A DNA stretch of 64,000 bases. Origin: an uncultured virus (IMG/VR IMGVR_UViG_3300030107_003216) (Duplodnaviria; Heunggongvirae; Uroviricota; Caudoviricetes). The notes under the pieces are model-generated. The model did not search any database. It was not told where the DNA came from and was given only the letters and a program-made list of their open reading frames with translations. Made by a program: the position numbers and the translations under genes. The DNA lies in IMG/VR virus record IMGVR_UViG_3300030107_003216, positions 1-64,000 of that record, one strand, 5' to 3'. Position 1 is the stretch's first letter; each line of letters starts with the position of its first letter. This document shows, in pieces, positions 1 through 64,000 of the stretch.

Positions 1-2
1 TT

Positions 3-2135
3 GATGCTTCTAAGGGTGCTTATCGAAAAATTATTTATGAACATTGGTCGGAAACGGCAAAAAAATATACTAATTTCAAGGAGAAGTTTGATGCTTTTGC
101 TCAGGAATTAGTAAAAAAAGAGAACAAGGTTCCTGATAAATTAGTTTTTGAATTTGAGAAGTTTTTCAAAAGATATAGAAATAAAAACTTAGAATATATT
201 GGTAAATTTGAACCTTATAATTCAGAACATGACGACCCTATTGAAAGATTTGTTAATCTAATTGATGCTTGGATGGCGGCAAATAACATCATGGAAAAGG
301 AAAAAGAAAACCAAGAAGAAAGAGGGCTTGGTGAAAGAGATTCTGATATGTCAGCAGAAGAATTGCGACAAATACAGGAACAGGAAAGAGATGAAGTTTC
401 TGGCAGTGAGGTTGGAGAACAACAAATAATGGCTGGTTCAAACAGAGCGTTAGGTGCTATTGCTCAAGCAGAAGCAGGTGAAATGGTTGAAGATGTAGTT
501 GATGATGCTTTAGATTCTAATGAGAAAAAGGTAGGGAAAAAATTAACTGAATACCTTGACCCTCTATTGGCATGGGAATTAAAAAGAAATAGTAAATTAG
601 TCGCTTTAACAACAAGACAACACAATGTACTTAGAGATTACATCTATGGGTTTTTAGATGAAGCGGCTGATAAAACAACAGAATTAATTATCCAGCCTAC
701 AACTAAACATAAGTTAAGTCAGTGGGCTGATGAAATTGATGATACCTTGAGATTAGAAAAAGAAGATGTGAAAAATGATATGTTTGCTTTGCCTATTTCT
801 GTTTTAGATAATAAAGAGTTTATGGAGATGTATAAGCGAGAGGTTAAGGGCGCAATCACTGATGAAAAATTAGATGATGATGTTGATGCAACCATTAAGG
901 AATTCTTTAACGACTTGTATGAGGTTCTTAGACTCCAAACTAAAAAGGTAAAACAGACTGCAAAAATAACCCAAGAAGATATTGATAGAGGCGAAGATAA
1001 ATCGGGTCGAATGTTGAGAGATGATGAAGGTAACATTACTGTTAAAGTCGGTGATGAATACTCTTGGGAAGAAGATGAAGTCCAAGAATCGTTTGCATTC
1101 CATGTTTCTAATAGAAGCACAAAAGGACAACCAAAAGGTGCGGCCCCTATTGATTGGGTTGAAGCAGTTAGAACAAATAAATTAGGATTAATTAGAGGGC
1201 AAGGCAGTCGAGCAAGCGATAGAGGATTTGCGGATATTAAAGAAGATTATAAGAAATTAACAAAATCTTTGCAAGAGTTTTTAGAAGCCTCTATGGACTA
1301 TTTCATTAGTCCTTTACAATCGGGCCTATTGGTTGTTAGCGCACCTGTATTTATGAATGGGGTTGGCAGTCGTGGAATAGACGCTTGGGCGAAAGAGATA
1401 GGTTTAGAGAATGTATTTGGTACAAGTTGGGAGAAGATGGCGAGAGGGTCAGCAAAAGAAATTAGTGCTGGTGGATTGGAGGATATTGCAGACTTCTTAT
1501 CTTATGACGAGGATAAACAAGTGGAGATTGATAACTCGTTATTTACTTCTGGAACGAAAGCATTGAACGCTTTGGTGCAAATATTTGGAAACGAAGCCAA
1601 AGAGGATATTGCAAATGAATTAGGTATGGCTATATTTGTTCTTATGAATGAGGTGGATGATTTTGCAAGATTTAAGAAAAGATTCCCAAGAAGAAGCAAT
1701 AAGACAATAGAGGATAGAGTAAAAGGCTACATGAATTCAGTAGGAAAAAGAAGATACCTTGTTGCGTTAGTTAATTATTTAGAAGTCAATCAAGGTGTCT
1801 TATCAGAAAACGATAAAAAGAAAATACACTATGATAAAATAATGAACTTCTTTGCACAGAAACAACAAGATATTCCTTTCCAAGTCAAGAAGTTGCTCAA
1901 GGCTCACGACATTATTAGAAAGCAGTTAGGCAAAAAAGTTGTTTATGGTTTCCTTAATTTAGAAAAGAATTTCGATTCTTTCCTTGATAAAATGTACCAT
2001 GAAGAGAGAGTTGATTTAAGTCACTTAGAAGTGGAAAATATTGTTAAGTCAGACGATTCACATTCTAACTTATCGAAAGAATATGGTATTAGCACCGAGC
2101 AAGTGTATTTGATTAAGGCTAACTTTAGAGCGTGA
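3..2135 (+). CDS. Large acidic protein, 5'-truncated by the window edge; probable virion/head-associated protein with C-terminal HTH-like segment
   Basis: The frame of the 273..2135 ORF is open back to position 3, so the real start lies upstream of the window. C-terminus SHSNLSKEYGISTEQVYLIK is HTH-like. Sits upstream of terminase. Confidence 0.55.
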   Translation, partial: DASKGAYRKIIYEHWSETAKKYTNFKEKFDAFAQELVKKENKVPDKLVFEFEKFFKRYRNKNLEYIGKFEPYNSEHDDPIERFVNLIDAWMAANNIMEKEKENQEERGLGERDSDMSAEELRQIQEQERDEVSGSEVGEQQIMAGSNRALGAIAQAEAGEMVEDVVDDALDSNEKKVGKKLTEYLDPLLAWELKRNSKLVALTTRQHNVLRDYIYGFLDEAADKTTELIIQPTTKHKLSQWADEIDDTLRLEKEDVKNDMFALPISVLDNKEFMEMYKREVKGAITDEKLDDDVDATIKEFFNDLYEVLRLQTKKVKQTAKITQEDIDRGEDKSGRMLRDDEGNITVKVGDEYSWEEDEVQESFAFHVSNRSTKGQPKGAAPIDWVEAVRTNKLGLIRGQGSRASDRGFADIKEDYKKLTKSLQEFLEASMDYFISPLQSGLLVVSAPVFMNGVGSRGIDAWAKEIGLENVFGTSWEKMARGSAKEISAGGLEDIADFLSYDEDKQVEIDNSLFTSGTKALNALVQIFGNEAKEDIANELGMAIFVLMNEVDDFARFKKRFPRRSNKTIEDRVKGYMNSVGKRRYLVALVNYLEVNQGVLSENDKKKIHYDKIMNFFAQKQQDIPFQVKKLLKAHDIIRKQLGKKVVYGFLNLEKNFDSFLDKMYHEERVDLSHLEVENIVKSDDSHSNLSKEYGISTEQVYLIKANFRA

Positions 2136-2139
2136 TATT

Positions 2140-2412
2140 ATGAGTTGGCGAGATATAGTAAAAGCCGAGAGAATAGACTTGGCCAATCCAATTCAATATC
2201 CGAGAAAAGATGTTGCTAAATTACTAAGGACAAACTTTTCTAAAACCGGATTTCATGCCGCAGTTAATAGAATTGTACCAGAATTAGAGGCACAGTTTCC
2301 ATATATAGACAAAAGAAGGGCCAAGCAATATCGAAAACTTGCGGCAGATATAAGAAAAATATCTTCAACCATTAAAAAATTAGTTACTGAATATGAGGGT
2401 CAAGAGGGATAA
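2140..2412 (+). CDS. Small hypothetical protein starting MSWRDIVK (W-motif cassette)
   Basis: ORF track; GTGAT upstream; shares N-terminal motif with neighbours. Confidence 0.75.
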   Translation: MSWRDIVKAERIDLANPIQYPRKDVAKLLRTNFSKTGFHAAVNRIVPELEAQFPYIDKRRAKQYRKLAADIRKISSTIKKLVTEYEGQEG

Positions 2413-2414
2413 AA

Positions 2415-2591
2415 ATGACTTGGCAAACTATACTAAAAGTAAAAACTCAGAAGTTAGATTCTGAAAAAGAGCAGTTTGAAAAAGTCAGTGAAGTAAAGTG
2501 TCCTAAATGTGAAGGAAAAGGATGCTCTCATTGTGATGGTAAAGGTTATCATAAACAAAAGAAAAGTCGAGGGAGAGGATTTACTGCATGA
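2415..2591 (+). CDS. 58-aa protein starting MTWQTILK with DnaJ-type zinc finger (CPKCEGKG-CSHCDGKG)
   Basis: Hand-translated; below ORF-track cutoff; its TGA overlaps the next ATG (ATGA). Confidence 0.75.
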   Translation: MTWQTILKVKTQKLDSEKEQFEKVSEVKCPKCEGKGCSHCDGKGYHKQKKSRGRGFTA

Positions 2592-2851
2592 GTTGGGAAA
2601 ATATAATTAAAAGAGGCCGAAGTTATGGCCGTAAAAAAAGAGCCGCCGAACATAACGCACCTACTCTTAAACAAATAGAAGAATTAGAGAAAGAGGTTGA
2701 AAAGCATTCTATTGAATTATCAACTTTAGGAACAAGTCAGCAAATTGAAAGATATGGTTTTGAAACACAGATGAACAAGGTTCGCAAAAAAGAAAAAGTC
2801 ATTCGTTCATTAGAAAGCAAAATAAAAGAACTAAAGGATAAACTGAAGTGA
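2588..2851 (+). CDS. Small coiled-coil protein starting MSWENIIK (W-motif cassette)
   Basis: ORF track; translationally coupled to previous ORF. Confidence 0.75.
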   Translation: MSWENIIKRGRSYGRKKRAAEHNAPTLKQIEELEKEVEKHSIELSTLGTSQQIERYGFETQMNKVRKKEKVIRSLESKIKELKDKLK

Positions 2852-2855
2852 TAAT

Positions 2856-4277
2856 GTGGAATTAGAAGCCTTAAATTTTGAACACCAAATGGATATGGAG
2901 TTATCTAAAAACTCTTTTCCATATTTTTTTCAAAATGTATTAGGGTTTGATTTTCCTTCTTATATTAGTGAATGGCATGACTTAATGAATAGCACACAAA
3001 GAACAGTTATTATTTGCAGTAGGGACCACGGTAAATCAGTATTTATGCACAGTTGGGTTGTTTGGAAATTAATTTTTGAAGAACCCCCATATCAAATGCT
3101 ATACATTTCATCTAACCAAAAACAGACATTGGTTCACATGAGAGATATTGATAAGATGTTTCAGCACCCCATGTTAAAAAAATACAAACCTGCAAGGGGT
3201 TGGGCTATTGGAAACATTACTCTAACCAATGGGAATCAGATTCTTGAGAGGTCAGTTGGTTCTCAGATTCGTGGATTGCACCCTCAAGAAATTATTATTG
3301 ACGACCCTTTGAAAGAGTTTAGTATGACAGGTATTCAAAAGGTAACTGATTGGTTTTATGGTGACATGATACCAACGCTTCACCATACGGCTTCTCTAAG
3401 AGTAATAGGTACTCCTTTCAGTTATACAGATATTTATGCTCAGTTGTCAGAAAATGCCGCATATACTGTTCGTACATATCCCTGCTTAAATTCCTTAAAT
3501 GAACCGCTATGGCCAGCCCGTTGGAATTACGATGCACTGATGGCTCGTAAGGCTGAAGTTGGTTCTCTCATGTTCACAAGAGAATATATGTGTGTACCAA
3601 TTTCAACAGGTACTTCTCTATTCAATCCAGAATATCTTGATAATGCTAAGAATAAAGATTTGGTATTAAAGCCAATGAAGCGTGAAGGCTACAAGTATTT
3701 CGTTGGAGTTGACCCTGCTATTTCAACCGATGGCGACTACAATGTAATTACTGTTTTAGAAATGGATGAGAATGAAAACAAATCCATTGTATATATTGAC
3801 CGAGCAAAGAATGTCGAGTTTAGAGAGAATATTCAGAAGGTCAAACTCATAGGTCAAATGTTTAGACCGGAGGCTATTCTTTTTGAAACCAACACTTTTG
3901 CAAAGTCTTTTACTCAAGAGTTGAGGCAGGTAGCAGATTTGAATGTGCATGACTTTAACACGACTCGAAGAAAGAAACAGGAAATCATTTTGAATCTTCA
4001 AATGACTCTTGAAAACTCAAAGATGAATTTCCCTTATGGTAATGAGGAAAGCAGAAGAGTAACTTCAACATTGATTGAAGAATTGTCTATGTTTGCTATT
4101 ACCGACAAGGGCAAGTTTGAAGGGATTGGCGCATATGACGACATGGTAATGAGCCTTGCATTGGCTAATGCCGCAACATACCAAGCCACAGATAACTTCA
4201 TACTACTCGATGATTTAGGTTTGTTTGATGATAAGATTTCTAACCGTTCTGGCAATACATTGGGGCTAAACTTTTGA
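2856..4277 (+). CDS. terL: Terminase large subunit
   Basis: Walker A-like SRDHGKS, Walker B IIIDD, VIGTP coupling motif, RNase H-like nuclease GVDPA...D and C-terminal YDDMVMSLALA. Confidence 0.93.
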   Translation: MELEALNFEHQMDMELSKNSFPYFFQNVLGFDFPSYISEWHDLMNSTQRTVIICSRDHGKSVFMHSWVVWKLIFEEPPYQMLYISSNQKQTLVHMRDIDKMFQHPMLKKYKPARGWAIGNITLTNGNQILERSVGSQIRGLHPQEIIIDDPLKEFSMTGIQKVTDWFYGDMIPTLHHTASLRVIGTPFSYTDIYAQLSENAAYTVRTYPCLNSLNEPLWPARWNYDALMARKAEVGSLMFTREYMCVPISTGTSLFNPEYLDNAKNKDLVLKPMKREGYKYFVGVDPAISTDGDYNVITVLEMDENENKSIVYIDRAKNVEFRENIQKVKLIGQMFRPEAILFETNTFAKSFTQELRQVADLNVHDFNTTRRKKQEIILNLQMTLENSKMNFPYGNEESRRVTSTLIEELSMFAITDKGKFEGIGAYDDMVMSLALANAATYQATDNFILLDDLGLFDDKISNRSGNTLGLNF

Positions 4278-4286
4278 GGTGATTAT

Positions 4287-6116
4287 ATGACAATAGAGCC
4301 AGAAAAGTTGAGAGAATATGCAGATAAAATTGAAGAAATTGATGCTGAAGAAGAAGAACTCAAAAATGAAATGCAAGATTTATTTACTGCTTCATTTGAT
4401 ACCTATGTTATGTCACAACATGAAGAAATTTCTAAATTATCAGAAACCCATGGAATTAATGCAACCGAGGCAAGAAAACAATTAGTTAATTTTCCTAATG
4501 AATACATTGTTCAAGACCAAACCGTTCCCGACCTAATTAAAAAAATGAGAAAGGCTCGAAGAAAATTAAAGGGAGAGCAAAGAATAAAAATGGCAAAGGC
4601 CATTGATACTATGATTGATGCTTATTCAGACCATTTACAAAAGTGTATAGATTCTATTACTTGGCTTAATCCATATCGAGTGCCTCTAAATAAAATGAGA
4701 TTTAATGAAAAGGATTTACATAAGTTAAACAAAATGACTGATGTTGAAACTCGAAGAGAAGTAGTTGATGCCTTGTGTAAATATTGGGAGGCTGAATTAG
4801 AACAGAACGGGATGGTTTATGGGAAAGAATATAGTGACTTATTCAAAGCCATGAGAGCCAGCAAAAAAGAATTCAGAACTGTTATTTCTAAAATCTCTAA
4901 TCAGTCTTTAACTAAATCTAAAAAAGATAGACAGAATGACTTCATTCTAAAAATGGTGTGTGAAAATCCGGGCATAAATGCTAAAGGAATACATGAAAGA
5001 ATGCCTTCTGATTTGTTCAAAATTACTAACAGTAATTCCATATCTAAAAACATAAACAAGTTAGATATTGCTTGTTACAATGGTAGTTATTACAAGATGC
5101 CAAGCATGTTAAAGAAGAATGTGTGGGCTTATACTGCGGCATTTATTGACTCTGATGGATATATTACTCTTGACCGTAATATGAATCCAAGAGTCGGATT
5201 AGTGGCAACAGGAGAAAGGGGTAAGACTTTCATGTATGAAATGCACAAGTCCATTGGTTTTGGCCGATTACATTTAGACCAAAAATCTCCACAGGACACA
5301 AGGCCGGTAAATCGTTTGAATTTCTATTCACAGGCCGATGTTTCTAAATTATTAACCAAGTGTTTGCCACATTTCCGAATGAAGAAGGGTAATGCTGAAT
5401 TGTTGTTAGAGTTAATTCGTATGAAAAAATCATACAAGAAGGCAGATTGGTACAAACAAAGATGTGATGAGATTTTCAAATTGATGAAATGGGAGAACCA
5501 TAAAGACCATGTTGGATTTGATTTCTCAAAGGAAAACATTAACTTAGATGATATTTCAAAATTACAAGGCAATTGTAAAATGTCGGTTATGGATGAGTTA
5601 GAAAATATTGGTGGTGCAATAGTGAAGCAACAAGAAAGGACTTTTGTAATTACTGAAGTTGATTATGAAACTGATGAATACGACCAAGATGAATTAGACC
5701 TGCCTCAACAAATGGCTGTAACTGCAAAAGAACTACTTATTGAAGAAGATGATGATACTGATTCCATACAAGATGAGTTAGTTAATTGGATTAGTGAAAC
5801 AACCGGCTGGTTAGTTAATGCGTATAGTTATTATGAAGTCAGAGCCGATGGGACAAAAATAGACATGGATGGAAACATACTAAAATCATCAAAAAGAGAA
5901 GTTAAACAAATCCAAAAGTTTGTTGAATCTCGATTACCCGTTAAAATCATCGGTGCAGAAATGGGTAGTAAGCATGTTAAATTAACAGTGCGTAATAATA
6001 AAACAGATACTACAAGGCTGGTCTTTGTGTCTGCTACCCCGAAAAAAACGGGGAGATATAATTTAGTTGTGCGTGACATTAGAAGAACATTTAGAGAAGT
6101 GGGTGAAGATTTATGA
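4287..6116 (+). CDS. Multidomain protein: helical N-terminus, wHTH, single LAGLIDADG domain, plus two appended C-terminal modules (the last HicA-like)
   Basis: WAYTAAFIDSDGYI LAGLIDADG motif; FILKMVCENPGINAKGI wHTH-like; C-terminal GSKHVKL...VFVSATP...VVRDIRR. Confidence 0.75.
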   Translation: MTIEPEKLREYADKIEEIDAEEEELKNEMQDLFTASFDTYVMSQHEEISKLSETHGINATEARKQLVNFPNEYIVQDQTVPDLIKKMRKARRKLKGEQRIKMAKAIDTMIDAYSDHLQKCIDSITWLNPYRVPLNKMRFNEKDLHKLNKMTDVETRREVVDALCKYWEAELEQNGMVYGKEYSDLFKAMRASKKEFRTVISKISNQSLTKSKKDRQNDFILKMVCENPGINAKGIHERMPSDLFKITNSNSISKNINKLDIACYNGSYYKMPSMLKKNVWAYTAAFIDSDGYITLDRNMNPRVGLVATGERGKTFMYEMHKSIGFGRLHLDQKSPQDTRPVNRLNFYSQADVSKLLTKCLPHFRMKKGNAELLLELIRMKKSYKKADWYKQRCDEIFKLMKWENHKDHVGFDFSKENINLDDISKLQGNCKMSVMDELENIGGAIVKQQERTFVITEVDYETDEYDQDELDLPQQMAVTAKELLIEEDDDTDSIQDELVNWISETTGWLVNAYSYYEVRADGTKIDMDGNILKSSKREVKQIQKFVESRLPVKIIGAEMGSKHVKLTVRNNKTDTTRLVFVSATPKKTGRYNLVVRDIRRTFREVGEDL

Positions 6117-6119
6117 AGT
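6103..6119 (+). repeat. 17-bp direct repeat copy 1 (GTGAAGATTTATGAAGT)
   Basis: Identical to 6409-6425; covers the RBS/start of ORF 6113. Confidence 0.9.
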
Positions 6120-6412
6120 GGTTTAATATTTTGAAAAGCGGGAAAAAACCGTTTCCATTTAGTGTAATTAAAAATTATATTTTAGACCAATTGTATGATA
6201 TGGAATCGGGTGATGTAAAATATATGAATCAGTTGATTGAAGAATATCCTAAATATCATACAGAGAGAAAACATAGCACATTTACTAATTGGTGGAAACA
6301 TAGAGGGCCGTCTTTTTATAGAAATTACATGCCAAGAATAGCGAGAAATGCAGGTGATTTTATGGTAACTTCTGATGTTTCTTCGGGTCAAGTTAAGGTC
6401 GAGAGGAAGTGA
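6113..6412 (+). CDS. Small hypothetical protein starting MKWFNILK (W-motif cassette; possible winged helix)
   Basis: ORF track; ATGA overlap with upstream gene; flanked by the 17-bp direct repeat. Confidence 0.75.
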   Translation: MKWFNILKSGKKPFPFSVIKNYILDQLYDMESGDVKYMNQLIEEYPKYHTERKHSTFTNWWKHRGPSFYRNYMPRIARNAGDFMVTSDVSSGQVKVERK

Positions 6413-6425
6413 AGATTTATGAAGT
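6409..6425 (+). repeat. 17-bp direct repeat copy 2 (GTGAAGATTTATGAAGT)
   Basis: Identical to 6103-6119; covers the RBS/start of ORF 6419. Confidence 0.9.
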
Positions 6426-6568
6426 TCCAATACTGCGGTCTATGTTATACTACACCCGACTTGCGACCACATGGTTTTTGTGAAAAGTGTTGGGTAGCAC
6501 ATGGTAGCCCTAAGTCTATGAAAGGGTTGATAACTGAAAAGGATTTAGAAAAATCACAGGAGGTTTAA
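6419..6568 (+). CDS. 49-aa zinc-finger protein (CGLC...CEKC)
   Basis: Hand-translated MKFQYCGLCYTTPDLRPHGFCEKCWVAHG...; fills the gap before the portal gene. Confidence 0.65.
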   Translation: MKFQYCGLCYTTPDLRPHGFCEKCWVAHGSPKSMKGLITEKDLEKSQEV

Positions 6569-6572
6569 TGAT

Positions 6573-8207
6573 ATGGCTAAAAGAAGATTTTCCGTAACTA
6601 ATTTATTTAGGAGGCAAACTCCTAAACCTGCTGATAGAAAAATCTTCAACATGGGTATTCAAGAGAGGCAGAATCAAAATATGATGACTGCCCCTCTAAT
6701 CTATCATCTAATTAATCAATCAGTTATTGCAAGGACTTGTATTACTCAATTGAAACAGGAGATATTTAGAAGAGGTTATCTTTGGGAAAAGGCATACGAA
6801 GCAAAGTGCAATAATTGTGGTAAAATACATCAAAGACCCGTAGCAGAATGTTCTCGATGTGGTAGTACAGATTTGAAAACTCCTGATGTTAAGCAATTAG
6901 AATATGCTGAAAAGTTTATTGAAGGGTATGTCAATAAATCAGAACAATTGTTCATTGATGTTCTTAGAGAATTAGAAGATGATTTGAATATTATGGATGA
7001 TGCGTATATTGTCTTAGTAAAAGAATACTTCATAGATGGTAACGGTAAAATTAGAATGCACAGAATCAAAGAAGTGTATAGAGGCGACCCTGTTACTATG
7101 TATATTTACACTGATGAGTTAGGTGAAAGAGGTACTACGGGATTCACTTGTGTAAATCATAGAAACATGCTTTCAACAGAACCGCATGAAAGATGTGAAA
7201 CTTGCGGTGCTAATCTATTCCCTGTTCATTATGTCAATAGAGTAAATGGTGACGACCAATACTTCTTGAAGGGAGAAGTATTGCATTTCAGTAAATATAG
7301 TCCTTCTCGACTGTATGGTATGTCACCTGTTATTACTCTTTACAATAATATAATGACTCTAATTGCTATGGAAAACTATGTTAATTCTTCCTATACTAAG
7401 AGCCGAATGCCTAAAGGTTTGTTGGCAGTACAGACAAGAAATATGGATTCAATGAAATCTTTTTGGAGAGCAGTCAAAGAAAAGATGGAACAAGACCCTC
7501 ACTTTATTCCTGTAATGGGTATTGAGGCAGAAAATGGAAAGGGTGCAGTCGAATGGATTAAATTCATGGATAGCCTCAAGGAAATGGATTATGTTTCAGT
7601 CAAGGATGATTTGAGAGATAGAATATCAGCATTCTATGGTGTTAGTAAAGTATTCATGGCCGATAACACTACAAGTGGAGGTTTGAATAACGAAGGTATG
7701 CAGATTCTTGTAACTAATCGAGCAGTACAGATGGCTCAAAATGTATATAATGAATATGTATTCCCATTCCTTGTAAAGCAATTTGGAATTACAGATTGGA
7801 AATTAAAACTCCCACCAAGCGAAGAAGAAGATGAAATTGCTGTTCTTCGTAAAAGAGAGATTGAAGTAAATATTGCTGCGGCCACTAAGAATTTAGGATT
7901 TGAAGTTGATATGGATGAGGATGGCCAATTTACATTTAAGAAGCCAGAACCAAAAGCACCCGAAGGCGGTGAATCACCAGATGAAGAGGGAAAGGTTGAA
8001 TTAGACCAATACGCTGGAACTAACATAGATGCTTCACAGATGGGCCAAATGCAAGAACAAATGATGCAAAGCAAGCCTCAAGAAAATCCACCGGCAACAA
8101 GAAATAAACCATCAATGAGCGAAGGGCCGGATAAAAGATTAGCAGGATTACCAAAGGATGCTGGAAATCAGAATGTTGATAGAAGAACAGAAAGAAGAGT
8201 TGGTTGA
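6573..8207 (+). CDS. Portal protein with zinc-ribbon insertions
   Basis: EVLHF...LYGMSPV, MPKGLL and RISAFYGVS are portal-like motifs; lies downstream of terminase; GGAGGT RBS. Confidence 0.88.
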   Translation: MAKRRFSVTNLFRRQTPKPADRKIFNMGIQERQNQNMMTAPLIYHLINQSVIARTCITQLKQEIFRRGYLWEKAYEAKCNNCGKIHQRPVAECSRCGSTDLKTPDVKQLEYAEKFIEGYVNKSEQLFIDVLRELEDDLNIMDDAYIVLVKEYFIDGNGKIRMHRIKEVYRGDPVTMYIYTDELGERGTTGFTCVNHRNMLSTEPHERCETCGANLFPVHYVNRVNGDDQYFLKGEVLHFSKYSPSRLYGMSPVITLYNNIMTLIAMENYVNSSYTKSRMPKGLLAVQTRNMDSMKSFWRAVKEKMEQDPHFIPVMGIEAENGKGAVEWIKFMDSLKEMDYVSVKDDLRDRISAFYGVSKVFMADNTTSGGLNNEGMQILVTNRAVQMAQNVYNEYVFPFLVKQFGITDWKLKLPPSEEEDEIAVLRKREIEVNIAAATKNLGFEVDMDEDGQFTFKKPEPKAPEGGESPDEEGKVELDQYAGTNIDASQMGQMQEQMMQSKPQENPPATRNKPSMSEGPDKRLAGLPKDAGNQNVDRRTERRVG

Positions 8208-8208
8208 T

Positions 8209-8850
8209 ATGACTTGGCAAAATATACTAAAGATGAAAAACCCTGTTTTTGGGTCGATGATGGAACCTTTGCAGTTTAATTCACAAATGAAATATAAATT
8301 GCAAAGAATGTGTAGGGCTGGTAAAGAACACCTTGTAAAAAAATTAGAGCCTTTTAATAAAACAGTTAAAGTACATAGTATGCAATTGGATGAGAAAAGA
8401 GATACCAACCTTTTGTCATTTTGCACTGCTCATGCTTATCTTAATGATTATGAAATGGATGCCATGTATGGTGATGTTCCTTTCCCTTCGGAATTTAAGG
8501 GCGTAGTTAAAAGAATTAAAGAAGTATTCAATGAATCAATTAGAATTTGCCAAGATGCTAAATCTGCTAAGACCGAAGCAGGGCGCAAGGAAGAATACAT
8601 TAAACTCATAAAAGATGTTGTGGAGGGAACTGATAGAAGGAGTAAATTAGACCTTCTTAATGAAAAATTTGCTTATGACGATTTTGAAAAGTATATTCCT
8701 TTAGAAGATAGAACTTGGAAAGGAGATTATAATTACGCTTGGAATTTCAAGTTTGATGAAGATGAAATAAAAGAATATCCTCCAAAAATGGGAGAAACAA
8801 CAAAGGAATACAATGAAAGATTAGTTGATGAAGGAGTATATTTATTTTAG
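8209..8850 (+). CDS. Hypothetical protein starting MTWQNILK (W-motif cassette)
   Basis: ATG at 8209 directly follows the portal stop and is preferred over the track start 8158; 22 of the first 23 nt match the start of ORF 2415. Confidence 0.75.
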   Translation: MTWQNILKMKNPVFGSMMEPLQFNSQMKYKLQRMCRAGKEHLVKKLEPFNKTVKVHSMQLDEKRDTNLLSFCTAHAYLNDYEMDAMYGDVPFPSEFKGVVKRIKEVFNESIRICQDAKSAKTEAGRKEEYIKLIKDVVEGTDRRSKLDLLNEKFAYDDFEKYIPLEDRTWKGDYNYAWNFKFDEDEIKEYPPKMGETTKEYNERLVDEGVYLF

Positions 8851-8862
8851 AAAGGTGATTAA

Positions 8863-9087
8863 ATGACAGAAGATTTAAGACAAAAAGAAATAAGATTGAA
8901 AAAAGAATTGGCACAAGTGAAAGCAATAAACGCTAACGCTGATACCAAATTAAGAAAGACAAAGGACTTCAGCGTTGGAGTACCGCAAGATACTACACAT
9001 AAGGCTAAACCTGTTTCAGCAGATGTTCCCGATGTAGTTACTCTGCCACCAAAGCACAGAAACAAAAAAGAAAATATTCCATTCTGA
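8863..9087 (+). CDS. Small basic hypothetical protein
   Basis: ORF track; AGGTGAT RBS. Confidence 0.7.
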   Translation: MTEDLRQKEIRLKKELAQVKAINANADTKLRKTKDFSVGVPQDTTHKAKPVSADVPDVVTLPPKHRNKKENIPF

Positions 9088-9096
9088 GGTGACTAA

Positions 9097-11184
9097 ATGT
9101 TTTTTGAATTGTCTAAAGATAAATCTTTACTTTATGTTCTAAGTAAAGTTGAATTGGATGATGAAACAAGAGAGTTAGTTACTGCTAAGGCAAGTGCCGG
9201 AGAAATCAAGAAGTCTTTGATTAAAAACATTAATCCTTCTAATATGTTTCAATATAGAAAGTATATTGATATTGCTAAAAAAGAAGAAGATTATGGTGAA
9301 TTAGAGGGAGATGTTCGCTATCGTGGTGCGGCTACTTCAAGGCAAGCACAAGTTGATGCAGGTAAAGGGAGAGGAAATATTTCAGAAGCCGAACAACGAA
9401 GATTAATGGCCGAAGGTTCAGCAGAAGCAATTTCAGCAGAAGCAAGGCAAAAAACCGGAGAAGCAAATAGGCAGAATTCACTTCAGAGAGAAATTCTAAC
9501 CTATGAAGAATTAATTCCTAAATTAAGAGAAATGATTAGGACTATTGAAATATCTGATGTTCTTTCAGACCAAAAACTAATTTCTGGCCAAAGTCCATAT
9601 AAAAATGTGACTAAAACTAAATCTGAAAGACTCATAACTACTTTGGTCGCTCTAAAGAAAGAAGGTAATTATCTGATTAAAAGAGCAAGTGAATTTACTG
9701 AAGGCGGAGATTTTCCTATTTATTCTGGTAAAATGTATAAAAAGAAAAAGAATCAATATACAAAGAAAAAAAGCAAAAGAGAAATAAACATTCACGATAT
9801 GAACAATACTCTGTTAGAATTATCTAAGGCTAAATTAGATAACCATGATGTTGATTTATTGACAACGCTTGGTGAAATTCATTTAGAGAAGTTTAATGCT
9901 GAAGCAAAGGCATTACAAAATATTCCGAGCGTAAGAAGAGATTTGAGTACCTTGCGACAAAGACTCAAAGATAGAGATACTAAAGGCCATGTTGAAACAT
10001 ACAAAAGAGCGAGAACAAATCTTCGCCAAACAATTAAAGGTGCTAAAAAATACTTAGAATCTTTAGAAAATAATTTAGAAGAAATTAAACAATATAGTAA
10101 AAATTTGGAAGAATTACCAGAAGAAACTATTCGTCAAGAAATAGAAGATAGAATTGCTAATGAAGTAAAAGAGATTAAAGTTAAACTATCTAATCTTGTT
10201 GTGAGAGAAACAGAAGAAGGCAGAAAAATAATTGTTCCTAAAAGAAAAGTAACTGCTCGTAAAGATAAACAAGGAAAAAGAATATTTGAAGAAGGAACAG
10301 AAAGACCATCTCCTGACCCAAGAGTAAAAGAAACTTCTTTAGATATTGCCGACCTTGGAGAAATTGAAGATGTTCCAGAATATTTTACAGAATTACTTGA
10401 CAGAATACAAGAAATGAGAAACAATTTACCTAAAGAAATAAAAGAAGAAATAGGTAAAGTATCAGATAGATTAGAAGAAAATAACAAAAAAATAGATGGG
10501 CTATTATCTAAATTCAATGTTAAATTTTTGAGAGATTTAAGCGACATAGTTGAAAAAACGGATGCTCTTATTGATAAAACGGATGAAGTAAAATTACCAT
10601 CTAAGAGTTTATCATCGTCTTTGACAGAATCGAGCAGAATGCTAAGTAATCTTGTTGATTCAATTAAAAAACTATTTAGAGAAATAGAAGATATGGGAGA
10701 AGAAGCCAAAAAAGAATGGAAAGATTGGCTTAAACAAGGTCAATCAAAAAAGCCTTCTGCTCATTCTTCTGATATGGTAGGAGTTGATATGAAAGGAATA
10801 AAAGACCTTTTGGTTATTGTACCAGACATGGCAACAAAACAATTAGAAGATTTAGGATTGAAAGAATCTGATATTAAGCAAGCCAATATTCTTGTTGGGG
10901 AAATTACAGGTTTAATTCCTGCAATTAATGATGCTATTAAAAGAACAGAAGATTCTATACCAAGTGCAGAAGTTGATACTACGGTAACTCCTGAACAGAG
11001 AAAAAAAGATTTCGAGGAAACAAGAGAATATACCACTCGACCCGAAGTTGGCAGAAGAGAATATGATTATAGTGAGGCCGGAGAATCTTGGTTGGAAGGA
11101 GAAAGTGAAGAAGATAGACAAAGATATTTACAAAGCCAACAAAGAGCAAAAGACAGAAAAAAAGCAAAGGAGGAAGAAGAATGA
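9097..11184 (+). CDS. Large charged coiled-coil protein, possible internal head protein
   Basis: 695-aa E/K-rich ORF in the head module; GAGGTGA RBS; function inferred from position only. Confidence 0.55.
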   Translation: MFFELSKDKSLLYVLSKVELDDETRELVTAKASAGEIKKSLIKNINPSNMFQYRKYIDIAKKEEDYGELEGDVRYRGAATSRQAQVDAGKGRGNISEAEQRRLMAEGSAEAISAEARQKTGEANRQNSLQREILTYEELIPKLREMIRTIEISDVLSDQKLISGQSPYKNVTKTKSERLITTLVALKKEGNYLIKRASEFTEGGDFPIYSGKMYKKKKNQYTKKKSKREINIHDMNNTLLELSKAKLDNHDVDLLTTLGEIHLEKFNAEAKALQNIPSVRRDLSTLRQRLKDRDTKGHVETYKRARTNLRQTIKGAKKYLESLENNLEEIKQYSKNLEELPEETIRQEIEDRIANEVKEIKVKLSNLVVRETEEGRKIIVPKRKVTARKDKQGKRIFEEGTERPSPDPRVKETSLDIADLGEIEDVPEYFTELLDRIQEMRNNLPKEIKEEIGKVSDRLEENNKKIDGLLSKFNVKFLRDLSDIVEKTDALIDKTDEVKLPSKSLSSSLTESSRMLSNLVDSIKKLFREIEDMGEEAKKEWKDWLKQGQSKKPSAHSSDMVGVDMKGIKDLLVIVPDMATKQLEDLGLKESDIKQANILVGEITGLIPAINDAIKRTEDSIPSAEVDTTVTPEQRKKDFEETREYTTRPEVGRREYDYSEAGESWLEGESEEDRQRYLQSQQRAKDRKKAKEEEE

Positions 11185-11543
11185 CAACATGGGATTATTA
11201 CGGAGAAGGAGAAGAATTTATTCTAAAAGAGAAAAAAGATTCTCCTAAAGATATTCTTGATTCTTTAGATGCTAAACAAAAAAAGAGAATCAAAAAGACA
11301 ATTCAAGCGGCTTCTCCAACAGAATTTTTTGGACAGGATTTTACCAAGTTAGGTGAATTAATTGATACTCTCAAAGAATTAGATTTAACTAAATCAGATA
11401 AAAAACTGAATAAGAAAATGAAATCTATGGATGAGCGCAATATTGATATTGTAGCCACCGCTACAAAACTTCGCAAGGAATATGAATTGCTATATCGCCA
11501 ATTGTATGATTTAGTATATGGCAAAAAGAAAAAGGAGGACTAA
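11181..11543 (+). CDS. Hypothetical helical protein of the head module
   Basis: ORF track; coupled to upstream gene. Confidence 0.7.
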   Translation: MTTWDYYGEGEEFILKEKKDSPKDILDSLDAKQKKRIKKTIQAASPTEFFGQDFTKLGELIDTLKELDLTKSDKKLNKKMKSMDERNIDIVATATKLRKEYELLYRQLYDLVYGKKKKED

Positions 11544-11545
11544 TT

Positions 11546-11785
11546 ATGTGGAGAGATTTGATTAAAGTTGATGAAGATAGTAAAGATGAAAGATACAAAA
11601 GATTCAAACAAGCCCAACGAAATTGGAGAATGGGTGATAAAAGAAGAGGTGCTACTCGAAAACCCGACCAGCCAAAATATAGGTGTGCTATGTGCGGAGT
11701 AGCATTAAGTAAATATAATAAAGAACACCAAAAAAATAAGATAAATTATTGTAAAACTTGTAAAAAAGTGAGAGAAAAGAGATGA
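11546..11785 (+). CDS. Basic zinc-finger protein starting MWRDLIK (W-motif cassette)
   Basis: CAMC...CKTC; GGAGG RBS. Confidence 0.7.
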   Translation: MWRDLIKVDEDSKDERYKRFKQAQRNWRMGDKRRGATRKPDQPKYRCAMCGVALSKYNKEHQKNKINYCKTCKKVREKR

Positions 11786-11789
11786 TATT

Positions 11790-12038
11790 ATGACAGAAGA
11801 AAAAACAATTAATGAAGAATTATTGCAGATAATTAAAGCCTTAACTTCAAAAGTCGAGGCATTGGAAAAAACAATTTATGCAAAAGATAGCATTCTTATG
11901 AAAGCCGGTTTCGTTGTAACGGATAGCCCAACACCTGCTATGGATAATTCTATTGGTACTCCAACAGGAATGCCAAAGGATATTTCAACAATGGATTGGT
12001 CGGAAATACATAAGATGGTTGAAAATGTTGAGGGATAA
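11790..12038 (+). CDS. Mini scaffold-like protein resembling the C-terminus of the prohead protease/scaffold
   Basis: Coiled coil followed by ILMKA...PTP...ISTMDWSEIHKMV, versus ILKA...LPT...IADMDWNDIHKMV in the protease. Confidence 0.6.
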   Translation: MTEEKTINEELLQIIKALTSKVEALEKTIYAKDSILMKAGFVVTDSPTPAMDNSIGTPTGMPKDISTMDWSEIHKMVENVEG

Positions 12039-12040
12039 AT

Positions 12041-12277
12041 ATGCCAGAAAGAGTAACTAAAGAAGAAAGAGTAGTTAGCCTTGCTATTGAAAAAGCGAGA
12101 GCCGCAAAAGAAGAATTGTCACTTTCATTAAATGACAATAACAGAAGTCCAGAAAAAGCGGATTCTGAAGTTGTTAAAGTAAAGCGACCTAAAGCGGAGA
12201 ACGCTAAAAACCTAATACCTAAGAACCAAGATAAAGAAGGTTATGGATTAGGCGGGCAAATGGTTGATTACGATTAG
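12041..12277 (+). CDS. Small hypothetical protein
   Basis: ORF track; tightly packed in operon. Confidence 0.65.
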   Translation: MPERVTKEERVVSLAIEKARAAKEELSLSLNDNNRSPEKADSEVVKVKRPKAENAKNLIPKNQDKEGYGLGGQMVDYD

Positions 12278-12288
12278 AAGTGATATAG

Positions 12289-14802
12289 ATGAAATTAGGT
12301 TCTATCGAAAAAGATAGACAACCTTCTATCGAAATTATTCGTTTGTTTGAAAAAACAAGGGTTGCCTATCTATCAGCAAGGCACGACCCCAAAGAATATG
12401 GGAGTCGCTGGCGTAAAGCAGTTGAATTGATAGAAGAATCTTATGAAGAATTAGATGCAGCAGGTAAAGAATTAAAGAATTTTATTGATGCTGAGGATTT
12501 TGATGATAAAGAAATTAATAATGTTGAATCAAATCAAGCAAAGGAATTATATGAAAAAATTAAGTTAGTTAGATATAATTCTGATTTAGTTGCTGACCCT
12601 TTCGCTAAAAGATTCAAAGGTAGTGTTCTTGAGGAATTAATGAATAATCCCGAATCTATGGTTAAATTCGTGCATTATGCGTTAAGGAACAACACTAAAG
12701 CATTAACTCCTTCAGCATATGCAATAAAAGACATGGAACCCGACGATTTAACGGAGGGTTTAGAGGGTCTTGACCTACAATCTGACGACATAGCCCTGTA
12801 TATTATTGAGCATTATGGGGATGGAAAAGACTCAAAGAAGGTCGAAAAGAAGGTAAAAGCGGCCATGGATATGTTGCAGTTAATCTTTTTCTCTCAACAT
12901 GAAGAAGAAGAATGGGAGGAATTGAAGGACATCGAGATGAAGAAGTCTGAAAAGAAGTCCGAAGATGAGAAGTCTATTAGTGATTTCATTATTCCCAATA
13001 AACCAATGTATCGCATATTTGAGATTGACGACCTAAAAGAATTAAAAGGCTTTAGTGGCCAATGGTATGTTCAAGAAAAATATGATGGTATGCGTGTGCA
13101 ATTGCACAAGTTAGATAACTCAATAAAGGTGTATTCGTATAATAAGAAAAACATTACTGATAAGTGTAAAGACATTGTTAGTGAATTGAGAAAGAAACAT
13201 TTCGGTGACTGTATTTTAGATGCTGAATTGATTTTATTTTCCGGTGATGATGCACTGCATCGAGCAGATACTATTGCTCATGTATTCAAAGATAAATACA
13301 AAGATGCTAAACTAAGATGTCATGTTTTTGATATTATGCGACATGATGAGCAGACTTTATTAGATGAAGAATTAGAAAATAGAATGGGTATTATGTTCAA
13401 CAATTATTCTGCTCATTCTTCTGAACATTTAGTTTTCCCATCAAAAAAAGATACTCGAATGGCAGACAGTCTAAAAGATATTGACGAGTATGCTAAGAAA
13501 ATAATGGACATGCCGACTGCTGAAGGAGTTGTAATTAAAGACGCTACTTCAACATATTATTTAGGTGCGAGAAAGAATCCTAAATGGGTTAAGTGGAAAA
13601 AGTTTGTTGATATAGATGTTATTGTATTAGATAAAACAAAGACTAAGAGTAATATGAATTCTTATGTTCTTGGTGTTGATATTGGTACTGAAGATATGGA
13701 TAATAAATTCATTAAAGAAATAGACGGTAAAAAATACATGAATGTTGGTAAAGCATTGAATACTAAAATCTCTGCCAATGTCGGTGATATTGTTCGTGTT
13801 AAAGTGGATGAAGTAAAAAAGACAGGCGACAGATATACTTTGTATTCTGCTAAAGTAATAGAGATTCCCGAAGTTGAAATGCCAGACAAATTAGTAACTT
13901 TGGAATTTTTATCTCAAGATACTAAAAAGTCATTAAACTATAATGTGGATGCTTTGAAAAAAGGAGTACAGATTACAGACCATATACATGGAGAAGCCAA
14001 CCTATTGATTAAGTTTGATACAGAAGGATTGGTATTCTATTCTTTTGAAGAAAATAATCTTATGGCGAAGAATGCTCTTTTAGATATTGATGTTTGGAAA
14101 ACACAAGTTGAAGAGATTATGAAAACTAAACAGGCTAATTTAACATTAACCATATTTAGATATTTGAAAGACAATGGGCCTAAGCCTGTAAATGAATTGC
14201 ATAATTACTTAATGAAAGAGGCATCAGATTTATACAAAGACATCTTAGAGGGTAAAGCACAGAAATTAAAAGAATGGGCGAATCTAAGAGATGGTATTAC
14301 TTTTGTAAATAATAAACTTCAAGCAGATGAAGATAAGATACTTCAAGAAACTGAAGAAATTAAAAAAGAATATAAAACTCCTAAAGAAAAAAGAAGTGGC
14401 CCATTCAAAATATATGCAAGACAAGACGACAATGTTACTCTATCAATTAAATTAGATGATGAAACAATTAATTGGACTATTGATTTAGAGAACGAAAAAG
14501 AGTTGTTTGATTTATTTGGTGCGGCTGGAAAGTACCCTGCTGAAGTGTCCTCTAACATAGAAAAGGAAAAAGTCATTGATAGCGGTACTGTTGAATTAGG
14601 TGTCCAAAGACATGGGTATCACGAATATATGTTGGATGGAAATAAATTCCAAACTAAGTTGCATGTTAGATACTTGCCTGTTAAGGGAGAAAAGATGTGG
14701 CTTGCATGGACAGGGTATGAACAAAAACCAGCAGACCCCAATACAGATGAGGGCATATGGAATATTTACGAAGATAAGTATTCTAAAGTGAAAATACCGT
14801 GA
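12289..14802 (+). CDS. lig: ATP-dependent DNA ligase with N- and C-terminal extensions, located in the head module
   Basis: Motif I EKYDGMR, III LDAEL, IIIa VFDI, IV EGVVIK, V WVKWK, followed by an OB fold. Confidence 0.88.
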   Translation: MKLGSIEKDRQPSIEIIRLFEKTRVAYLSARHDPKEYGSRWRKAVELIEESYEELDAAGKELKNFIDAEDFDDKEINNVESNQAKELYEKIKLVRYNSDLVADPFAKRFKGSVLEELMNNPESMVKFVHYALRNNTKALTPSAYAIKDMEPDDLTEGLEGLDLQSDDIALYIIEHYGDGKDSKKVEKKVKAAMDMLQLIFFSQHEEEEWEELKDIEMKKSEKKSEDEKSISDFIIPNKPMYRIFEIDDLKELKGFSGQWYVQEKYDGMRVQLHKLDNSIKVYSYNKKNITDKCKDIVSELRKKHFGDCILDAELILFSGDDALHRADTIAHVFKDKYKDAKLRCHVFDIMRHDEQTLLDEELENRMGIMFNNYSAHSSEHLVFPSKKDTRMADSLKDIDEYAKKIMDMPTAEGVVIKDATSTYYLGARKNPKWVKWKKFVDIDVIVLDKTKTKSNMNSYVLGVDIGTEDMDNKFIKEIDGKKYMNVGKALNTKISANVGDIVRVKVDEVKKTGDRYTLYSAKVIEIPEVEMPDKLVTLEFLSQDTKKSLNYNVDALKKGVQITDHIHGEANLLIKFDTEGLVFYSFEENNLMAKNALLDIDVWKTQVEEIMKTKQANLTLTIFRYLKDNGPKPVNELHNYLMKEASDLYKDILEGKAQKLKEWANLRDGITFVNNKLQADEDKILQETEEIKKEYKTPKEKRSGPFKIYARQDDNVTLSIKLDDETINWTIDLENEKELFDLFGAAGKYPAEVSSNIEKEKVIDSGTVELGVQRHGYHEYMLDGNKFQTKLHVRYLPVKGEKMWLAWTGYEQKPADPNTDEGIWNIYEDKYSKVKIP

Positions 14803-14804
14803 GT

Positions 14805-14812
14805 TTTATATA
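14805..14812 (+). promoter_or_regulatory. Candidate archaeal TATA box (TTTATATA) for the protease-capsid operon
   Basis: Sits in one of the few intergenic gaps, about 30 nt upstream of ATG 14842. Confidence 0.45.
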
Positions 14813-14832
14813 CTGAACGCAAATGATAGGGG

Positions 14833-16074
14833 TTGAGAAGAATGGTATCGGCAGTAATGGCTACTCGTTCTAATGATTTCAGAATACTCAAAAGCGACGA
14901 TTTAATGATTGGAGGATATGCAAGCATCGAAATCGTTGATAAGCAAAATGACTTAATCACCCTCAAAGCACTACAAGAAGCAGTAAATGGCTATATGGAG
15001 AACCCAAAATTTAGAAATGTAATGACAAATCATTCAAATGTTCAAGTAGGAGAAGTAGTAAAATCATATCGAGATAAGAATGGAAAACTATGGAAAACAG
15101 AAGTTGATGATGTTGGATTCTTTGTAGTAATTAAATTAAGAGATGATATAGAAAAAGCCAAGGAAATTAATAGAGGCATTAGAAAAGGTTCATTGAGGTC
15201 ATTTAGTATTGGAGGACAAGCAATTCATAAGGTGAAGAAAAAGCATCCAGAATTAGGTGAATATAACGAAATCAGTAAATTGGAATTACATGAAGTAACA
15301 ATCTGTGAAAAAGGAATTAACCCCGAAGCAAAATTTGATATTCTAAAACAAGAAAAAGAGGCGAAAAACATGAGTAAATTGGAAAAAGCATTGGCAGAAT
15401 TAGACACTCTAATGGAGGAAGTTAATATGCTACGAAAAGAAGAAGAAGAAATAGATAAGGACATGCCGGAGGAAAAAGAAGCGGCTATGCCAGAAATGAA
15501 AGAAGCAGGTCATGGCGCAGGTCACGATGACAAAGAATTGACAGATACAGAAATGGCTGAATATATGGATGAAACAGGAGAGTTTGATGATAGAAAGAAT
15601 GCGGCAGTGCTTTCAACTCTTGATGGCGCAGGTGTCGAAATTGGCGAGCCAGCAAACCGTATAGTAATTAGCGGTGGCAAACCAACTGCAACTGATATGC
15701 CGGTAGTTAAGGCATTTGATAACAGAGAATTGGAAACACTTGATTTGTCAGTTTCTAACATTGAGAAAGCATATGAGGCTTTCCGCCAAGAGCAATTGGA
15801 AAAGATTGCATACGATAATCTTCAAAAGAGATTTGAAGCAAGATTCGAGTCTGAAAAGAACACAAAAGAATCTATTCTTGCTAAGTCGCAATATGATGCG
15901 GCTTCAGAAATTGCATCCCTAAAGGATGAATTTACACAACTACGAAAGTCTTTGACTGCTGAAAAGGAAACAATCCTAAAGGCACAAGAAGAATCTTCAG
16001 TCACACTACCAACATTGGATGAAATTGCAGATATGGATTGGAATGACATTCACAAGATGGTTGGGGGAATTTAA
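14833..16074 (+). CDS. HK97-family prohead protease fused to a C-terminal scaffold region
   Basis: IGGYASIEIVDKQND, NH, RSFSIGG, LHEVTICEKGINPEA; acidic coiled-coil C-half; immediately upstream of MCP. The start may be ATG 14842. Confidence 0.9.
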   Translation: MRRMVSAVMATRSNDFRILKSDDLMIGGYASIEIVDKQNDLITLKALQEAVNGYMENPKFRNVMTNHSNVQVGEVVKSYRDKNGKLWKTEVDDVGFFVVIKLRDDIEKAKEINRGIRKGSLRSFSIGGQAIHKVKKKHPELGEYNEISKLELHEVTICEKGINPEAKFDILKQEKEAKNMSKLEKALAELDTLMEEVNMLRKEEEEIDKDMPEEKEAAMPEMKEAGHGAGHDDKELTDTEMAEYMDETGEFDDRKNAAVLSTLDGAGVEIGEPANRIVISGGKPTATDMPVVKAFDNRELETLDLSVSNIEKAYEAFRQEQLEKIAYDNLQKRFEARFESEKNTKESILAKSQYDAASEIASLKDEFTQLRKSLTAEKETILKAQEESSVTLPTLDEIADMDWNDIHKMVGGI

Positions 16075-16075
16075 G

Positions 16076-17428
16076 ATGAGTTATATTAACACAATAGCAG
16101 ATTTGGAAGCACAAACATACGGAACAGGCGCAAGAGGCGGATTCAACAACCAATTGTTGAAGCAAGTCGGTGCAGTGGCAGGTATTCATACAGGCCATGA
16201 TGTATCTTTAGGAGTCGGTAGTGGTACTACTGCGGCTTCTTCTCTTGGTGCATTGTATAACCAAGTTTATGGACAAAAAGTTTGGTCTATGCTAAACCGT
16301 GAATGTAATGCTCTTTCAGTAATTGCAAAGCGACCATACACTTCAAGTGGATGGAGAGTCCTAAGTGAGCGACCTGCTGGTGGTAGCGGTAATTTCTTGG
16401 CAATTGATGTTGAGGGTTCAAAAGATGCGGCTAATCTTGGTTCAACAACTCCAAGAGCAGATTTGATTGGTGGTGTTCCTGAAAATGCTGGATTAGATAC
16501 TGTTGCTGATGGATTGGCTTCAATTGCACCAAAATACGAGCAATTGTTCACCAGCCCAAAAATTGTTGCACATCAATTTGAATTCAGTGAATTGGCTATG
16601 GAAATGGCACAAATTGACGATGGAATTGGCGATATTAGAGCGCAAATGCGTGAAGATATGGGTAAGCATCACGCTGAAGTACAGAATCTAATGCTTGTAA
16701 TGCCATTGGAATTCTATAATGCTGATACAAATGTATCGAGTTCTGCAACAGTTGATACAATAGAGAGAAACTATACTTCTCTAAACAAGGTTGTTTCTTC
16801 TAAAGAAGAATTAGATGCTATGGCTACTGCAAACCTTCTAACAAGTGCTACTGCTAACGAAGTCAACAATCTATACGGAAAGGACCGTACAAGTGCTTCT
16901 TATCTTGATGCACAAGTTACATTCGGTGATTCATATGCAAGTGCAGATGCTCGCCAATTGACACTAACTGTTCTAAACGAAATGATTAGACTACTTCGTG
17001 TTGCTGGTGGTTCACCAAAGGTTATTCTAACAGGATATGACACACTACAAACTATCTCTGATTTGCTACAAGCACAAGAGAGATTCATGGATAGAAAGGA
17101 AATTGTTCCAACTGTAAATGGTGTTCGTGGTGTTAAAGGTCAAGAAGTCGGATTCCGTGTATCAACATACTACGACATTCCTATGATTCCTGTTGCGGCT
17201 ATGGCTTCAACCGGAGTTAATTCGGCTTGTATTAGTGATATGCTATTCCTTGATACAGACCATCTATGGATGAGCGTTATGAAACCAACTCAATACTTTG
17301 AGGATGGTATTAGCAACGGAAACCCATTCGGTGTCGGTACTCTTGGAAACAAGGCTCTTTACCGTACAATTGCTGAAGTCGGCTGTTCATACTTCAAAGG
17401 ACAAGGTAAAATTACCAACCTTCTGTGA
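16076..17428 (+). CDS. Major capsid protein (HK97 fold)
   Basis: Follows the protease; 450 aa from ATG 16076 (track start 16019 overlaps the protease); biased high-expression codon usage; ends QGKITNL. Confidence 0.88.
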   Translation: MSYINTIADLEAQTYGTGARGGFNNQLLKQVGAVAGIHTGHDVSLGVGSGTTAASSLGALYNQVYGQKVWSMLNRECNALSVIAKRPYTSSGWRVLSERPAGGSGNFLAIDVEGSKDAANLGSTTPRADLIGGVPENAGLDTVADGLASIAPKYEQLFTSPKIVAHQFEFSELAMEMAQIDDGIGDIRAQMREDMGKHHAEVQNLMLVMPLEFYNADTNVSSSATVDTIERNYTSLNKVVSSKEELDAMATANLLTSATANEVNNLYGKDRTSASYLDAQVTFGDSYASADARQLTLTVLNEMIRLLRVAGGSPKVILTGYDTLQTISDLLQAQERFMDRKEIVPTVNGVRGVKGQEVGFRVSTYYDIPMIPVAAMASTGVNSACISDMLFLDTDHLWMSVMKPTQYFEDGISNGNPFGVGTLGNKALYRTIAEVGCSYFKGQGKITNLL

Positions 17429-17438
17429 GGTGTTTTAA

Positions 17439-17804
17439 TTGGCACATACAGTAACATTGATTGCCGACCACAAGGGCTTTACTAAGCCCAAAGTGGTTGG
17501 TGACGAATATGTGGTTGATGCTTTTATTGACATCACTTCATACACTGCTAATGGTGAAGAAATCCTTGCGAGCAAGTTTGGACTAAGCACTATTACTTGT
17601 GTTTGTGTAACAGGACTTTCCACTGATACAATTAGTGGCGGATATGCAGTTTCTATGATTGTAGCAGAAATTCTATCCGGTGCGGCTAATGGTGGAAAAT
17701 ACATCAACACTGATACCCAAGATAGATTCCAACTACAATGCCCTGCGGCTTCTAACACTGATAACCTTGGTGAAATTAGAGTTAGAGTTTGGGGCCACAT
17801 TTGA
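17439..17804 (+). CDS. Probable capsid-associated/decoration protein
   Basis: Directly after MCP; beta-rich with YTANGE...FGL; GAGGTG RBS. Confidence 0.55.
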   Translation: MAHTVTLIADHKGFTKPKVVGDEYVVDAFIDITSYTANGEEILASKFGLSTITCVCVTGLSTDTISGGYAVSMIVAEILSGAANGGKYINTDTQDRFQLQCPAASNTDNLGEIRVRVWGHI

Positions 17805-17814
17805 GGCGGTTTAA

Positions 17815-18144
17815 TTGGTAAAAGTAAAACTGAGTAGTCAATCTCCGTTTTCTTTGAATGTAATGGGTTTGGGGCTAAGTAAAGCCAGCCCCGAACCTGT
17901 TGCATTTCCATCTTTAATTGGGGCTTTGGTTCGACACAGTGACGCAAATTTAGAATTTATCTTTGAGGAATCTGATAGAGAAGGTCTAATGCAAATTGGA
18001 CTTGATAGATTTGAAATCATATCAAGAGAATTAGGTAAAACTATTACTACCCATGAGCAATTGTGTGACTTGCTTCTTCCTAAAAAGAAGAAAACCAAGC
18101 CAAAGAAAGTTTCAGCACCAAAACCTGTTGCTGAATCGGAATGA
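17815..18144 (+). CDS. Hypothetical protein with Lys/Pro-rich tail
   Basis: ORF track; GAGGCGG RBS. Confidence 0.6.
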   Translation: MVKVKLSSQSPFSLNVMGLGLSKASPEPVAFPSLIGALVRHSDANLEFIFEESDREGLMQIGLDRFEIISRELGKTITTHEQLCDLLLPKKKKTKPKKVSAPKPVAESE

Positions 18145-18198
18145 TTTACACAAGTGTTAAGAGGGAGTTATCCCCAAACAAAAATCGAGGGAACCAAT

Positions 18199-18507
18199 AT
18201 GTCGTCAGTATGTCGAAGTAGTGGAATAAAAACAGCAAGTGAAGCCGTTTCCGGTGAAAGAAGCAGATTAGTTTCTATTCATTGTCAAAGAACAGGTGGA
18301 GGTGCGGCTACAACAGTTAGATTATTTGATAATGCTTCAGCCGCTTCAGGTAAAGAATTAATTAGACTTATTCTTGACCCCGGCGACCCTGCATCTCCAC
18401 CTATTATTGAGATGGATTTACATGGTGTTATTTGCTCTAATGGAATATATTTGGATATATCCACAGGTGCAGGTACAGGTGCGGCAGTAGCGGTTCACTT
18501 CTCTTGA
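18199..18507 (+). CDS. Small beta-rich putative virion structural protein
   Basis: VRLFDN...NGIYLDI pattern; ATG 18199 follows GAGGG and is in frame with the track ORF. Confidence 0.55.
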   Translation: MSSVCRSSGIKTASEAVSGERSRLVSIHCQRTGGGAATTVRLFDNASAASGKELIRLILDPGDPASPPIIEMDLHGVICSNGIYLDISTGAGTGAAVAVHFS

Positions 18508-18508
18508 G

Positions 18509-18916
18509 GTGTTTATCTTGGCAGTATTAAATAAAGACACACGGTTGATTATGACAATTTTATTTGTCGGTGCGCTTAGTGGTGCAAATGTATTTTTTTA
18601 TGCTAACTATGGCATAACATTCCCACACGGAGTATTGGCCCATTCTATCTTGTTTGGTCTAATGACAGTGGGTGCAATTATGATTATGAAAGCAATATTC
18701 GATTTGGCACTTAATGACCGAATTGAAATGTGGCTTCTTGATAGAAAAATTGCGGCCTATTGGGAGAGAAAAGCAAGAGATGAGCAACAACTAAGAAAGA
18801 TGCAAGAATCTGCAAAACAGTATTCATCATCTTTTAATCCATATGGAGTTGCACCAACCGTTGAAGCCGATGATAATACAGTCGGTGCAGACTTTTTAGC
18901 CGCTACTCTTCAGTGA
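18509..18916 (+). CDS. Two-TM membrane protein with C-terminal coiled coil
   Basis: Hydrophobic segments LIMTILFVGALSGANVFFYA and VLAHSILFGLMTVGAIMIM. Confidence 0.7.
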   Translation: MFILAVLNKDTRLIMTILFVGALSGANVFFYANYGITFPHGVLAHSILFGLMTVGAIMIMKAIFDLALNDRIEMWLLDRKIAAYWERKARDEQQLRKMQESAKQYSSSFNPYGVAPTVEADDNTVGADFLAATLQ

Positions 18917-18925
18917 GGCGGTTAA

Positions 18926-19141
18926 ATGCTTGCAGACATAATGGGCCTAACTGATAATGATTATATCTATAATCAGTCAAGAGCGCATTCCGCAGACATG
19001 CTTTTTTTCAAAATGAGAGCATGGTTTTGGGGAACATGCGCTACTTTGTCAGCATTCTTTATTGGGAATATAATGGGTGTTTTTGACATCAATATATTAG
19101 GCTGGATATTAGACACATTCTGGCATTCTTGGGAGGTCTAA
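18926..19141 (+). CDS. Small membrane protein
   Basis: AWFWGTCATLSAFFIGNIMGVF followed by amphipathic ILGWILDTFW. Confidence 0.65.
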   Translation: MLADIMGLTDNDYIYNQSRAHSADMLFFKMRAWFWGTCATLSAFFIGNIMGVFDINILGWILDTFWHSWEV

Positions 19142-19812
19142 TATTGTCAGTAATGACAGGATTTGCTATACTTGTTGGAGAAGCGATGATAGGTTTTTGG
19201 AAAAAAATTTATGCGATTAACTTCGGCATTTATGGTGCAACTATGGTTGGTAAAACAACATTAAGTAATCAACTAAGAACAAGAGGCGAAGTACCGCAAA
19301 TAAATGAACGGACAGTAGGATTACACAGGGCTTCGAGAAAAACAGTAAAAATTGATGGAGATTCTCATACAGTTAAAAGTGCTGATGTTGGCGGTGAAGC
19401 AATCTATTGGAAAGAATGGGTAAAAGATATGCAAGGGCGTAAAGTCAAGTATGTTATATTTATGATAGACCACAGACATTTAGATAATTCTTCAAACTTA
19501 GACCATCAAGTAGCATGGAAATTTTTAGTTGATACAATTGTTGCATCTCGGTGGCCCACAGGCAGAAAGAAAAAGGAAAAAGATTATCCTATGGCAGTCG
19601 GAATATGGGCTAACAAATATGACATATGGGGAGAACAGTACCCATTGGCAGAAGGATTAACCATGGATAAACATGAAATATTTGAACCTTTCAAATACGG
19701 TATGCGGCAACTGAATGATAAAGGAATACCTTGTTTCAAATATATTGTATCTGCTAAATCAGAACCCGAAATGGTGTATAAAGGAATCACTTCAATGATA
19801 AAGGATTATTGA
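19129..19812 (+). CDS. Arf/Sar-like small GTPase with N-terminal hydrophobic helix
   Basis: G1 GATMVGKTT, G2 RTVG, G3 DVGGE, VIFMID strand, G4 WANKYD, G5 SAK. Likely start is TTG 19144 after GGAGGT. Confidence 0.88.
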   Translation: MGGLILSVMTGFAILVGEAMIGFWKKIYAINFGIYGATMVGKTTLSNQLRTRGEVPQINERTVGLHRASRKTVKIDGDSHTVKSADVGGEAIYWKEWVKDMQGRKVKYVIFMIDHRHLDNSSNLDHQVAWKFLVDTIVASRWPTGRKKKEKDYPMAVGIWANKYDIWGEQYPLAEGLTMDKHEIFEPFKYGMRQLNDKGIPCFKYIVSAKSEPEMVYKGITSMIKDY

Positions 19813-20471
19813 TTATTATGTATAACAACCAACTAATAGGACAAAACGGACTGCCAACGGTTTTAATGACTCCGTTGAAAGCAGCAAGAGCAAGTGGAAT
19901 AGTAACTGAATACAAGTTTATTGCACATAAACCAAAAAAACAACTGAATGAATTGATTAAGGTATTAAAGCCCGAACCTAAGAAATTGTTGTTTTTGAAA
20001 TACGGAAAAAAATTCAATCTAAAAGATAGATGTGTAGTTTGCGGCTTTCATCATATTTGGGAGGCTGGCGATTATATGCGACCCCCTATTCCTTTGGATG
20101 GAGTAGTAAAAGGGCGACCATTAGCAGGGACATATTGCCCTAAGCATGCGTCTATGTTCACGCAGTTAGAAATGCTACAACAAACAATACTCGCTGATAA
20201 ACATGGTCTTGCTTTTGCAGCCTTCAAACCAAGAATGCCTAAGATACTGAAAAGTGGCCCTGTAACTCATTTGAGTAAAGAGGATATTATATCTTTGACT
20301 GCAAGCGGTTATTTAATAAAGCCACCGACATTAGGAGATAATAGGAGTGCAACCAACGAAGCGATAGAGATTGTTGGGGAAATAAATATTCTAACTGATA
20401 GACTTAATTATTTAATGATTAAAGAAGGAGTTAAGCCTCAAAATGATGGAAAAGAAACTAAGGAGGAATAA
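19809..20471 (+). CDS. Cys/His metal-binding protein of the GTPase cluster
   Basis: CVVCGFHH...YCPKH; coupled to the GTPase stop. Confidence 0.65.
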   Translation: MIIMYNNQLIGQNGLPTVLMTPLKAARASGIVTEYKFIAHKPKKQLNELIKVLKPEPKKLLFLKYGKKFNLKDRCVVCGFHHIWEAGDYMRPPIPLDGVVKGRPLAGTYCPKHASMFTQLEMLQQTILADKHGLAFAAFKPRMPKILKSGPVTHLSKEDIISLTASGYLIKPPTLGDNRSATNEAIEIVGEINILTDRLNYLMIKEGVKPQNDGKETKEE

Positions 20472-20473
20472 GT

Positions 20474-21112
20474 ATGGGAATATTAGGAACGAGCAACGGA
20501 ACAGTATTAGGTGCAGTACAGGCACAGGGCGACCAGCAATTTAAGTCAATGAATAACTTGTTATCTTTGCAAGATAACCATGTCGAAGAGTTTTTTCAAT
20601 ATCATGGAGAAATGTTCTTGGTTGCTCTTGAACAACTGATGGAAGATGTTGTTGAGAGAACAGTTAGCAAACTATTAAGTCAATTAAAATTCAATATGAC
20701 AGGTAGCACAATCTCGATAGATTCTGATGCTCTAAGAGAGTATGAAAAAATAACTCAAGCAAACATTGATTTAGATATTCAAAAATTATTGAATTCTGCA
20801 ATTAATACTGAAGTAGTTAATCAAAGAAAAATGGCTAAACAACAATATCTTGAATCTCAAGGCTTTGGTGGCGGGCCAAGTGCAGGTGCGGCTATTGCAG
20901 GAGTAACAGGTAATATGCAACAATACCAACAAATGCAAGGTGCAGTAAATAATGGCACAGGTTATCCTGTTCCTCCAAATGGAACAGACGGATATGGCAG
21001 ACCTTATTGGATTGATGCTAACGGGCAAATGTCATATGAGCCACCAAAAGCAGGTTTAGGATTAGGTTCAGCAATTCAAAAAGGTGCGGCTTGGGCTAAA
21101 TGGTTAATGTGA
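20474..21112 (+). CDS. Helical protein with Gln/Gly/Pro-rich linker and C-terminal amphipathic helix
   Basis: Ends GLGLGSAIQKGAAWAKWLM; GGAGG RBS. Confidence 0.65.
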   Translation: MGILGTSNGTVLGAVQAQGDQQFKSMNNLLSLQDNHVEEFFQYHGEMFLVALEQLMEDVVERTVSKLLSQLKFNMTGSTISIDSDALREYEKITQANIDLDIQKLLNSAINTEVVNQRKMAKQQYLESQGFGGGPSAGAAIAGVTGNMQQYQQMQGAVNNGTGYPVPPNGTDGYGRPYWIDANGQMSYEPPKAGLGLGSAIQKGAAWAKWLM

Positions 21113-21113
21113 G

Positions 21114-23162
21114 GTGAATAATATGGTATCTTTTGATTGGGATGGTTATACTCAAGATACCGAGGATGCCGCATCGTTGAATAATCTTTTAGCGGAATTT
21201 AGAACCTATTTGAAAGAAGAAAGAAATAGAGAGTTTTACAACAAGTTTATGGACACAGTTGATATATTAGAAGATACTGAAAATCCAGAAGATGAAAAAA
21301 TATTTGTAAATTGGGTCAAAACTAAAATTGTTAATGTTGTTTTAGAAGAACCTTTAGAAAAGTGGTTAAAGGATTCAGAAGGATGGAGAAAGTTTGTTGA
21401 AAGACCAAGGCTAAAAACAGGTAAATTAGAAACTGCAAAAGTTAGAAGAACAGAAGGCGATAAAAGGCGCAAAGATACTGTTGTTGTTGGTGGAGGCCAA
21501 ACAGTTATTCCTAACGAAAAAAATATAGAATACATTTCAGATAAAAAACTTAAAGACATTCTTGATACCGCAGTGACTCGAAGATTATCGGGATTACAAT
21601 TCCTTAGAGAAACCGCAGAAAAAGACCCCGAATTAAGTGATGATGATATTGAAGAATATTTTGTGGGTAATCCTATTGCAAAGGAACAAATGATTTTCAA
21701 TGAAATGGTAAATTCAAAGACAGGAATACCAACAGGAAAACTGACTTATGGTACTGCTAATAATACAGATAAGGATTTGAAAGCATATTCATGTCATATG
21801 TTATTAGAATGGCCGTCTTTAGGTGAATCAGATTTAGAAAAAGCAGTTACTAATTTAGCGGTTGACAGAAGAGAAGAGATAAGTGCAGAATTAGGGGAAA
21901 CTCTTCAAACGGCAAAAAAATATAGAAAGGATGATATTGAAACAATTAGTTTTGATTTTGACTTTAGTTTGCCTCAAGACTTTATTAATGATTTTGGTGA
22001 CAAACAATTCCTTACCACTAAATTGTATATGCTTGAAGAAAAAGGTCGTTTTGCGGGAGAAGCATTAGGTCAAGTTAATATTGGTGAAGAAGAAGCATTG
22101 AGAAGAGTCATTGAAGAATATAAAGAATACAAAAAAGAATATGCTAAAGCGGCTAAAGAAGCGGAGAAACAAGGAAAGAGTATTTCTCAAATTAATTCAA
22201 AATTACAAGTTGAAGGTGATAACGATAAAATGCTAACTCTTGGACAATATAAAGATAAGAATATGATTGTTCCAAGAACAATGGCCGCACCATTAACAGC
22301 CGAAATACAAGAAATTTGGGCGGCAAATGCTAAAGATGGCAAGGCCACTATTCCTTTTACTTATAGACAAAATGAATGGCAGAAAAGTGACTATCCTATA
22401 ACATGGGAAATTAGAGGCAGTCCAAATGACCCTGTTAGAATTGAATTAGATGTTGAGTCTTTATGGGATAAATTAGAGAATGCTATTACTCAAGAAGTTG
22501 AAGAAGCGGCTAAAAATTGGTCGCAATTAAGACCTAAAAATGAAGTCAAAGGAATAAGAGCCGCCGCTACTGTTACTACTGCATCTGGAAAAACTAAAAA
22601 ATTAACTCAAATAGTTATGGATGAATATAATAAAGAACTTGAAGGCAAAGATTTTGAAGAATTCAATATAGGAGTCTGGTATGCTTTACAAGATAAGAAT
22701 GGTAAAAAAATACCAAAGCCTCAAAAAGATGGCAAATATATTTCCCATGAAGAAGATACCAAAGCAAAACATGAACAAGTAGTTATTAGTCAAAAACAAT
22801 ATAATGAGTTAAGTCCCGAAGAAAGAGAAAAGTTTTGGACTATTAGATATGTTAAATTTGACTTTACAGAACATATACAAGACCTAAGACAATTTGAACA
22901 AGATAACAAAATTTTACTTGTAAATGAAGAGGGCTTTTTTGACATATATGAATCGGGAGTAATGAAATTCAAAACAGGGCAAATAGATGTTAGTGACCCT
23001 AATGACAAATTATCAAAAGCGACAATCAAAGTTGAATGTTCTCTTGTTACTTATTTTGTAATTCCTTATTCAAAGGAAACTCAAACGGGTAACAAAGACC
23101 TAATGGATGATATTGACACATTAAAGTATAAAATAAGAACGCTAATGCAGGAGTTGGATTAA
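21114..23162 (+). CDS. Large acidic hypothetical protein
   Basis: 682-aa ORF with no recognisable motif. Confidence 0.6.
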   Translation: MNNMVSFDWDGYTQDTEDAASLNNLLAEFRTYLKEERNREFYNKFMDTVDILEDTENPEDEKIFVNWVKTKIVNVVLEEPLEKWLKDSEGWRKFVERPRLKTGKLETAKVRRTEGDKRRKDTVVVGGGQTVIPNEKNIEYISDKKLKDILDTAVTRRLSGLQFLRETAEKDPELSDDDIEEYFVGNPIAKEQMIFNEMVNSKTGIPTGKLTYGTANNTDKDLKAYSCHMLLEWPSLGESDLEKAVTNLAVDRREEISAELGETLQTAKKYRKDDIETISFDFDFSLPQDFINDFGDKQFLTTKLYMLEEKGRFAGEALGQVNIGEEEALRRVIEEYKEYKKEYAKAAKEAEKQGKSISQINSKLQVEGDNDKMLTLGQYKDKNMIVPRTMAAPLTAEIQEIWAANAKDGKATIPFTYRQNEWQKSDYPITWEIRGSPNDPVRIELDVESLWDKLENAITQEVEEAAKNWSQLRPKNEVKGIRAAATVTTASGKTKKLTQIVMDEYNKELEGKDFEEFNIGVWYALQDKNGKKIPKPQKDGKYISHEEDTKAKHEQVVISQKQYNELSPEEREKFWTIRYVKFDFTEHIQDLRQFEQDNKILLVNEEGFFDIYESGVMKFKTGQIDVSDPNDKLSKATIKVECSLVTYFVIPYSKETQTGNKDLMDDIDTLKYKIRTLMQELD

Positions 23163-23163
23163 G

Positions 23164-24471
23164 ATGGGAACCACCATATCGCCAAGCGATTATACTTCAA
23201 TTAATCCAAGTTATACTGATGGCCGAGGATTTTATACTGATGCAACAGAAGTGGCTAATCTATTACAAGTTCCTGCTTTTACTGCCAGCACTACTTATCC
23301 GACTTTAGCACAAGTCGGTGCAATTATCAAAAGAGTCGAAGGAATAATTGATGACAAAGTAAAGCGTTCTTTTAGACCAATTATTACAACAAATGAATTT
23401 CACGATTTTCAATTCAAGACATTACCAATGCACTCCTATTATGGTGGATATGTAGGGTTTGTTCAATTAGCAAAAATGAAACTTCGTAAAGTTGTATCGT
23501 TGCAAGTTTGGCAAGGTAGCGAATATGAAGAATTGGCTTCTGCTCAAGCCAAGGTTTTGCTACAAGAAAACTATCGAGATATTCATTCCATTATTTTGGA
23601 ATTACCTAACAGTGGAGTATCATTTGAAATGGTTGCAGAAAACACAGTTAGCAGTTTAGGTAACGATGAGTTTTGCACAACCTTTGGAATTAAGACAACA
23701 AATAACGATTTAGTTTCCTTAATCAATGAACAATTTCCAGCAAGCACTTCTTCTTTTACAGGGGCTACTGCTGCTAAATCATTAACTTCCTCAAGTCTTG
23801 CAATATCAGACTTTTTTTATGCCGCAAAAGACCGAGCAAATGGCAAGCAGGTACTCATTTCATCCCTGCTTTCCGGTGATGATGGGGCCGATTGTGTGCT
23901 AAAAGCAACAATAAAACAAGCATGTACGACAGTAAATACCGATGCTACCGTAACCGTGGCCGATTCGTCTAAATTAGCCGCAGGTATGACAGTTACAGGA
24001 ACAGGCATTAGTGGCACAGTTACTATTGCTTCTATTACTAATGCGACTACTATTGAATTAAGTGCTGCCGCAACAGGTTCCGGTAGTAATGATTTAACAT
24101 TCACTACAAGCGATACTATTCCTACTGTTTGTACTTTGACTAACTTTACTGATAAAGAAGATTTGAGAAGATTAGGTTCTTATTGGACTATTAAAGAAGA
24201 AGGCAGAATATTCTTTTTGAGAGATTATCCATACCATACAAAAAATTCAGTAATTGTAACTTATTTAGCAGGTGATGGTCGAGTACCTTCTGCTATCCAT
24301 GAAGCCGCAACAAAATTGGTGGCGGCTGAAATACTAAGACATGACGACCAAAGCGTTCTAATTGCAGAAACAGGTGGCAATATTAGCACAAAGGAAAAGT
24401 ACGATATTCTGCGAAAAGAAGGAATGGATATACTAAAGAGCAAGGGAGATATTGTGTACTTTTTGGATTGA
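23164..24471 (+). CDS. Head-tail adaptor/connector-like protein with inserted beta domains
   Basis: N-terminal YTDATEVANLL and C-terminal VIVTYLAG...VPSAIHEAATKLVA are typical of adaptor proteins. Confidence 0.65.
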   Translation: MGTTISPSDYTSINPSYTDGRGFYTDATEVANLLQVPAFTASTTYPTLAQVGAIIKRVEGIIDDKVKRSFRPIITTNEFHDFQFKTLPMHSYYGGYVGFVQLAKMKLRKVVSLQVWQGSEYEELASAQAKVLLQENYRDIHSIILELPNSGVSFEMVAENTVSSLGNDEFCTTFGIKTTNNDLVSLINEQFPASTSSFTGATAAKSLTSSSLAISDFFYAAKDRANGKQVLISSLLSGDDGADCVLKATIKQACTTVNTDATVTVADSSKLAAGMTVTGTGISGTVTIASITNATTIELSAAATGSGSNDLTFTTSDTIPTVCTLTNFTDKEDLRRLGSYWTIKEEGRIFFLRDYPYHTKNSVIVTYLAGDGRVPSAIHEAATKLVAAEILRHDDQSVLIAETGGNISTKEKYDILRKEGMDILKSKGDIVYFLD

Positions 24472-24692
24472 TAAGCATGGCAATAAAAGTTGATTTACAA
24501 AAATTTAGAGAGTTTCTTAACATTCAAAAAGAAAGACAATTGGTTTTACAAGAATTATCAGAAGAGTTAGGATATGATATATCTTTTAGTGATGATGAAG
24601 TCATGCAATTTGCTGAAGAAGAATACACCAAATATATTCAAAAAGAAGTAACACAGGAGGTATCAGCATGGATGAAGTCAGTCTTTTCATAG
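24468..24692 (+). CDS. Small hypothetical neck-region protein
   Basis: ORF track. Confidence 0.55.
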   Translation: MISMAIKVDLQKFREFLNIQKERQLVLQELSEELGYDISFSDDEVMQFAEEEYTKYIQKEVTQEVSAWMKSVFS

Positions 24693-25180
24693 ATTTACTA
24701 TCGAACAGTTGGTCTGCTAATGCCACTGCATTAGTTAGTGCAGGTACAATTTCTGCTTCTCATGCAGTTACTCCCGAATTTCTCGATGTTAGAAATACTA
24801 CAAAACATAAAGGTGTTAGAGTGGATTTAAGCCGTTCACCAACAACTATTATTGTTTTTGAGGATGGACAAAATGTTGAATACCCAACTGCCATGTATGA
24901 CATCAGAAATGAAACCTATACATTCACTACCCATATCCGAGTATTGCACGATGAAAGGGGCGGAATTGATGCTTCATATGGCAAAGATAGGCTAAGGGCT
25001 ATATACCTAATACTTCGTCGGGTAATTGAGAGCAAGCGTAATGGCTACACTGCAAGTGATGGTTCTAAATTCGACCAATTATTTTTAGGAAATAGAACAG
25101 AAAGTAATGACAGAGCCAAGCGTTTATTCGGATATAAAGTCACAACAGAAGCAAAAAGATTCGCATTATCACTCCCTTAG
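24668..25180 (+). CDS. Putative tail terminator/completion protein
   Basis: Size and position just before the tail tube; GGAGGT RBS. Confidence 0.5.
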   Translation: MDEVSLFIDLLSNSWSANATALVSAGTISASHAVTPEFLDVRNTTKHKGVRVDLSRSPTTIIVFEDGQNVEYPTAMYDIRNETYTFTTHIRVLHDERGGIDASYGKDRLRAIYLILRRVIESKRNGYTASDGSKFDQLFLGNRTESNDRAKRLFGYKVTTEAKRFALSLP

Positions 25181-25209
25181 TAAGTTAGTAAAGGAAAGGA
25201 GAGAGTAAC

Positions 25210-26811
25210 ATGGCAAACAATAACATATTTTTAGGAAGCGGCGCAAGTACAACATTAATACCTGAACAGGATATTTACATTCCCTGCACAGGTTCAGGAA
25301 CAACAACGACTTTAACTCCCGAATCTGCATTTACAGATTTATTCAAATTAGTTCCGAATATTTATGTTGGTTGCACTATTGATATTTACAACACTACTGC
25401 CGGATTAGTTTCTTCTCACACTATTACTGCTAATTCCAAAACAACCTTTACTTTAGGTTCGACTCCCGCTTCTAACGGAACAGTCCAATATGCTCTTTTG
25501 AGAGCATACGGTTCACCTGCCCCTCATCCTTTAATGGATTATAACGGAGATGGAACCCCCGAAAGAGAATCATTAGTATCAGATAATTGGTTGGGAATTA
25601 TGGAATCGGTAACATTTCCTAATCTAAGTCAAGAATTGAAACAAATGAATCTTGGTCTTGGTGGTTCAAGAAACTTTACATTCCAATACAAAGGACTTAG
25701 AACGGCTGATAATGGTTCACTTGCATTAGTCGCAAATACAGGTTCATGGCTCTATTATGCTCTTGGGTCTGTTTCAGCAATTACCTATACATCGGGTGCA
25801 AGCACTACATTAACAAAATCAACTGATGTTTTTGTTGATGCTTCGAGTGCTGATGATGTTGTTATCAAAGGTAGTGCTACAACTGCTGATGTTCCCACTA
25901 CCGGCCCACTATTTTATAGAACAGTTAAAGGCGGAACTAAACTCGTTCCTCCTTTAGACCACAGCATTTACGATGGTAGCGGATTTGTTAAGATTCCTTT
26001 CAGTGGGAGTCCTTCAAGACCAACAAATCTGATTAATTATACAATAACTGAACTAAACACAGACCAATTGCCCTCATTTAGTTTAGAACAAACTATTGCG
26101 AAAGACCCTGCTACTTTAGGTGGTGCGGCAACTTCTTCTTCAAATGAAGATGTGGCTTTTACCCGTATTGCAAGAGGTTGCCGAATCAACTCGCTAACAA
26201 TTGAAGCATCAGAAGGTGAAGAATTGAAAATGAATATGGATATTAATGCTCGACTTGTTGATAGCATTACTGACCTTTATCAAGATGATTCACTTGCAGT
26301 GAGTTATGTTAGCCGAGCCAATGTTACTAACAATGCTAATTTGTTTAATTGGAATGCAGGAAGTGATTATGGTGCGCCTTTCTTCTTTTCTGAAGGAACA
26401 TTTACAGTATTCGGCCAACAATTTTTGAAGGTTAATTCAGTTAGCATTGAAATCAATAACAATCTAATGGATAAGAGATACATGGGAGGACATCGTGATA
26501 TGAAAGAAGGAATCCCTGCACAAAGAACATACAACATTACTTTTGAAGCAGTTGTTACAGACGACCAACTTTTCAAAGAAATGCTAAACGAAACTGAAAA
26601 TGTGAATAGTTCTGCTGGACAAATGGTTGAATTTGTTTTCACAAAGGGAGGAACAAGTGAAGAAATTACTTTGAAATTTAAGAATTATTTCTTAGATACT
26701 ACGGAAATTACTATTCCCGATGATAAAGGCCCAATTAGTTTCAGTTCCACTATTAAGCCAAGAGATTTGGCCTCTTGTGTTGTCAAGACAGATAACATTC
26801 TGATGGGGTGA
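25210..26811 (+). CDS. Major tail (tube) protein
   Basis: PSFSLEQ...RIARGCRINSLTIE and SIEINNNL...RTYNITFE tail-tube-like motifs; precedes the chaperones and tape measure. Confidence 0.75.
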   Translation: MANNNIFLGSGASTTLIPEQDIYIPCTGSGTTTTLTPESAFTDLFKLVPNIYVGCTIDIYNTTAGLVSSHTITANSKTTFTLGSTPASNGTVQYALLRAYGSPAPHPLMDYNGDGTPERESLVSDNWLGIMESVTFPNLSQELKQMNLGLGGSRNFTFQYKGLRTADNGSLALVANTGSWLYYALGSVSAITYTSGASTTLTKSTDVFVDASSADDVVIKGSATTADVPTTGPLFYRTVKGGTKLVPPLDHSIYDGSGFVKIPFSGSPSRPTNLINYTITELNTDQLPSFSLEQTIAKDPATLGGAATSSSNEDVAFTRIARGCRINSLTIEASEGEELKMNMDINARLVDSITDLYQDDSLAVSYVSRANVTNNANLFNWNAGSDYGAPFFFSEGTFTVFGQQFLKVNSVSIEINNNLMDKRYMGGHRDMKEGIPAQRTYNITFEAVVTDDQLFKEMLNETENVNSSAGQMVEFVFTKGGTSEEITLKFKNYFLDTTEITIPDDKGPISFSSTIKPRDLASCVVKTDNILMG

Positions 26812-26815
26812 TTAA

Positions 26816-26932
26816 ATGCTAACAAAGGAACAAATGAGAGCAAAATTGGCTGAAGCCAGAAAATTAGAAAAAAAGAAAAAACCTGCTAAAAAGGCAGTTG
26901 TCGAAGAAGTCAAAGAAACGCAGACTGAATAG
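26816..26932 (+). CDS. 38-aa Lys-rich peptide
   Basis: Hand-translated MLTKEQMRAKLAEARKLEKKKKPAKK...; GGTGAT RBS. Confidence 0.5.
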   Translation: MLTKEQMRAKLAEARKLEKKKKPAKKAVVEEVKETQTE

Positions 26933-26978
26933 ACATTATATTCCACCAACACCGTTAGTTTGTTTGTTGGTATAGAAG

Positions 26979-27353
26979 GTGGATAATATGGAAAAGAAAA
27001 TAATAAGTGATAAGAGCGTACTATTTGCGCTAACAGAACCCACTTTACATTATGTTAAAGTGGCAGAAGATAAAGAAGAATACCTAAAGGTTTGGACTAA
27101 AGAACCGACATGGCTTGAAGTTGATAAAGCCATGAATAGCATGATGAAGTTAGATGTCAAAACACAAAACATGGATATTGACATGAATGCTATGTTTAGG
27201 TATATGGTTGAGAATTTTATTGTAAAGACTGAACCATCATTATCAACAATTGATATTCTCAGATTGACTCCATATGTAGGCAATCAACTAAAAGACATTT
27301 TACCAAATCCTTTTGATTCATTTTCGGAGGATGATTCAAAAAACGAGATTTGA
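26979..27353 (+). CDS. Tail assembly chaperone (gpG-like)
   Basis: Between tail tube and tape measure; ends in a slippery heptamer. Start is probably ATG 26988. Confidence 0.75.
   Translation: MDNMEKKIISDKSVLFALTEPTLHYVKVAEDKEEYLKVWTKEPTWLEVDKAMNSMMKLDVKTQNMDIDMNAMFRYMVENFIVKTEPSLSTIDILRLTPYVGNQLKDILPNPFDSFSEDDSKNEI
27338..27344 (+). promoter_or_regulatory. Programmed -1 frameshift slippery site A AAA AAC
   Basis: XXXYYYZ heptamer in correct phase; the -1 frame runs into ORF 27350..27562. Confidence 0.8.
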
Positions 27354-27562
27354 GAAGGGCTTTAACGGGAGGCAAAGCCTCTCATAAAGACGCTTCTCTA
27401 ATCGTAGTTTATTCTCTCTCAAAGGCATTAGCGATAAGTCCTTTGGAGGTGTATAAAATGCCAGCGAGTTTAGTTATGGATTTGTTACAAGTCCATAAAT
27501 TAATAAAAGAATTAGAATCTGAAGAGATTGATAAAGCCATGAAGAAAGGCAAGGTTAGGTGA
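27350..27562 (+). CDS. Tail assembly chaperone frameshift extension (gpT-like)
   Basis: In the -1 frame relative to gpG; ISPLEVYKMP motif typical of gpT segments. Confidence 0.72.
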   Translation: MRRALTGGKASHKDASLIVVYSLSKALAISPLEVYKMPASLVMDLLQVHKLIKELESEEIDKAMKKGKVR

Positions 27563-29811
27563 CGATTTTGGCAGACATTAAGCAAATGGCAAATGACATA
27601 AATGCAATGTCCGGTGCTTTAATGCAAGTCGAAGATGACATGGGGAAGGTGAAAGATTCTTCACAATTAATGTCTAAGCAAATGCACTATATGTTGACAA
27701 GCACATTTCCCAACTTAACTAAAGAAATCCAAAACCAAACTCATATGTTTAATGGGTTAATCTATAATCTTCAGAAAATAACACCAGCCGTTCAACAAAC
27801 TACTCAAGTACAGGCAAGTTATAGTAAATCAATAGCGAGTTCGGCTTCAACAGTCTTAACTTTAACAAAAGCCCAAGAAGCATTAGGGATTCAGTTAAAT
27901 AAAAAAGGAGATGGCTTTGTCCGTAATGGATTAAAAGTTAATGAATATGGCGAAATGCTGAACAATGCTGGTGAAAAAGTCAATAATTTCAATAAAAGAA
28001 CTGCTCTAATGCAAAGTCTTGCAAGAGAGATGAATAAAGATGGAGAAAAAAACATAGGTTTTCTGAAAGGGTTTTCCAAATATACCGAATTAGGCGGAAA
28101 CACGATGGAGTATCTTGCTGAATTCTTAACTTCATCAAGAGAAGAATTAACTATTTTTGGAATGGAGGCGGCTAAAGCCCGTAAAGTATTGTATGGTTTT
28201 GCACCGCCCGGAACTTTTAGAGTTTTGAATAAGTTTTCTTCAGTATTACAATTCGTTGGAGGCACTTACAGAAAAATGGGTGACGATGGAAAGAATGCAA
28301 GAGAAGAAATTAAGAAACTAAAAAAGGCTATGATTGTAGCAGAAGCAGAAGGTAGCACAGAAGAAGTTGAAGCATTTACTAAACAAATAAAAGCATTAGA
28401 AGATTCTATGAATCCTTCTTTAGTGAGTAACTTCTTTGGTACAATTATGAAAGCAACAAGAATTCCTATGCCTAAAGGAAATATATTTGATGTTTTGATG
28501 AATACAGGAAAACAATTAGCCGGAATGGATAAAACAAAAGGCGTTGATTCTTTACAGGATTTTGCGGCTCGATTTGCTGGCGGGCATGAAGCAGGTGATT
28601 TCCTAACAGGTGGAAGAAAAAAGAGAGCAAGAATGGTACAGGAAAGAGGCGAAAGATTCTTGCAGTCGGGCCAATATGCGGCCACAGGTCAAAGTTTTAT
28701 GTTCGGTAAAGGCGCAAAAGCCAGCAGAGAAGGATTTAAGGCATTACAAGAACACATGGAACTTTACAATAATTATATCAAGGATATTATTAGCGAAATA
28801 AAAGAGGTTGAAGCAGGTACAAAAACAACAGGAACAGTAAAGGTTTGGGATGAAGCAACGCAAACGCATGTTGATAAACAACTTGATGCAGAAGCGATGC
28901 AAGAAATACTTGAAGAACAGTTGGACAATAAGCAAGACTTAGAAGAAACTATGCTTACGAATCATCCATATTATCGAAAGATGAAGAAATTCCAAAAATT
29001 CGCTATGGGTATTGGGTCAGTGCTAAAAACCTTCTTGAGTTTCGCAATAAAAATGACATTTGGCTTTATGTTGTTAGCGTTAGGAATAGTTGCTATCGTC
29101 AAAGTAATTGGCCCAACCTTTATGTCAGCCTTTGAAGGAATGAGAGATACTCTTAGTTTGTTCTTTAACTTCTTTTATGAAGGATTAAATGAAGTTTGGG
29201 AGGGCGCACAGGCGTTATGGTCGGCAGTATTTGAGGGAGGTAGTTTTGATGAAGCCGTAAATGCAATAGTCAAAATAGCGGTAGGGCTTTTACAAACAGC
29301 AATTGGCTTTATTGGAGTTATGATTCCATTAGCAGTGGTAACTCTTGGTAAATTAGCATATGCAATATACAAACGAGGAAAAGAGTTCTTTTTCAGCACC
29401 AGCGTTAAATGGCAGAAAAAGGTTGGGGTGGCTTTAGCCATAGTTGTCTTTTTCGTAGCGACATTTTGGTTCAAATTGTATTTATTCCCTGCTATAATAG
29501 TAGCATTAATGGTATATGCACTTGGAAAAATGTTAGGATTTTATCAAACAGGTGGAGTAGTAAATAAACCAATGCAAATAGTTGGAGAAAAAGGGCCAGA
29601 AATTGCTGCTTTGCCAAGAGGAACAAGAGTATATAATAACGCAGATAGCAGAAGAATTGCTAAATCTTCAGGCAGAGGAACCGTAAATAATTACAATATC
29701 ACTATTAATGCAAAAGATACAAGTGATAAAGAAATGAGAAGAATTGCGGCTCAAATTGGAAAAATGATTAATAGAGAAGTAAATAGAGGTACTTCTTCAA
29801 GTTATAGTTAA
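27559..29811 (+). CDS. Tape measure protein
   Basis: Helical with hydrophobic segments; C-terminal GGVV...VGEKGPE...PRGTRV motif. Confidence 0.82.
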   Translation: MTILADIKQMANDINAMSGALMQVEDDMGKVKDSSQLMSKQMHYMLTSTFPNLTKEIQNQTHMFNGLIYNLQKITPAVQQTTQVQASYSKSIASSASTVLTLTKAQEALGIQLNKKGDGFVRNGLKVNEYGEMLNNAGEKVNNFNKRTALMQSLAREMNKDGEKNIGFLKGFSKYTELGGNTMEYLAEFLTSSREELTIFGMEAAKARKVLYGFAPPGTFRVLNKFSSVLQFVGGTYRKMGDDGKNAREEIKKLKKAMIVAEAEGSTEEVEAFTKQIKALEDSMNPSLVSNFFGTIMKATRIPMPKGNIFDVLMNTGKQLAGMDKTKGVDSLQDFAARFAGGHEAGDFLTGGRKKRARMVQERGERFLQSGQYAATGQSFMFGKGAKASREGFKALQEHMELYNNYIKDIISEIKEVEAGTKTTGTVKVWDEATQTHVDKQLDAEAMQEILEEQLDNKQDLEETMLTNHPYYRKMKKFQKFAMGIGSVLKTFLSFAIKMTFGFMLLALGIVAIVKVIGPTFMSAFEGMRDTLSLFFNFFYEGLNEVWEGAQALWSAVFEGGSFDEAVNAIVKIAVGLLQTAIGFIGVMIPLAVVTLGKLAYAIYKRGKEFFFSTSVKWQKKVGVALAIVVFFVATFWFKLYLFPAIIVALMVYALGKMLGFYQTGGVVNKPMQIVGEKGPEIAALPRGTRVYNNADSRRIAKSSGRGTVNNYNITINAKDTSDKEMRRIAAQIGKMINREVNRGTSSSYS

Positions 29812-29820
29812 GGTGATTAA

Positions 29821-30546
29821 ATGACTTCTCCCGATGGCACACACTATGTATTTTTGCGTCTTGGCGCATCTGAAGATAACGATGTTCAAGTGAATACTAT
29901 TCCACTTAAAGCAGAAACAGTAAGTATTTCCACTACAAAAACAATTCCTTCTTTTGATGTTCCTTTTTCTGGAATGTTTAGTGGTGAATCTCGAACAGTG
30001 GCTTTTAATATGGGTATGTCATCTAAACAAATTAGTGTTCAAGGAGTTATTACTGATACTACGATTATAAGAAGATTCAATAGCATGAATCCTAAGAATT
30101 TTGATAAATCAGAAAGTAATCCTTCTGAATCCTCTTTTAATGATGATACAGTATTAAATCCTCCAATCGTTAATGAAACAATAACTATTGATATGACAAA
30201 AGAAGAAATTGCTCAATTGATTCACTCAAATACAGATGGAACCGCATTACAACAAATGCAGAATATGAATCAACTAATTATATTAATAGATTCAAAGGTG
30301 GATAGCAGATACCAATACCGTAATTCTGACCGAAGTACAAGTTTGATTCCTTTCACTTTTGCCGCAAGAGGATATAACGATACTTTGGATAATCAAGGGG
30401 CTACGCTTGCTTTATCAGATTTTCCAGATAGTGCTACTGATACAGGGTTAAATGGATTTGTTCAATCATTTAGTTGTGATTTTAACGCTGAAGAACCTGC
30501 GGCAATAAGTTTTCAATTAGAATTTATAGTGGCTATGACGGTGTGA
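29821..30546 (+). CDS. Putative distal tail/hub protein
   Basis: Position right after TMP; beta-rich. Confidence 0.55.
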   Translation: MTSPDGTHYVFLRLGASEDNDVQVNTIPLKAETVSISTTKTIPSFDVPFSGMFSGESRTVAFNMGMSSKQISVQGVITDTTIIRRFNSMNPKNFDKSESNPSESSFNDDTVLNPPIVNETITIDMTKEEIAQLIHSNTDGTALQQMQNMNQLIILIDSKVDSRYQYRNSDRSTSLIPFTFAARGYNDTLDNQGATLALSDFPDSATDTGLNGFVQSFSCDFNAEEPAAISFQLEFIVAMTV

Positions 30547-31778
30547 TTATTATGCAGACATTATCAATAGGAAATAAAAAAGGATTAGTTTTTCCTGTAA
30601 TGTGTAATGGTTGTATTAAAATAGATTATCAAGACAACATACCGGATATTGGTTCAGATGCAGATACTTCAAATGATATGCCTTATGGTATTTGGGGGCA
30701 TAATGGTTCATTTTGTTTTGATGCAATAATTACCCCATATGATGTGAACGGTAGTGGCAATCATACTACCGGAACATCAGCAACAACTGTCACCAATTCA
30801 AAAAAGACATTCCCAGATGGAGAGCATTCTTCGCCATATACCACTACTTCGGGCCATTACTCCGATAAGCATTTACCAAGAACACACGCTACTCAAGCAG
30901 TTAATCGAGCAAATCATAAGATGGCTATATTTTATAGCACTAATTTGAAAATATATTTGTGTAATGCTACCACTGATGTATTGCAAGCAAGTACATATCA
31001 TACAACCAATACTAATAACCCTGCATCATATAAGTTAGAAGTACAATTAACTACGGGTAGTACAACTACTACATTAGTTAGTGACACACTCATTTATCCC
31101 GATAATATCCAGCCATCCACTTATACTACTGATATTCTAACAGGTGGTTTTGACCGTCAAGGGAGATTAACTCATACTAAAATAGAAACATTAGGAGGTA
31201 GCGCACATGGCGGCGGTGCATCTTTTACATCAGGAACAAACCCCGCATCTAACAAATATCATTTAGGCCAAGAATTATTTGTTAAAAGAGGATTTAGTTT
31301 CAAATCAATTGGTACGGTTGTTTTTGGTTCGGGTTGGCCAACAACAAGCACTACTACTGTATATCTTAGTGGTACTCCCTCTTCGTCTTTGAATTCAGAA
31401 ACAATTTATCAACAAGCCCCTAAAGAAGCAAATTATGTAAATAATTCTTATCACATAGGAGTTTCATTTGATAATACCACTCGAAAACTAAGTATTCTAT
31501 TTAATGGTAAATCCACTAAAACAGTTACACATAATGAGGATGATAATGATTTTCAATTAGCGGCTGAAGATTTATACTTAGGTGCAAATGGAACAAACAC
31601 ACATGCTACGGCTTCTTCTATACCAGACCATATAGGATATACTAATAGTCAATTTTATGGAGTCTTTCACGAATTAAGCATGACTACACATATTTATTCT
31701 GCTTTTAATGGAAAGTCCCTTTATCCTTATCACGACAAAACACTACTGTTTTTGACATTTGAAGAGGTGGATATGTAA
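30543..31778 (+). CDS. Tail protein with LamG/concanavalin-like domain
   Basis: YHIGVSFD...LSILFNG...LYLGANG...FYGVFHEL pattern. Confidence 0.6.
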   Translation: MIIMQTLSIGNKKGLVFPVMCNGCIKIDYQDNIPDIGSDADTSNDMPYGIWGHNGSFCFDAIITPYDVNGSGNHTTGTSATTVTNSKKTFPDGEHSSPYTTTSGHYSDKHLPRTHATQAVNRANHKMAIFYSTNLKIYLCNATTDVLQASTYHTTNTNNPASYKLEVQLTTGSTTTTLVSDTLIYPDNIQPSTYTTDILTGGFDRQGRLTHTKIETLGGSAHGGGASFTSGTNPASNKYHLGQELFVKRGFSFKSIGTVVFGSGWPTTSTTTVYLSGTPSSSLNSETIYQQAPKEANYVNNSYHIGVSFDNTTRKLSILFNGKSTKTVTHNEDDNDFQLAAEDLYLGANGTNTHATASSIPDHIGYTNSQFYGVFHELSMTTHIYSAFNGKSLYPYHDKTLLFLTFEEVDM

Positions 31779-34700
31779 TGGCAGTATATGTTCGTAAAAC
31801 AGGTGTTCATAAAAGCACTGCAATTAATACTACTTGGAATAATGCTGGACATAATGTTAATTTTGATTGCCCTACAAATCCTTCTATCAAAAATACTGCT
31901 TCTCCGGCTAATCAATACATATGTGCAGAAATAAGAATTGATGATAGTACGGCCACTACTATGGTTAAAGAAACAACAGGCGCACATAATTCTTACAGTG
32001 AAAACTTAGCAAAAACTCCCGGCTATCGAGTAAAAACTTATTTTAATGAAACTCAAACAGGACAACAATATAATTCTATTAATTTAACAACACATGATTA
32101 TTTTATTCTTTTATTTGCTGATGATTACAAACAACACCATTTTGCTAAAATTACTGCTGAAGTTACGGATGATGTTGAAGGGGATGCTTTAGAATTTACT
32201 CCCAAATTAGGCAGTGAAATACCAAAGGGTACTAAGTTTATTGTATTCAAAGGGCCAGCAATAACAGATACTTCGGTAGTTGCTATTACTGCTGGTGCAT
32301 TAGTTGATACTACCGATTCCACTAATACTCACTTAACTAATCTAATTGTGGGTAGGCCGCTTTGGTATTTCTATAATGACAGACTCAACAAAAAGAATGA
32401 GTTAGACCATAGTACCAAATACAAACTATGCTATAATTATAGCACAGATAATTCAGCAATTACTCTAAGTGACACAACAGTTGTGTTTGTTACTGTGCAA
32501 GATGCTCACTTAAAAATAATAGATAACAGTAAATTCACATTATCCACTACATTAATAGACAATAAAAGAAAAATGGATGACCCTACAACTTCAAGTTCCG
32601 CTACTCATTTTTATGATGATAGGGGGGCGCATAGTGCTGGTACTGCCTTCAATACCTATGATGGTTATTTTCTTAATGCACGAAGAGATTCTGATGATAA
32701 TATCGCTTCTGCATCCTTTGACGGCCCATATACCTATTTACACTATGAAGAATCTCCTAAAGTATTGAATAAAGTAATAGATATGTTTAGTTCAAGAGCA
32801 TTCTCTTCAATGAAAGATAGAGCGAGTTTTGCCGAAACTAAAATAGTTGATGGAAATAGAGCCTTTACTTCAAAGAATGCTCTAAATGATAAATATGTTC
32901 TAAAAGAAAAAATTAGCGAAGGTCAATTGACAGGTTGGTTTGAAACAAAATTAACATTAGATTCAATTACAAGTGGTAGTACAAATCTCAAATTTAAGAC
33001 AGAAGCAGATTATGATGCCAGAACACTTTGGGGCCAACATGAAGAAGTTAAGATTGGCGACTACATCGGTTTTATTAGCACCATAAGTGCGCCTTCTTCA
33101 TCATTACATACTGTTGTATGCCAATCTTATTGGAGATTAGAAACAGAATCCACCTTTACCAATCGTGGTTCTGCGCCATTTAGTGCGGGAGATAAAATTT
33201 ACAGAAGAATGTGGTCGCCTAAAACAAGAACACTAATGACTACTTTAGAATTAGATACTGATGTTACTTACACAGGACTAAGTGCATTAACAGACCATCC
33301 TTTAGACATAGACAGTTTAACCTACAAAATAAATAATATTACATTAGGTTCATACAATGAATCAAGATTTAACAATGCCATAGTTACTTTAGCAGGGACA
33401 AATTACACTGAAAAAGAAATACGAGTTTCTTTTGGAGATAAAACACATCAGTATTTTAGATTAGAACCAGAAAGAACCCATTATAGAACCGAAGCCGATT
33501 CTAAAACAAGTATTGACTATAACTTTGGTAGTTTTACTATTGATTTAGAAATCTTTGACGGTAAAATAGAAGAAATAATAGAAGATACTGAAATGGGTCA
33601 GCCTGTTGTTGAAATTGCTGGTCGTAATGATTTTTCTAAATTGATTAATCCTACCATAAATAAAAACACTTTATTTACTTCTGATTTAATTCATTCTTCT
33701 ATGTCACCTTTATCCAATGTATCTGCTGGTAAAACAAGTGGAGGCGCAAATGTTACCATTGGTTCTAATCTTGCGCTTAATGCTACCACAGTTGCTTGTA
33801 GTGCCGTAATTGCAGGATTAAATGTAGGAGATACTTTATACAATGCTAATGGTGATTTTATAGGAATTGTTTCTTCTGGTGCAGACCAAGCGAATGTTGT
33901 CATAGAGTTTGGTTCCTGTGCTACTGCTTCTGCATCTGAACAAATTTTTGTTGGGTCATCTAATAAGCACTATACTTTCAAAAAGGCTCTTAGTGCAAGT
34001 GCTGTAAATTCAAATACAGTTAGTTCATTAGAAGGGGCATCAGATAAGGGAATATATTTTACAAGTGGTGTATCGGTATCAAGCAGAACCACTGCTAATC
34101 CTCCCGTTTATACTAAAACAGGAAATAAAGAGTTTTTCTTAGCAGGGACTTCAGAAAATACAAATGCTGAAGCAATAGGATATAATTTAGATTCTATCGG
34201 TAATATCAAAAACGATAGAGCCTTTCAAGCAAAACTAAAAGATGATGTTTCCGGCAATTACTTTAGTTATGATGTAGTTAATGGTTTAAGCGATTTTATA
34301 GTATTAAATACTAAAGGAGAGGATGATGTTACCACTATTACTCTTGCACCGAGAATAGGATTATATTTAGGGAGAGTTGATAGAAATGATACTTATGATA
34401 GTGACTTAATGACATTAACAGACACAACAATGAATGTTCAAGCCACATCACTTACAGGAGGAATTACAACTTCTTCTGCCGCAATTAATACTCATTTCAA
34501 AAGGGGCGACCCTGTATTTACAGAAGATAGTGGAGTATTTACATTTCAAGGATATTTTATTCGTGCAGAAGCAGGTTCCGGTGGTTCAGGTTCACATTAT
34601 TCTTATAATGAAATTAGATTAGATAGAGATGGAACCGCAGGTAATGGGGATAATATTTACAAATTAACCCAAAAGAATACTGCTGATATGTATTTTATTA

Positions 34701-37700
34701 ATCGCCCTGCGGCACTACTTCAGTTAGCCAGCCCCTATGTTAGTAACACTAAGGGGCTATTACCATTCAATATTAACATACATGACGCTTCAGATTCAAC
34801 TATTACTACTAATTATATCAAAAGATACGGTTCACCATATTACAAGTTTGTTGATTTAGAAGAGGGCAATTATTCCGCAATTGATGAGTTTCCGATAGAA
34901 ACGGCATACTATGATAATCTTAGCCAAACTAATTACTATGCTAAGGCACATAGATTTAGACCATCATATACAAGTAGTACACCAACAATTACTCAAACAC
35001 ATCAAGACGATTCTTCATTTAGTACAATAAGAGAGATGCAAGGATTTTATGAAAGAAGAGGAAATAAACCATCAAGAGGCACTAATTTCTTTGACTATTA
35101 TCTAACAGGAAATGATGCTACCGTAAGAGCAAGATACCCTATTGCTGGACTTCCTCATGTTTTTTTGACTAATATAGGTCGAACATGGGAAAGAACACTA
35201 AGGCAGATGGATGCTAAAGTTTCTCGACATTTCTTATTCACCACTTCTGATTTACTACCAGAATCAGATTTAAGAAAAACAAGTCTATACTATGGCTCAA
35301 GAGATTTAACAGACTTTAGTATTATGTTAAAAAATAAAGGTACTCCTTCTAATACATCTAATTCTCATACTACCTATTTGGGCGGAGGTTCCTCAATTTC
35401 TGACAATGATGATAATAACCCCTTAGTGACAATAGCGACAGCACCAACTATCAATTCTTTGAAGAAATTTAGTATGTTGCGTTTAGTGGAAATGACATTA
35501 GATTGGCACTTTAATTCTGTGGATGCTGAAAATTTAACTAATAAAAATAAGACACTACGATTAGGTGTCACTAATAGAATGGGTCATTTATTTAGGCTAA
35601 AGGATTCGGGAGGAAATAATCTAACTATTAGTAGCAATACTTCTGCTGGCGCAAATAGAATATTTTTATCTGCCGCACCCGATAATTTAGATAATAGCAA
35701 AAACTATCTATTTTTTACTGCTGAAGGAAATTATATTGGTTACGGTGCGGCTCAATCATGGGCGCAAATTATTGTGTTCAGCGCACAATATGGTTTAACC
35801 GGCCCTCATGTTCACGACAATTGCGCTCTAACAGATGGAGTTGCGATATACGCTATGTGTATTGATACAGATTCCTACGAAGATTTGTATGTCAGAGGAC
35901 ACGATTCAAAAGATACTTTCACATCTATGCCAAAAGAAGGCGCAATTCATATGTTAAAAGGCGCAGTTATGAATAATGAAGCGGGCAGAACAGGTACTAT
36001 GGATGGGTATGCAGAAGATAATAACGATGCCTACCATGACTTGTATTTACCGGACAATGACGGAGATAATCATTTTAGTTTAATTGATAATTTGGCTTCA
36101 GAGAAAAGAACAGCGAGTATTGCTTTACCTCCAACCTTTACCGCTTTAGAAACTACAAAAACAACATTGTCCGGTGTTCGCATAATTGATACTTATGAAG
36201 AAGTGGCAGAAGATATAGGTAGTCCTACCGCTTATACATCGGGAACAACTCAATATGCAATAGTAAATACAAGCAACGCATATGAATTAGTTTTGCAAGA
36301 CAATTCGGGTGGTTCCCCAACAACAGAAAACTATCAAGCAAAAGCCGCAGATTACGGGCCTATCGGTACTGATTCATTACGAGGAATTAAAATTTCTTTA
36401 TTGACAGATGTAGGCTTGGGTTCTGGCCCTGCGTATGACCCTTCGTTAAATAATTGGACAGGAGTTTATTATTCATTAAAGGGAAGAACTGCCACACAAT
36501 TACTAACTGCCAGAGGTTCGGGTAGTGATGTTACTTATACTAATCCTGCATCATCCTCTTATCAAGGATATAGAATTAGAAATGAACCTTATTCGGGAGA
36601 ACACGATTATTGCTTGTTAGTTGATTCTGCTACATCAGCATTAACTAATAATCTTCAATATCATATTTGGCTAACCTCTGGCCAATATTTAGGTAAAACT
36701 GCCGCAGGGCAAACTTATGGAAATAAGTATTTAATTATGGAATACTGTTACTTTGATGAAAAGTTTAATGATTATTCATCAGCAAATAGAGTATTAAAAT
36801 ATAGTCTTGTTCTTGATGAATCATTAATTCATACTGAAGGAAATATGCAAATTTCAGAAGTTATCAAAAGCCTAAACAATAGAGAAAACCATCTCAAAAA
36901 ATTGTATGCAGATACTTTAGCAGTATTTTTAGATAGGTTTGATATTGAAGATGGAGGACAAAGTAATATTGATGCCGGTATGGTTTCATCAGAAATAGAA
37001 AACGCAGTACCCTTATTACAAAGTATGGGCGGCCCCTCATATGCACCACATAAAGTTATGTTAGAAACTAAAACAAGGCAAGGGTTTGGTTTTTACGAAA
37101 GCGAAGGAAAGGAAAGCACTGATGGTAACTCCCCATATATTGCTGATGGGGCATATATGTTATTTAAGCCTCATTTGAAATTTGTAAATAAAGCAGGTTC
37201 TAACTGTTATAGTGCTTCTCAAACAGTTGTTGGTGTAGGCTCAACAAATACTAAATTGTATGAATTTACTGTAAAAGATATTGATGGCGATAGTTCAGCA
37301 ACGCAAAATAATAATGCGTGGTTAAACTACGCACCTAATCTAACAGGTTGTTATTTAGTTAGTCACCATGGCAAACAATACGGTCTAAGTACGCATGCTG
37401 GCTATTCTGAAACTCCAACAGCAACGGCCACGGCAACTACTGAAGCATATCATACAAGTGATGCTACGAGTGCGGCTGACATTAATAAAACACTTAAAGG
37501 ATTACATGAAACTATCCCAAGTTACATTCACTATGTTGTTTCTCATACAATTAAGCGTACTGCTGACTGTACTAAACATCAGATAGTAATTGACAATGCG
37601 GGTACTATTGGTAAAGTGTATAAAGTAATGAGAACCGCAGAAAATACATTCTATGATTTTAGTCCTAAAAAAATAAAAATAAATACTCTAACTCCTGAAT

Positions 37701-39104
37701 ATACTAAGAAGGCATATGCCAATAGTTGTTATGAGCCTACTAAGTCTTTCAAATTACACAATGCCAGACATGAGCAATTTACAGGAGAAATAAGATATGG
37801 CGACCCAACAAATACTTCTCATAAACTGTATTCAGAAACAGGGTTTGGCGAAGGAGTATCTTCTATGTATATCATAGCCGACCCAAGTAACAAAGGGTCG
37901 GGCAGTCACTTAGTTTATAGAAGTCCTTCAGATTGCTTTGGCTCAAGTAAATTGTTAGAACACAACGATAATATTCCTGTTGGAATAACTGNNNNNNNNN
38001 NCCGATGGAACATCTAATTTATTATCACAAATGCAAGTATCATATATTTCTGATTTGAATGTGCATGAATTTGAGTTTTCTAAAATTGGAAATATGATAG
38101 GCGCAGTATCAATAGGAGAAACTTTTGATATAACAGTACCGAAGGAAATAAAAGGAAATTATACAGATGCTACTATCGGTTGTGGAGTTAATGTTTGTTT
38201 TGAATCAGATGATTTGTTAAATGATTTGTTTGAGGATGAAGGGTTAGAATTTACAAAACAAGATGTCACCGAATATCCTATCTTTTTATCACCCGAATAT
38301 AAAGGAGTTAGTCTATTAACTGCTTCTAATTACATATTAGATAAGAAAAATAGAAGAGTATTACATGATAAAAAGTTTATATTGCGAGATGCAGATTCTT
38401 CATTAAATAAACCAAAGGTTCTTATTTCTGAAAGAGATGATAAATACAGTGTAAGAAGCATTGGAACATCAGGAAAACTCTTCGACCAATATAATGAAGT
38501 TATTATTTATGGGAGAAATGTAAAGTCACATAGAAAAAATGTTAGACAGATAAAAGAAACGGGAAGCAGAAGAACCTTAGAAATTACTGATGAAAACATT
38601 TACACTCAAAAAGATGCAGACGCAAGAGCAACTAAGTTATTATCTTCACATAATGACATAGGTAGGTTAATTGACATAGAAGTAAGAGGGGATAATTTAT
38701 TCACTTTACGACCTGCTGATGAAATAGAAATATCTTTCCCTTCACAAAATATTGAAAGAGGCAGATATTTAATTATAGAAATAGAACATAGTTTAGATGG
38801 CTTTAGCAAATTAAAATTAGGAAGTAACGATAAAAATATTGCAGATAGATTTACTGAATTATTATTAGAGGGAGTTAAATTATCAGGATTAACAAGACCA
38901 AGAGTATTCAAAGAACCTTCTAAATCAACAGACCACTTTGAAAGCATGAAGGTCAAAGAAATAAGAATAAAAATAAGAAAACGCCTTGCTACGGGAGGGG
39001 CTACGCTTGGTTTCGGTTCAGTGTTAAATACTTCGACCACTCCAATGGGATTCACAGGCGGTCAGTCGGTGACATATACGGACTTAATTGAGGAAGAATT
39101 ATGA
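31778..39104 (+). CDS. Very large tail tip/baseplate protein, probably one gene of roughly 2400 aa interrupted by an assembly gap
   Basis: Track ORFs 31778..38017 and 38031..39104 are separated only by the N-run at 37992-38001; the downstream frame is open right after the gap; C-terminal part resembles tail hub proteins. Confidence 0.6.
37992..38001. other. Scaffold gap (10 N)
   Basis: Seen directly. Confidence 1.
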
Positions 39105-39448
39105 TAACGGATAAGGGAAAATCACTAATAGCAAGTTACTTAGTTAGTACATTCAATGAGGCTAATGTTGGTTCCGGTGGAAACGCTACTTCTCCTGCAC
39201 AATTAGAATTAGATGTTCCTTTGTTAAGTAGTAATGTATCTGCATCGGGAATAAAGTCAGCAGAAAATACTGTTCAATGGAAAGTAACCATACAAGGTTC
39301 TGAATCAACAATAACAGGCCGTACATTGAGAGAAATTAGTTTAGAAGATTCTTCGGGTAATTTACTTCTAAGAATACCCTTTGATGCAATTGGGCCTTTC
39401 AGTACAAGCGAAGAAGTCGAATTTTTTATAGAAGTCGAGGTGGAGTAA
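39101..39448 (+). CDS. Small tail/baseplate protein
   Basis: MITDKGK...VGSG...LREISL pattern of tail-fibre attachment proteins. Confidence 0.6.
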   Translation: MITDKGKSLIASYLVSTFNEANVGSGGNATSPAQLELDVPLLSSNVSASGIKSAENTVQWKVTIQGSESTITGRTLREISLEDSSGNLLLRIPFDAIGPFSTSEEVEFFIEVEVE

Positions 39449-39449
39449 T

Positions 39450-40838
39450 ATGGCAGATAACGAATATATTAACAGTGGATATATAACAAAAATGGGAGAT
39501 AATAGCACACATAATGGTTCAGCAGGGCAACCTGTTGATGGTGTGGATTTTCCCCATTCGGGTTTAATTAAGGCATTAAACGCTATGGCTACAACAGGCT
39601 ATGCGGTACTAACTGCGGCAGTTGGCACAGGTTCTAAAAACTTCAATATGCAAATGAATGATGGTACAGGAGTCAGCGTAATTACTGTTAGAACAGGCAA
39701 GGTTGTTAGAGGCGGAGTATTACAGGCGGCTACGACTGAAGCAACAATTACTGAAGTTACAAGCGGTACTGAAACTGATGTTCAATTCCAAGAAGGTAGT
39801 TCCGATACTTCTGGACAAAATCGTTATTCTGTAATTGTAGTCAATAGTTCTAATGTAGTTAAAATTAGACATGCAGGAGGTGTTGATAGAGTTGCAGATT
39901 TAACAGCAGGTGATATTCCTATTGCTATTTTAGAAGTACAAAGAGGTGCGGCTAAAGCAACAAGAAGAATACAATATCTAACAAGTTCTGAAACAGATGG
40001 AATTGGTTTAGATATTGATGGCTATTCTGCATTAGGCGGTACGGGATTACATCAAACCCAAGACCATTTTGTATTCTCTGATAATGGTACTGAGAAAAAG
40101 ATTTCATTTACTAATTTAGAAGATGCAATCTTTGGAAATGTTTCGGGAGATATAGCAATAGCGGCTGGTGGTGCGGCTACAATACAAGCAAATAGCGTTG
40201 CATTAGGAACGGACACGGCTGGAAACTATATGACTGATGTTTCGGCTGGAACAGGAATAGATGTTACCCATACTCCGGCTGAAGGCTCAACCGCTACAAT
40301 TGCAGTTGATGTTTCGGACTTTATGACTAATGGGGCTAACAATAGAATAGTTACTGCTACCGGCACAGATGGAATGAATGCAGAAGCAAATGCACAATTT
40401 GATGGTTCCACATTATCAGTTACAGGTGCAATATCCGCTACTACTACGGTAACAGGAACAACTGCTTTAGTTTCTGGCGGAAACTTTTCTGCTGGATATG
40501 AAGTTTTAGATATTGGTGCAGGACTACCTTCTGCATCTCCCGGAATTCCAACATTAACTAAAAAGGTTATTTACTCATTTAATGTAGCACCAGCAGGAAA
40601 TACATTTGTTATGCCAACCGCAGTAGCATTTCAAATTCATCATATTAAAAATATAGACCCTGCTAATCCGATTACTATTACAACTGCTCAACATTTTGAC
40701 ATGGGAGATACCGGCCATCCCTATGTTACTTCCGCTAATGTAATTACATTAGCACCACAAACAGGTGTTATTTTACAAGGTGCAAATGATTCAGCCCCAC
40801 CTATTATTGCTGGCTGGATGATTATTGGAATAGCGTGA
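39450..40838 (+). CDS. Tail fibre / receptor-binding protein
   Basis: Gly/Thr/Ala-rich fibre-like repeats; last gene of the tail operon. Confidence 0.65.
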   Translation: MADNEYINSGYITKMGDNSTHNGSAGQPVDGVDFPHSGLIKALNAMATTGYAVLTAAVGTGSKNFNMQMNDGTGVSVITVRTGKVVRGGVLQAATTEATITEVTSGTETDVQFQEGSSDTSGQNRYSVIVVNSSNVVKIRHAGGVDRVADLTAGDIPIAILEVQRGAAKATRRIQYLTSSETDGIGLDIDGYSALGGTGLHQTQDHFVFSDNGTEKKISFTNLEDAIFGNVSGDIAIAAGGAATIQANSVALGTDTAGNYMTDVSAGTGIDVTHTPAEGSTATIAVDVSDFMTNGANNRIVTATGTDGMNAEANAQFDGSTLSVTGAISATTTVTGTTALVSGGNFSAGYEVLDIGAGLPSASPGIPTLTKKVIYSFNVAPAGNTFVMPTAVAFQIHHIKNIDPANPITITTAQHFDMGDTGHPYVTSANVITLAPQTGVILQGANDSAPPIIAGWMIIGIA

Positions 40839-40874
40839 TATAATAAAAAACGAGTTATCAGAATTCAAAAAGCC

Positions 40875-40916
40875 AAAAAAAATGGAGGGAGGGCATTACG
40901 CCCCCCCTCCTATTTT
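40875..40916 (-). terminator. Intrinsic-type terminator at the convergence of the two modules
   Basis: On the - strand: GGAGGGGGGGC-GTAAT-GCCCTCCCTCC, an 11-bp stem with one G.U pair, followed by an 8-T run. A short T run on the + side suggests possible bidirectionality. Confidence 0.75.
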
Positions 40917-41054
40917 GGTCTTATCCGACCAAATGCCTTTGCATGACCGACATTCCCATAATTTGATTTGCTCATTAGAGCCAACATAAAAACCAAGAAT
41001 TCTCTTGGCAATTGTGCGTTCATTACAAAATATACACTTTTGCTTTAGACTCAT
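40896..41054 (-). CDS. 52-aa zinc-ribbon protein (CIFC...WECRSC)
   Basis: Hand-translated; coupled to the upstream ORF. Confidence 0.65.
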   Translation of the reverse strand: MSLKQKCIFCNERTIAKRILGFYVGSNEQIKLWECRSCKGIWSDKTKIGGGA

Positions 41055-41206
41055 CAAAGACCGCCTTTACCATCATTCTTCATTAAACGCTTCATGTAAT
41101 CTTCAACGGTTTCATCAGAGATATTAGAACCTCCAAATGCCGCAAAGAACAAAAGCATCAGAATGATGACAAAGGTAATCAGACCGAACCAATCCCAACC
41201 TGTCAT
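41054..41206 (-). CDS. 50-aa single-TM membrane protein
   Basis: Hand-translated MTGWDWFGLITFVIILMLLFFAAFGG... Confidence 0.6.
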   Translation of the reverse strand: MTGWDWFGLITFVIILMLLFFAAFGGSNISDETVEDYMKRLMKNDGKGGL

Positions 41207-41799
41207 TACCACTTCACCTCTAAATCTTTATGTTCTGCTTTCTCTAAAGAAAAAGCCTTGACTATTCCATTTGTTTGACCGTATTTCCATAGGTCATAAA
41301 CTAATTGTGTGTCTTTCATACAATATTCCACCACTTCATCATATTGCCCCATTTTCCATAGTTTAGGGGCATCTGCACTATCCATTAACTTGGCATCATT
41401 CATAGTACATTTAACAAGATTCTTCAGTTGAAATCTTTCGCCATGTTCCTTCAATAGAATCTTTGAAGTGTCAATGTACCTCTCATCTTTTAGATACTTA
41501 TGAATACAATAAATATCCATAGAATCTCTAAGAATAGGTAAATCAAACGCCACAATGTTATGTCCTAACAAAGAGCCTCCTTTCTGAAAATGATTGTCTA
41601 AATCATATTTTAATTCAGAAAGGGGCTTTATCACATGGCCAGATTTAGCAAATGAATCAACCTGCTCATCAACATAAACTGTTCCTGTATTGCCATCCCA
41701 AGTAGCAACAGTTGATACTTGAAACATATGGGTATTACCAAATCCGCCTATTTCATAGGACATATTTTTGGTTTCAATATCCAATGCTAATACTGACAT
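41206..41799 (-). CDS. DEDD-family 3'-5' exonuclease (RNase H-like)
   Basis: LDIET, GHNIVAFD, YCMKD motifs. Confidence 0.85.
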   Translation of the reverse strand: MSVLALDIETKNMSYEIGGFGNTHMFQVSTVATWDGNTGTVYVDEQVDSFAKSGHVIKPLSELKYDLDNHFQKGGSLLGHNIVAFDLPILRDSMDIYCIHKYLKDERYIDTSKILLKEHGERFQLKNLVKCTMNDAKLMDSADAPKLWKMGQYDEVVEYCMKDTQLVYDLWKYGQTNGIVKAFSLEKAEHKDLEVKW

Positions 41800-41803
41800 G
41801 CTA

Positions 41804-42046
41804 TCATTCCTTACTTGCAGAAGAAGAGGAATTAGACGACCATAGTTTGCTAATCTTCTCTTCTTCTTTATTTACGGGTTCTTCTGTATCGGTTCTTCTC
41901 TTTAGGAAACAAACGATTTTGGAACCTGCGACTAATAACATAGACGCACATTCCCATCCATCATCACCGTAAGTATCTAACGAATCTGTTATTACTTTCG
42001 GCCCTTTTGCTACCTCAAAGATAAGATATGTGTTTTCCCACTTCAT
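41804..42046 (-). CDS. Small DUF4177-like protein
   Basis: MKWE...LDTYGDDGWECAS...FLKR pattern. Confidence 0.55.
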   Translation of the reverse strand: MKWENTYLIFEVAKGPKVITDSLDTYGDDGWECASMLLVAGSKIVCFLKRRTDTEEPVNKEEEKISKLWSSNSSSSASKE

Positions 42047-43584
42047 TCTTCATCCACTCCTATTCGCCTTATGTATGTACTGCGACCATGCTTTTCTTCT
42101 TCAAATTTATGACGGATTCTTTCATAATGTCTGTAAATCTGTGATTGAGATTTCTTTGCCTTTGCGCCCGCCTTCTTCAAAAACTGCGCCTTGTTGACTA
42201 ATCCATCCTCCGACTTCTCACTTTCATTTTTATAGATTTCCATGAAAACAGGTTCAAGCGTTTGTTCTGCCAAGGACTGTCGCTTAACTCTTAGGCTTCG
42301 TTCTAACCAATCAACGAGAGTCATATAACACTGTCGGACAATAGTTGCCGCTTGTCTAACATTGGTTCCGGTGACTAAGAATCTATCATCTTCATTGTTA
42401 ATTGAAGGTGCTGATGCTATGGAACATAATACTGACATCTTCATCATAATCTTCATTAGACGGGTAGTAAAGTTACCTGCCAACTTAGCCACATCTGCTC
42501 TTGTATTGTTAAGGTAATTCTTCATGTTGTTGTATTCTAACTTTAGAACCGCATTAAAATCACTTGTAAATCTCATGGTTTTAAGCGGGTCGCCTCCAAC
42601 ATCATGGAATCTTTTCTTAGTCATTTCATATAGAGTAAATAGTGCATCAGCGTATCTATCAATTGGTTGATTGACTTCTTCAATAGTACCTGCTTTGTCA
42701 ATTTGTTCTTCTCTCATCTTATGTTGAATAAATTCGGGAACCTCCCAAACATACAGAAGCATTCTTTGTAATACTCCCTTTTCAGCGATAATTTCATTTA
42801 AGTTAGATGGAGGATAAGTCATAGCCAATACTGAACGCTCGCAGAAACATTCCATAATCTCTCCGCCAAATGATGCTAATGCCTTAGAAATAATCCAAGA
42901 TTCACCGGAAAGACTGTTCATCAAAGTATTTAGATAAACAATTGCTTGTTCTTTGTGAGAGGACTGATTAAAAATACCGGAGTATTCAAACTCATCCCAA
43001 TGGGCTAATCCGCTACCTTCTAAAATTCCGGGCCTTCTTTCCATCTCCCATATTCCGGTTTGTCTTTCGTTACCATCATCACCTCTTTCAGTTTGAAGGA
43101 CTTTTTCAAATCCTCCAATTAGAACTGAATCGGTATAATCAGTTACTCCAAAAGTATTGAAACTTCTAACCATAGGTATTGGCAATCCATCTTGCGTTGT
43201 CAATAATGGTGGGTGTTGATTAGTGGCATTTATTTTCTCAAATGTTCTTTTTGCCACAGGCCCAACAAAATTCCATAATGTTGATTTTCCGGTTCCGCTT
43301 GTTTGAACCCAACAAAAGTGGATTCTCGAATCTTCGTGGTTTCTCCCATTAGGAATAATTACGAAGTCTTTCACTATCTGTCCTAAGATATTGAAGAATG
43401 AAATGCCAGCCGGTATATCATTGTAGTGTGATACCTCAACTGCTGATTTCTGAAAATCTCGCACAATTGCCGGTAATGCTTCACTAAAGATACCTGCGTT
43501 TTGTACGAGCATATCATCATATGCTTCTTCATCCTCTATATCGTCATTAAGGCGTTGGTCGCCTTGTACTGTATTGTCATTCAT
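42043..43584 (-). CDS. Divergent MCM-like AAA+ replicative helicase
   Basis: Walker A SGTGKS, PGIL, Walker B HWDEF, QR and TTR arginine motifs, C-terminal wHTH. Confidence 0.65.
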   Translation of the reverse strand: MNDNTVQGDQRLNDDIEDEEAYDDMLVQNAGIFSEALPAIVRDFQKSAVEVSHYNDIPAGISFFNILGQIVKDFVIIPNGRNHEDSRIHFCWVQTSGTGKSTLWNFVGPVAKRTFEKINATNQHPPLLTTQDGLPIPMVRSFNTFGVTDYTDSVLIGGFEKVLQTERGDDGNERQTGIWEMERRPGILEGSGLAHWDEFEYSGIFNQSSHKEQAIVYLNTLMNSLSGESWIISKALASFGGEIMECFCERSVLAMTYPPSNLNEIIAEKGVLQRMLLYVWEVPEFIQHKMREEQIDKAGTIEEVNQPIDRYADALFTLYEMTKKRFHDVGGDPLKTMRFTSDFNAVLKLEYNNMKNYLNNTRADVAKLAGNFTTRLMKIMMKMSVLCSIASAPSINNEDDRFLVTGTNVRQAATIVRQCYMTLVDWLERSLRVKRQSLAEQTLEPVFMEIYKNESEKSEDGLVNKAQFLKKAGAKAKKSQSQIYRHYERIRHKFEEEKHGRSTYIRRIGVDEE

Positions 43585-44270
43585 ATTTTCACCTTCTCTT
43601 CTGAATTTAGGGTGGAGATTATTCTTTTGGCTAAGGTTTCTCCAATTCCTTCTATGGCTTGTAATTCATATGCTGAACACTCGCCTATTTCCATGATAGA
43701 ACCATATTGGCTTATCATTTGTTTTGCCTTTTTTATTGATACTCCTTTAATACTGCTTAGTAAATCTATTCTTAAATCATCTGTTGTTATTCTTTTGAAT
43801 ATTTGTGGTGCTATTGTTTCTCTTGTTATTGGTTTCATTTTACTAACTGCCGTTATAATTAGTGCCGCTTCTTCTTCTGATTTAACCCAAAAGGGCTTCG
43901 CATCGGTATCTAATACAATGCGACCTATTGCCCCAAGAAACTTATTGTTTAACATAATGCTTCTTGTAGCAATAGGCATTTTACTTGGAGAGTGCTGAAT
44001 AACATTGTGTATTGCTTCTTGCATATCTCCATAGATAATGACTACATTAGTTTCGTAATGTCTATCCATATTATCTAATTGAGTCCACAATCTTTTATTC
44101 ATTACTGAACCTAAGAAATCTGTTGTTGATTTTGCCTCAAAGCAAACATTATCAAATACATAATCTCCTATCTCAATCCAGCGTTTTTCACAAGGTACTT
44201 TGATAGCCTTTGCTTGTTGCATAACTAATTTAGATAAACGAGAGTTTTCTCTTGAATCAATTACTAACAT
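43581..44270 (-). CDS. ERCC4/XPF (Hef-like) nuclease with HhH motifs
   Basis: VIDSRE, GDY, FEAKS; C-terminal IKGVS and IEGIG HhH motifs. Confidence 0.88.
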   Translation of the reverse strand: MLVIDSRENSRLSKLVMQQAKAIKVPCEKRWIEIGDYVFDNVCFEAKSTTDFLGSVMNKRLWTQLDNMDRHYETNVVIIYGDMQEAIHNVIQHSPSKMPIATRSIMLNNKFLGAIGRIVLDTDAKPFWVKSEEEAALIITAVSKMKPITRETIAPQIFKRITTDDLRIDLLSSIKGVSIKKAKQMISQYGSIMEIGECSAYELQAIEGIGETLAKRIISTLNSEEKVKI

Positions 44271-44614
44271 TATTCTTCCTCCTGTAATTTATACAATAGA
44301 GTTGAATTTATTACTCTGACTAACATTTTTTCCATTCCTTCGACCTTATAGAAATTACTCTCTCTTCTTTTCTGCTTTGCACCCCAACCATTATTTTTGG
44401 CTATATTGGAAATCATCATATCACATTGTTTTATTTTTCTATAATTTCTCGATGTCAAATTCCATGCTGGCATAGTTTTTGAATACTTATCAGCCACCCT
44501 TTCAACTAACTCATATAAAAAAATCTTCTCTGTAACACTATCTAATTCATTTAATGTTATTTCTTTTAGTATTCTAAAATTTACTTTCTTTCTCATTCTG
44601 GAAACCTCCAACAT
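44270..44614 (-). CDS. Hypothetical basic protein (possible winged helix)
   Basis: ORF track. Confidence 0.55.
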   Translation of the reverse strand: MLEVSRMRKKVNFRILKEITLNELDSVTEKIFLYELVERVADKYSKTMPAWNLTSRNYRKIKQCDMMISNIAKNNGWGAKQKRRESNFYKVEGMEKMLVRVINSTLLYKLQEEE

Positions 44615-45639
44615 TTACCAATACAAAACCCTTCATTGATTAGTTTATCACAATGAGGGGTATTGTAGTTATTGAACACTGTGAACCTTGCATGTTTCTT
44701 GGTAGTATCTTTATCCCAATCCAACCATACTGTATCTGATTCAGCAAATACTCTTTCTAATTCATCAACAACTAAATTCAAAGTAGCGACTTTATCATCA
44801 AGAGTAATCAAATCTGTATATCCTGTAATTAAGTCACGATACCAAGATACCAAGTATGCTCTTGAAATATGTGACGGATTCTCTGTCATAACCGCATTGT
44901 GCAAACACGGCAACATAGGCAATTTTCCTATCGTTTCCGGCACTGAAACCTCGCCCCCAACCGCTTGAATAGGGGGTGCTTCGGGGAATACAACCAAGTT
45001 ATTTCCACTCATTTGGAACGGTAAATGCCGAGGCTTTTGAGCCAAAGACAAAATGCTTTCAAGGTCAAATGAAAGGTCTTTTCTATTCAAGGGGATGCAA
45101 TAATACGGATTGCCGTTTGCATCAGCAGACGACATATTTACTGTATTTGGCACTCTTCGTAATCTTGTAGTTTGGCCAACTCTTTCATCAAGAGTATTTC
45201 TTCCTCTAAAGTTCGCTTCAAGTATTGCCTTGAATTCTCTAAAAAAGATTTGAATGTTTCTGATATTATTCGTGCGTTCCCCAAAGAGAAACAAATGAAA
45301 ACCTCTTCCAGAAAAGAAGAGAGTATGTTTCCAATCATTTTGAATAACTCTTTGCATTACCATTTGAACATCTCTCCAAGCCAATTCTAAATCATTGTCA
45401 TGTCCGTCAAAATCTAAAAACATTCTATCCAATATAACTGTTGAATCTATTTTTGCTTTTTCTGAAAAATGTTCAAAGTCATAAACGGTTGTATAAACAT
45501 TTGTTCTATTATTTTGAGCATTAACAAACTCAACATATTCATTCCTCGACCACGCTATCTTTCTTTTCATTTGCGGGGCGTTCTTTATGTGACTCCCCGC
45601 CCATACTTCTCTCGGATATTTCATTGTTATTCCCTCCAA
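44593..45639 (-). CDS. Archaeo-eukaryotic primase, PriS fused to PriL Fe-S domain
   Basis: FLDFD, FSGRGFH, RRVPNT; C-terminal PCL...PHC...GFC...KC. Confidence 0.85.
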   Translation of the reverse strand: MEGITMKYPREVWAGSHIKNAPQMKRKIAWSRNEYVEFVNAQNNRTNVYTTVYDFEHFSEKAKIDSTVILDRMFLDFDGHDNDLELAWRDVQMVMQRVIQNDWKHTLFFSGRGFHLFLFGERTNNIRNIQIFFREFKAILEANFRGRNTLDERVGQTTRLRRVPNTVNMSSADANGNPYYCIPLNRKDLSFDLESILSLAQKPRHLPFQMSGNNLVVFPEAPPIQAVGGEVSVPETIGKLPMLPCLHNAVMTENPSHISRAYLVSWYRDLITGYTDLITLDDKVATLNLVVDELERVFAESDTVWLDWDKDTTKKHARFTVFNNYNTPHCDKLINEGFCIGKCWRFPE

Positions 45640-45910
45640 AATTTATTGTTGCATTACTTAGCATATTTTTAATTACTTCTGCTATATCGCCTTTCAAATA
45701 AGTTATCACTACTTCTCTAATAGCATGTTCAAATCCCATACCTACTAAGTTTTCATTTATTCTAATATCTCTCACTAAATCAAATCTTTCAAGTAAAGTC
45801 ATTTCAGACCATACTTCTTCAGAAAGGATTTGTATTGTATTGTTTAAGTCCGATATTTCATTAAATGTCCAACTCTTTGACAAAACTCTTTTTCTGATTA
45901 ATTCCTTCAT
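45539..45910 (-). CDS. Hypothetical protein
   Basis: ORF track. Confidence 0.6.
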   Translation of the reverse strand: MKELIRKRVLSKSWTFNEISDLNNTIQILSEEVWSEMTLLERFDLVRDIRINENLVGMGFEHAIREVVITYLKGDIAEVIKNMLSNATINFGGNNNEISERSMGGESHKERPANEKKDSVVEE

Positions 45911-46110
45911 TCATTCTCAACTCTTTCGTTCTTTTTCATCATAAGAGATATTCTATATGGAATAACTATGTTACAATTACATTTAGTGCAGCATCTCCCA
46001 TCATTAATTGGTTGAGCATTATGGCCCTCATCCCAATATATATCACCGTGAAGGTGTTGTCTGTCTATCTCTCCTTTGCATATACTACATTTCATTTTAA
46101 TCACACCCAT
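45907..46110 (-). CDS. Small Cys-rich zinc-binding protein
   Basis: CSIC...HNAQP...RCCTKCN. Confidence 0.65.
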   Translation of the reverse strand: MGVIKMKCSICKGEIDRQHLHGDIYWDEGHNAQPINDGRCCTKCNCNIVIPYRISLMMKKNERVENE

Positions 46111-47030
46111 GTATCTGTATTTGCCGCATCACATATACCGAAGTAAGAACAATGCGAGCAAGTCTTGTAATAAAACTTGGTGGGGAATTCTTTCTGCTCA
46201 TAAGCATAAAGTAACTTAGCGATATTAAGTTTAACAGAAGTCATTGAGCGAGGCTTAACAGGTTCAACATAAACATAATTCGATACAGGATAATACCATC
46301 CCCAATGGCTAACTGCCATATCCTTATCAATGCCTAACTTAGCCAATACTTCTTCAGAACAATTCTCAATCATTAACTGATAGAAAGCCATTTCTTGACG
46401 CATTGAAGTACGCTTGTAATCTTTCCAAGGGCCGGTCTTGTATTCAAATGGAATTAAGTTACCATCTTCAACAAATACTCGGTCAATAATACCTTGAAGG
46501 TGAACCACATAATCTCTATTCAATGAAAACTCTTCATTACCATTCCAAGCACCGCCTTTGTATGGGCCAGCAGGGATAGTTATTTCACAATCAAATAGTC
46601 CTTCATTAGCAATAGGTAAATACTCATGTGTCTTTTCTTCGGTCTTTGCTTCTGCAAATCTCTGTGCTTCAAATGCCGCTACTGAAAGCGATATGTCAAA
46701 GTAATCATCAACAGGCATAAGACCCGTACAGTATTCAATTAACTCTTGATTGTTAAGAGTTTCAGCCTTCTTAACATCAAAGTCATTAAAGAAATTCTCA
46801 CGATGATTATGCAGTACAGTACCTTTAATCATGGCTTCTGTTTGGTCTTGCGGTAGTTTCTCAATATAGTTAAACTCATATTTCTTAGGACACCAATTAA
46901 ACGAACCTAATGACGATTTACTAATCTTCAAAATAGGCTTTGAAGGGTCATCATAATTCTCTGGCATCCAATTGTATGTGTATTCTTGCATTGATTTTAT
47001 TTTTGCTTCGTATTTTTCATCTGTATTCAT
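46101..47030 (-). CDS. Cas4/AddB-like PD-(D/E)XK exonuclease with Fe-S cysteines
   Basis: WCP, GIIDR, EYKTG, Q-x-x-x-Y, C-terminal CSHCSYFGIC. Confidence 0.85.
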   Translation of the reverse strand: MNTDEKYEAKIKSMQEYTYNWMPENYDDPSKPILKISKSSLGSFNWCPKKYEFNYIEKLPQDQTEAMIKGTVLHNHRENFFNDFDVKKAETLNNQELIEYCTGLMPVDDYFDISLSVAAFEAQRFAEAKTEEKTHEYLPIANEGLFDCEITIPAGPYKGGAWNGNEEFSLNRDYVVHLQGIIDRVFVEDGNLIPFEYKTGPWKDYKRTSMRQEMAFYQLMIENCSEEVLAKLGIDKDMAVSHWGWYYPVSNYVYVEPVKPRSMTSVKLNIAKLLYAYEQKEFPTKFYYKTCSHCSYFGICDAANTDTWV

Positions 47031-47260
47031 TTTAATTCACCTCTCGGTTTGCTTATTCCACCGGCTAATACCCAATTGTTATGATTTTCTTTATCTCTAT
47101 AATCTTTAATTTCCCATTCAAGAAAATCAATTGTCATTAATAGATGGTCTATAAATGAAAATTCACCCAAATGATTTTCTGTATCTTTAACTATTGTATC
47201 TTCATAGTGTTTCATCATTCTCTCTTTTAATTTGTTTAATTCTTCTCTATTCAAAACCAT
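47027..47260 (-). CDS. Hypothetical protein
   Basis: ORF track. Confidence 0.55.
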   Translation of the reverse strand: MVLNREELNKLKERMMKHYEDTIVKDTENHLGEFSFIDHLLMTIDFLEWEIKDYRDKENHNNWVLAGGISKPRGELK

Positions 47261-48141
47261 TCCTCCAAACTTGCTTGTATTCTATTTGTTCTTATGCTCG
47301 ATATATCCCATCCCATAGCCTTGTAAATGGGCTTTGCTTTATCCACTACTTGTTCAGCATAATGTTTCCAATCGGGCTTCACATCATCAAAGTCCTTCAA
47401 GGTTGCACCGGAAATATACTCAACATTTCTTCTATCGTGTTTTAGTGGATGAATCCACGATTCATTTGTCTTTACTTTCAAAAACAAATAAGAGTCGTCA
47501 AACTCTATATTGTTTTTCCAGCCGTAAATAACGCCAGCAATACCGGAACCCAAAGAAGGTGTTTTACCATCCAGCGTTACAAACTTCTTAACTGCACATG
47601 AGCATTTAGTACAGTATGGTAATTCTTGTAATTTCTGACATTCCTTTAGACTGTATTTTTTGTCGCAGTTGGGGCATTTTACCATTAGCCTATTTTTTCT
47701 AAGGCGACTTCTTTTAATTACTGAAGTAATCGGTACTTTACCATTCAAGGTATCGCTATAAACTCCATGTAAATAATTAGTGATTTCTGCGTGAGATTTG
47801 TTTTCAACCCACATTGTTAGAGTATTAGTTTGTACTTCTTTCGCTAACTTTGTTTCACTAACTCTTTTGGCAGTAAATCCTGTCATTGTGAATTTTGGCT
47901 TATCTAACCAAACTCCATCCTCCCAAGATACTAAACCAGCGTTACGGTTCTTAGTTGTACCAACGCCCAATGCCGAATAATACTTCTCAAACTCTAATTG
48001 AACGGGGTGTTCATCTAACCCCATAACATTAGGAAAATGTTCTCTAACACTTTCTTCTATTTGCTTGATTGCTTTTTCAGCCTTCTCGACTGAATCAATC
48101 TGAACATAAATAGAATCTGTATGTCCATAAACTACTTTCAT
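47251..48141 (-). CDS. polB: Family B DNA polymerase, C-terminal half (motif C, thumb, Zn insertion, PIP box)
   Basis: Starts MKVVYGHTDSIY; LEFEK, KNRNAG; CPNC...CTKC; ends QASLEEWF. Confidence 0.88.
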   Translation of the reverse strand: MKVVYGHTDSIYVQIDSVEKAEKAIKQIEESVREHFPNVMGLDEHPVQLEFEKYYSALGVGTTKNRNAGLVSWEDGVWLDKPKFTMTGFTAKRVSETKLAKEVQTNTLTMWVENKSHAEITNYLHGVYSDTLNGKVPITSVIKRSRLRKNRLMVKCPNCDKKYSLKECQKLQELPYCTKCSCAVKKFVTLDGKTPSLGSGIAGVIYGWKNNIEFDDSYLFLKVKTNESWIHPLKHDRRNVEYISGATLKDFDDVKPDWKHYAEQVVDKAKPIYKAMGWDISSIRTNRIQASLEEWF

Positions 48142-48293
48142 TTTGAATCACCTATTCTTTGATAAGATATAATTCCCTTAACGACTCCATTAACAAAAAG
48201 AGTTACTTTGTCTTTTTTAATAGCAATTGAAGTCACATCATCAATGTGAAGTGAAAACCAATCTAATAATTCCTGTTTTGTTTTCTTATTCAT
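48138..48293 (-). CDS. 51-aa hypothetical protein inside the polB split
   Basis: Hand-translated MNKKTKQELLDWF...; its stop overlaps the polB-C start. Confidence 0.55.
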   Translation of the reverse strand: MNKKTKQELLDWFSLHIDDVTSIAIKKDKVTLFVNGVVKGIISYQRIGDSK

Positions 48294-48298
48294 TCTAA

Positions 48299-48511
48299 TC
48301 ACTCCAATGGGTGTTCAATATCTTTATCTCCAAGAGTCCATCTAAGTGCCTTAACTACTCCTTCTAATGCCTTGTAGTTACGCATATGATATATTCTCTC
48401 TTTCTTAGAAGCCTTCTGCATCTTAGTATAGTGCATGTTTTGTTTTTTCTCCGCCTTTTCTAACATAGCGTGTATTTCAGTCCATGTTCTATTGTATGTG
48501 AATGGCATCAC
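48299..48511 (-). CDS. Small helical protein inside the polB split
   Basis: ORF track. Confidence 0.65.
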   Translation of the reverse strand: MMPFTYNRTWTEIHAMLEKAEKKQNMHYTKMQKASKKERIYHMRNYKALEGVVKALRWTLGDKDIEHPLE

Positions 48512-48777
48512 ATTCCCACCTTATTCGGTGCATATACTAAATTATTGATTATTAATTCAGGATGCAATTTTAGCAGGTCTTGTTGCATTTCATGTACTGC
48601 TCTTGCGATAAGAAACATTTCCGGTGTATCTTGGTCGTATAGACCTTCTAATTCTATTTCCAATCTTTCGATTTTGCCTTCTAAATCTCTAACTCTTTCG
48701 TCTAATTCTTCTATTCTATTAGCAAGACCTTCATTTTCTAATGTTAGTCTTTTAATTTCTTCATTTTCTTTATTCAT
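48508..48777 (-). CDS. Coiled-coil protein inside the polB split
   Basis: ORF track; heptad pattern. Confidence 0.65.
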   Translation of the reverse strand: MNKENEEIKRLTLENEGLANRIEELDERVRDLEGKIERLEIELEGLYDQDTPEMFLIARAVHEMQQDLLKLHPELIINNLVYAPNKVGM

Positions 48778-48905
48778 AACATCACCATTATTATTGTTAG
48801 GATGGTTGCTATATTTACGATATTTACCATCATCAATATCTTATTGCTTCTTGCTATCATCTTCAACAACTCTTCAAGCAATTCATTCGTTCTGTCCATC
48901 ATCAT
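48774..48905 (-). CDS. 43-aa protein with C-terminal TM helix inside the polB split
   Basis: Hand-translated ...ILMMVNIVNIATILTIIMVML. Confidence 0.5.
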   Translation of the reverse strand: MMMDRTNELLEELLKMIARSNKILMMVNIVNIATILTIIMVML

Positions 48906-49056
48906 TTGTATTCACGCCCTGTTCAATATCAATGATAATGGCATTACGCTTTAGATTGTTCATCATTTGAAATAACTCCTTTACTTCTTGTAAAGTAATA
49001 TCCCAAGTTTCTTCTGTGTCATAAGCCACTTTAACTGTTACATATTTTGTTTTCAT
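48883..49056 (-). CDS. 57-aa hypothetical protein inside the polB split
   Basis: Hand-translated MKTKYVTVKVAYDTEETWDI...; ATGA overlap. Confidence 0.55.
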   Translation of the reverse strand: MKTKYVTVKVAYDTEETWDITLQEVKELFQMMNNLKRNAIIIDIEQGVNTNDDGQNE

Positions 49057-49271
49057 TCATCTCCCTCCATTCGTACTTTGTATAATAAAGAACCTCTATG
49101 CTTTCCTACCACAACACATATTCTGTTTAGAAATTGCCCTAAACTAATGTTGCTCGGTGTAAAAGCAGTACCATGTTTTTCAATCATGGCCGCTTTTACA
49201 TTTTGAGCAGTAAATGGTTCTTCTAATTCATTAATTATTTTCTTAATCCATTTCTTATTATGGCTATTCAT
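49053..49271 (-). CDS. Small winged-helix-like protein inside the polB split
   Basis: EPFTAQNVK...PSNISLGQFL...LLYKV. Confidence 0.55.
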   Translation of the reverse strand: MNSHNKKWIKKIINELEEPFTAQNVKAAMIEKHGTAFTPSNISLGQFLNRICVVVGKHRGSLLYKVRMEGDE

Positions 49272-50935
49272 TCTTTCATCTCCTTTGCCTTAAATGCCGC
49301 TAATCTAATTGCTTCTCTTGCACTTGCAGTAATAGAAGCGGCTAACTTAACATTAGCCCAACCAAACCCTTGATATGCAAGAATTCCATAGAAAGATGCA
49401 GATAATCGCTTTACTGCCATTTGGTTATTATACCACTTAGCATATTCACCATTGTTAGTTTCTCTCGCTTCTTTCATTTTTGCTTTGTAAATACCTCTTA
49501 GTGATTTCAATTCCAAAATTGCTCTTGGGATTAATCCTAATTTATCAGTTTTGTAATACACCATTTCCGTTTCTTTTACTTCACTAAAATCCCTCGGAGT
49601 TAGTATATTTACTCCAAATTCAGTCGGTACATCTGAAACAGTTTCAAATGAAATGTTTCTGGCTACAATCATACTTGGATATAGACCTGCAAAATCAAAT
49701 GCCGCTACATTAAGCCATAGCCCATTAGTTTCTTCACTTAATGGGTCATAAATCATAGCCCCTTTGTATTGTTCTTTTGAAAGAACTTTAACTCCTGTCG
49801 GTGCTTTCCATTCAGCATTACGCATAAAATAAATTGAACCCATATGGCTTGCATAAAAGCAAGCATCAAATGGTGCTATCAATAATCTTTGAAGTGAAAG
49901 AATTGCTTCACTACAATAATTAGTTTCATCAATTTCAACAATCAATTCAACATCTTTTAGAGCATATTCAAGATAAGTTTTTGTATCTTCTAACCAACCA
50001 TGTCTGTAAAACTCATTTGTATCGGGAAACTTTTCTGATACTAATTTCTTTTTACCTAATACACTTTCAGAAACATAATCAAGACTCAAAGACGGTAATG
50101 TTCCTCTTTGAGAATCATTCCATTGACGCTCAAAAGCCATGTCTAATGAAAGGGTTATGCGGCCTCCTATGGGTTGTTCGATAGGCGAGAAGCCCTTTTC
50201 ACCATAAGAGAATTTGAAGCCATCCTTGACCTTTTTAACGCCCTTAATTGACCCAATCGGTGACATTATTGTTGGGTCAATTCCGAGAATACATGCTCGT
50301 TCAAGCAATTTAGGTATATCTGCAAAGTGACCGAACCAAGCAATTAGCATATCGGGGTCTTTGTCTATCATTGTAGTAATGAAATGTTCAAGCATTTCTT
50401 TTTCATTATCGAACATATACCACTTGCGGCTATCTTTGGTTCCCCATGTTGGCGATTCATCATCTTCTTCGTGAGGCCCCCAAAACCATTGATAGTATTG
50501 TTTCTCATAATTATCATACATTACAACAGTAGTAATACAATCATGGTATTCTCCACCCTGTTGCCACTCCATATCCCAATACCATTTACGCATTTTGTAT
50601 TCTGGCATATTATTTAGATTATCCACACAATAGCGGAAATGATATGGAACATCTGCTTCAAAGGTTTTAGGAAATAGTTTTTGTGCATTCTTAATATCAT
50701 AAGAATTATCCACATATACTTTCTTTAATGATTGGCCCTCAAGATTAACCCAATCTCCCTTCTCATATTCAAAAGGTCGAATTAAAGTCTTAGAAGGTCT
50801 ATACGATGGTATTTCTTTAGCATCGTCAAGAACATAGAAATAAGGTCTGAATTCCTCAACTTTGCTTTTCTTTTCTCCGTTTTCTCTCCAACTTGAATAA
50901 ATATTTTTATTGTCATTTGTTTTGCATATTATCAT
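49268..50935 (-). CDS. polB: Family B DNA polymerase, N-terminal half (3'-5' exonuclease, motifs A and B)
   Basis: WDME, YALKD, DFAGLYPS, KRLSASFYG. Confidence 0.9.
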   Translation of the reverse strand: MIICKTNDNKNIYSSWRENGEKKSKVEEFRPYFYVLDDAKEIPSYRPSKTLIRPFEYEKGDWVNLEGQSLKKVYVDNSYDIKNAQKLFPKTFEADVPYHFRYCVDNLNNMPEYKMRKWYWDMEWQQGGEYHDCITTVVMYDNYEKQYYQWFWGPHEEDDESPTWGTKDSRKWYMFDNEKEMLEHFITTMIDKDPDMLIAWFGHFADIPKLLERACILGIDPTIMSPIGSIKGVKKVKDGFKFSYGEKGFSPIEQPIGGRITLSLDMAFERQWNDSQRGTLPSLSLDYVSESVLGKKKLVSEKFPDTNEFYRHGWLEDTKTYLEYALKDVELIVEIDETNYCSEAILSLQRLLIAPFDACFYASHMGSIYFMRNAEWKAPTGVKVLSKEQYKGAMIYDPLSEETNGLWLNVAAFDFAGLYPSMIVARNISFETVSDVPTEFGVNILTPRDFSEVKETEMVYYKTDKLGLIPRAILELKSLRGIYKAKMKEARETNNGEYAKWYNNQMAVKRLSASFYGILAYQGFGWANVKLAASITASAREAIRLAAFKAKEMKE

Positions 50936-50937
50936 TA

Positions 50938-51708
50938 TTATTCCCCATTTACATATGGTGCTTTAATTAGCATTCTATCATCAGACACAATCAACAATGG
51001 AAACTCATCTTTCATATAGAAATTAAGTAATTGGTCTGATTTGAAAAAGGCATACAGTGGGCCACTGAAATCTATGGTTGCATCTTCTCCAATAGCAAAC
51101 ATAGGCTCAAGTGACTCACTGTATTTATTTTGAACATTTAGCCTTGTGGAAAAAGAAGGTACTCCTTCTTTGTAATCTAATTTATAGATTCCACTTTTGA
51201 CTAATTCACAAGTTTTCAAAGTCTTTTTGAAAGTGCTTTGCATCAAAGTAAATGCACCTTCAAACTTAGAAGTTTTACCGAAGTTAAACATTGTTTGAGG
51301 CACAGGTTCATATCTAACATGAGCCAGCATATTTTGAACCTTGCTAAGTGCATTTTCTTGAGGATGATTTACTACAAGTGGTACAGATGCTTTCTTTGCA
51401 CCGCATTGAATTGTAACATAATCACCCACATTTATTTGTAAATCCCCATCAAACTCAGTTAGATAAGGAACAACAATTGCAGAGTCTAATACAAAAGTAC
51501 CTTCATTCTCTGATTCGACATCTAATCTAACATTAGCAATAAATGTCGCATCACCATTGAACATAGACAATGTTCCGTCTTTCAATACACAATAAGCATA
51601 TTGACTTAGACTTGAATTGACTAATCCATTAGTAACCAAGTGTTTTCCTTTGACACGCAAACTAACTAAAGCCTCTTTGAATTCTTTACTATCAATAGTA
51701 AATCTCAA
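50938..51708 (-). CDS. pcn: Sliding clamp (PCNA-like)
   Basis: About 256 aa; MRFTIDSKEFKEAL start; ends PLLI...MLIKAP; adjacent to polB. Confidence 0.72.
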   Translation of the reverse strand: MRFTIDSKEFKEALVSLRVKGKHLVTNGLVNSSLSQYAYCVLKDGTLSMFNGDATFIANVRLDVESENEGTFVLDSAIVVPYLTEFDGDLQINVGDYVTIQCGAKKASVPLVVNHPQENALSKVQNMLAHVRYEPVPQTMFNFGKTSKFEGAFTLMQSTFKKTLKTCELVKSGIYKLDYKEGVPSFSTRLNVQNKYSESLEPMFAIGEDATIDFSGPLYAFFKSDQLLNFYMKDEFPLLIVSDDRMLIKAPYVNGE

Positions 51709-52529
51709 ATTAACCCCTCTCGCATTTCAGAAATACCATCCCACTTAACATCGCCTTTAGCAATAGTTAGTGTTTCCCAAGTCTTTCCAACCAAAGAAGT
51801 GTTTGATTTACTACTCTGCAATTCTGCTTTATAGACAACATCTCCCTTCTTTAGTGTGCGCTTTGTGTTAATTACTTGATGCAGATAATCTCCCCAATTG
51901 TGCCAATTTGGTTTAGAACCAATTACTTCTCCTGTTGCACCATAATCGGCCTTAGCATGAGTAATGTAAATTTGGTCGCAGTTTAGATTCTTACACATCA
52001 TTAGAAGTGAATAGAATGGCGCATTACGCTTTCCCCATTCAAACTTCATTTTCTGTGGCTTTCCAATCTTAGAAGAACCTGTTACATGAAGTGTGCAACA
52101 ATCAAGCCACTTATCAATTCCATCGAATACAAAGAGAACATCTTCGCCTTCTTCAATTTTAGACTTTACATACAAAACAAAATCTTCTGAATTTGCTTCA
52201 GACTTTTGTATGTCTAATTCACCGTTTTGATTTCTGACTTCAGGATTCCATAGTGTAATTCTATCTGTCATATCGTGGTTTTGTCGCCATGTTGGTTCGC
52301 AACCATCATCCCAATCTAAAACATAGATTTGTTTATCGGGGAAATCAAGAGCGATACCGCTTTTGACGGTCTTTGGTTCTCCCCAAATACCGCAAATTAG
52401 ACGGTTGTTTCTCGCTAATCTCTCTCCGGTTTGTTTCTTTAGTTTATCCTGAAATAACAAAACTCTTTGATTGTTTGTTACCTCATTCGCTACTGCTTTC
52501 GTACTGTTATTGCTGTTTGTCAATCCCAT
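51705..52529 (-). CDS. RecA-superfamily ATPase (Sak4/RadA-like)
   Basis: Walker A GEPKTVKS, Walker B FVFDG, YITH. Confidence 0.7.
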   Translation of the reverse strand: MGLTNSNNSTKAVANEVTNNQRVLLFQDKLKKQTGERLARNNRLICGIWGEPKTVKSGIALDFPDKQIYVLDWDDGCEPTWRQNHDMTDRITLWNPEVRNQNGELDIQKSEANSEDFVLYVKSKIEEGEDVLFVFDGIDKWLDCCTLHVTGSSKIGKPQKMKFEWGKRNAPFYSLLMMCKNLNCDQIYITHAKADYGATGEVIGSKPNWHNWGDYLHQVINTKRTLKKGDVVYKAELQSSKSNTSLVGKTWETLTIAKGDVKWDGISEMREGLI

Positions 52530-52792
52530 TGGTTCTCACCTACCAATTCTTTTTCGTCAAGTGAAATTGTTTTACCGTGTATTTCACACCATAATTCCAC
52601 TATTTCTTTTAGTTTATTTATATCGTTACATATGTATCTAACTTCTTTTGAGCCGATATGTAATTTAATCCAATATGAACCAAAATCCTTTTCATTCTCT
52701 TTGAATGTGATAAAGTCCACATTGAACAAATCAACAATGTAACTGTTTTCTTTTATTAAAAATCTATTTTGTTTAATATCCATGTATTTCAC
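52520..52792 (-). CDS. Hypothetical protein
   Basis: ORF track. Confidence 0.6.
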   Translation of the reverse strand: MKYMDIKQNRFLIKENSYIVDLFNVDFITFKENEKDFGSYWIKLHIGSKEVRYICNDINKLKEIVELWCEIHGKTISLDEKELVGENQWD

Positions 52793-53060
52793 CGTTAATA
52801 TCTATTCCTGTAACATCTTGAACAATTTTCATTTGTGTATTTCTTCTGTATGCTTTCATAAAAGCCAAATATTGTGAAGAAGTCATGCTTTGAATAATCA
52901 TTCCTGCATCCGAATATATTTTTACTTCATATATTATTGAAGTATGTGGGCCTTTCGGCCCCGCCTGTAATTCTTTCCAAGAGATGTGCGCTATTCTATT
53001 AAAATAAATGAACGCTCTATCTGTCTGTATTGCATTTTCGTATAATTCCATTATAATCAC
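52773..53060 (-). CDS. Hypothetical protein
   Basis: ORF track; AGGTGAT near the start. Confidence 0.6.
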   Translation of the reverse strand: MIIMELYENAIQTDRAFIYFNRIAHISWKELQAGPKGPHTSIIYEVKIYSDAGMIIQSMTSSQYLAFMKAYRRNTQMKIVQDVTGIDINGEIHGY

Positions 53061-53175
53061 CTAAAGTGTGGGCTTTGCACCCACTTGAATGTCAATTTTC
53101 CCTACAAGTCACATTTACCTTGCCCGAAACCCAAATCTCCTTCAGCCCCGACGAAGATTAGGTTAGAGTATCACT

Positions 53176-54393
53176 TCAGAACCAATCGAAGTTTTCCTCC
53201 ACAGGTTGATTAGATTCAACCGGAGAACCGTGTCTAATTACACAATGAACACCGGAGGCATTAATTGTAACAGGTTCCACTTCACCATCAACTGTTCTTT
53301 GACTTGTTCTGCCTACAACATATACTGTTGAACCAATACCGAAATCTAAGGATAGATGTTCGGGAATCCAACAAGTTACAACGCCAGAATCACTTTCATA
53401 ATTCATTTCAGCGTTAATGTCTGTAATGTTGATAATTCTATTACCGTTCTTAGTTGGAGTCATATTCATGTTACAAACTGTTCCATCAGTAATGATGTAT
53501 CTTTCCTTAGAAGGAAGTGCTTGTCGCTGAATATGCGCTCTATCCAAATCAAGGATATTTACCAAGTTAGATTCAAAGTTTTCCTTCAAACAATTCTCAA
53601 AGGAAAAGTTACCCATATCACGGTAAATGTTGCTTTCGGGGTCAATGTCTGCATTTAGTGACAAACTACCCGAAGTCAAATCCTTAGCACCATAAATATC
53701 TGTACCATTAGAACCTTCAACACAAAGGAAATGACACCATTCAAAAGTGTTAGGTGCAAAATCAACACCGCCTTGATTCTTGTATGAGAAGTAATACATT
53801 CTCATATCTCCATTATCTAATGAACCATAGAATACTCCACTTCTTCGCATTTGTTCAGAAGGAAGAGGTTTTCCATAATTAGCATTGGTTCCGCCATTCA
53901 TGTATGTAGCGGTATTATCCAATGGAATATAGACACGGCCATCTTCTAATTCTTCTGCACCGTTAGGTAATTCAGAAAGAGTTGCTTCTCTATATTCACC
54001 ATTATGATAACGGGAAACTACCCACTTGTCAAGAGCATTCTTTGTTGCTACTGCAACAATACCATTTTCAAGTGCATTGTTTTCATCACGCAGGTATTCT
54101 TCTTTTGCTTTCATTCTGTTCCAAGCCATCATATCTCTTGGTGCGTCAAGGGAAACAAAGAATCCAAATGCTGCTTTGTAAAATGAATCATTATCATTTT
54201 TACTTTCATTACCATTCTTTTTCATTCTGCGGCTATTTGCCACATAGTTTCTCCATACACCCATAGATGCAGGGTTGGTTGTTTCAAGCCCGTTTGCTGA
54301 ACATAGTTCCTCAAACTTGGCTATTGCCTCATCAACGCCCATATCAATATATGGTGCGCTCTTTTCGATTTCTGCTTTCATACTTTCATTCAT
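53176..54393 (-). CDS. Single-stranded DNA-binding protein (RPA-like OB folds)
   Basis: C-terminal OB-fold pattern ITDGTV...INITD...VYVVGRT; acidic-aromatic tail EENFDWF. Confidence 0.65.
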   Translation of the reverse strand: MNESMKAEIEKSAPYIDMGVDEAIAKFEELCSANGLETTNPASMGVWRNYVANSRRMKKNGNESKNDNDSFYKAAFGFFVSLDAPRDMMAWNRMKAKEEYLRDENNALENGIVAVATKNALDKWVVSRYHNGEYREATLSELPNGAEELEDGRVYIPLDNTATYMNGGTNANYGKPLPSEQMRRSGVFYGSLDNGDMRMYYFSYKNQGGVDFAPNTFEWCHFLCVEGSNGTDIYGAKDLTSGSLSLNADIDPESNIYRDMGNFSFENCLKENFESNLVNILDLDRAHIQRQALPSKERYIITDGTVCNMNMTPTKNGNRIINITDINAEMNYESDSGVVTCWIPEHLSLDFGIGSTVYVVGRTSQRTVDGEVEPVTINASGVHCVIRHGSPVESNQPVEENFDWF

Positions 54394-54432
54394 ATTTTTC
54401 GCCTCGTTTTTTTTCGTTTTGTTTTTTTATTA

Positions 54433-55341
54433 TCACAACAATTGACCTACCATCCAAGATAGTAATACCTTTGGTGTCATTGTAGTGGAACGCCATTCTG
54501 TTTCTCCTATTGTTCTTAGAAATTTGAATTTGCTAATGCTATCAATTTCAGATGCGATAACTGCATCATGTAGCCCAAGACAGATTTCTCTAACGGTTCT
54601 GCCTTGATACAATAATTCATGTAATTCACCCAATATATTTTTATTTTTATTCTGTAATTTAATTAGTATTTTTTCATATTCTTTTAGTGAATTTTTTAGT
54701 TGTACTGCGAGTCCTTTATCGCTTGACTTAGCGGCTTGTAATTCCGTTACTGCTCGCCTCATGTCACCGTTCATAGCATATATAAAGGAGGACAATTCAT
54801 TTTCATCAAATCGAGTTATTCTCTCATGTTCGAGTATTTGGCTCAATACGCTGAACATGGCTTCATTCGATAATGGTTTGAAATGGTAGTTTGCACATCT
54901 GCTTTGAAGCGCAAAGATGATTTTGTTTCTATCATTACAAGTAATAATAAATCTAATATTGCTGGAATATCTTTCCATAATTCTCTTCAATGCGTTTTGT
55001 GCATCGTTTGTCATTCCATCCATTTCATCTAACAAACACATTCTAAATGGTGCATCACCAATTGTGCCGCTTTGTGCTATGTTCTTGATAGTGGTTCTAA
55101 CTGTTTCTAATCTTCTATCATCAGAAGCATTTACTTCAAAGAAGTTATCTTCATAATCATCCCCTAACATAGTTTTAGCAAAAGCAATAGCGGCTGAAGT
55201 TTTACCATTACCAGAATTGCCATGAATTAAAAGGTTAGGCATGTTGTTTTCTTCTAACCAAGATTCAGCATCCATTACAAAATGTTCTTGTCCGATTATA
55301 TCACTTAGTTTGTTTGGTCTGTATTTTTCTGTCCATAGCAT
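54433..55341 (-). CDS. rfcS: Replication factor C small subunit
   Basis: WTEKYRP, GNSGNGKT, NASDDR, LDEMD, QSRC, GDMRR. Confidence 0.95.
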   Translation of the reverse strand: MLWTEKYRPNKLSDIIGQEHFVMDAESWLEENNMPNLLIHGNSGNGKTSAAIAFAKTMLGDDYEDNFFEVNASDDRRLETVRTTIKNIAQSGTIGDAPFRMCLLDEMDGMTNDAQNALKRIMERYSSNIRFIITCNDRNKIIFALQSRCANYHFKPLSNEAMFSVLSQILEHERITRFDENELSSFIYAMNGDMRRAVTELQAAKSSDKGLAVQLKNSLKEYEKILIKLQNKNKNILGELHELLYQGRTVREICLGLHDAVIASEIDSISKFKFLRTIGETEWRSTTMTPKVLLSWMVGQLL

Positions 55342-55591
55342 TTTTATTCACCTTGTATATTCTTAATTTTCTGCCTCTTGGCAAATCTTCATTTTTAATT
55401 TCTATGAAATTAGTTGAGTTTTTTAGCAAAGCAACCACTTGTCTATATGTTGGTATCAATCTTCTTGATGTGTTTTTACGAGTTTTAGAATTATAAAAAG
55501 CATCGAGTACCTCCTTCGATGTCATTTCTTTATCTCCTAAGACCTCTTTAATTTGCACAATGTATTGGTCGGTTCTTGTACCCATACTCAA
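55301..55591 (-). CDS. Small winged-helix-like protein
   Basis: EMTSKEV...PTYRQVVALL...IYKV. Confidence 0.55.
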   Translation of the reverse strand: MSMGTRTDQYIVQIKEVLGDKEMTSKEVLDAFYNSKTRKNTSRRLIPTYRQVVALLKNSTNFIEIKNEDLPRGRKLRIYKVNKNAMDRKIQTKQTK

Positions 55592-55914
55592 CCCACCATT
55601 ACGCCATTATCGTTTTCTCTATCAATAGAATCAGACATTTGCTTCTGCTCAAACATTCTTTGCTTTTGACGAATACTAATGTCCTTATCCATCATATCGG
55701 ACTTAACCCAATACAATTCACTGCCTAATTCCATATCTATTCTAATAACATTCTTCATAAAGATAGCAACTTGCTTATCGCCCTTTGCTAAGATGAAGGC
55801 ATCTGCTAAAAACATTAATGATGGAACCATTAATTGTCCTGTTTCTTCTCTTTCTTCACCATCAACAAGATATGTGATGGTTGCTTTTCCAATGTGGTAT
55901 TCCTTATTCTTCAT
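55588..55914 (-). CDS. Hypothetical protein
   Basis: ORF track. Confidence 0.6.
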   Translation of the reverse strand: MKNKEYHIGKATITYLVDGEEREETGQLMVPSLMFLADAFILAKGDKQVAIFMKNVIRIDMELGSELYWVKSDMMDKDISIRQKQRMFEQKQMSDSIDRENDNGVMVG

Positions 55915-56765
55915 AAATAATCACCTATTCTTTTTTGTTCTATTCTAATTGGGTCGGTTTTCTTTTTACGACCCTTCTTTTTCTTTTCGCCAATTTGAAG
56001 CAGTCGGCATTCTGCATTGTTTAATTTCTTTTTGAAATGTTCTGCTACGGTGTTATCCATACAAAGTTGCCGTAAGACGCTTGGATTCTTGACACCTAAT
56101 CTTCTTGATAGACTTGGTATCTTTGAATATGTTCCTCTTTTCGGCATTGATATTCTATCATAAGAATTGCCTGCGTGAATATACGCTAACATTTCATAGA
56201 AGTATCTTTGACTCCATCTTCGCTTAACTACACCATCAACAAACAATAATTTGTTAGGGTGCATATTTTCATTTAACCATGACATTATTTGTGTGTCTGC
56301 TGGTTTATTGTATAACAGTAATTTGGCTACTAAATCTCTATCACTGTTCTTCATGTATTCTGCAACTAATGAATATGTATCTTTCTCATATGAGAAAGGT
56401 GGTTCACTATTAGGTGCAAGGTACTTGATTTCATTCTGCAAATGATTAAGAGAACCTGCTCTCTTAATTTTGCACATATCCTTAATTTGTTTAGGAACGC
56501 TCTTTTCATTGATTGAAGTCAATACTAACTGTCCTCTATAACTTCTGATAATGTTCATTATAATATCCGTTTGTGGTTTGTAATGAACATCTTCTATAAT
56601 TATACCTGCACTCTTAGGATGAGAACCCAAGTCAAACTCTATATCATTAGCATAAACAATCTTTACTTCATCAGTAAAATATGCTTTTGCTTTTGTGGAC
56701 TTTCCGGTTCCTGTTTTTCCTGTTATTAGTATTGGTCTGTTGTCATTCATATTTGTTAATCCCAT
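55911..56765 (-). CDS. Divergent RFC large-subunit-like ATPase with C-terminal PIP box
   Basis: GKTGTGKS, degenerate Walker B IIIED, WLNEN, Lys-rich tail ending QKRIGDYL. Confidence 0.65.
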   Translation of the reverse strand: MGLTNMNDNRPILITGKTGTGKSTKAKAYFTDEVKIVYANDIEFDLGSHPKSAGIIIEDVHYKPQTDIIMNIIRSYRGQLVLTSINEKSVPKQIKDMCKIKRAGSLNHLQNEIKYLAPNSEPPFSYEKDTYSLVAEYMKNSDRDLVAKLLLYNKPADTQIMSWLNENMHPNKLLFVDGVVKRRWSQRYFYEMLAYIHAGNSYDRISMPKRGTYSKIPSLSRRLGVKNPSVLRQLCMDNTVAEHFKKKLNNAECRLLQIGEKKKKGRKKKTDPIRIEQKRIGDYL

Positions 56766-57136
56766 TAAATCAACCCTTTTAATTTACATAAAGCATCAAA
56801 CTTTCTTGCTTTAGGCAAGTCAGAATTCCATAGGTTATATCCTTCAATGAAGGTTTCTAATTTAGGACAATATTCATTTTCAACTAAATCAATTAATTTA
56901 GCAATTGAATCTTGCCTATATATTCTCAATTCTCTTTTGCTTATGTTTGCTACAATATTATGTTGTGCTAAACTTCTTAATACTGCATCTAAGAATTCGG
57001 GGTCGCCATTCAATCTTATTGAAAATACGACCTTATATCCTATCGCATAAGAAGGTTCACAAGTTAATTGAATTAATCCTCTTGCAAGACTAATTATTAT
57101 TCCTTTTAATATTTCTTTATTATACATAACTATCAC
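56765..57136 (-). CDS. Degenerate LAGLIDADG-fold protein
   Basis: LKGIIISLARG helix lacking the catalytic acid; DPEFLDAV...ELRIYRQDSIAKLIDLV. Confidence 0.45.
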   Translation of the reverse strand: MIVMYNKEILKGIIISLARGLIQLTCEPSYAIGYKVVFSIRLNGDPEFLDAVLRSLAQHNIVANISKRELRIYRQDSIAKLIDLVENEYCPKLETFIEGYNLWNSDLPKARKFDALCKLKGLI

Positions 57137-57515
57137 TATTTTTATTACCTAAGTATTTGTATTTGTATCTCAAAAAATCAAGACCGTCATTCACAGTCAT
57201 AACTATTAATTCTTCAAAGGGAATCACATCACCTGCAAAAACAAATGATAGGCTGGTTCCTTGAAAACTATTCCAAGCCCTTGCTTGTTCTTCATCAATA
57301 GGGTCAGCAAATAAAGCAAAACTCCTTTCGATTTCATTTTCAATTAATCGTACCATTAGTCCCTTAATGAGAAGATTAGTTTCTTCTTCTTTGGTAGTAC
57401 CATAAACTAACCATGTTAATGATGTAGCAGTTCCATGTTTATCTATCCATGATTGAATCTCCACATCATTAAACATAATTAGTCCTCTTTCATATACTCC
57501 ATGTTTGATTTCCAA
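57120..57515 (-). CDS. Hypothetical protein
   Basis: ORF track. Confidence 0.6.
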   Translation of the reverse strand: MEIKHGVYERGLIMFNDVEIQSWIDKHGTATSLTWLVYGTTKEEETNLLIKGLMVRLIENEIERSFALFADPIDEEQARAWNSFQGTSLSFVFAGDVIPFEELIVMTVNDGLDFLRYKYKYLGNKNSDSYV

Positions 57516-57922
57516 TGTCCTATCGGCAGGTCATTAGTTTCCATCCAATAGATGTGTGCTTCGGTAATTCGTTTATGTCCGAGGTTTTTAGCACTTGCTT
57601 CTCCATTGGCTATCAAATTAGACACTGCGGTTTCTATCCATTCAGCGATAAAGTATTTCGCATTTGTTGATACTGATAAGTCAGTAACTTCTTTGATTAT
57701 CTTAGGAATACTCAAAGTGGTCTTGCGTTTATACTTCGGCTTTGCAGGAATTTCCGGTACTATCAATTTACCGTTCTCAATATAAGGACATTCTTCGACT
57801 CTAACTAATTTCGGTCTGCCCTTAGCAATACCTACATCTTTCAAATGGGCTATACCATTTTCCACTTTAATACATCTGTATGTCCTACTTTTGATTATTG
57901 TAAATTCTTCTTCTTTAATCAT
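57479..57922 (-). CDS. Histone-fold protein with N-terminal extra domain
   Basis: IPKIIKEVTDLSVSTNAKYFIAEWIETAVSNLIANGEASAKNLGHKRITEAHI resembles HMf-type histones; start ATG 57922 after GGAGG. Confidence 0.75.
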   Translation of the reverse strand: MIKEEEFTIIKSRTYRCIKVENGIAHLKDVGIAKGRPKLVRVEECPYIENGKLIVPEIPAKPKYKRKTTLSIPKIIKEVTDLSVSTNAKYFIAEWIETAVSNLIANGEASAKNLGHKRITEAHIYWMETNDLPIGHWKSNMEYMKED

Positions 57923-58029
57923 TTTAATGCCTCCGATGCTAACCGTATTGCTTCTTCGTATGCCTTCTTTACAGGCCAACCATCTCTTCTAAAAGCGTCA
58001 AAATACATTCTATGTAATATCCAATTCAT
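57919..58029 (-). CDS. 36-aa peptide
   Basis: Hand-translated MNWILHRMYFDAFRRDGWPVKKAYEEAIRLASEALK; ATGA overlaps at both ends. Confidence 0.5.
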   Translation of the reverse strand: MNWILHRMYFDAFRRDGWPVKKAYEEAIRLASEALK

Positions 58030-59552
58030 TCTAATCTCTCCACATCTTCTAAAGTATTGATGTCTGCCGCAAACTTATCATCACGGATTCTTTTACATCT
58101 TGGAAATCTCAAACCTAAATTACCCTTTTCATCTCTTGAAACTAAATCAGCACTAACTTCTAAGACTACTCTTGGCAAGAAGTAATAGGTATCATTCTCA
58201 AAATTCTCCACATTTCTTCTAAGGTTATGTGTTAGACTAACCAAATCCGCATCACTAAAACCTGTTCCGACTTTACCCACTGATACAATTCCTTTATCAG
58301 ACTTAACACCAATCTCAAAAGTACCAAAAACATTGGCTCTTTTTCCTTCACCGTACTTAGCCGACATGATAACTACATCTAATTCTATTCGAGGCGGTTT
58401 GTACTTAGCCCAAAATGCGCTTCTTTTCCCTGCTTCATAGGGAACATCAGCATTTTTTACTATGATTCCTTCAAAGCCGTCATTGATTGCTTGATTGTAA
58501 AAGGCCATTACATTATCATCCTTCATTCGGTGAGCCTGATTTGGCACATTTTTTATCTTCTTCAATCTTTCAGAGAAAGAAATATCCATAATTGTTTCAT
58601 CATTTAATTTAAGACAATCAAAAATGACCCATTTTACTGCGACTTTATCTAATGCTTCTTGATGATTCTTTGAATGTACTCTCGTTGCCATCTTTTTATG
58701 CTCATCAGGACTACCATCTTCTTTAATTGGATATATTTCACCATCAAATATTCCATTATGTATGGGATAACCAGAAACTAATTCGGCAATATCAGTAAAT
58801 TGATGGGTAACTACTTTCCCTTTACGATTAAAAATAATTACATTCTTATCTTCTAAATGAATTTGGTATCTATTACCATCATATTTGTAATCAACAATTT
58901 TGTTAGTTGGCCATTTTTCCATAGGCACTTCTTTTGCTAACATTGGTGAAACGAAGGAACCGTGAACCAAATTAGTTGAAGGTGTTTCTTCATTTTCATA
59001 TGAAGTAATAACAGTTTCAACTGAATTAAAATTCAAATGCTTCTTTACCTCTTTCAATTTTTTATTATAATGTTTAGCAATAACTTTAGTTACTGTTCCA
59101 GAATTAATTCCGTTTCTTGGTGTTCTCAACCAAAAGCGAATAAACCACTTTCTTGCTAATGCTGACATTGAAGTAATGCTTTCTGAAAGTAAAGTAAATT
59201 GGTCTGAATCAATTTTACTACAATCTAATTCTAAAAGACGAATGATTGTTTGAAGGCTGAAGTCGCCTTGTTTTTCTGCTTGGCTATCTAAGTAATAGAC
59301 AACATCACCTAAATCATCATATGTTGAATAGTCTGCATTTATCTCACTATCAAATACATTATACATCTTGGCTACCCACTTCTTAGCCTTAGATATTCCA
59401 ATGTTATTGATTTCGTATGCCTGTGCTAATATTCTCAATAGGCTTGACTTATCCTCAAACTTATCTAATTCTCTTGAAATTACTGTTACTTGTTGTGTTG
59501 GTGTAACTCTATCAGTCACTTCCAATAGTCTTGTCATGTTCTCCCATGTCAT
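58026..59552 (-). CDS. lig: ATP-dependent DNA ligase (archaeal type with DNA-binding domain)
   Basis: PMLA, KYDGNR, FDGE, EGIIVK, WAKYK, KVGTGFS, LRFPR. Confidence 0.93.
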   Translation of the reverse strand: MTWENMTRLLEVTDRVTPTQQVTVISRELDKFEDKSSLLRILAQAYEINNIGISKAKKWVAKMYNVFDSEINADYSTYDDLGDVVYYLDSQAEKQGDFSLQTIIRLLELDCSKIDSDQFTLLSESITSMSALARKWFIRFWLRTPRNGINSGTVTKVIAKHYNKKLKEVKKHLNFNSVETVITSYENEETPSTNLVHGSFVSPMLAKEVPMEKWPTNKIVDYKYDGNRYQIHLEDKNVIIFNRKGKVVTHQFTDIAELVSGYPIHNGIFDGEIYPIKEDGSPDEHKKMATRVHSKNHQEALDKVAVKWVIFDCLKLNDETIMDISFSERLKKIKNVPNQAHRMKDDNVMAFYNQAINDGFEGIIVKNADVPYEAGKRSAFWAKYKPPRIELDVVIMSAKYGEGKRANVFGTFEIGVKSDKGIVSVGKVGTGFSDADLVSLTHNLRRNVENFENDTYYFLPRVVLEVSADLVSRDEKGNLGLRFPRCKRIRDDKFAADINTLEDVERLE

Positions 59553-59682
59553 CTATAATCACTTCCATATTTTTATTTATTTTTTGTATTAATTCTTTAA
59601 GCAATATGCTTAATTTACCATCATGTGTGTCTGAAAAATCCCACATTATATTAGCAAGATAAATCCATTCACTCTTCTTCAT
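59512..59682 (-). CDS. 56-aa hypothetical protein
   Basis: Hand-translated MKKSEWIYLANIMWDF... Confidence 0.45.
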   Translation of the reverse strand: MKKSEWIYLANIMWDFSDTHDGKLSILLKELIQKINKNMEVIIDDMGEHDKTIGSD

Positions 59683-60049
59683 TCTTAGCACCTGCTTCTA
59701 TTACACCTAATAGTCTAAGGAAATTAGTCATAATTTGACTCATTGCTTGGACTTCTGCATCTTTACCTTGCTCAATTAATCGGTGCAACATATGAATCAT
59801 AGTTGCTTGAGTAATAGCAGGGGCTAATCTTGCTAAGTTATTATTAGAATATATTTCCCAATAGCAAACAAAAGACGCTCTTGCTAAATAATTACCATTT
59901 CTAATGTCTGTATAACCAGCATTAAAATGTTCTAATGCCATAGGATTTTTTCTTCTCTTTAGTTTAATTTTGGTTTGTTTATACCACTCATCAAACTTCT
60001 TGAGATTTACTGTTATCATATACAATTTATTGTTCATCCATTTCACCAT
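59669..60049 (-). CDS. Hypothetical protein
   Basis: ORF track. Confidence 0.6.
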   Translation of the reverse strand: MVKWMNNKLYMITVNLKKFDEWYKQTKIKLKRRKNPMALEHFNAGYTDIRNGNYLARASFVCYWEIYSNNNLARLAPAITQATMIHMLHRLIEQGKDAEVQAMSQIMTNFLRLLGVIEAGAKNEEE

Positions 60050-60293
60050 CCATGAATTCTCTCATTCCTTGATAGAAGTTACCAAAGCACAATTCAATGT
60101 GTTCTTTAGTAATACGACAACCTCTCCCTCCATTTGGAGGAACAGTCATTTTTTGTTCAACATACTTGGCAAATAAATCCATAATCTTTCCAGAACAAAT
60201 ACCAAACTTTTGTATTGAACCCATAGCATATTGTCGTTTTTCGTTTGCGCTTCTCAAACTTCTTTTTGCAGATTTTTCACTGACTCTCTTCAT
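60027..60293 (-). CDS. Probable second histone-fold protein
   Basis: Short helix, long helix, then GCRITKEHIELCF resembling the histone L2-alpha3 motif RKTIKAEDIELA. Confidence 0.55.
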   Translation of the reverse strand: MKRVSEKSAKRSLRSANEKRQYAMGSIQKFGICSGKIMDLFAKYVEQKMTVPPNGGRGCRITKEHIELCFGNFYQGMREFMDGEMDEQ

Positions 60294-60492
60294 CTAACTC
60301 TCTCCTTAATATTTTCATTAATTGTCTTGCTTCGTCTAAATTAAGACGAATGCCTTTGTTTGTGGGTTTATCATTTTTGAACCATCTAACATCAATGACC
60401 TCAATGTTCCACCACTTTCCTTTTTTTATAAGGCAATCAGTCGTGGCATCCCGCACTATGCGCCCGACTGTCGGCATAGTATTATCATTCAC
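60277..60492 (-). CDS. PC4/YdbC-like ssDNA-binding protein
   Basis: VIDVRWF...PTNKGIRL motif. Confidence 0.75.
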   Translation of the reverse strand: MNDNTMPTVGRIVRDATTDCLIKKGKWWNIEVIDVRWFKNDKPTNKGIRLNLDEARQLMKILRRELDEESQ

Positions 60493-60886
60493 TAAACCAC
60501 CCCTGTTTGAATTTATCCAATTCTTTTCTTGATGTGAAATAGCGGGGAGTATCTAATTCATCTAAACGATTCACTACCCAACAAGCACCTCCTAAAGATG
60601 ATACTTGCACTATTTCGTATTGTCCTCCATTTATTTCAATTACTTCAATTGTATTGACTTCGGGAACAAGCCCATACTTCTTAGTAATTTCATTAGCAAC
60701 ATCATGTATGTTCTCAACAACATACTTGATAATGTGCGCTCTTTGAATAGGTATCTTTGGCGCAACATCAATCTTCAAATTACCCGTCATATTACAGACT
60801 ACACATTTATTTCCTTTACAAATAGGACATTTAATCTGTGCTTTATGCGGGGCAGGTAATGTAACGGTTATTGCTCTCTTCTTCAC
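60485..60886 (-). CDS. Protein with DnaJ-type zinc finger
   Basis: CPICKG..CVVCNMTG. Confidence 0.6.
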   Translation of the reverse strand: MKKRAITVTLPAPHKAQIKCPICKGNKCVVCNMTGNLKIDVAPKIPIQRAHIIKYVVENIHDVANEITKKYGLVPEVNTIEVIEINGGQYEIVQVSSLGGACWVVNRLDELDTPRYFTSRKELDKFKQGWFSE

Positions 60887-60888
60887 AT

Positions 60889-62397
60889 TTATTCCTCCAA
60901 CAATACTGCAACATCTGTTGAATAGAATAACTGTGCAATTGACATAGCCGCAAGGAAACTATTCTTAGTTACTTTAACAGGGTCAACAACATTCTGTAAG
61001 TTTTCTATTTTACCTGTTAAAGCATTGAATCCTATTCCATTAGAAGGAATAATTTCTGTCATTGTTGCGCCTACATCTAAATTACTGTTTGCAATTAAAG
61101 TTCTAATTGGTTCATGGAGGGCATCAACCAACCATGTTAAATCATACTTTAATTTAGTATTAGTTTCAATACCAGCAAGTGCTAAAGTTAATCCTCCGCC
61201 AACAACAATACCTTCTGCTAATGCTGCTTTAGTTGCATTAAGCGCATCATCAAGTCTTTCTTTCTTTTCTCTCATCTCAATAGAAGAACCAGCACCAACT
61301 CTAATCGTAGCAATTCCACCCTTTAGGCGAGTAATTCTGCTCTTAATTCGACCAGCATCATATCCTGTCATATCCTTTAGCGTTTCTTTTAGACGATTAA
61401 TTCGTGATGTAGTATCGCCATCAGCACCAACAAAGGTAGTTTTCTCTTTTGTAATTATAACCTGTTCACAAGTACCAAACTCATCTATGGTAATGTTTGT
61501 TGGGTCGTCTTTAGAATCAGCATTGTAAATCTCTCCACCAATCAAAGTTTTAATGTCACCCAATTCATCTAATTGAGCATCACCAAAGTTAGGCGCAAGT
61601 ATTACTGCACAATCAACAGTCTTATTCAGAATATTCATTAATAGATTATTCAATGAAGAACCCTCCATTCCTTTACATAGAATAAGCAAAGGTCTTTTCT
61701 GCGAAGCCGCTAATTCTAACATTGGCAATAATTCACCAAAGTTTCTAAATGGAATATTAGAAAGGAATACTAATGGCTTATTGAATACTACTTTACCTTC
61801 ATCATTAGCCATTAAATGACTAATGTAACCTTCGGGTATTTCCATTCCCTCTCTAACCACTAATTCGGTTAAATGTGATTTAGATTCTTCAACAGTTACT
61901 ACTCCATCTCTCCCCACTTTCTCAAGTGCGTCAGCAATTAATTGGCCCATATCAGAATCATTATTTGCGGCTATTGTGGCAATATCAAGAATACCACTAT
62001 CATTTACAGGATAGGAGGCTACATCTAAATAGTGAACAATTTGCTCTTTAGCATCCTCCATCTGCTGATTAAATTCTTGAATAGACATTTTACCTAATGA
62101 ATCCATAATTCTATGACAAATTGCTTGAGCCAAAATACAAGCGGTAGTGGTTCCATCTCCACTACCTTCTTGTGCTTTACTTGCTAAGTTTTGTACTAAC
62201 TGAATTCCCATTTGAACATAAGCATCTTCATGTGAAATATACTTAGTAATTGTAACTCCGTCATTAATTACAACAGGAGGATTACCTTGTAAAATTACAG
62301 TCTTTGCTTGCGGCCCTAATGTTGGTTTAACTGTATTAGCAACCAAATCAATTCCTTGCAATAACTTCTGCTTTACTTCTTCTCCATTGATAATCAT
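60889..62397 (-). CDS. groEL: Group I chaperonin GroEL-like
   Basis: TLGP, NDGVTI, GDGTTT, APNFGD, EKKERLDDALNATKAA, VVDP. Confidence 0.93.
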   Translation of the reverse strand: MIINGEEVKQKLLQGIDLVANTVKPTLGPQAKTVILQGNPPVVINDGVTITKYISHEDAYVQMGIQLVQNLASKAQEGSGDGTTTACILAQAICHRIMDSLGKMSIQEFNQQMEDAKEQIVHYLDVASYPVNDSGILDIATIAANNDSDMGQLIADALEKVGRDGVVTVEESKSHLTELVVREGMEIPEGYISHLMANDEGKVVFNKPLVFLSNIPFRNFGELLPMLELAASQKRPLLILCKGMEGSSLNNLLMNILNKTVDCAVILAPNFGDAQLDELGDIKTLIGGEIYNADSKDDPTNITIDEFGTCEQVIITKEKTTFVGADGDTTSRINRLKETLKDMTGYDAGRIKSRITRLKGGIATIRVGAGSSIEMREKKERLDDALNATKAALAEGIVVGGGLTLALAGIETNTKLKYDLTWLVDALHEPIRTLIANSNLDVGATMTEIIPSNGIGFNALTGKIENLQNVVDPVKVTKNSFLAAMSIAQLFYSTDVAVLLEE

Positions 62398-62627
62398 TCT
62401 GAATCACCTTCAACTACAATTGCAAATACATTATCATAAGGCACAAACATATGTTGTCCTTGGCTTTTGTAAATATGGCTATCATCATATACTACTCGAC
62501 AACCAACCAAAGTCTTGTCCTTTACACAAGATACAACTAATCCTATGTTGTTATGTTTAATTTTAATTCCACTTTCAGTGGTGTTCTCTTCTGTTTTAAT
62601 AATTACATAATCTCCTACTGCTATCAT
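62394..62627 (-). CDS. groES: Co-chaperonin GroES-like
   Basis: GDYVIIK...TTESGI...GLVVS; directly upstream of groEL. Confidence 0.75.
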   Translation of the reverse strand: MIAVGDYVIIKTEENTTESGIKIKHNNIGLVVSCVKDKTLVGCRVVYDDSHIYKSQGQHMFVPYDNVFAIVVEGDSE

Positions 62628-62962
62628 TTCTTTTCACCTCTATATTCTTCGGGTACGCCGCTTCCTAAGAAACCACCTTTTTCTCTCACCATTGCTAAGA
62701 AAGCAGAATTAAACTTATTCTTTCTCGCTATTTGGCAACATACTCTAATCTTATCTGTTGAATGAAGATTCCAAAACTCTCCATTCTCCCAACCAAACTT
62801 ATGTTCAATATATTGGCATAATTGTTTTCTTGACATCTTTTCAAAATCCTCATCAATTTCTATTCCAAGAATAGGGCCACCTTCATTCTTTAGAAATGAA
62901 TCGAGAATAACATAAACTCGACCCATACCGTTGATTGTTTTTCTAAGCAACCACTGAATCAT
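62624..62962 (-). CDS. Hypothetical protein
   Basis: ORF track. Confidence 0.6.
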   Translation of the reverse strand: MIQWLLRKTINGMGRVYVILDSFLKNEGGPILGIEIDEDFEKMSRKQLCQYIEHKFGWENGEFWNLHSTDKIRVCCQIARKNKFNSAFLAMVREKGGFLGSGVPEEYRGEKK

Positions 62963-63150
62963 TTCTTACCACCCTTTTTCTTTTTACCATTAAAAACCCA
63001 TTTGTTTGGGTTTGGAATGTTTTTATCATTAGGATGGTTAAGTGCATGTTGTTTCTTTCTTTCAAGAACAGTCATAGTTAAATTATAACTTGCTCTTTCG
63101 GGATATTTTCTTGCAGTTGATTGTCCTTTCTTTAATGTTCTAAATCTCAT
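62959..63150 (-). CDS. Small basic protein
   Basis: ORF track; ATGA coupling. Confidence 0.55.
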   Translation of the reverse strand: MRFRTLKKGQSTARKYPERASYNLTMTVLERKKQHALNHPNDKNIPNPNKWVFNGKKKKGGKK

Positions 63151-63404
63151 TCTTCTTCGCCTCCTTTAATAATCTCATATCGAAAACCTCCCCATGCACC
63201 CTTATCTTTGACCTTAATCCAATTAGGTTTATACTCTTCAGCAAACCAACGCTTACCTGTGATTGTTCCGTATGGTGTCTTAACAGGTTGTGTAGTACTA
63301 TTGAGTCGAGCCTTCTTACCTTGCGTTTTCAACATCTCAACATCTTGTTCAGCGAACTCTTTAGTTTCCCATTCACTGTATGCTCTCATCCAACAGCCAC
63401 TCAT
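63147..63404 (-). CDS. Hypothetical protein
   Basis: ORF track; ATGA coupling. Confidence 0.55.
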   Translation of the reverse strand: MSGCWMRAYSEWETKEFAEQDVEMLKTQGKKARLNSTTQPVKTPYGTITGKRWFAEEYKPNWIKVKDKGAWGGFRYEIIKGGEEE

Positions 63405-63934
63405 TCCTCTTCATCTCCCCATTCTTGTACTCTTTCTGGTTCAAAGTCACGATAAATTTGTAATTGTTTTGGGTTTGTATTCTCCCAAAATCCATAATGA
63501 CCTACTCCGCCTAAAACAAAAGCAGTTTCCATTAATGGTTCCCAAATACTAACTGTTCTAATATCTGTTCCACTAAAATACGCACTGCCAAATGGATGAG
63601 TATGAATCCATGTCTTAATAGGTAATTTCATACCAACAGGGTCAATCTTGAAATCAACATAACCCGAAGTACCGGATGAAATAAATATCTTATCTTCTGA
63701 ATCAATAACAACTTGTACCTCTAATTTAGGTAGTATTTCTGTGGAAGCATGCCAAATACCTATCATTAATTCATCATTATGCCATGCGTCATTCTCATAT
63801 CCATTTCTAATGAAATATTCTGCTTCTGCTCTTGCTATTTCTAAATCTGCAAGGTATTTATCATACCCATCATCACCATTTCTTTTTTCTTCTTCTCTCA
63901 TAGCCCAATCACTGCTCTTGCTCATTATCGTCAC
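63401..63934 (-). CDS. JAB/MPN+ (JAMM) metalloprotease-domain protein
   Basis: Upstream E (LEVQ) plus HTHP-x5-FSGTD, matching the HxH-x7-S-x2-D motif. Confidence 0.8.
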   Translation of the reverse strand: MTIMSKSSDWAMREEEKRNGDDGYDKYLADLEIARAEAEYFIRNGYENDAWHNDELMIGIWHASTEILPKLEVQVVIDSEDKIFISSGTSGYVDFKIDPVGMKLPIKTWIHTHPFGSAYFSGTDIRTVSIWEPLMETAFVLGGVGHYGFWENTNPKQLQIYRDFEPERVQEWGDEEE

Positions 63935-63937
63935 CTC

Positions 63938-64000
63938 TTAAATTTTTGAGTACCGATTGAGTTAGTTTCTCAATCTTTGCTTGTAGTTTGCGTATTTTAC
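63938..64000 (-). CDS. 3' end of a gene truncated by the window edge
   Basis: Open frame ...KIRKLQAKIEKLTQSVLKNL-stop. Confidence 0.4.

Follow-up and report, generated by a model that had tools for sequence, protein, structure and literature searches.

A Lys-ending N-terminal tag on unrelated late genes of magroviruses: a candidate capsid-targeting propeptide

HK97-fold shells can be bound from within by short helical or linear peptides, as with the C-terminal coat-binding helix of P22 gp8-type scaffolds and the cargo-loading peptides of encapsulins. In phage HK97 itself the mature capsid chain starts at residue 104, i.e. after K103, and to our knowledge its accessory proteins carry no shared tag. 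The capsid-targeting sequence (CTS) of phage T4 is an N-terminal peptide of internal proteins IPI–IPIII that is removed by gp21 (PMC9026906, PMC9958956); its residues 4 and 7 target, and residues 8 and 10 govern cutting (PMC9026906). In phage P1 an N-terminal signal, which needs 10–30 residues, packages the non-structural protein DarB into the head, and the Dar proteins are described as being without a consensus N-terminus (PMC9024508).

A candidate relative in function is found in the genome of an uncultured virus (G000, a 92,582-bp record) whose bases 1–64000 are the 64,000-nt stretch of DNA that was analysed (the window). Late genes are on its + strand and replication genes on its − strand. 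The + strand head module includes terminase (2856) and portal (6573) genes, and in this the shell differs from an encapsulin and is a genuine viral capsid; an ATP-dependent ligase gene (12289) also lies within the module. Among annotated capsid proteins, the nearest to that of G000 comes from halovirus HCTV-1. Magroviruses have a ligase and a nuclease embedded in a halovirus-like head module, according to PMC5434244, which also gives their host as uncultured as of 2017. The size of G000 is within the 65–100 kb of magrovirus genomes and it has ligase, protease, capsid and nuclease matches; from genome size and head-module gene content it is a magrovirus (a Poseidoniales virus).

A scan of all six frames of the window for M.?W..[ILVM].K gives matches at 2140, 2415, 2588, 6113, 8209, 11546, 11991 and 16033, all on the + strand, and none elsewhere; these are the eight motif sites of a first-pass annotation, every one of which is present at its coordinates. 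Six are N-terminal, and each of these ORFs has a start that overlaps or directly succeeds the upstream stop. The first, at 2140–2412 (90 aa; tag MSWRDIVK, 2140–2163), has a homologue in one of four other genomes compared. It is followed by a 58-aa ORF at 2415–2591 (MTWQTILK, 2415–2438) with a CxxC zinc-finger-like module and by an 87-aa ORF at 2588–2851 (MSWENIIK, 2588–2611) with a homologue in none of the four. The others are a 99-aa ORF at 6113–6412 (MKWFNILK, 6113–6136), a 213-aa ORF at 8209–8850 (MTWQNILK, 8209–8232) that adjoins the portal gene on its 3′ side and is without a match in Pfam, PHROG or the ESM Atlas, and a 79-aa ORF at 11546–11785 (MWRDLIK, 11546–11566). A stretched tag-like start, with W at position 3 and ILK at 14–16 (11181–11228, + strand), opens a conserved 120-aa head-module protein, and its K16 is kept in 0.89 of 36 homologues. 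Another 14 tagged genes lie outside the window at 82815–91835, immediately preceding it on the circular map, which brings the total to 20. The strict motif is present at 15 gene starts of G000, about 0.015 being expected by chance. The consensus is MxWxxILK, in fuller form M-[TSN]-W-x-[DNE]-[IV]-[LI]-K; a few tags deviate, ending in L-Q-K or L-H-K or having D, G or R at W+3. With the tag removed, BLASTP of all pairs of the 20 proteins gives no match at E<0.01, in agreement with the earlier description of the ORFs as otherwise unrelated, and the observation that no tail or replication gene starts with the full motif holds throughout G000. MTWENMTR at 59552 and MKWENTYL at 42046, both on the replication strand, come close to the motif without matching it.

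Comparison of G000 with four near-complete relatives gave 20, 22, 19, 11 and 13 tagged genes per genome (gene calls were heuristic and missed a number of short genes whose ribosome sites are weak, including that of the mini-scaffold). In the five genomes together the tag is on 85 of 312 genes of the late strand and on 0 of 352 of the opposite strand (Fisher p 1e-31). The confinement to the head module originally claimed is slightly too narrow: the bias is strong, with 83 of the 85 upstream of the capsid gene and within 32 kb, but on other contigs tagged genes are among membrane, GTPase and neck genes (e.g. L008) or are grouped in a block downstream of the capsid gene. Of the 227 untagged late-strand genes, 139 have homologues in all five genomes; of the 85 tagged ones, not one does. 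The slot after a conserved 221-aa gene is occupied by a tagged gene in all five genomes, with five different cargos. Three more distant genomes have 9–15 pattern matches each, on one strand only, and the motif persists between clades whose capsid proteins are about 47% identical. No match to the pattern was found in the controls HCTV-1, vir335, Syn9 and T4 or in two distant capsid-related contigs (68–78% complete). At least 130 stretches matched in a collection-wide DNA pattern scan. The tag is far beyond chance and is widespread among magroviruses.

The C-terminal end of the tag has counterparts in the head proteins. The prohead protease is of the S78 (HK97) type, fused to the scaffold (14842–16074, + strand; PF04586, Peptidase_S78/XkdF-like), and its His and Ser align with those of HK97 gp4. 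ILK sites flank the protease domain (14884–14892 and 15340–15348), and across 101 aligned rows five Lys residues of the fusion protein are nearly invariant (K17 0.99, K169 0.99, K182 1.00, K309 1.00, K348 0.99). A mini-scaffold-like protein (11790–12038, + strand) has IIK at 11829–11837 (K16) and LMK at 11895–11903 (K38), each in 1.00 of 64 rows. The HK97-fold major capsid protein (16076–17428, + strand) has a predicted maturation site, LLK at 16154–16162, whose K29 is present in 108 of 108 rows; a deep alignment of 110 rows (to 26% identity) gives the consensus K-A-D after an N-terminal helix, and residues 23–48 are of low confidence in the capsid model. Such Lys sites number 9 in the protease-scaffold where 2.2 are expected and 3 in the mini-scaffold where 0.5 are expected, and there is no enrichment in portal, tail, terminase and replication genes or in cargo interiors. 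A PDB sequence search returned no close solved relative of the capsid protein or protease from which a mature N-terminus might have been taken. By analogy with HK97, the near-invariant hydrophobic-hydrophobic-Lys sites would be the expected cuts of the magrovirus protease, which belongs to the same family, would act on a head of the same fold and would share with HK97 a cut after Lys (K103). In contrast to HK97, a capsid propeptide of no more than 29 residues is predicted, and the scaffold is separate. The I-L-K end of the tag resembles these sites of the capsid propeptide and scaffold. The core sites mostly precede A, S or Q, a constraint that the tag Lys lacks; the residue after it is free (A29, K24, N20, E19, V15 and R13 of 156).

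It is proposed, with a probability of roughly 0.6, that the tag is a two-part propeptide for capsid targeting and cleavage, which would act like the T4 CTS though unrelated to it in sequence. The starting point is seen directly: about 10–22 dispensable genes of the late operon in each genome start with the tag. W and I, spaced three residues apart on a short amphipathic helix, would dock the protein on the prohead interior, with either scaffold or coat protein as the partner. The S78 protease would then cut after the tag Lys, at a site of the same hydrophobic-hydrophobic-Lys type as capsid K29 and those of the scaffold, and free the cargo in the head, as conservation and the HK97 precedent suggest; tags inside ORFs would mark polyproteins to be cut into separate cargos. 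Cargo genes would be swapped by recombination at a cassette of 25–45 bp comprising ribosome site, start codon and tag, a step for which there is partial demonstration. Ejection of part of the cargo along with the DNA, to serve in counter-defence or takeover, is a little less likely than not, and very basic modules may simply bind packaged DNA. As with a T4-type CTS, unrelated proteins that are not conserved have one short peptide in common at the N-terminus, and these proteins are likewise dispensable, variable and often basic. The layout is also the same: an aromatic and a hydrophobic residue three apart and then what would be, in the tag, a site of the prohead-protease type. Unlike the CTS, the sequence is W-x-x-I-L-K rather than MKTYQEFIAE, ends in Lys rather than Glu and does not match aromatic-x-x-F-x-x-E, and the protease is of the HK97 type and fused to the scaffold, not Glu-specific and gp21-like. 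A further difference is that the virus is archaeal, with 10–22 tagged genes per genome.

The first-pass annotation had taken the tag to mimic the scaffold. The scaffold-type tails in question, MDWSEIHK of the mini-scaffold (11991–12014) and MDWNDIHK of the protease-scaffold (16033–16056), look like P22 gp8-type coat-binding helices, and a special form of the propeptide proposal would have the tag be a copy of that helix, competing for the same coat-protein pocket. Tag and tail do share M-[STDN]-W-x-[DE]-[IV], and a distant virus without tag arrays (L112) ends its scaffold in MTWREVED; the tail motif is thus the older, and the tag could derive from it. The likeness stops after the helix start, the common part being W-x-x-I and capping residues, and beyond it tag and tail differ in which residues are conserved (W+4 and Lys). 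At W+4 all 74 distinct tails have H or N where tags have L, I or V. The tag pattern itself demanded a hydrophobic residue there, and a separate search that permitted His found none with His among N-terminal matches in L001–L080. The tail Lys is present in only 0.54 of the 101 protease-scaffold rows (K405) and 0.56 of the 64 mini-scaffold rows (K75), and among 88 more distant loci the tail is visible in 56, 55 of which lack Lys. Twenty loci with Lys-less tails also carry tags, 42 of 46 of these ending in Lys, though the loci of this comparison are related and so are not independent trials. There is no co-change between lineages: WxxILK tags persist, constant within clades, where tails have changed. 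Tag and P22-type tail differ in place as well, the tag being found at N-termini or internally, with L/I-K at the position of H/N-x in tails, and it does not co-vary with the tail. Two co-folding runs, made without controls, that paired the capsid protein (alignment A1) with the first 35 residues of a tagged protein (alignment A2, built from unrelated tagged starts) gave scores of 0.00 and speak neither for nor against docking. The scaffold tail, WxxI[HN], is a motif related to the tag yet distinct from it. Their shared start, [STDN]-W-x-[DE]-[IV], may reflect a common docking face, a common origin or a generic helix start (the shared residues presumably also fit a generic helix capping box), and a true copy of the scaffold helix is unlikely.

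More doubtful still is docking elsewhere, whether at a membrane or assembly site, on the viral chaperonin or on some host protein, with the Lys being part of the binding face. A short amphipathic helix followed by a free residue could serve for this, and the tagged genes among membrane and GTPase genes of relatives such as L008 would suit it. The identity of the I-L-K end with conserved Lys sites of head proteins argues against it, as do the occurrences of the motif inside ORFs, which Lys sites often bracket. Sixteen distinct W-x-x-h-h-K/Q motifs without Met are found there (a count that probably includes one or two due to chance), several of them exactly at the start of a module that elsewhere is a stand-alone tagged gene. 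Eight of the 16 have a second hydrophobic-x-K site within the three residues before, versus 11 of 270 control Trp. Within the window, a 609-aa endonuclease-like ORF (4287–6116, + strand) is extended by two fused C-terminal modules (5619–6116), one behind IVK (5619–5627) and the other behind ILK (5877–5885). In L067 the second of these modules is encoded by a tagged gene of its own; the ESM Atlas gave scores of only 0.79–0.81 for the module (from 5883).

Docking elsewhere also sits badly with T4-like phages in which homologous modules, in proteins listed as virion components, are preceded by Glu-type sites. Some cargo modules are held in common with T4-like cyanophages. A 45-aa module has matches in 365 phage records, nearly all of them of cyanophages; in magroviruses it is after W-type tags and in five Kyanoviridae proteins it is behind Glu-rich sites, with F-x-x-F-x-E just after the module in two of the five (the module regular expression matched five of the seven cyanophage loci examined). 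Genes adjoining those of the Kyanoviridae module proteins start MKSYNEFISE, MKNFQEFQE, MKSFTSFFTE or MKKFSAFLKE, which resemble the MKTYQEFIAE of T4 IPII/III. In cyanophage S-CREM2, gp160 and gp137 contain two such cargo modules, and gp111 matches the zinc-finger-like module of the 2415 protein (54% over 35 aa, E 2e-8). All three are listed in Table 3 of the S-CREM2 virion proteome (PMC10665884), as are gp154 and gp136, which have CTS-like starts; the table is without peptide-to-module mapping and its authors allow for co-purification. In Roseobacter phage CRP-7, a Vibrio phage and S-TIM5 related modules carry no tag, which means that their function need not depend on a tag of this kind. The exchange of a Lys-type for a Glu-type tag on shared modules suggests convergent cargo loading together with gene traffic between archaeal and cyanobacterial viruses.

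The tag could instead be a protease substrate and nothing more, the proteins being activated or destroyed late, or being filler degraded with the scaffold, and none being delivered. In favor of this the F-x-I-L-K flanking the protease domain resembles W-F-D-I-L-K tags, and many cargos are small, of low complexity or very basic (median length of tagged proteins 111 aa, n=156). Against it, some are enzymes or folded repeats (PAP2, pentapeptide), and the rapid replacement seen among over 100 cargo clusters would fit host conflict better than filler. Single-link clustering of 243 proteins gave 102 clusters. Among 146 of 177 representatives scanned (145 of 176 clusters and a fused module, the 31 shortest being omitted) there were Pfam matches for 8 and PHROG matches for 10, nearly all to families of unknown function, and no known counter-defence family was among the Pfam matches. 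Five tagged relatives are 650–810 aa long, which is large for ejection. On balance the substrate-only explanation is improbable. The cargos are soluble, a hydrophobic stretch being present in 1 of 156 versus 15 of 260 and 12 of 161 controls; a membrane anchor or signal peptide was rejected, the tag being charged and the cargos being without hydrophobic stretches.

How the tag spreads is a separate matter from why it is kept. In 156 distinct tagged proteins, the set used for codon and cargo statistics, the I-L-K codons vary as background does, with all six Leu codons in use and Lys as AAA in 110 and AAG in 43, so it is the residues that are conserved. With these codons varying freely and no tagged gene common to all five genomes, the initial view of a portable tag carried by late proteins that vary between genomes is upheld at the protein level. 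In the 5′ half the DNA itself is more stereotyped: AAA is the codon for 50 of 51 Lys residues at W+1, compared with 70 of 111 and 164 of 224 (63–73%) in other gene starts. In the G000 array, six 44-bp repeats of 64–86% identity cover ribosome site, start and tag, and an ATGA overlap is present at the start of 17 of 78 tagged genes. The repeats, the stereotyped codons and the overlaps could all be explained by new genes being acquired downstream of a duplicated ribosome site and start, with the peptide a neutral by-product, but this as sole cause is largely refuted because the I-L-K codons vary while their residues do not, and the persistence of the motif across the diverged clades and its presence inside ORFs without Met leave it very improbable. 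A copied cassette is likely how the tag spreads and not the reason for which it is retained. Contigs from 4 of 21 listed runs break near tags in the array outside the window, and loose contig ends are at 5230–5246 of L082 in four of four runs. Joints in the array whose sides are about 25–40 bases long probably arise from tag repeats matching one another and were excluded from the counts. Contigs of one RNA run span parts of the array, which is no proof of transcription.

No description of the tag or of such a motif was found in the literature searched, the main texts of magrovirus papers included. What would be new is a Lys-ending tag on an HK97-type head; in kind it would work like the already known T4 CTS and P1 DarB targeting, the latter also by an N-terminal peptide (PMC9024508), with packaging in magroviruses being the presumed counterpart. 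A broader and more tentative reading, with somewhat less than even odds, is that magroviruses independently evolved a T4-like programmable payload on an HK97-type head, an eight-residue Lys-ending tag serving 10–22 swappable proteins per genome. The cargo would be carried singly or as self-cleaving polyproteins, the tag being exchanged to suit the resident protease when modules pass between marine viruses of archaea and of bacteria, and it would mark an ejected counter-defence arsenal against marine group II archaea. The eight-residue tag could also load HK97-fold particles. If the propeptide proposal is true, more than 100 unknown gene families would become candidates for injected host-takeover or counter-defence proteins, and the tag would point to host defences and predict exact cut sites for metaproteomes of marine viruses. 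Viruses of uncultured archaea that are highly abundant in the ocean would then possess a code for capsid targeting.

Outside the window, the magrovirus record G000 carries 14 further tagged genes at 82815-91835 (positions 315-9335 of the fetched stretch L082), nine of which are arranged in tandem, and 44-bp repeats within this array cover the ribosome site, the start and the tag itself. Another tandem row, of six tagged paralogues, lies on the minus strand of genome record G001 (L083 499-3989); these six have an additional motif in common downstream of the tag. Domains recognized in tagged cargos include a PAP2 phosphatase-family domain (L157:6683-7510) and pentapeptide repeats (L070:1234-1989).

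Window 18509-21112 holds a small-GTPase-like gene with membrane-protein genes around it, and tagged genes are inserted at the matching region of L008. Within the late genes, the endonuclease-like ORF (4287-6116, 609 aa) ends in a fused module at window 5883-6116. By eye this module resembles HicA; Pfam and PHROG scans of it gave no match, and its Atlas matches are weak only.

A stretched, tag-like sequence (W3 ... ILK16; window 11181-11228) starts a conserved 120-aa head-module protein, and a protein of similar appearance in L104 begins MWESQLIK. Two replication-strand genes, starting on the minus strand at window 59552 (MTWENMTR) and 42046 (MKWENTYL), are near misses that lack the I-L-K end.

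As to assembly, the run of 10 Ns at window 37992-38001, which interrupts a large tail gene (31778-39104), is an assembly gap. The ends of the G004 genome record (25-1677 versus 94523-96136) hold the same tail gene in two differing versions; the record is possibly a chimeric assembly.

Starts resembling the T4 capsid targeting sequence (CTS) occur on several genes of T4-like cyanophages (L336 7301 and 24608; L198-L201). Two of these genes, one of them a cytidylyltransferase, appear in the S-CREM2 virion table (PMC10665884). An ATP-dependent DNA ligase is encoded at window 12289-14802, within the head module, a placement in magroviruses pointed out earlier in PMC5434244; this ligase could itself be a virion protein.
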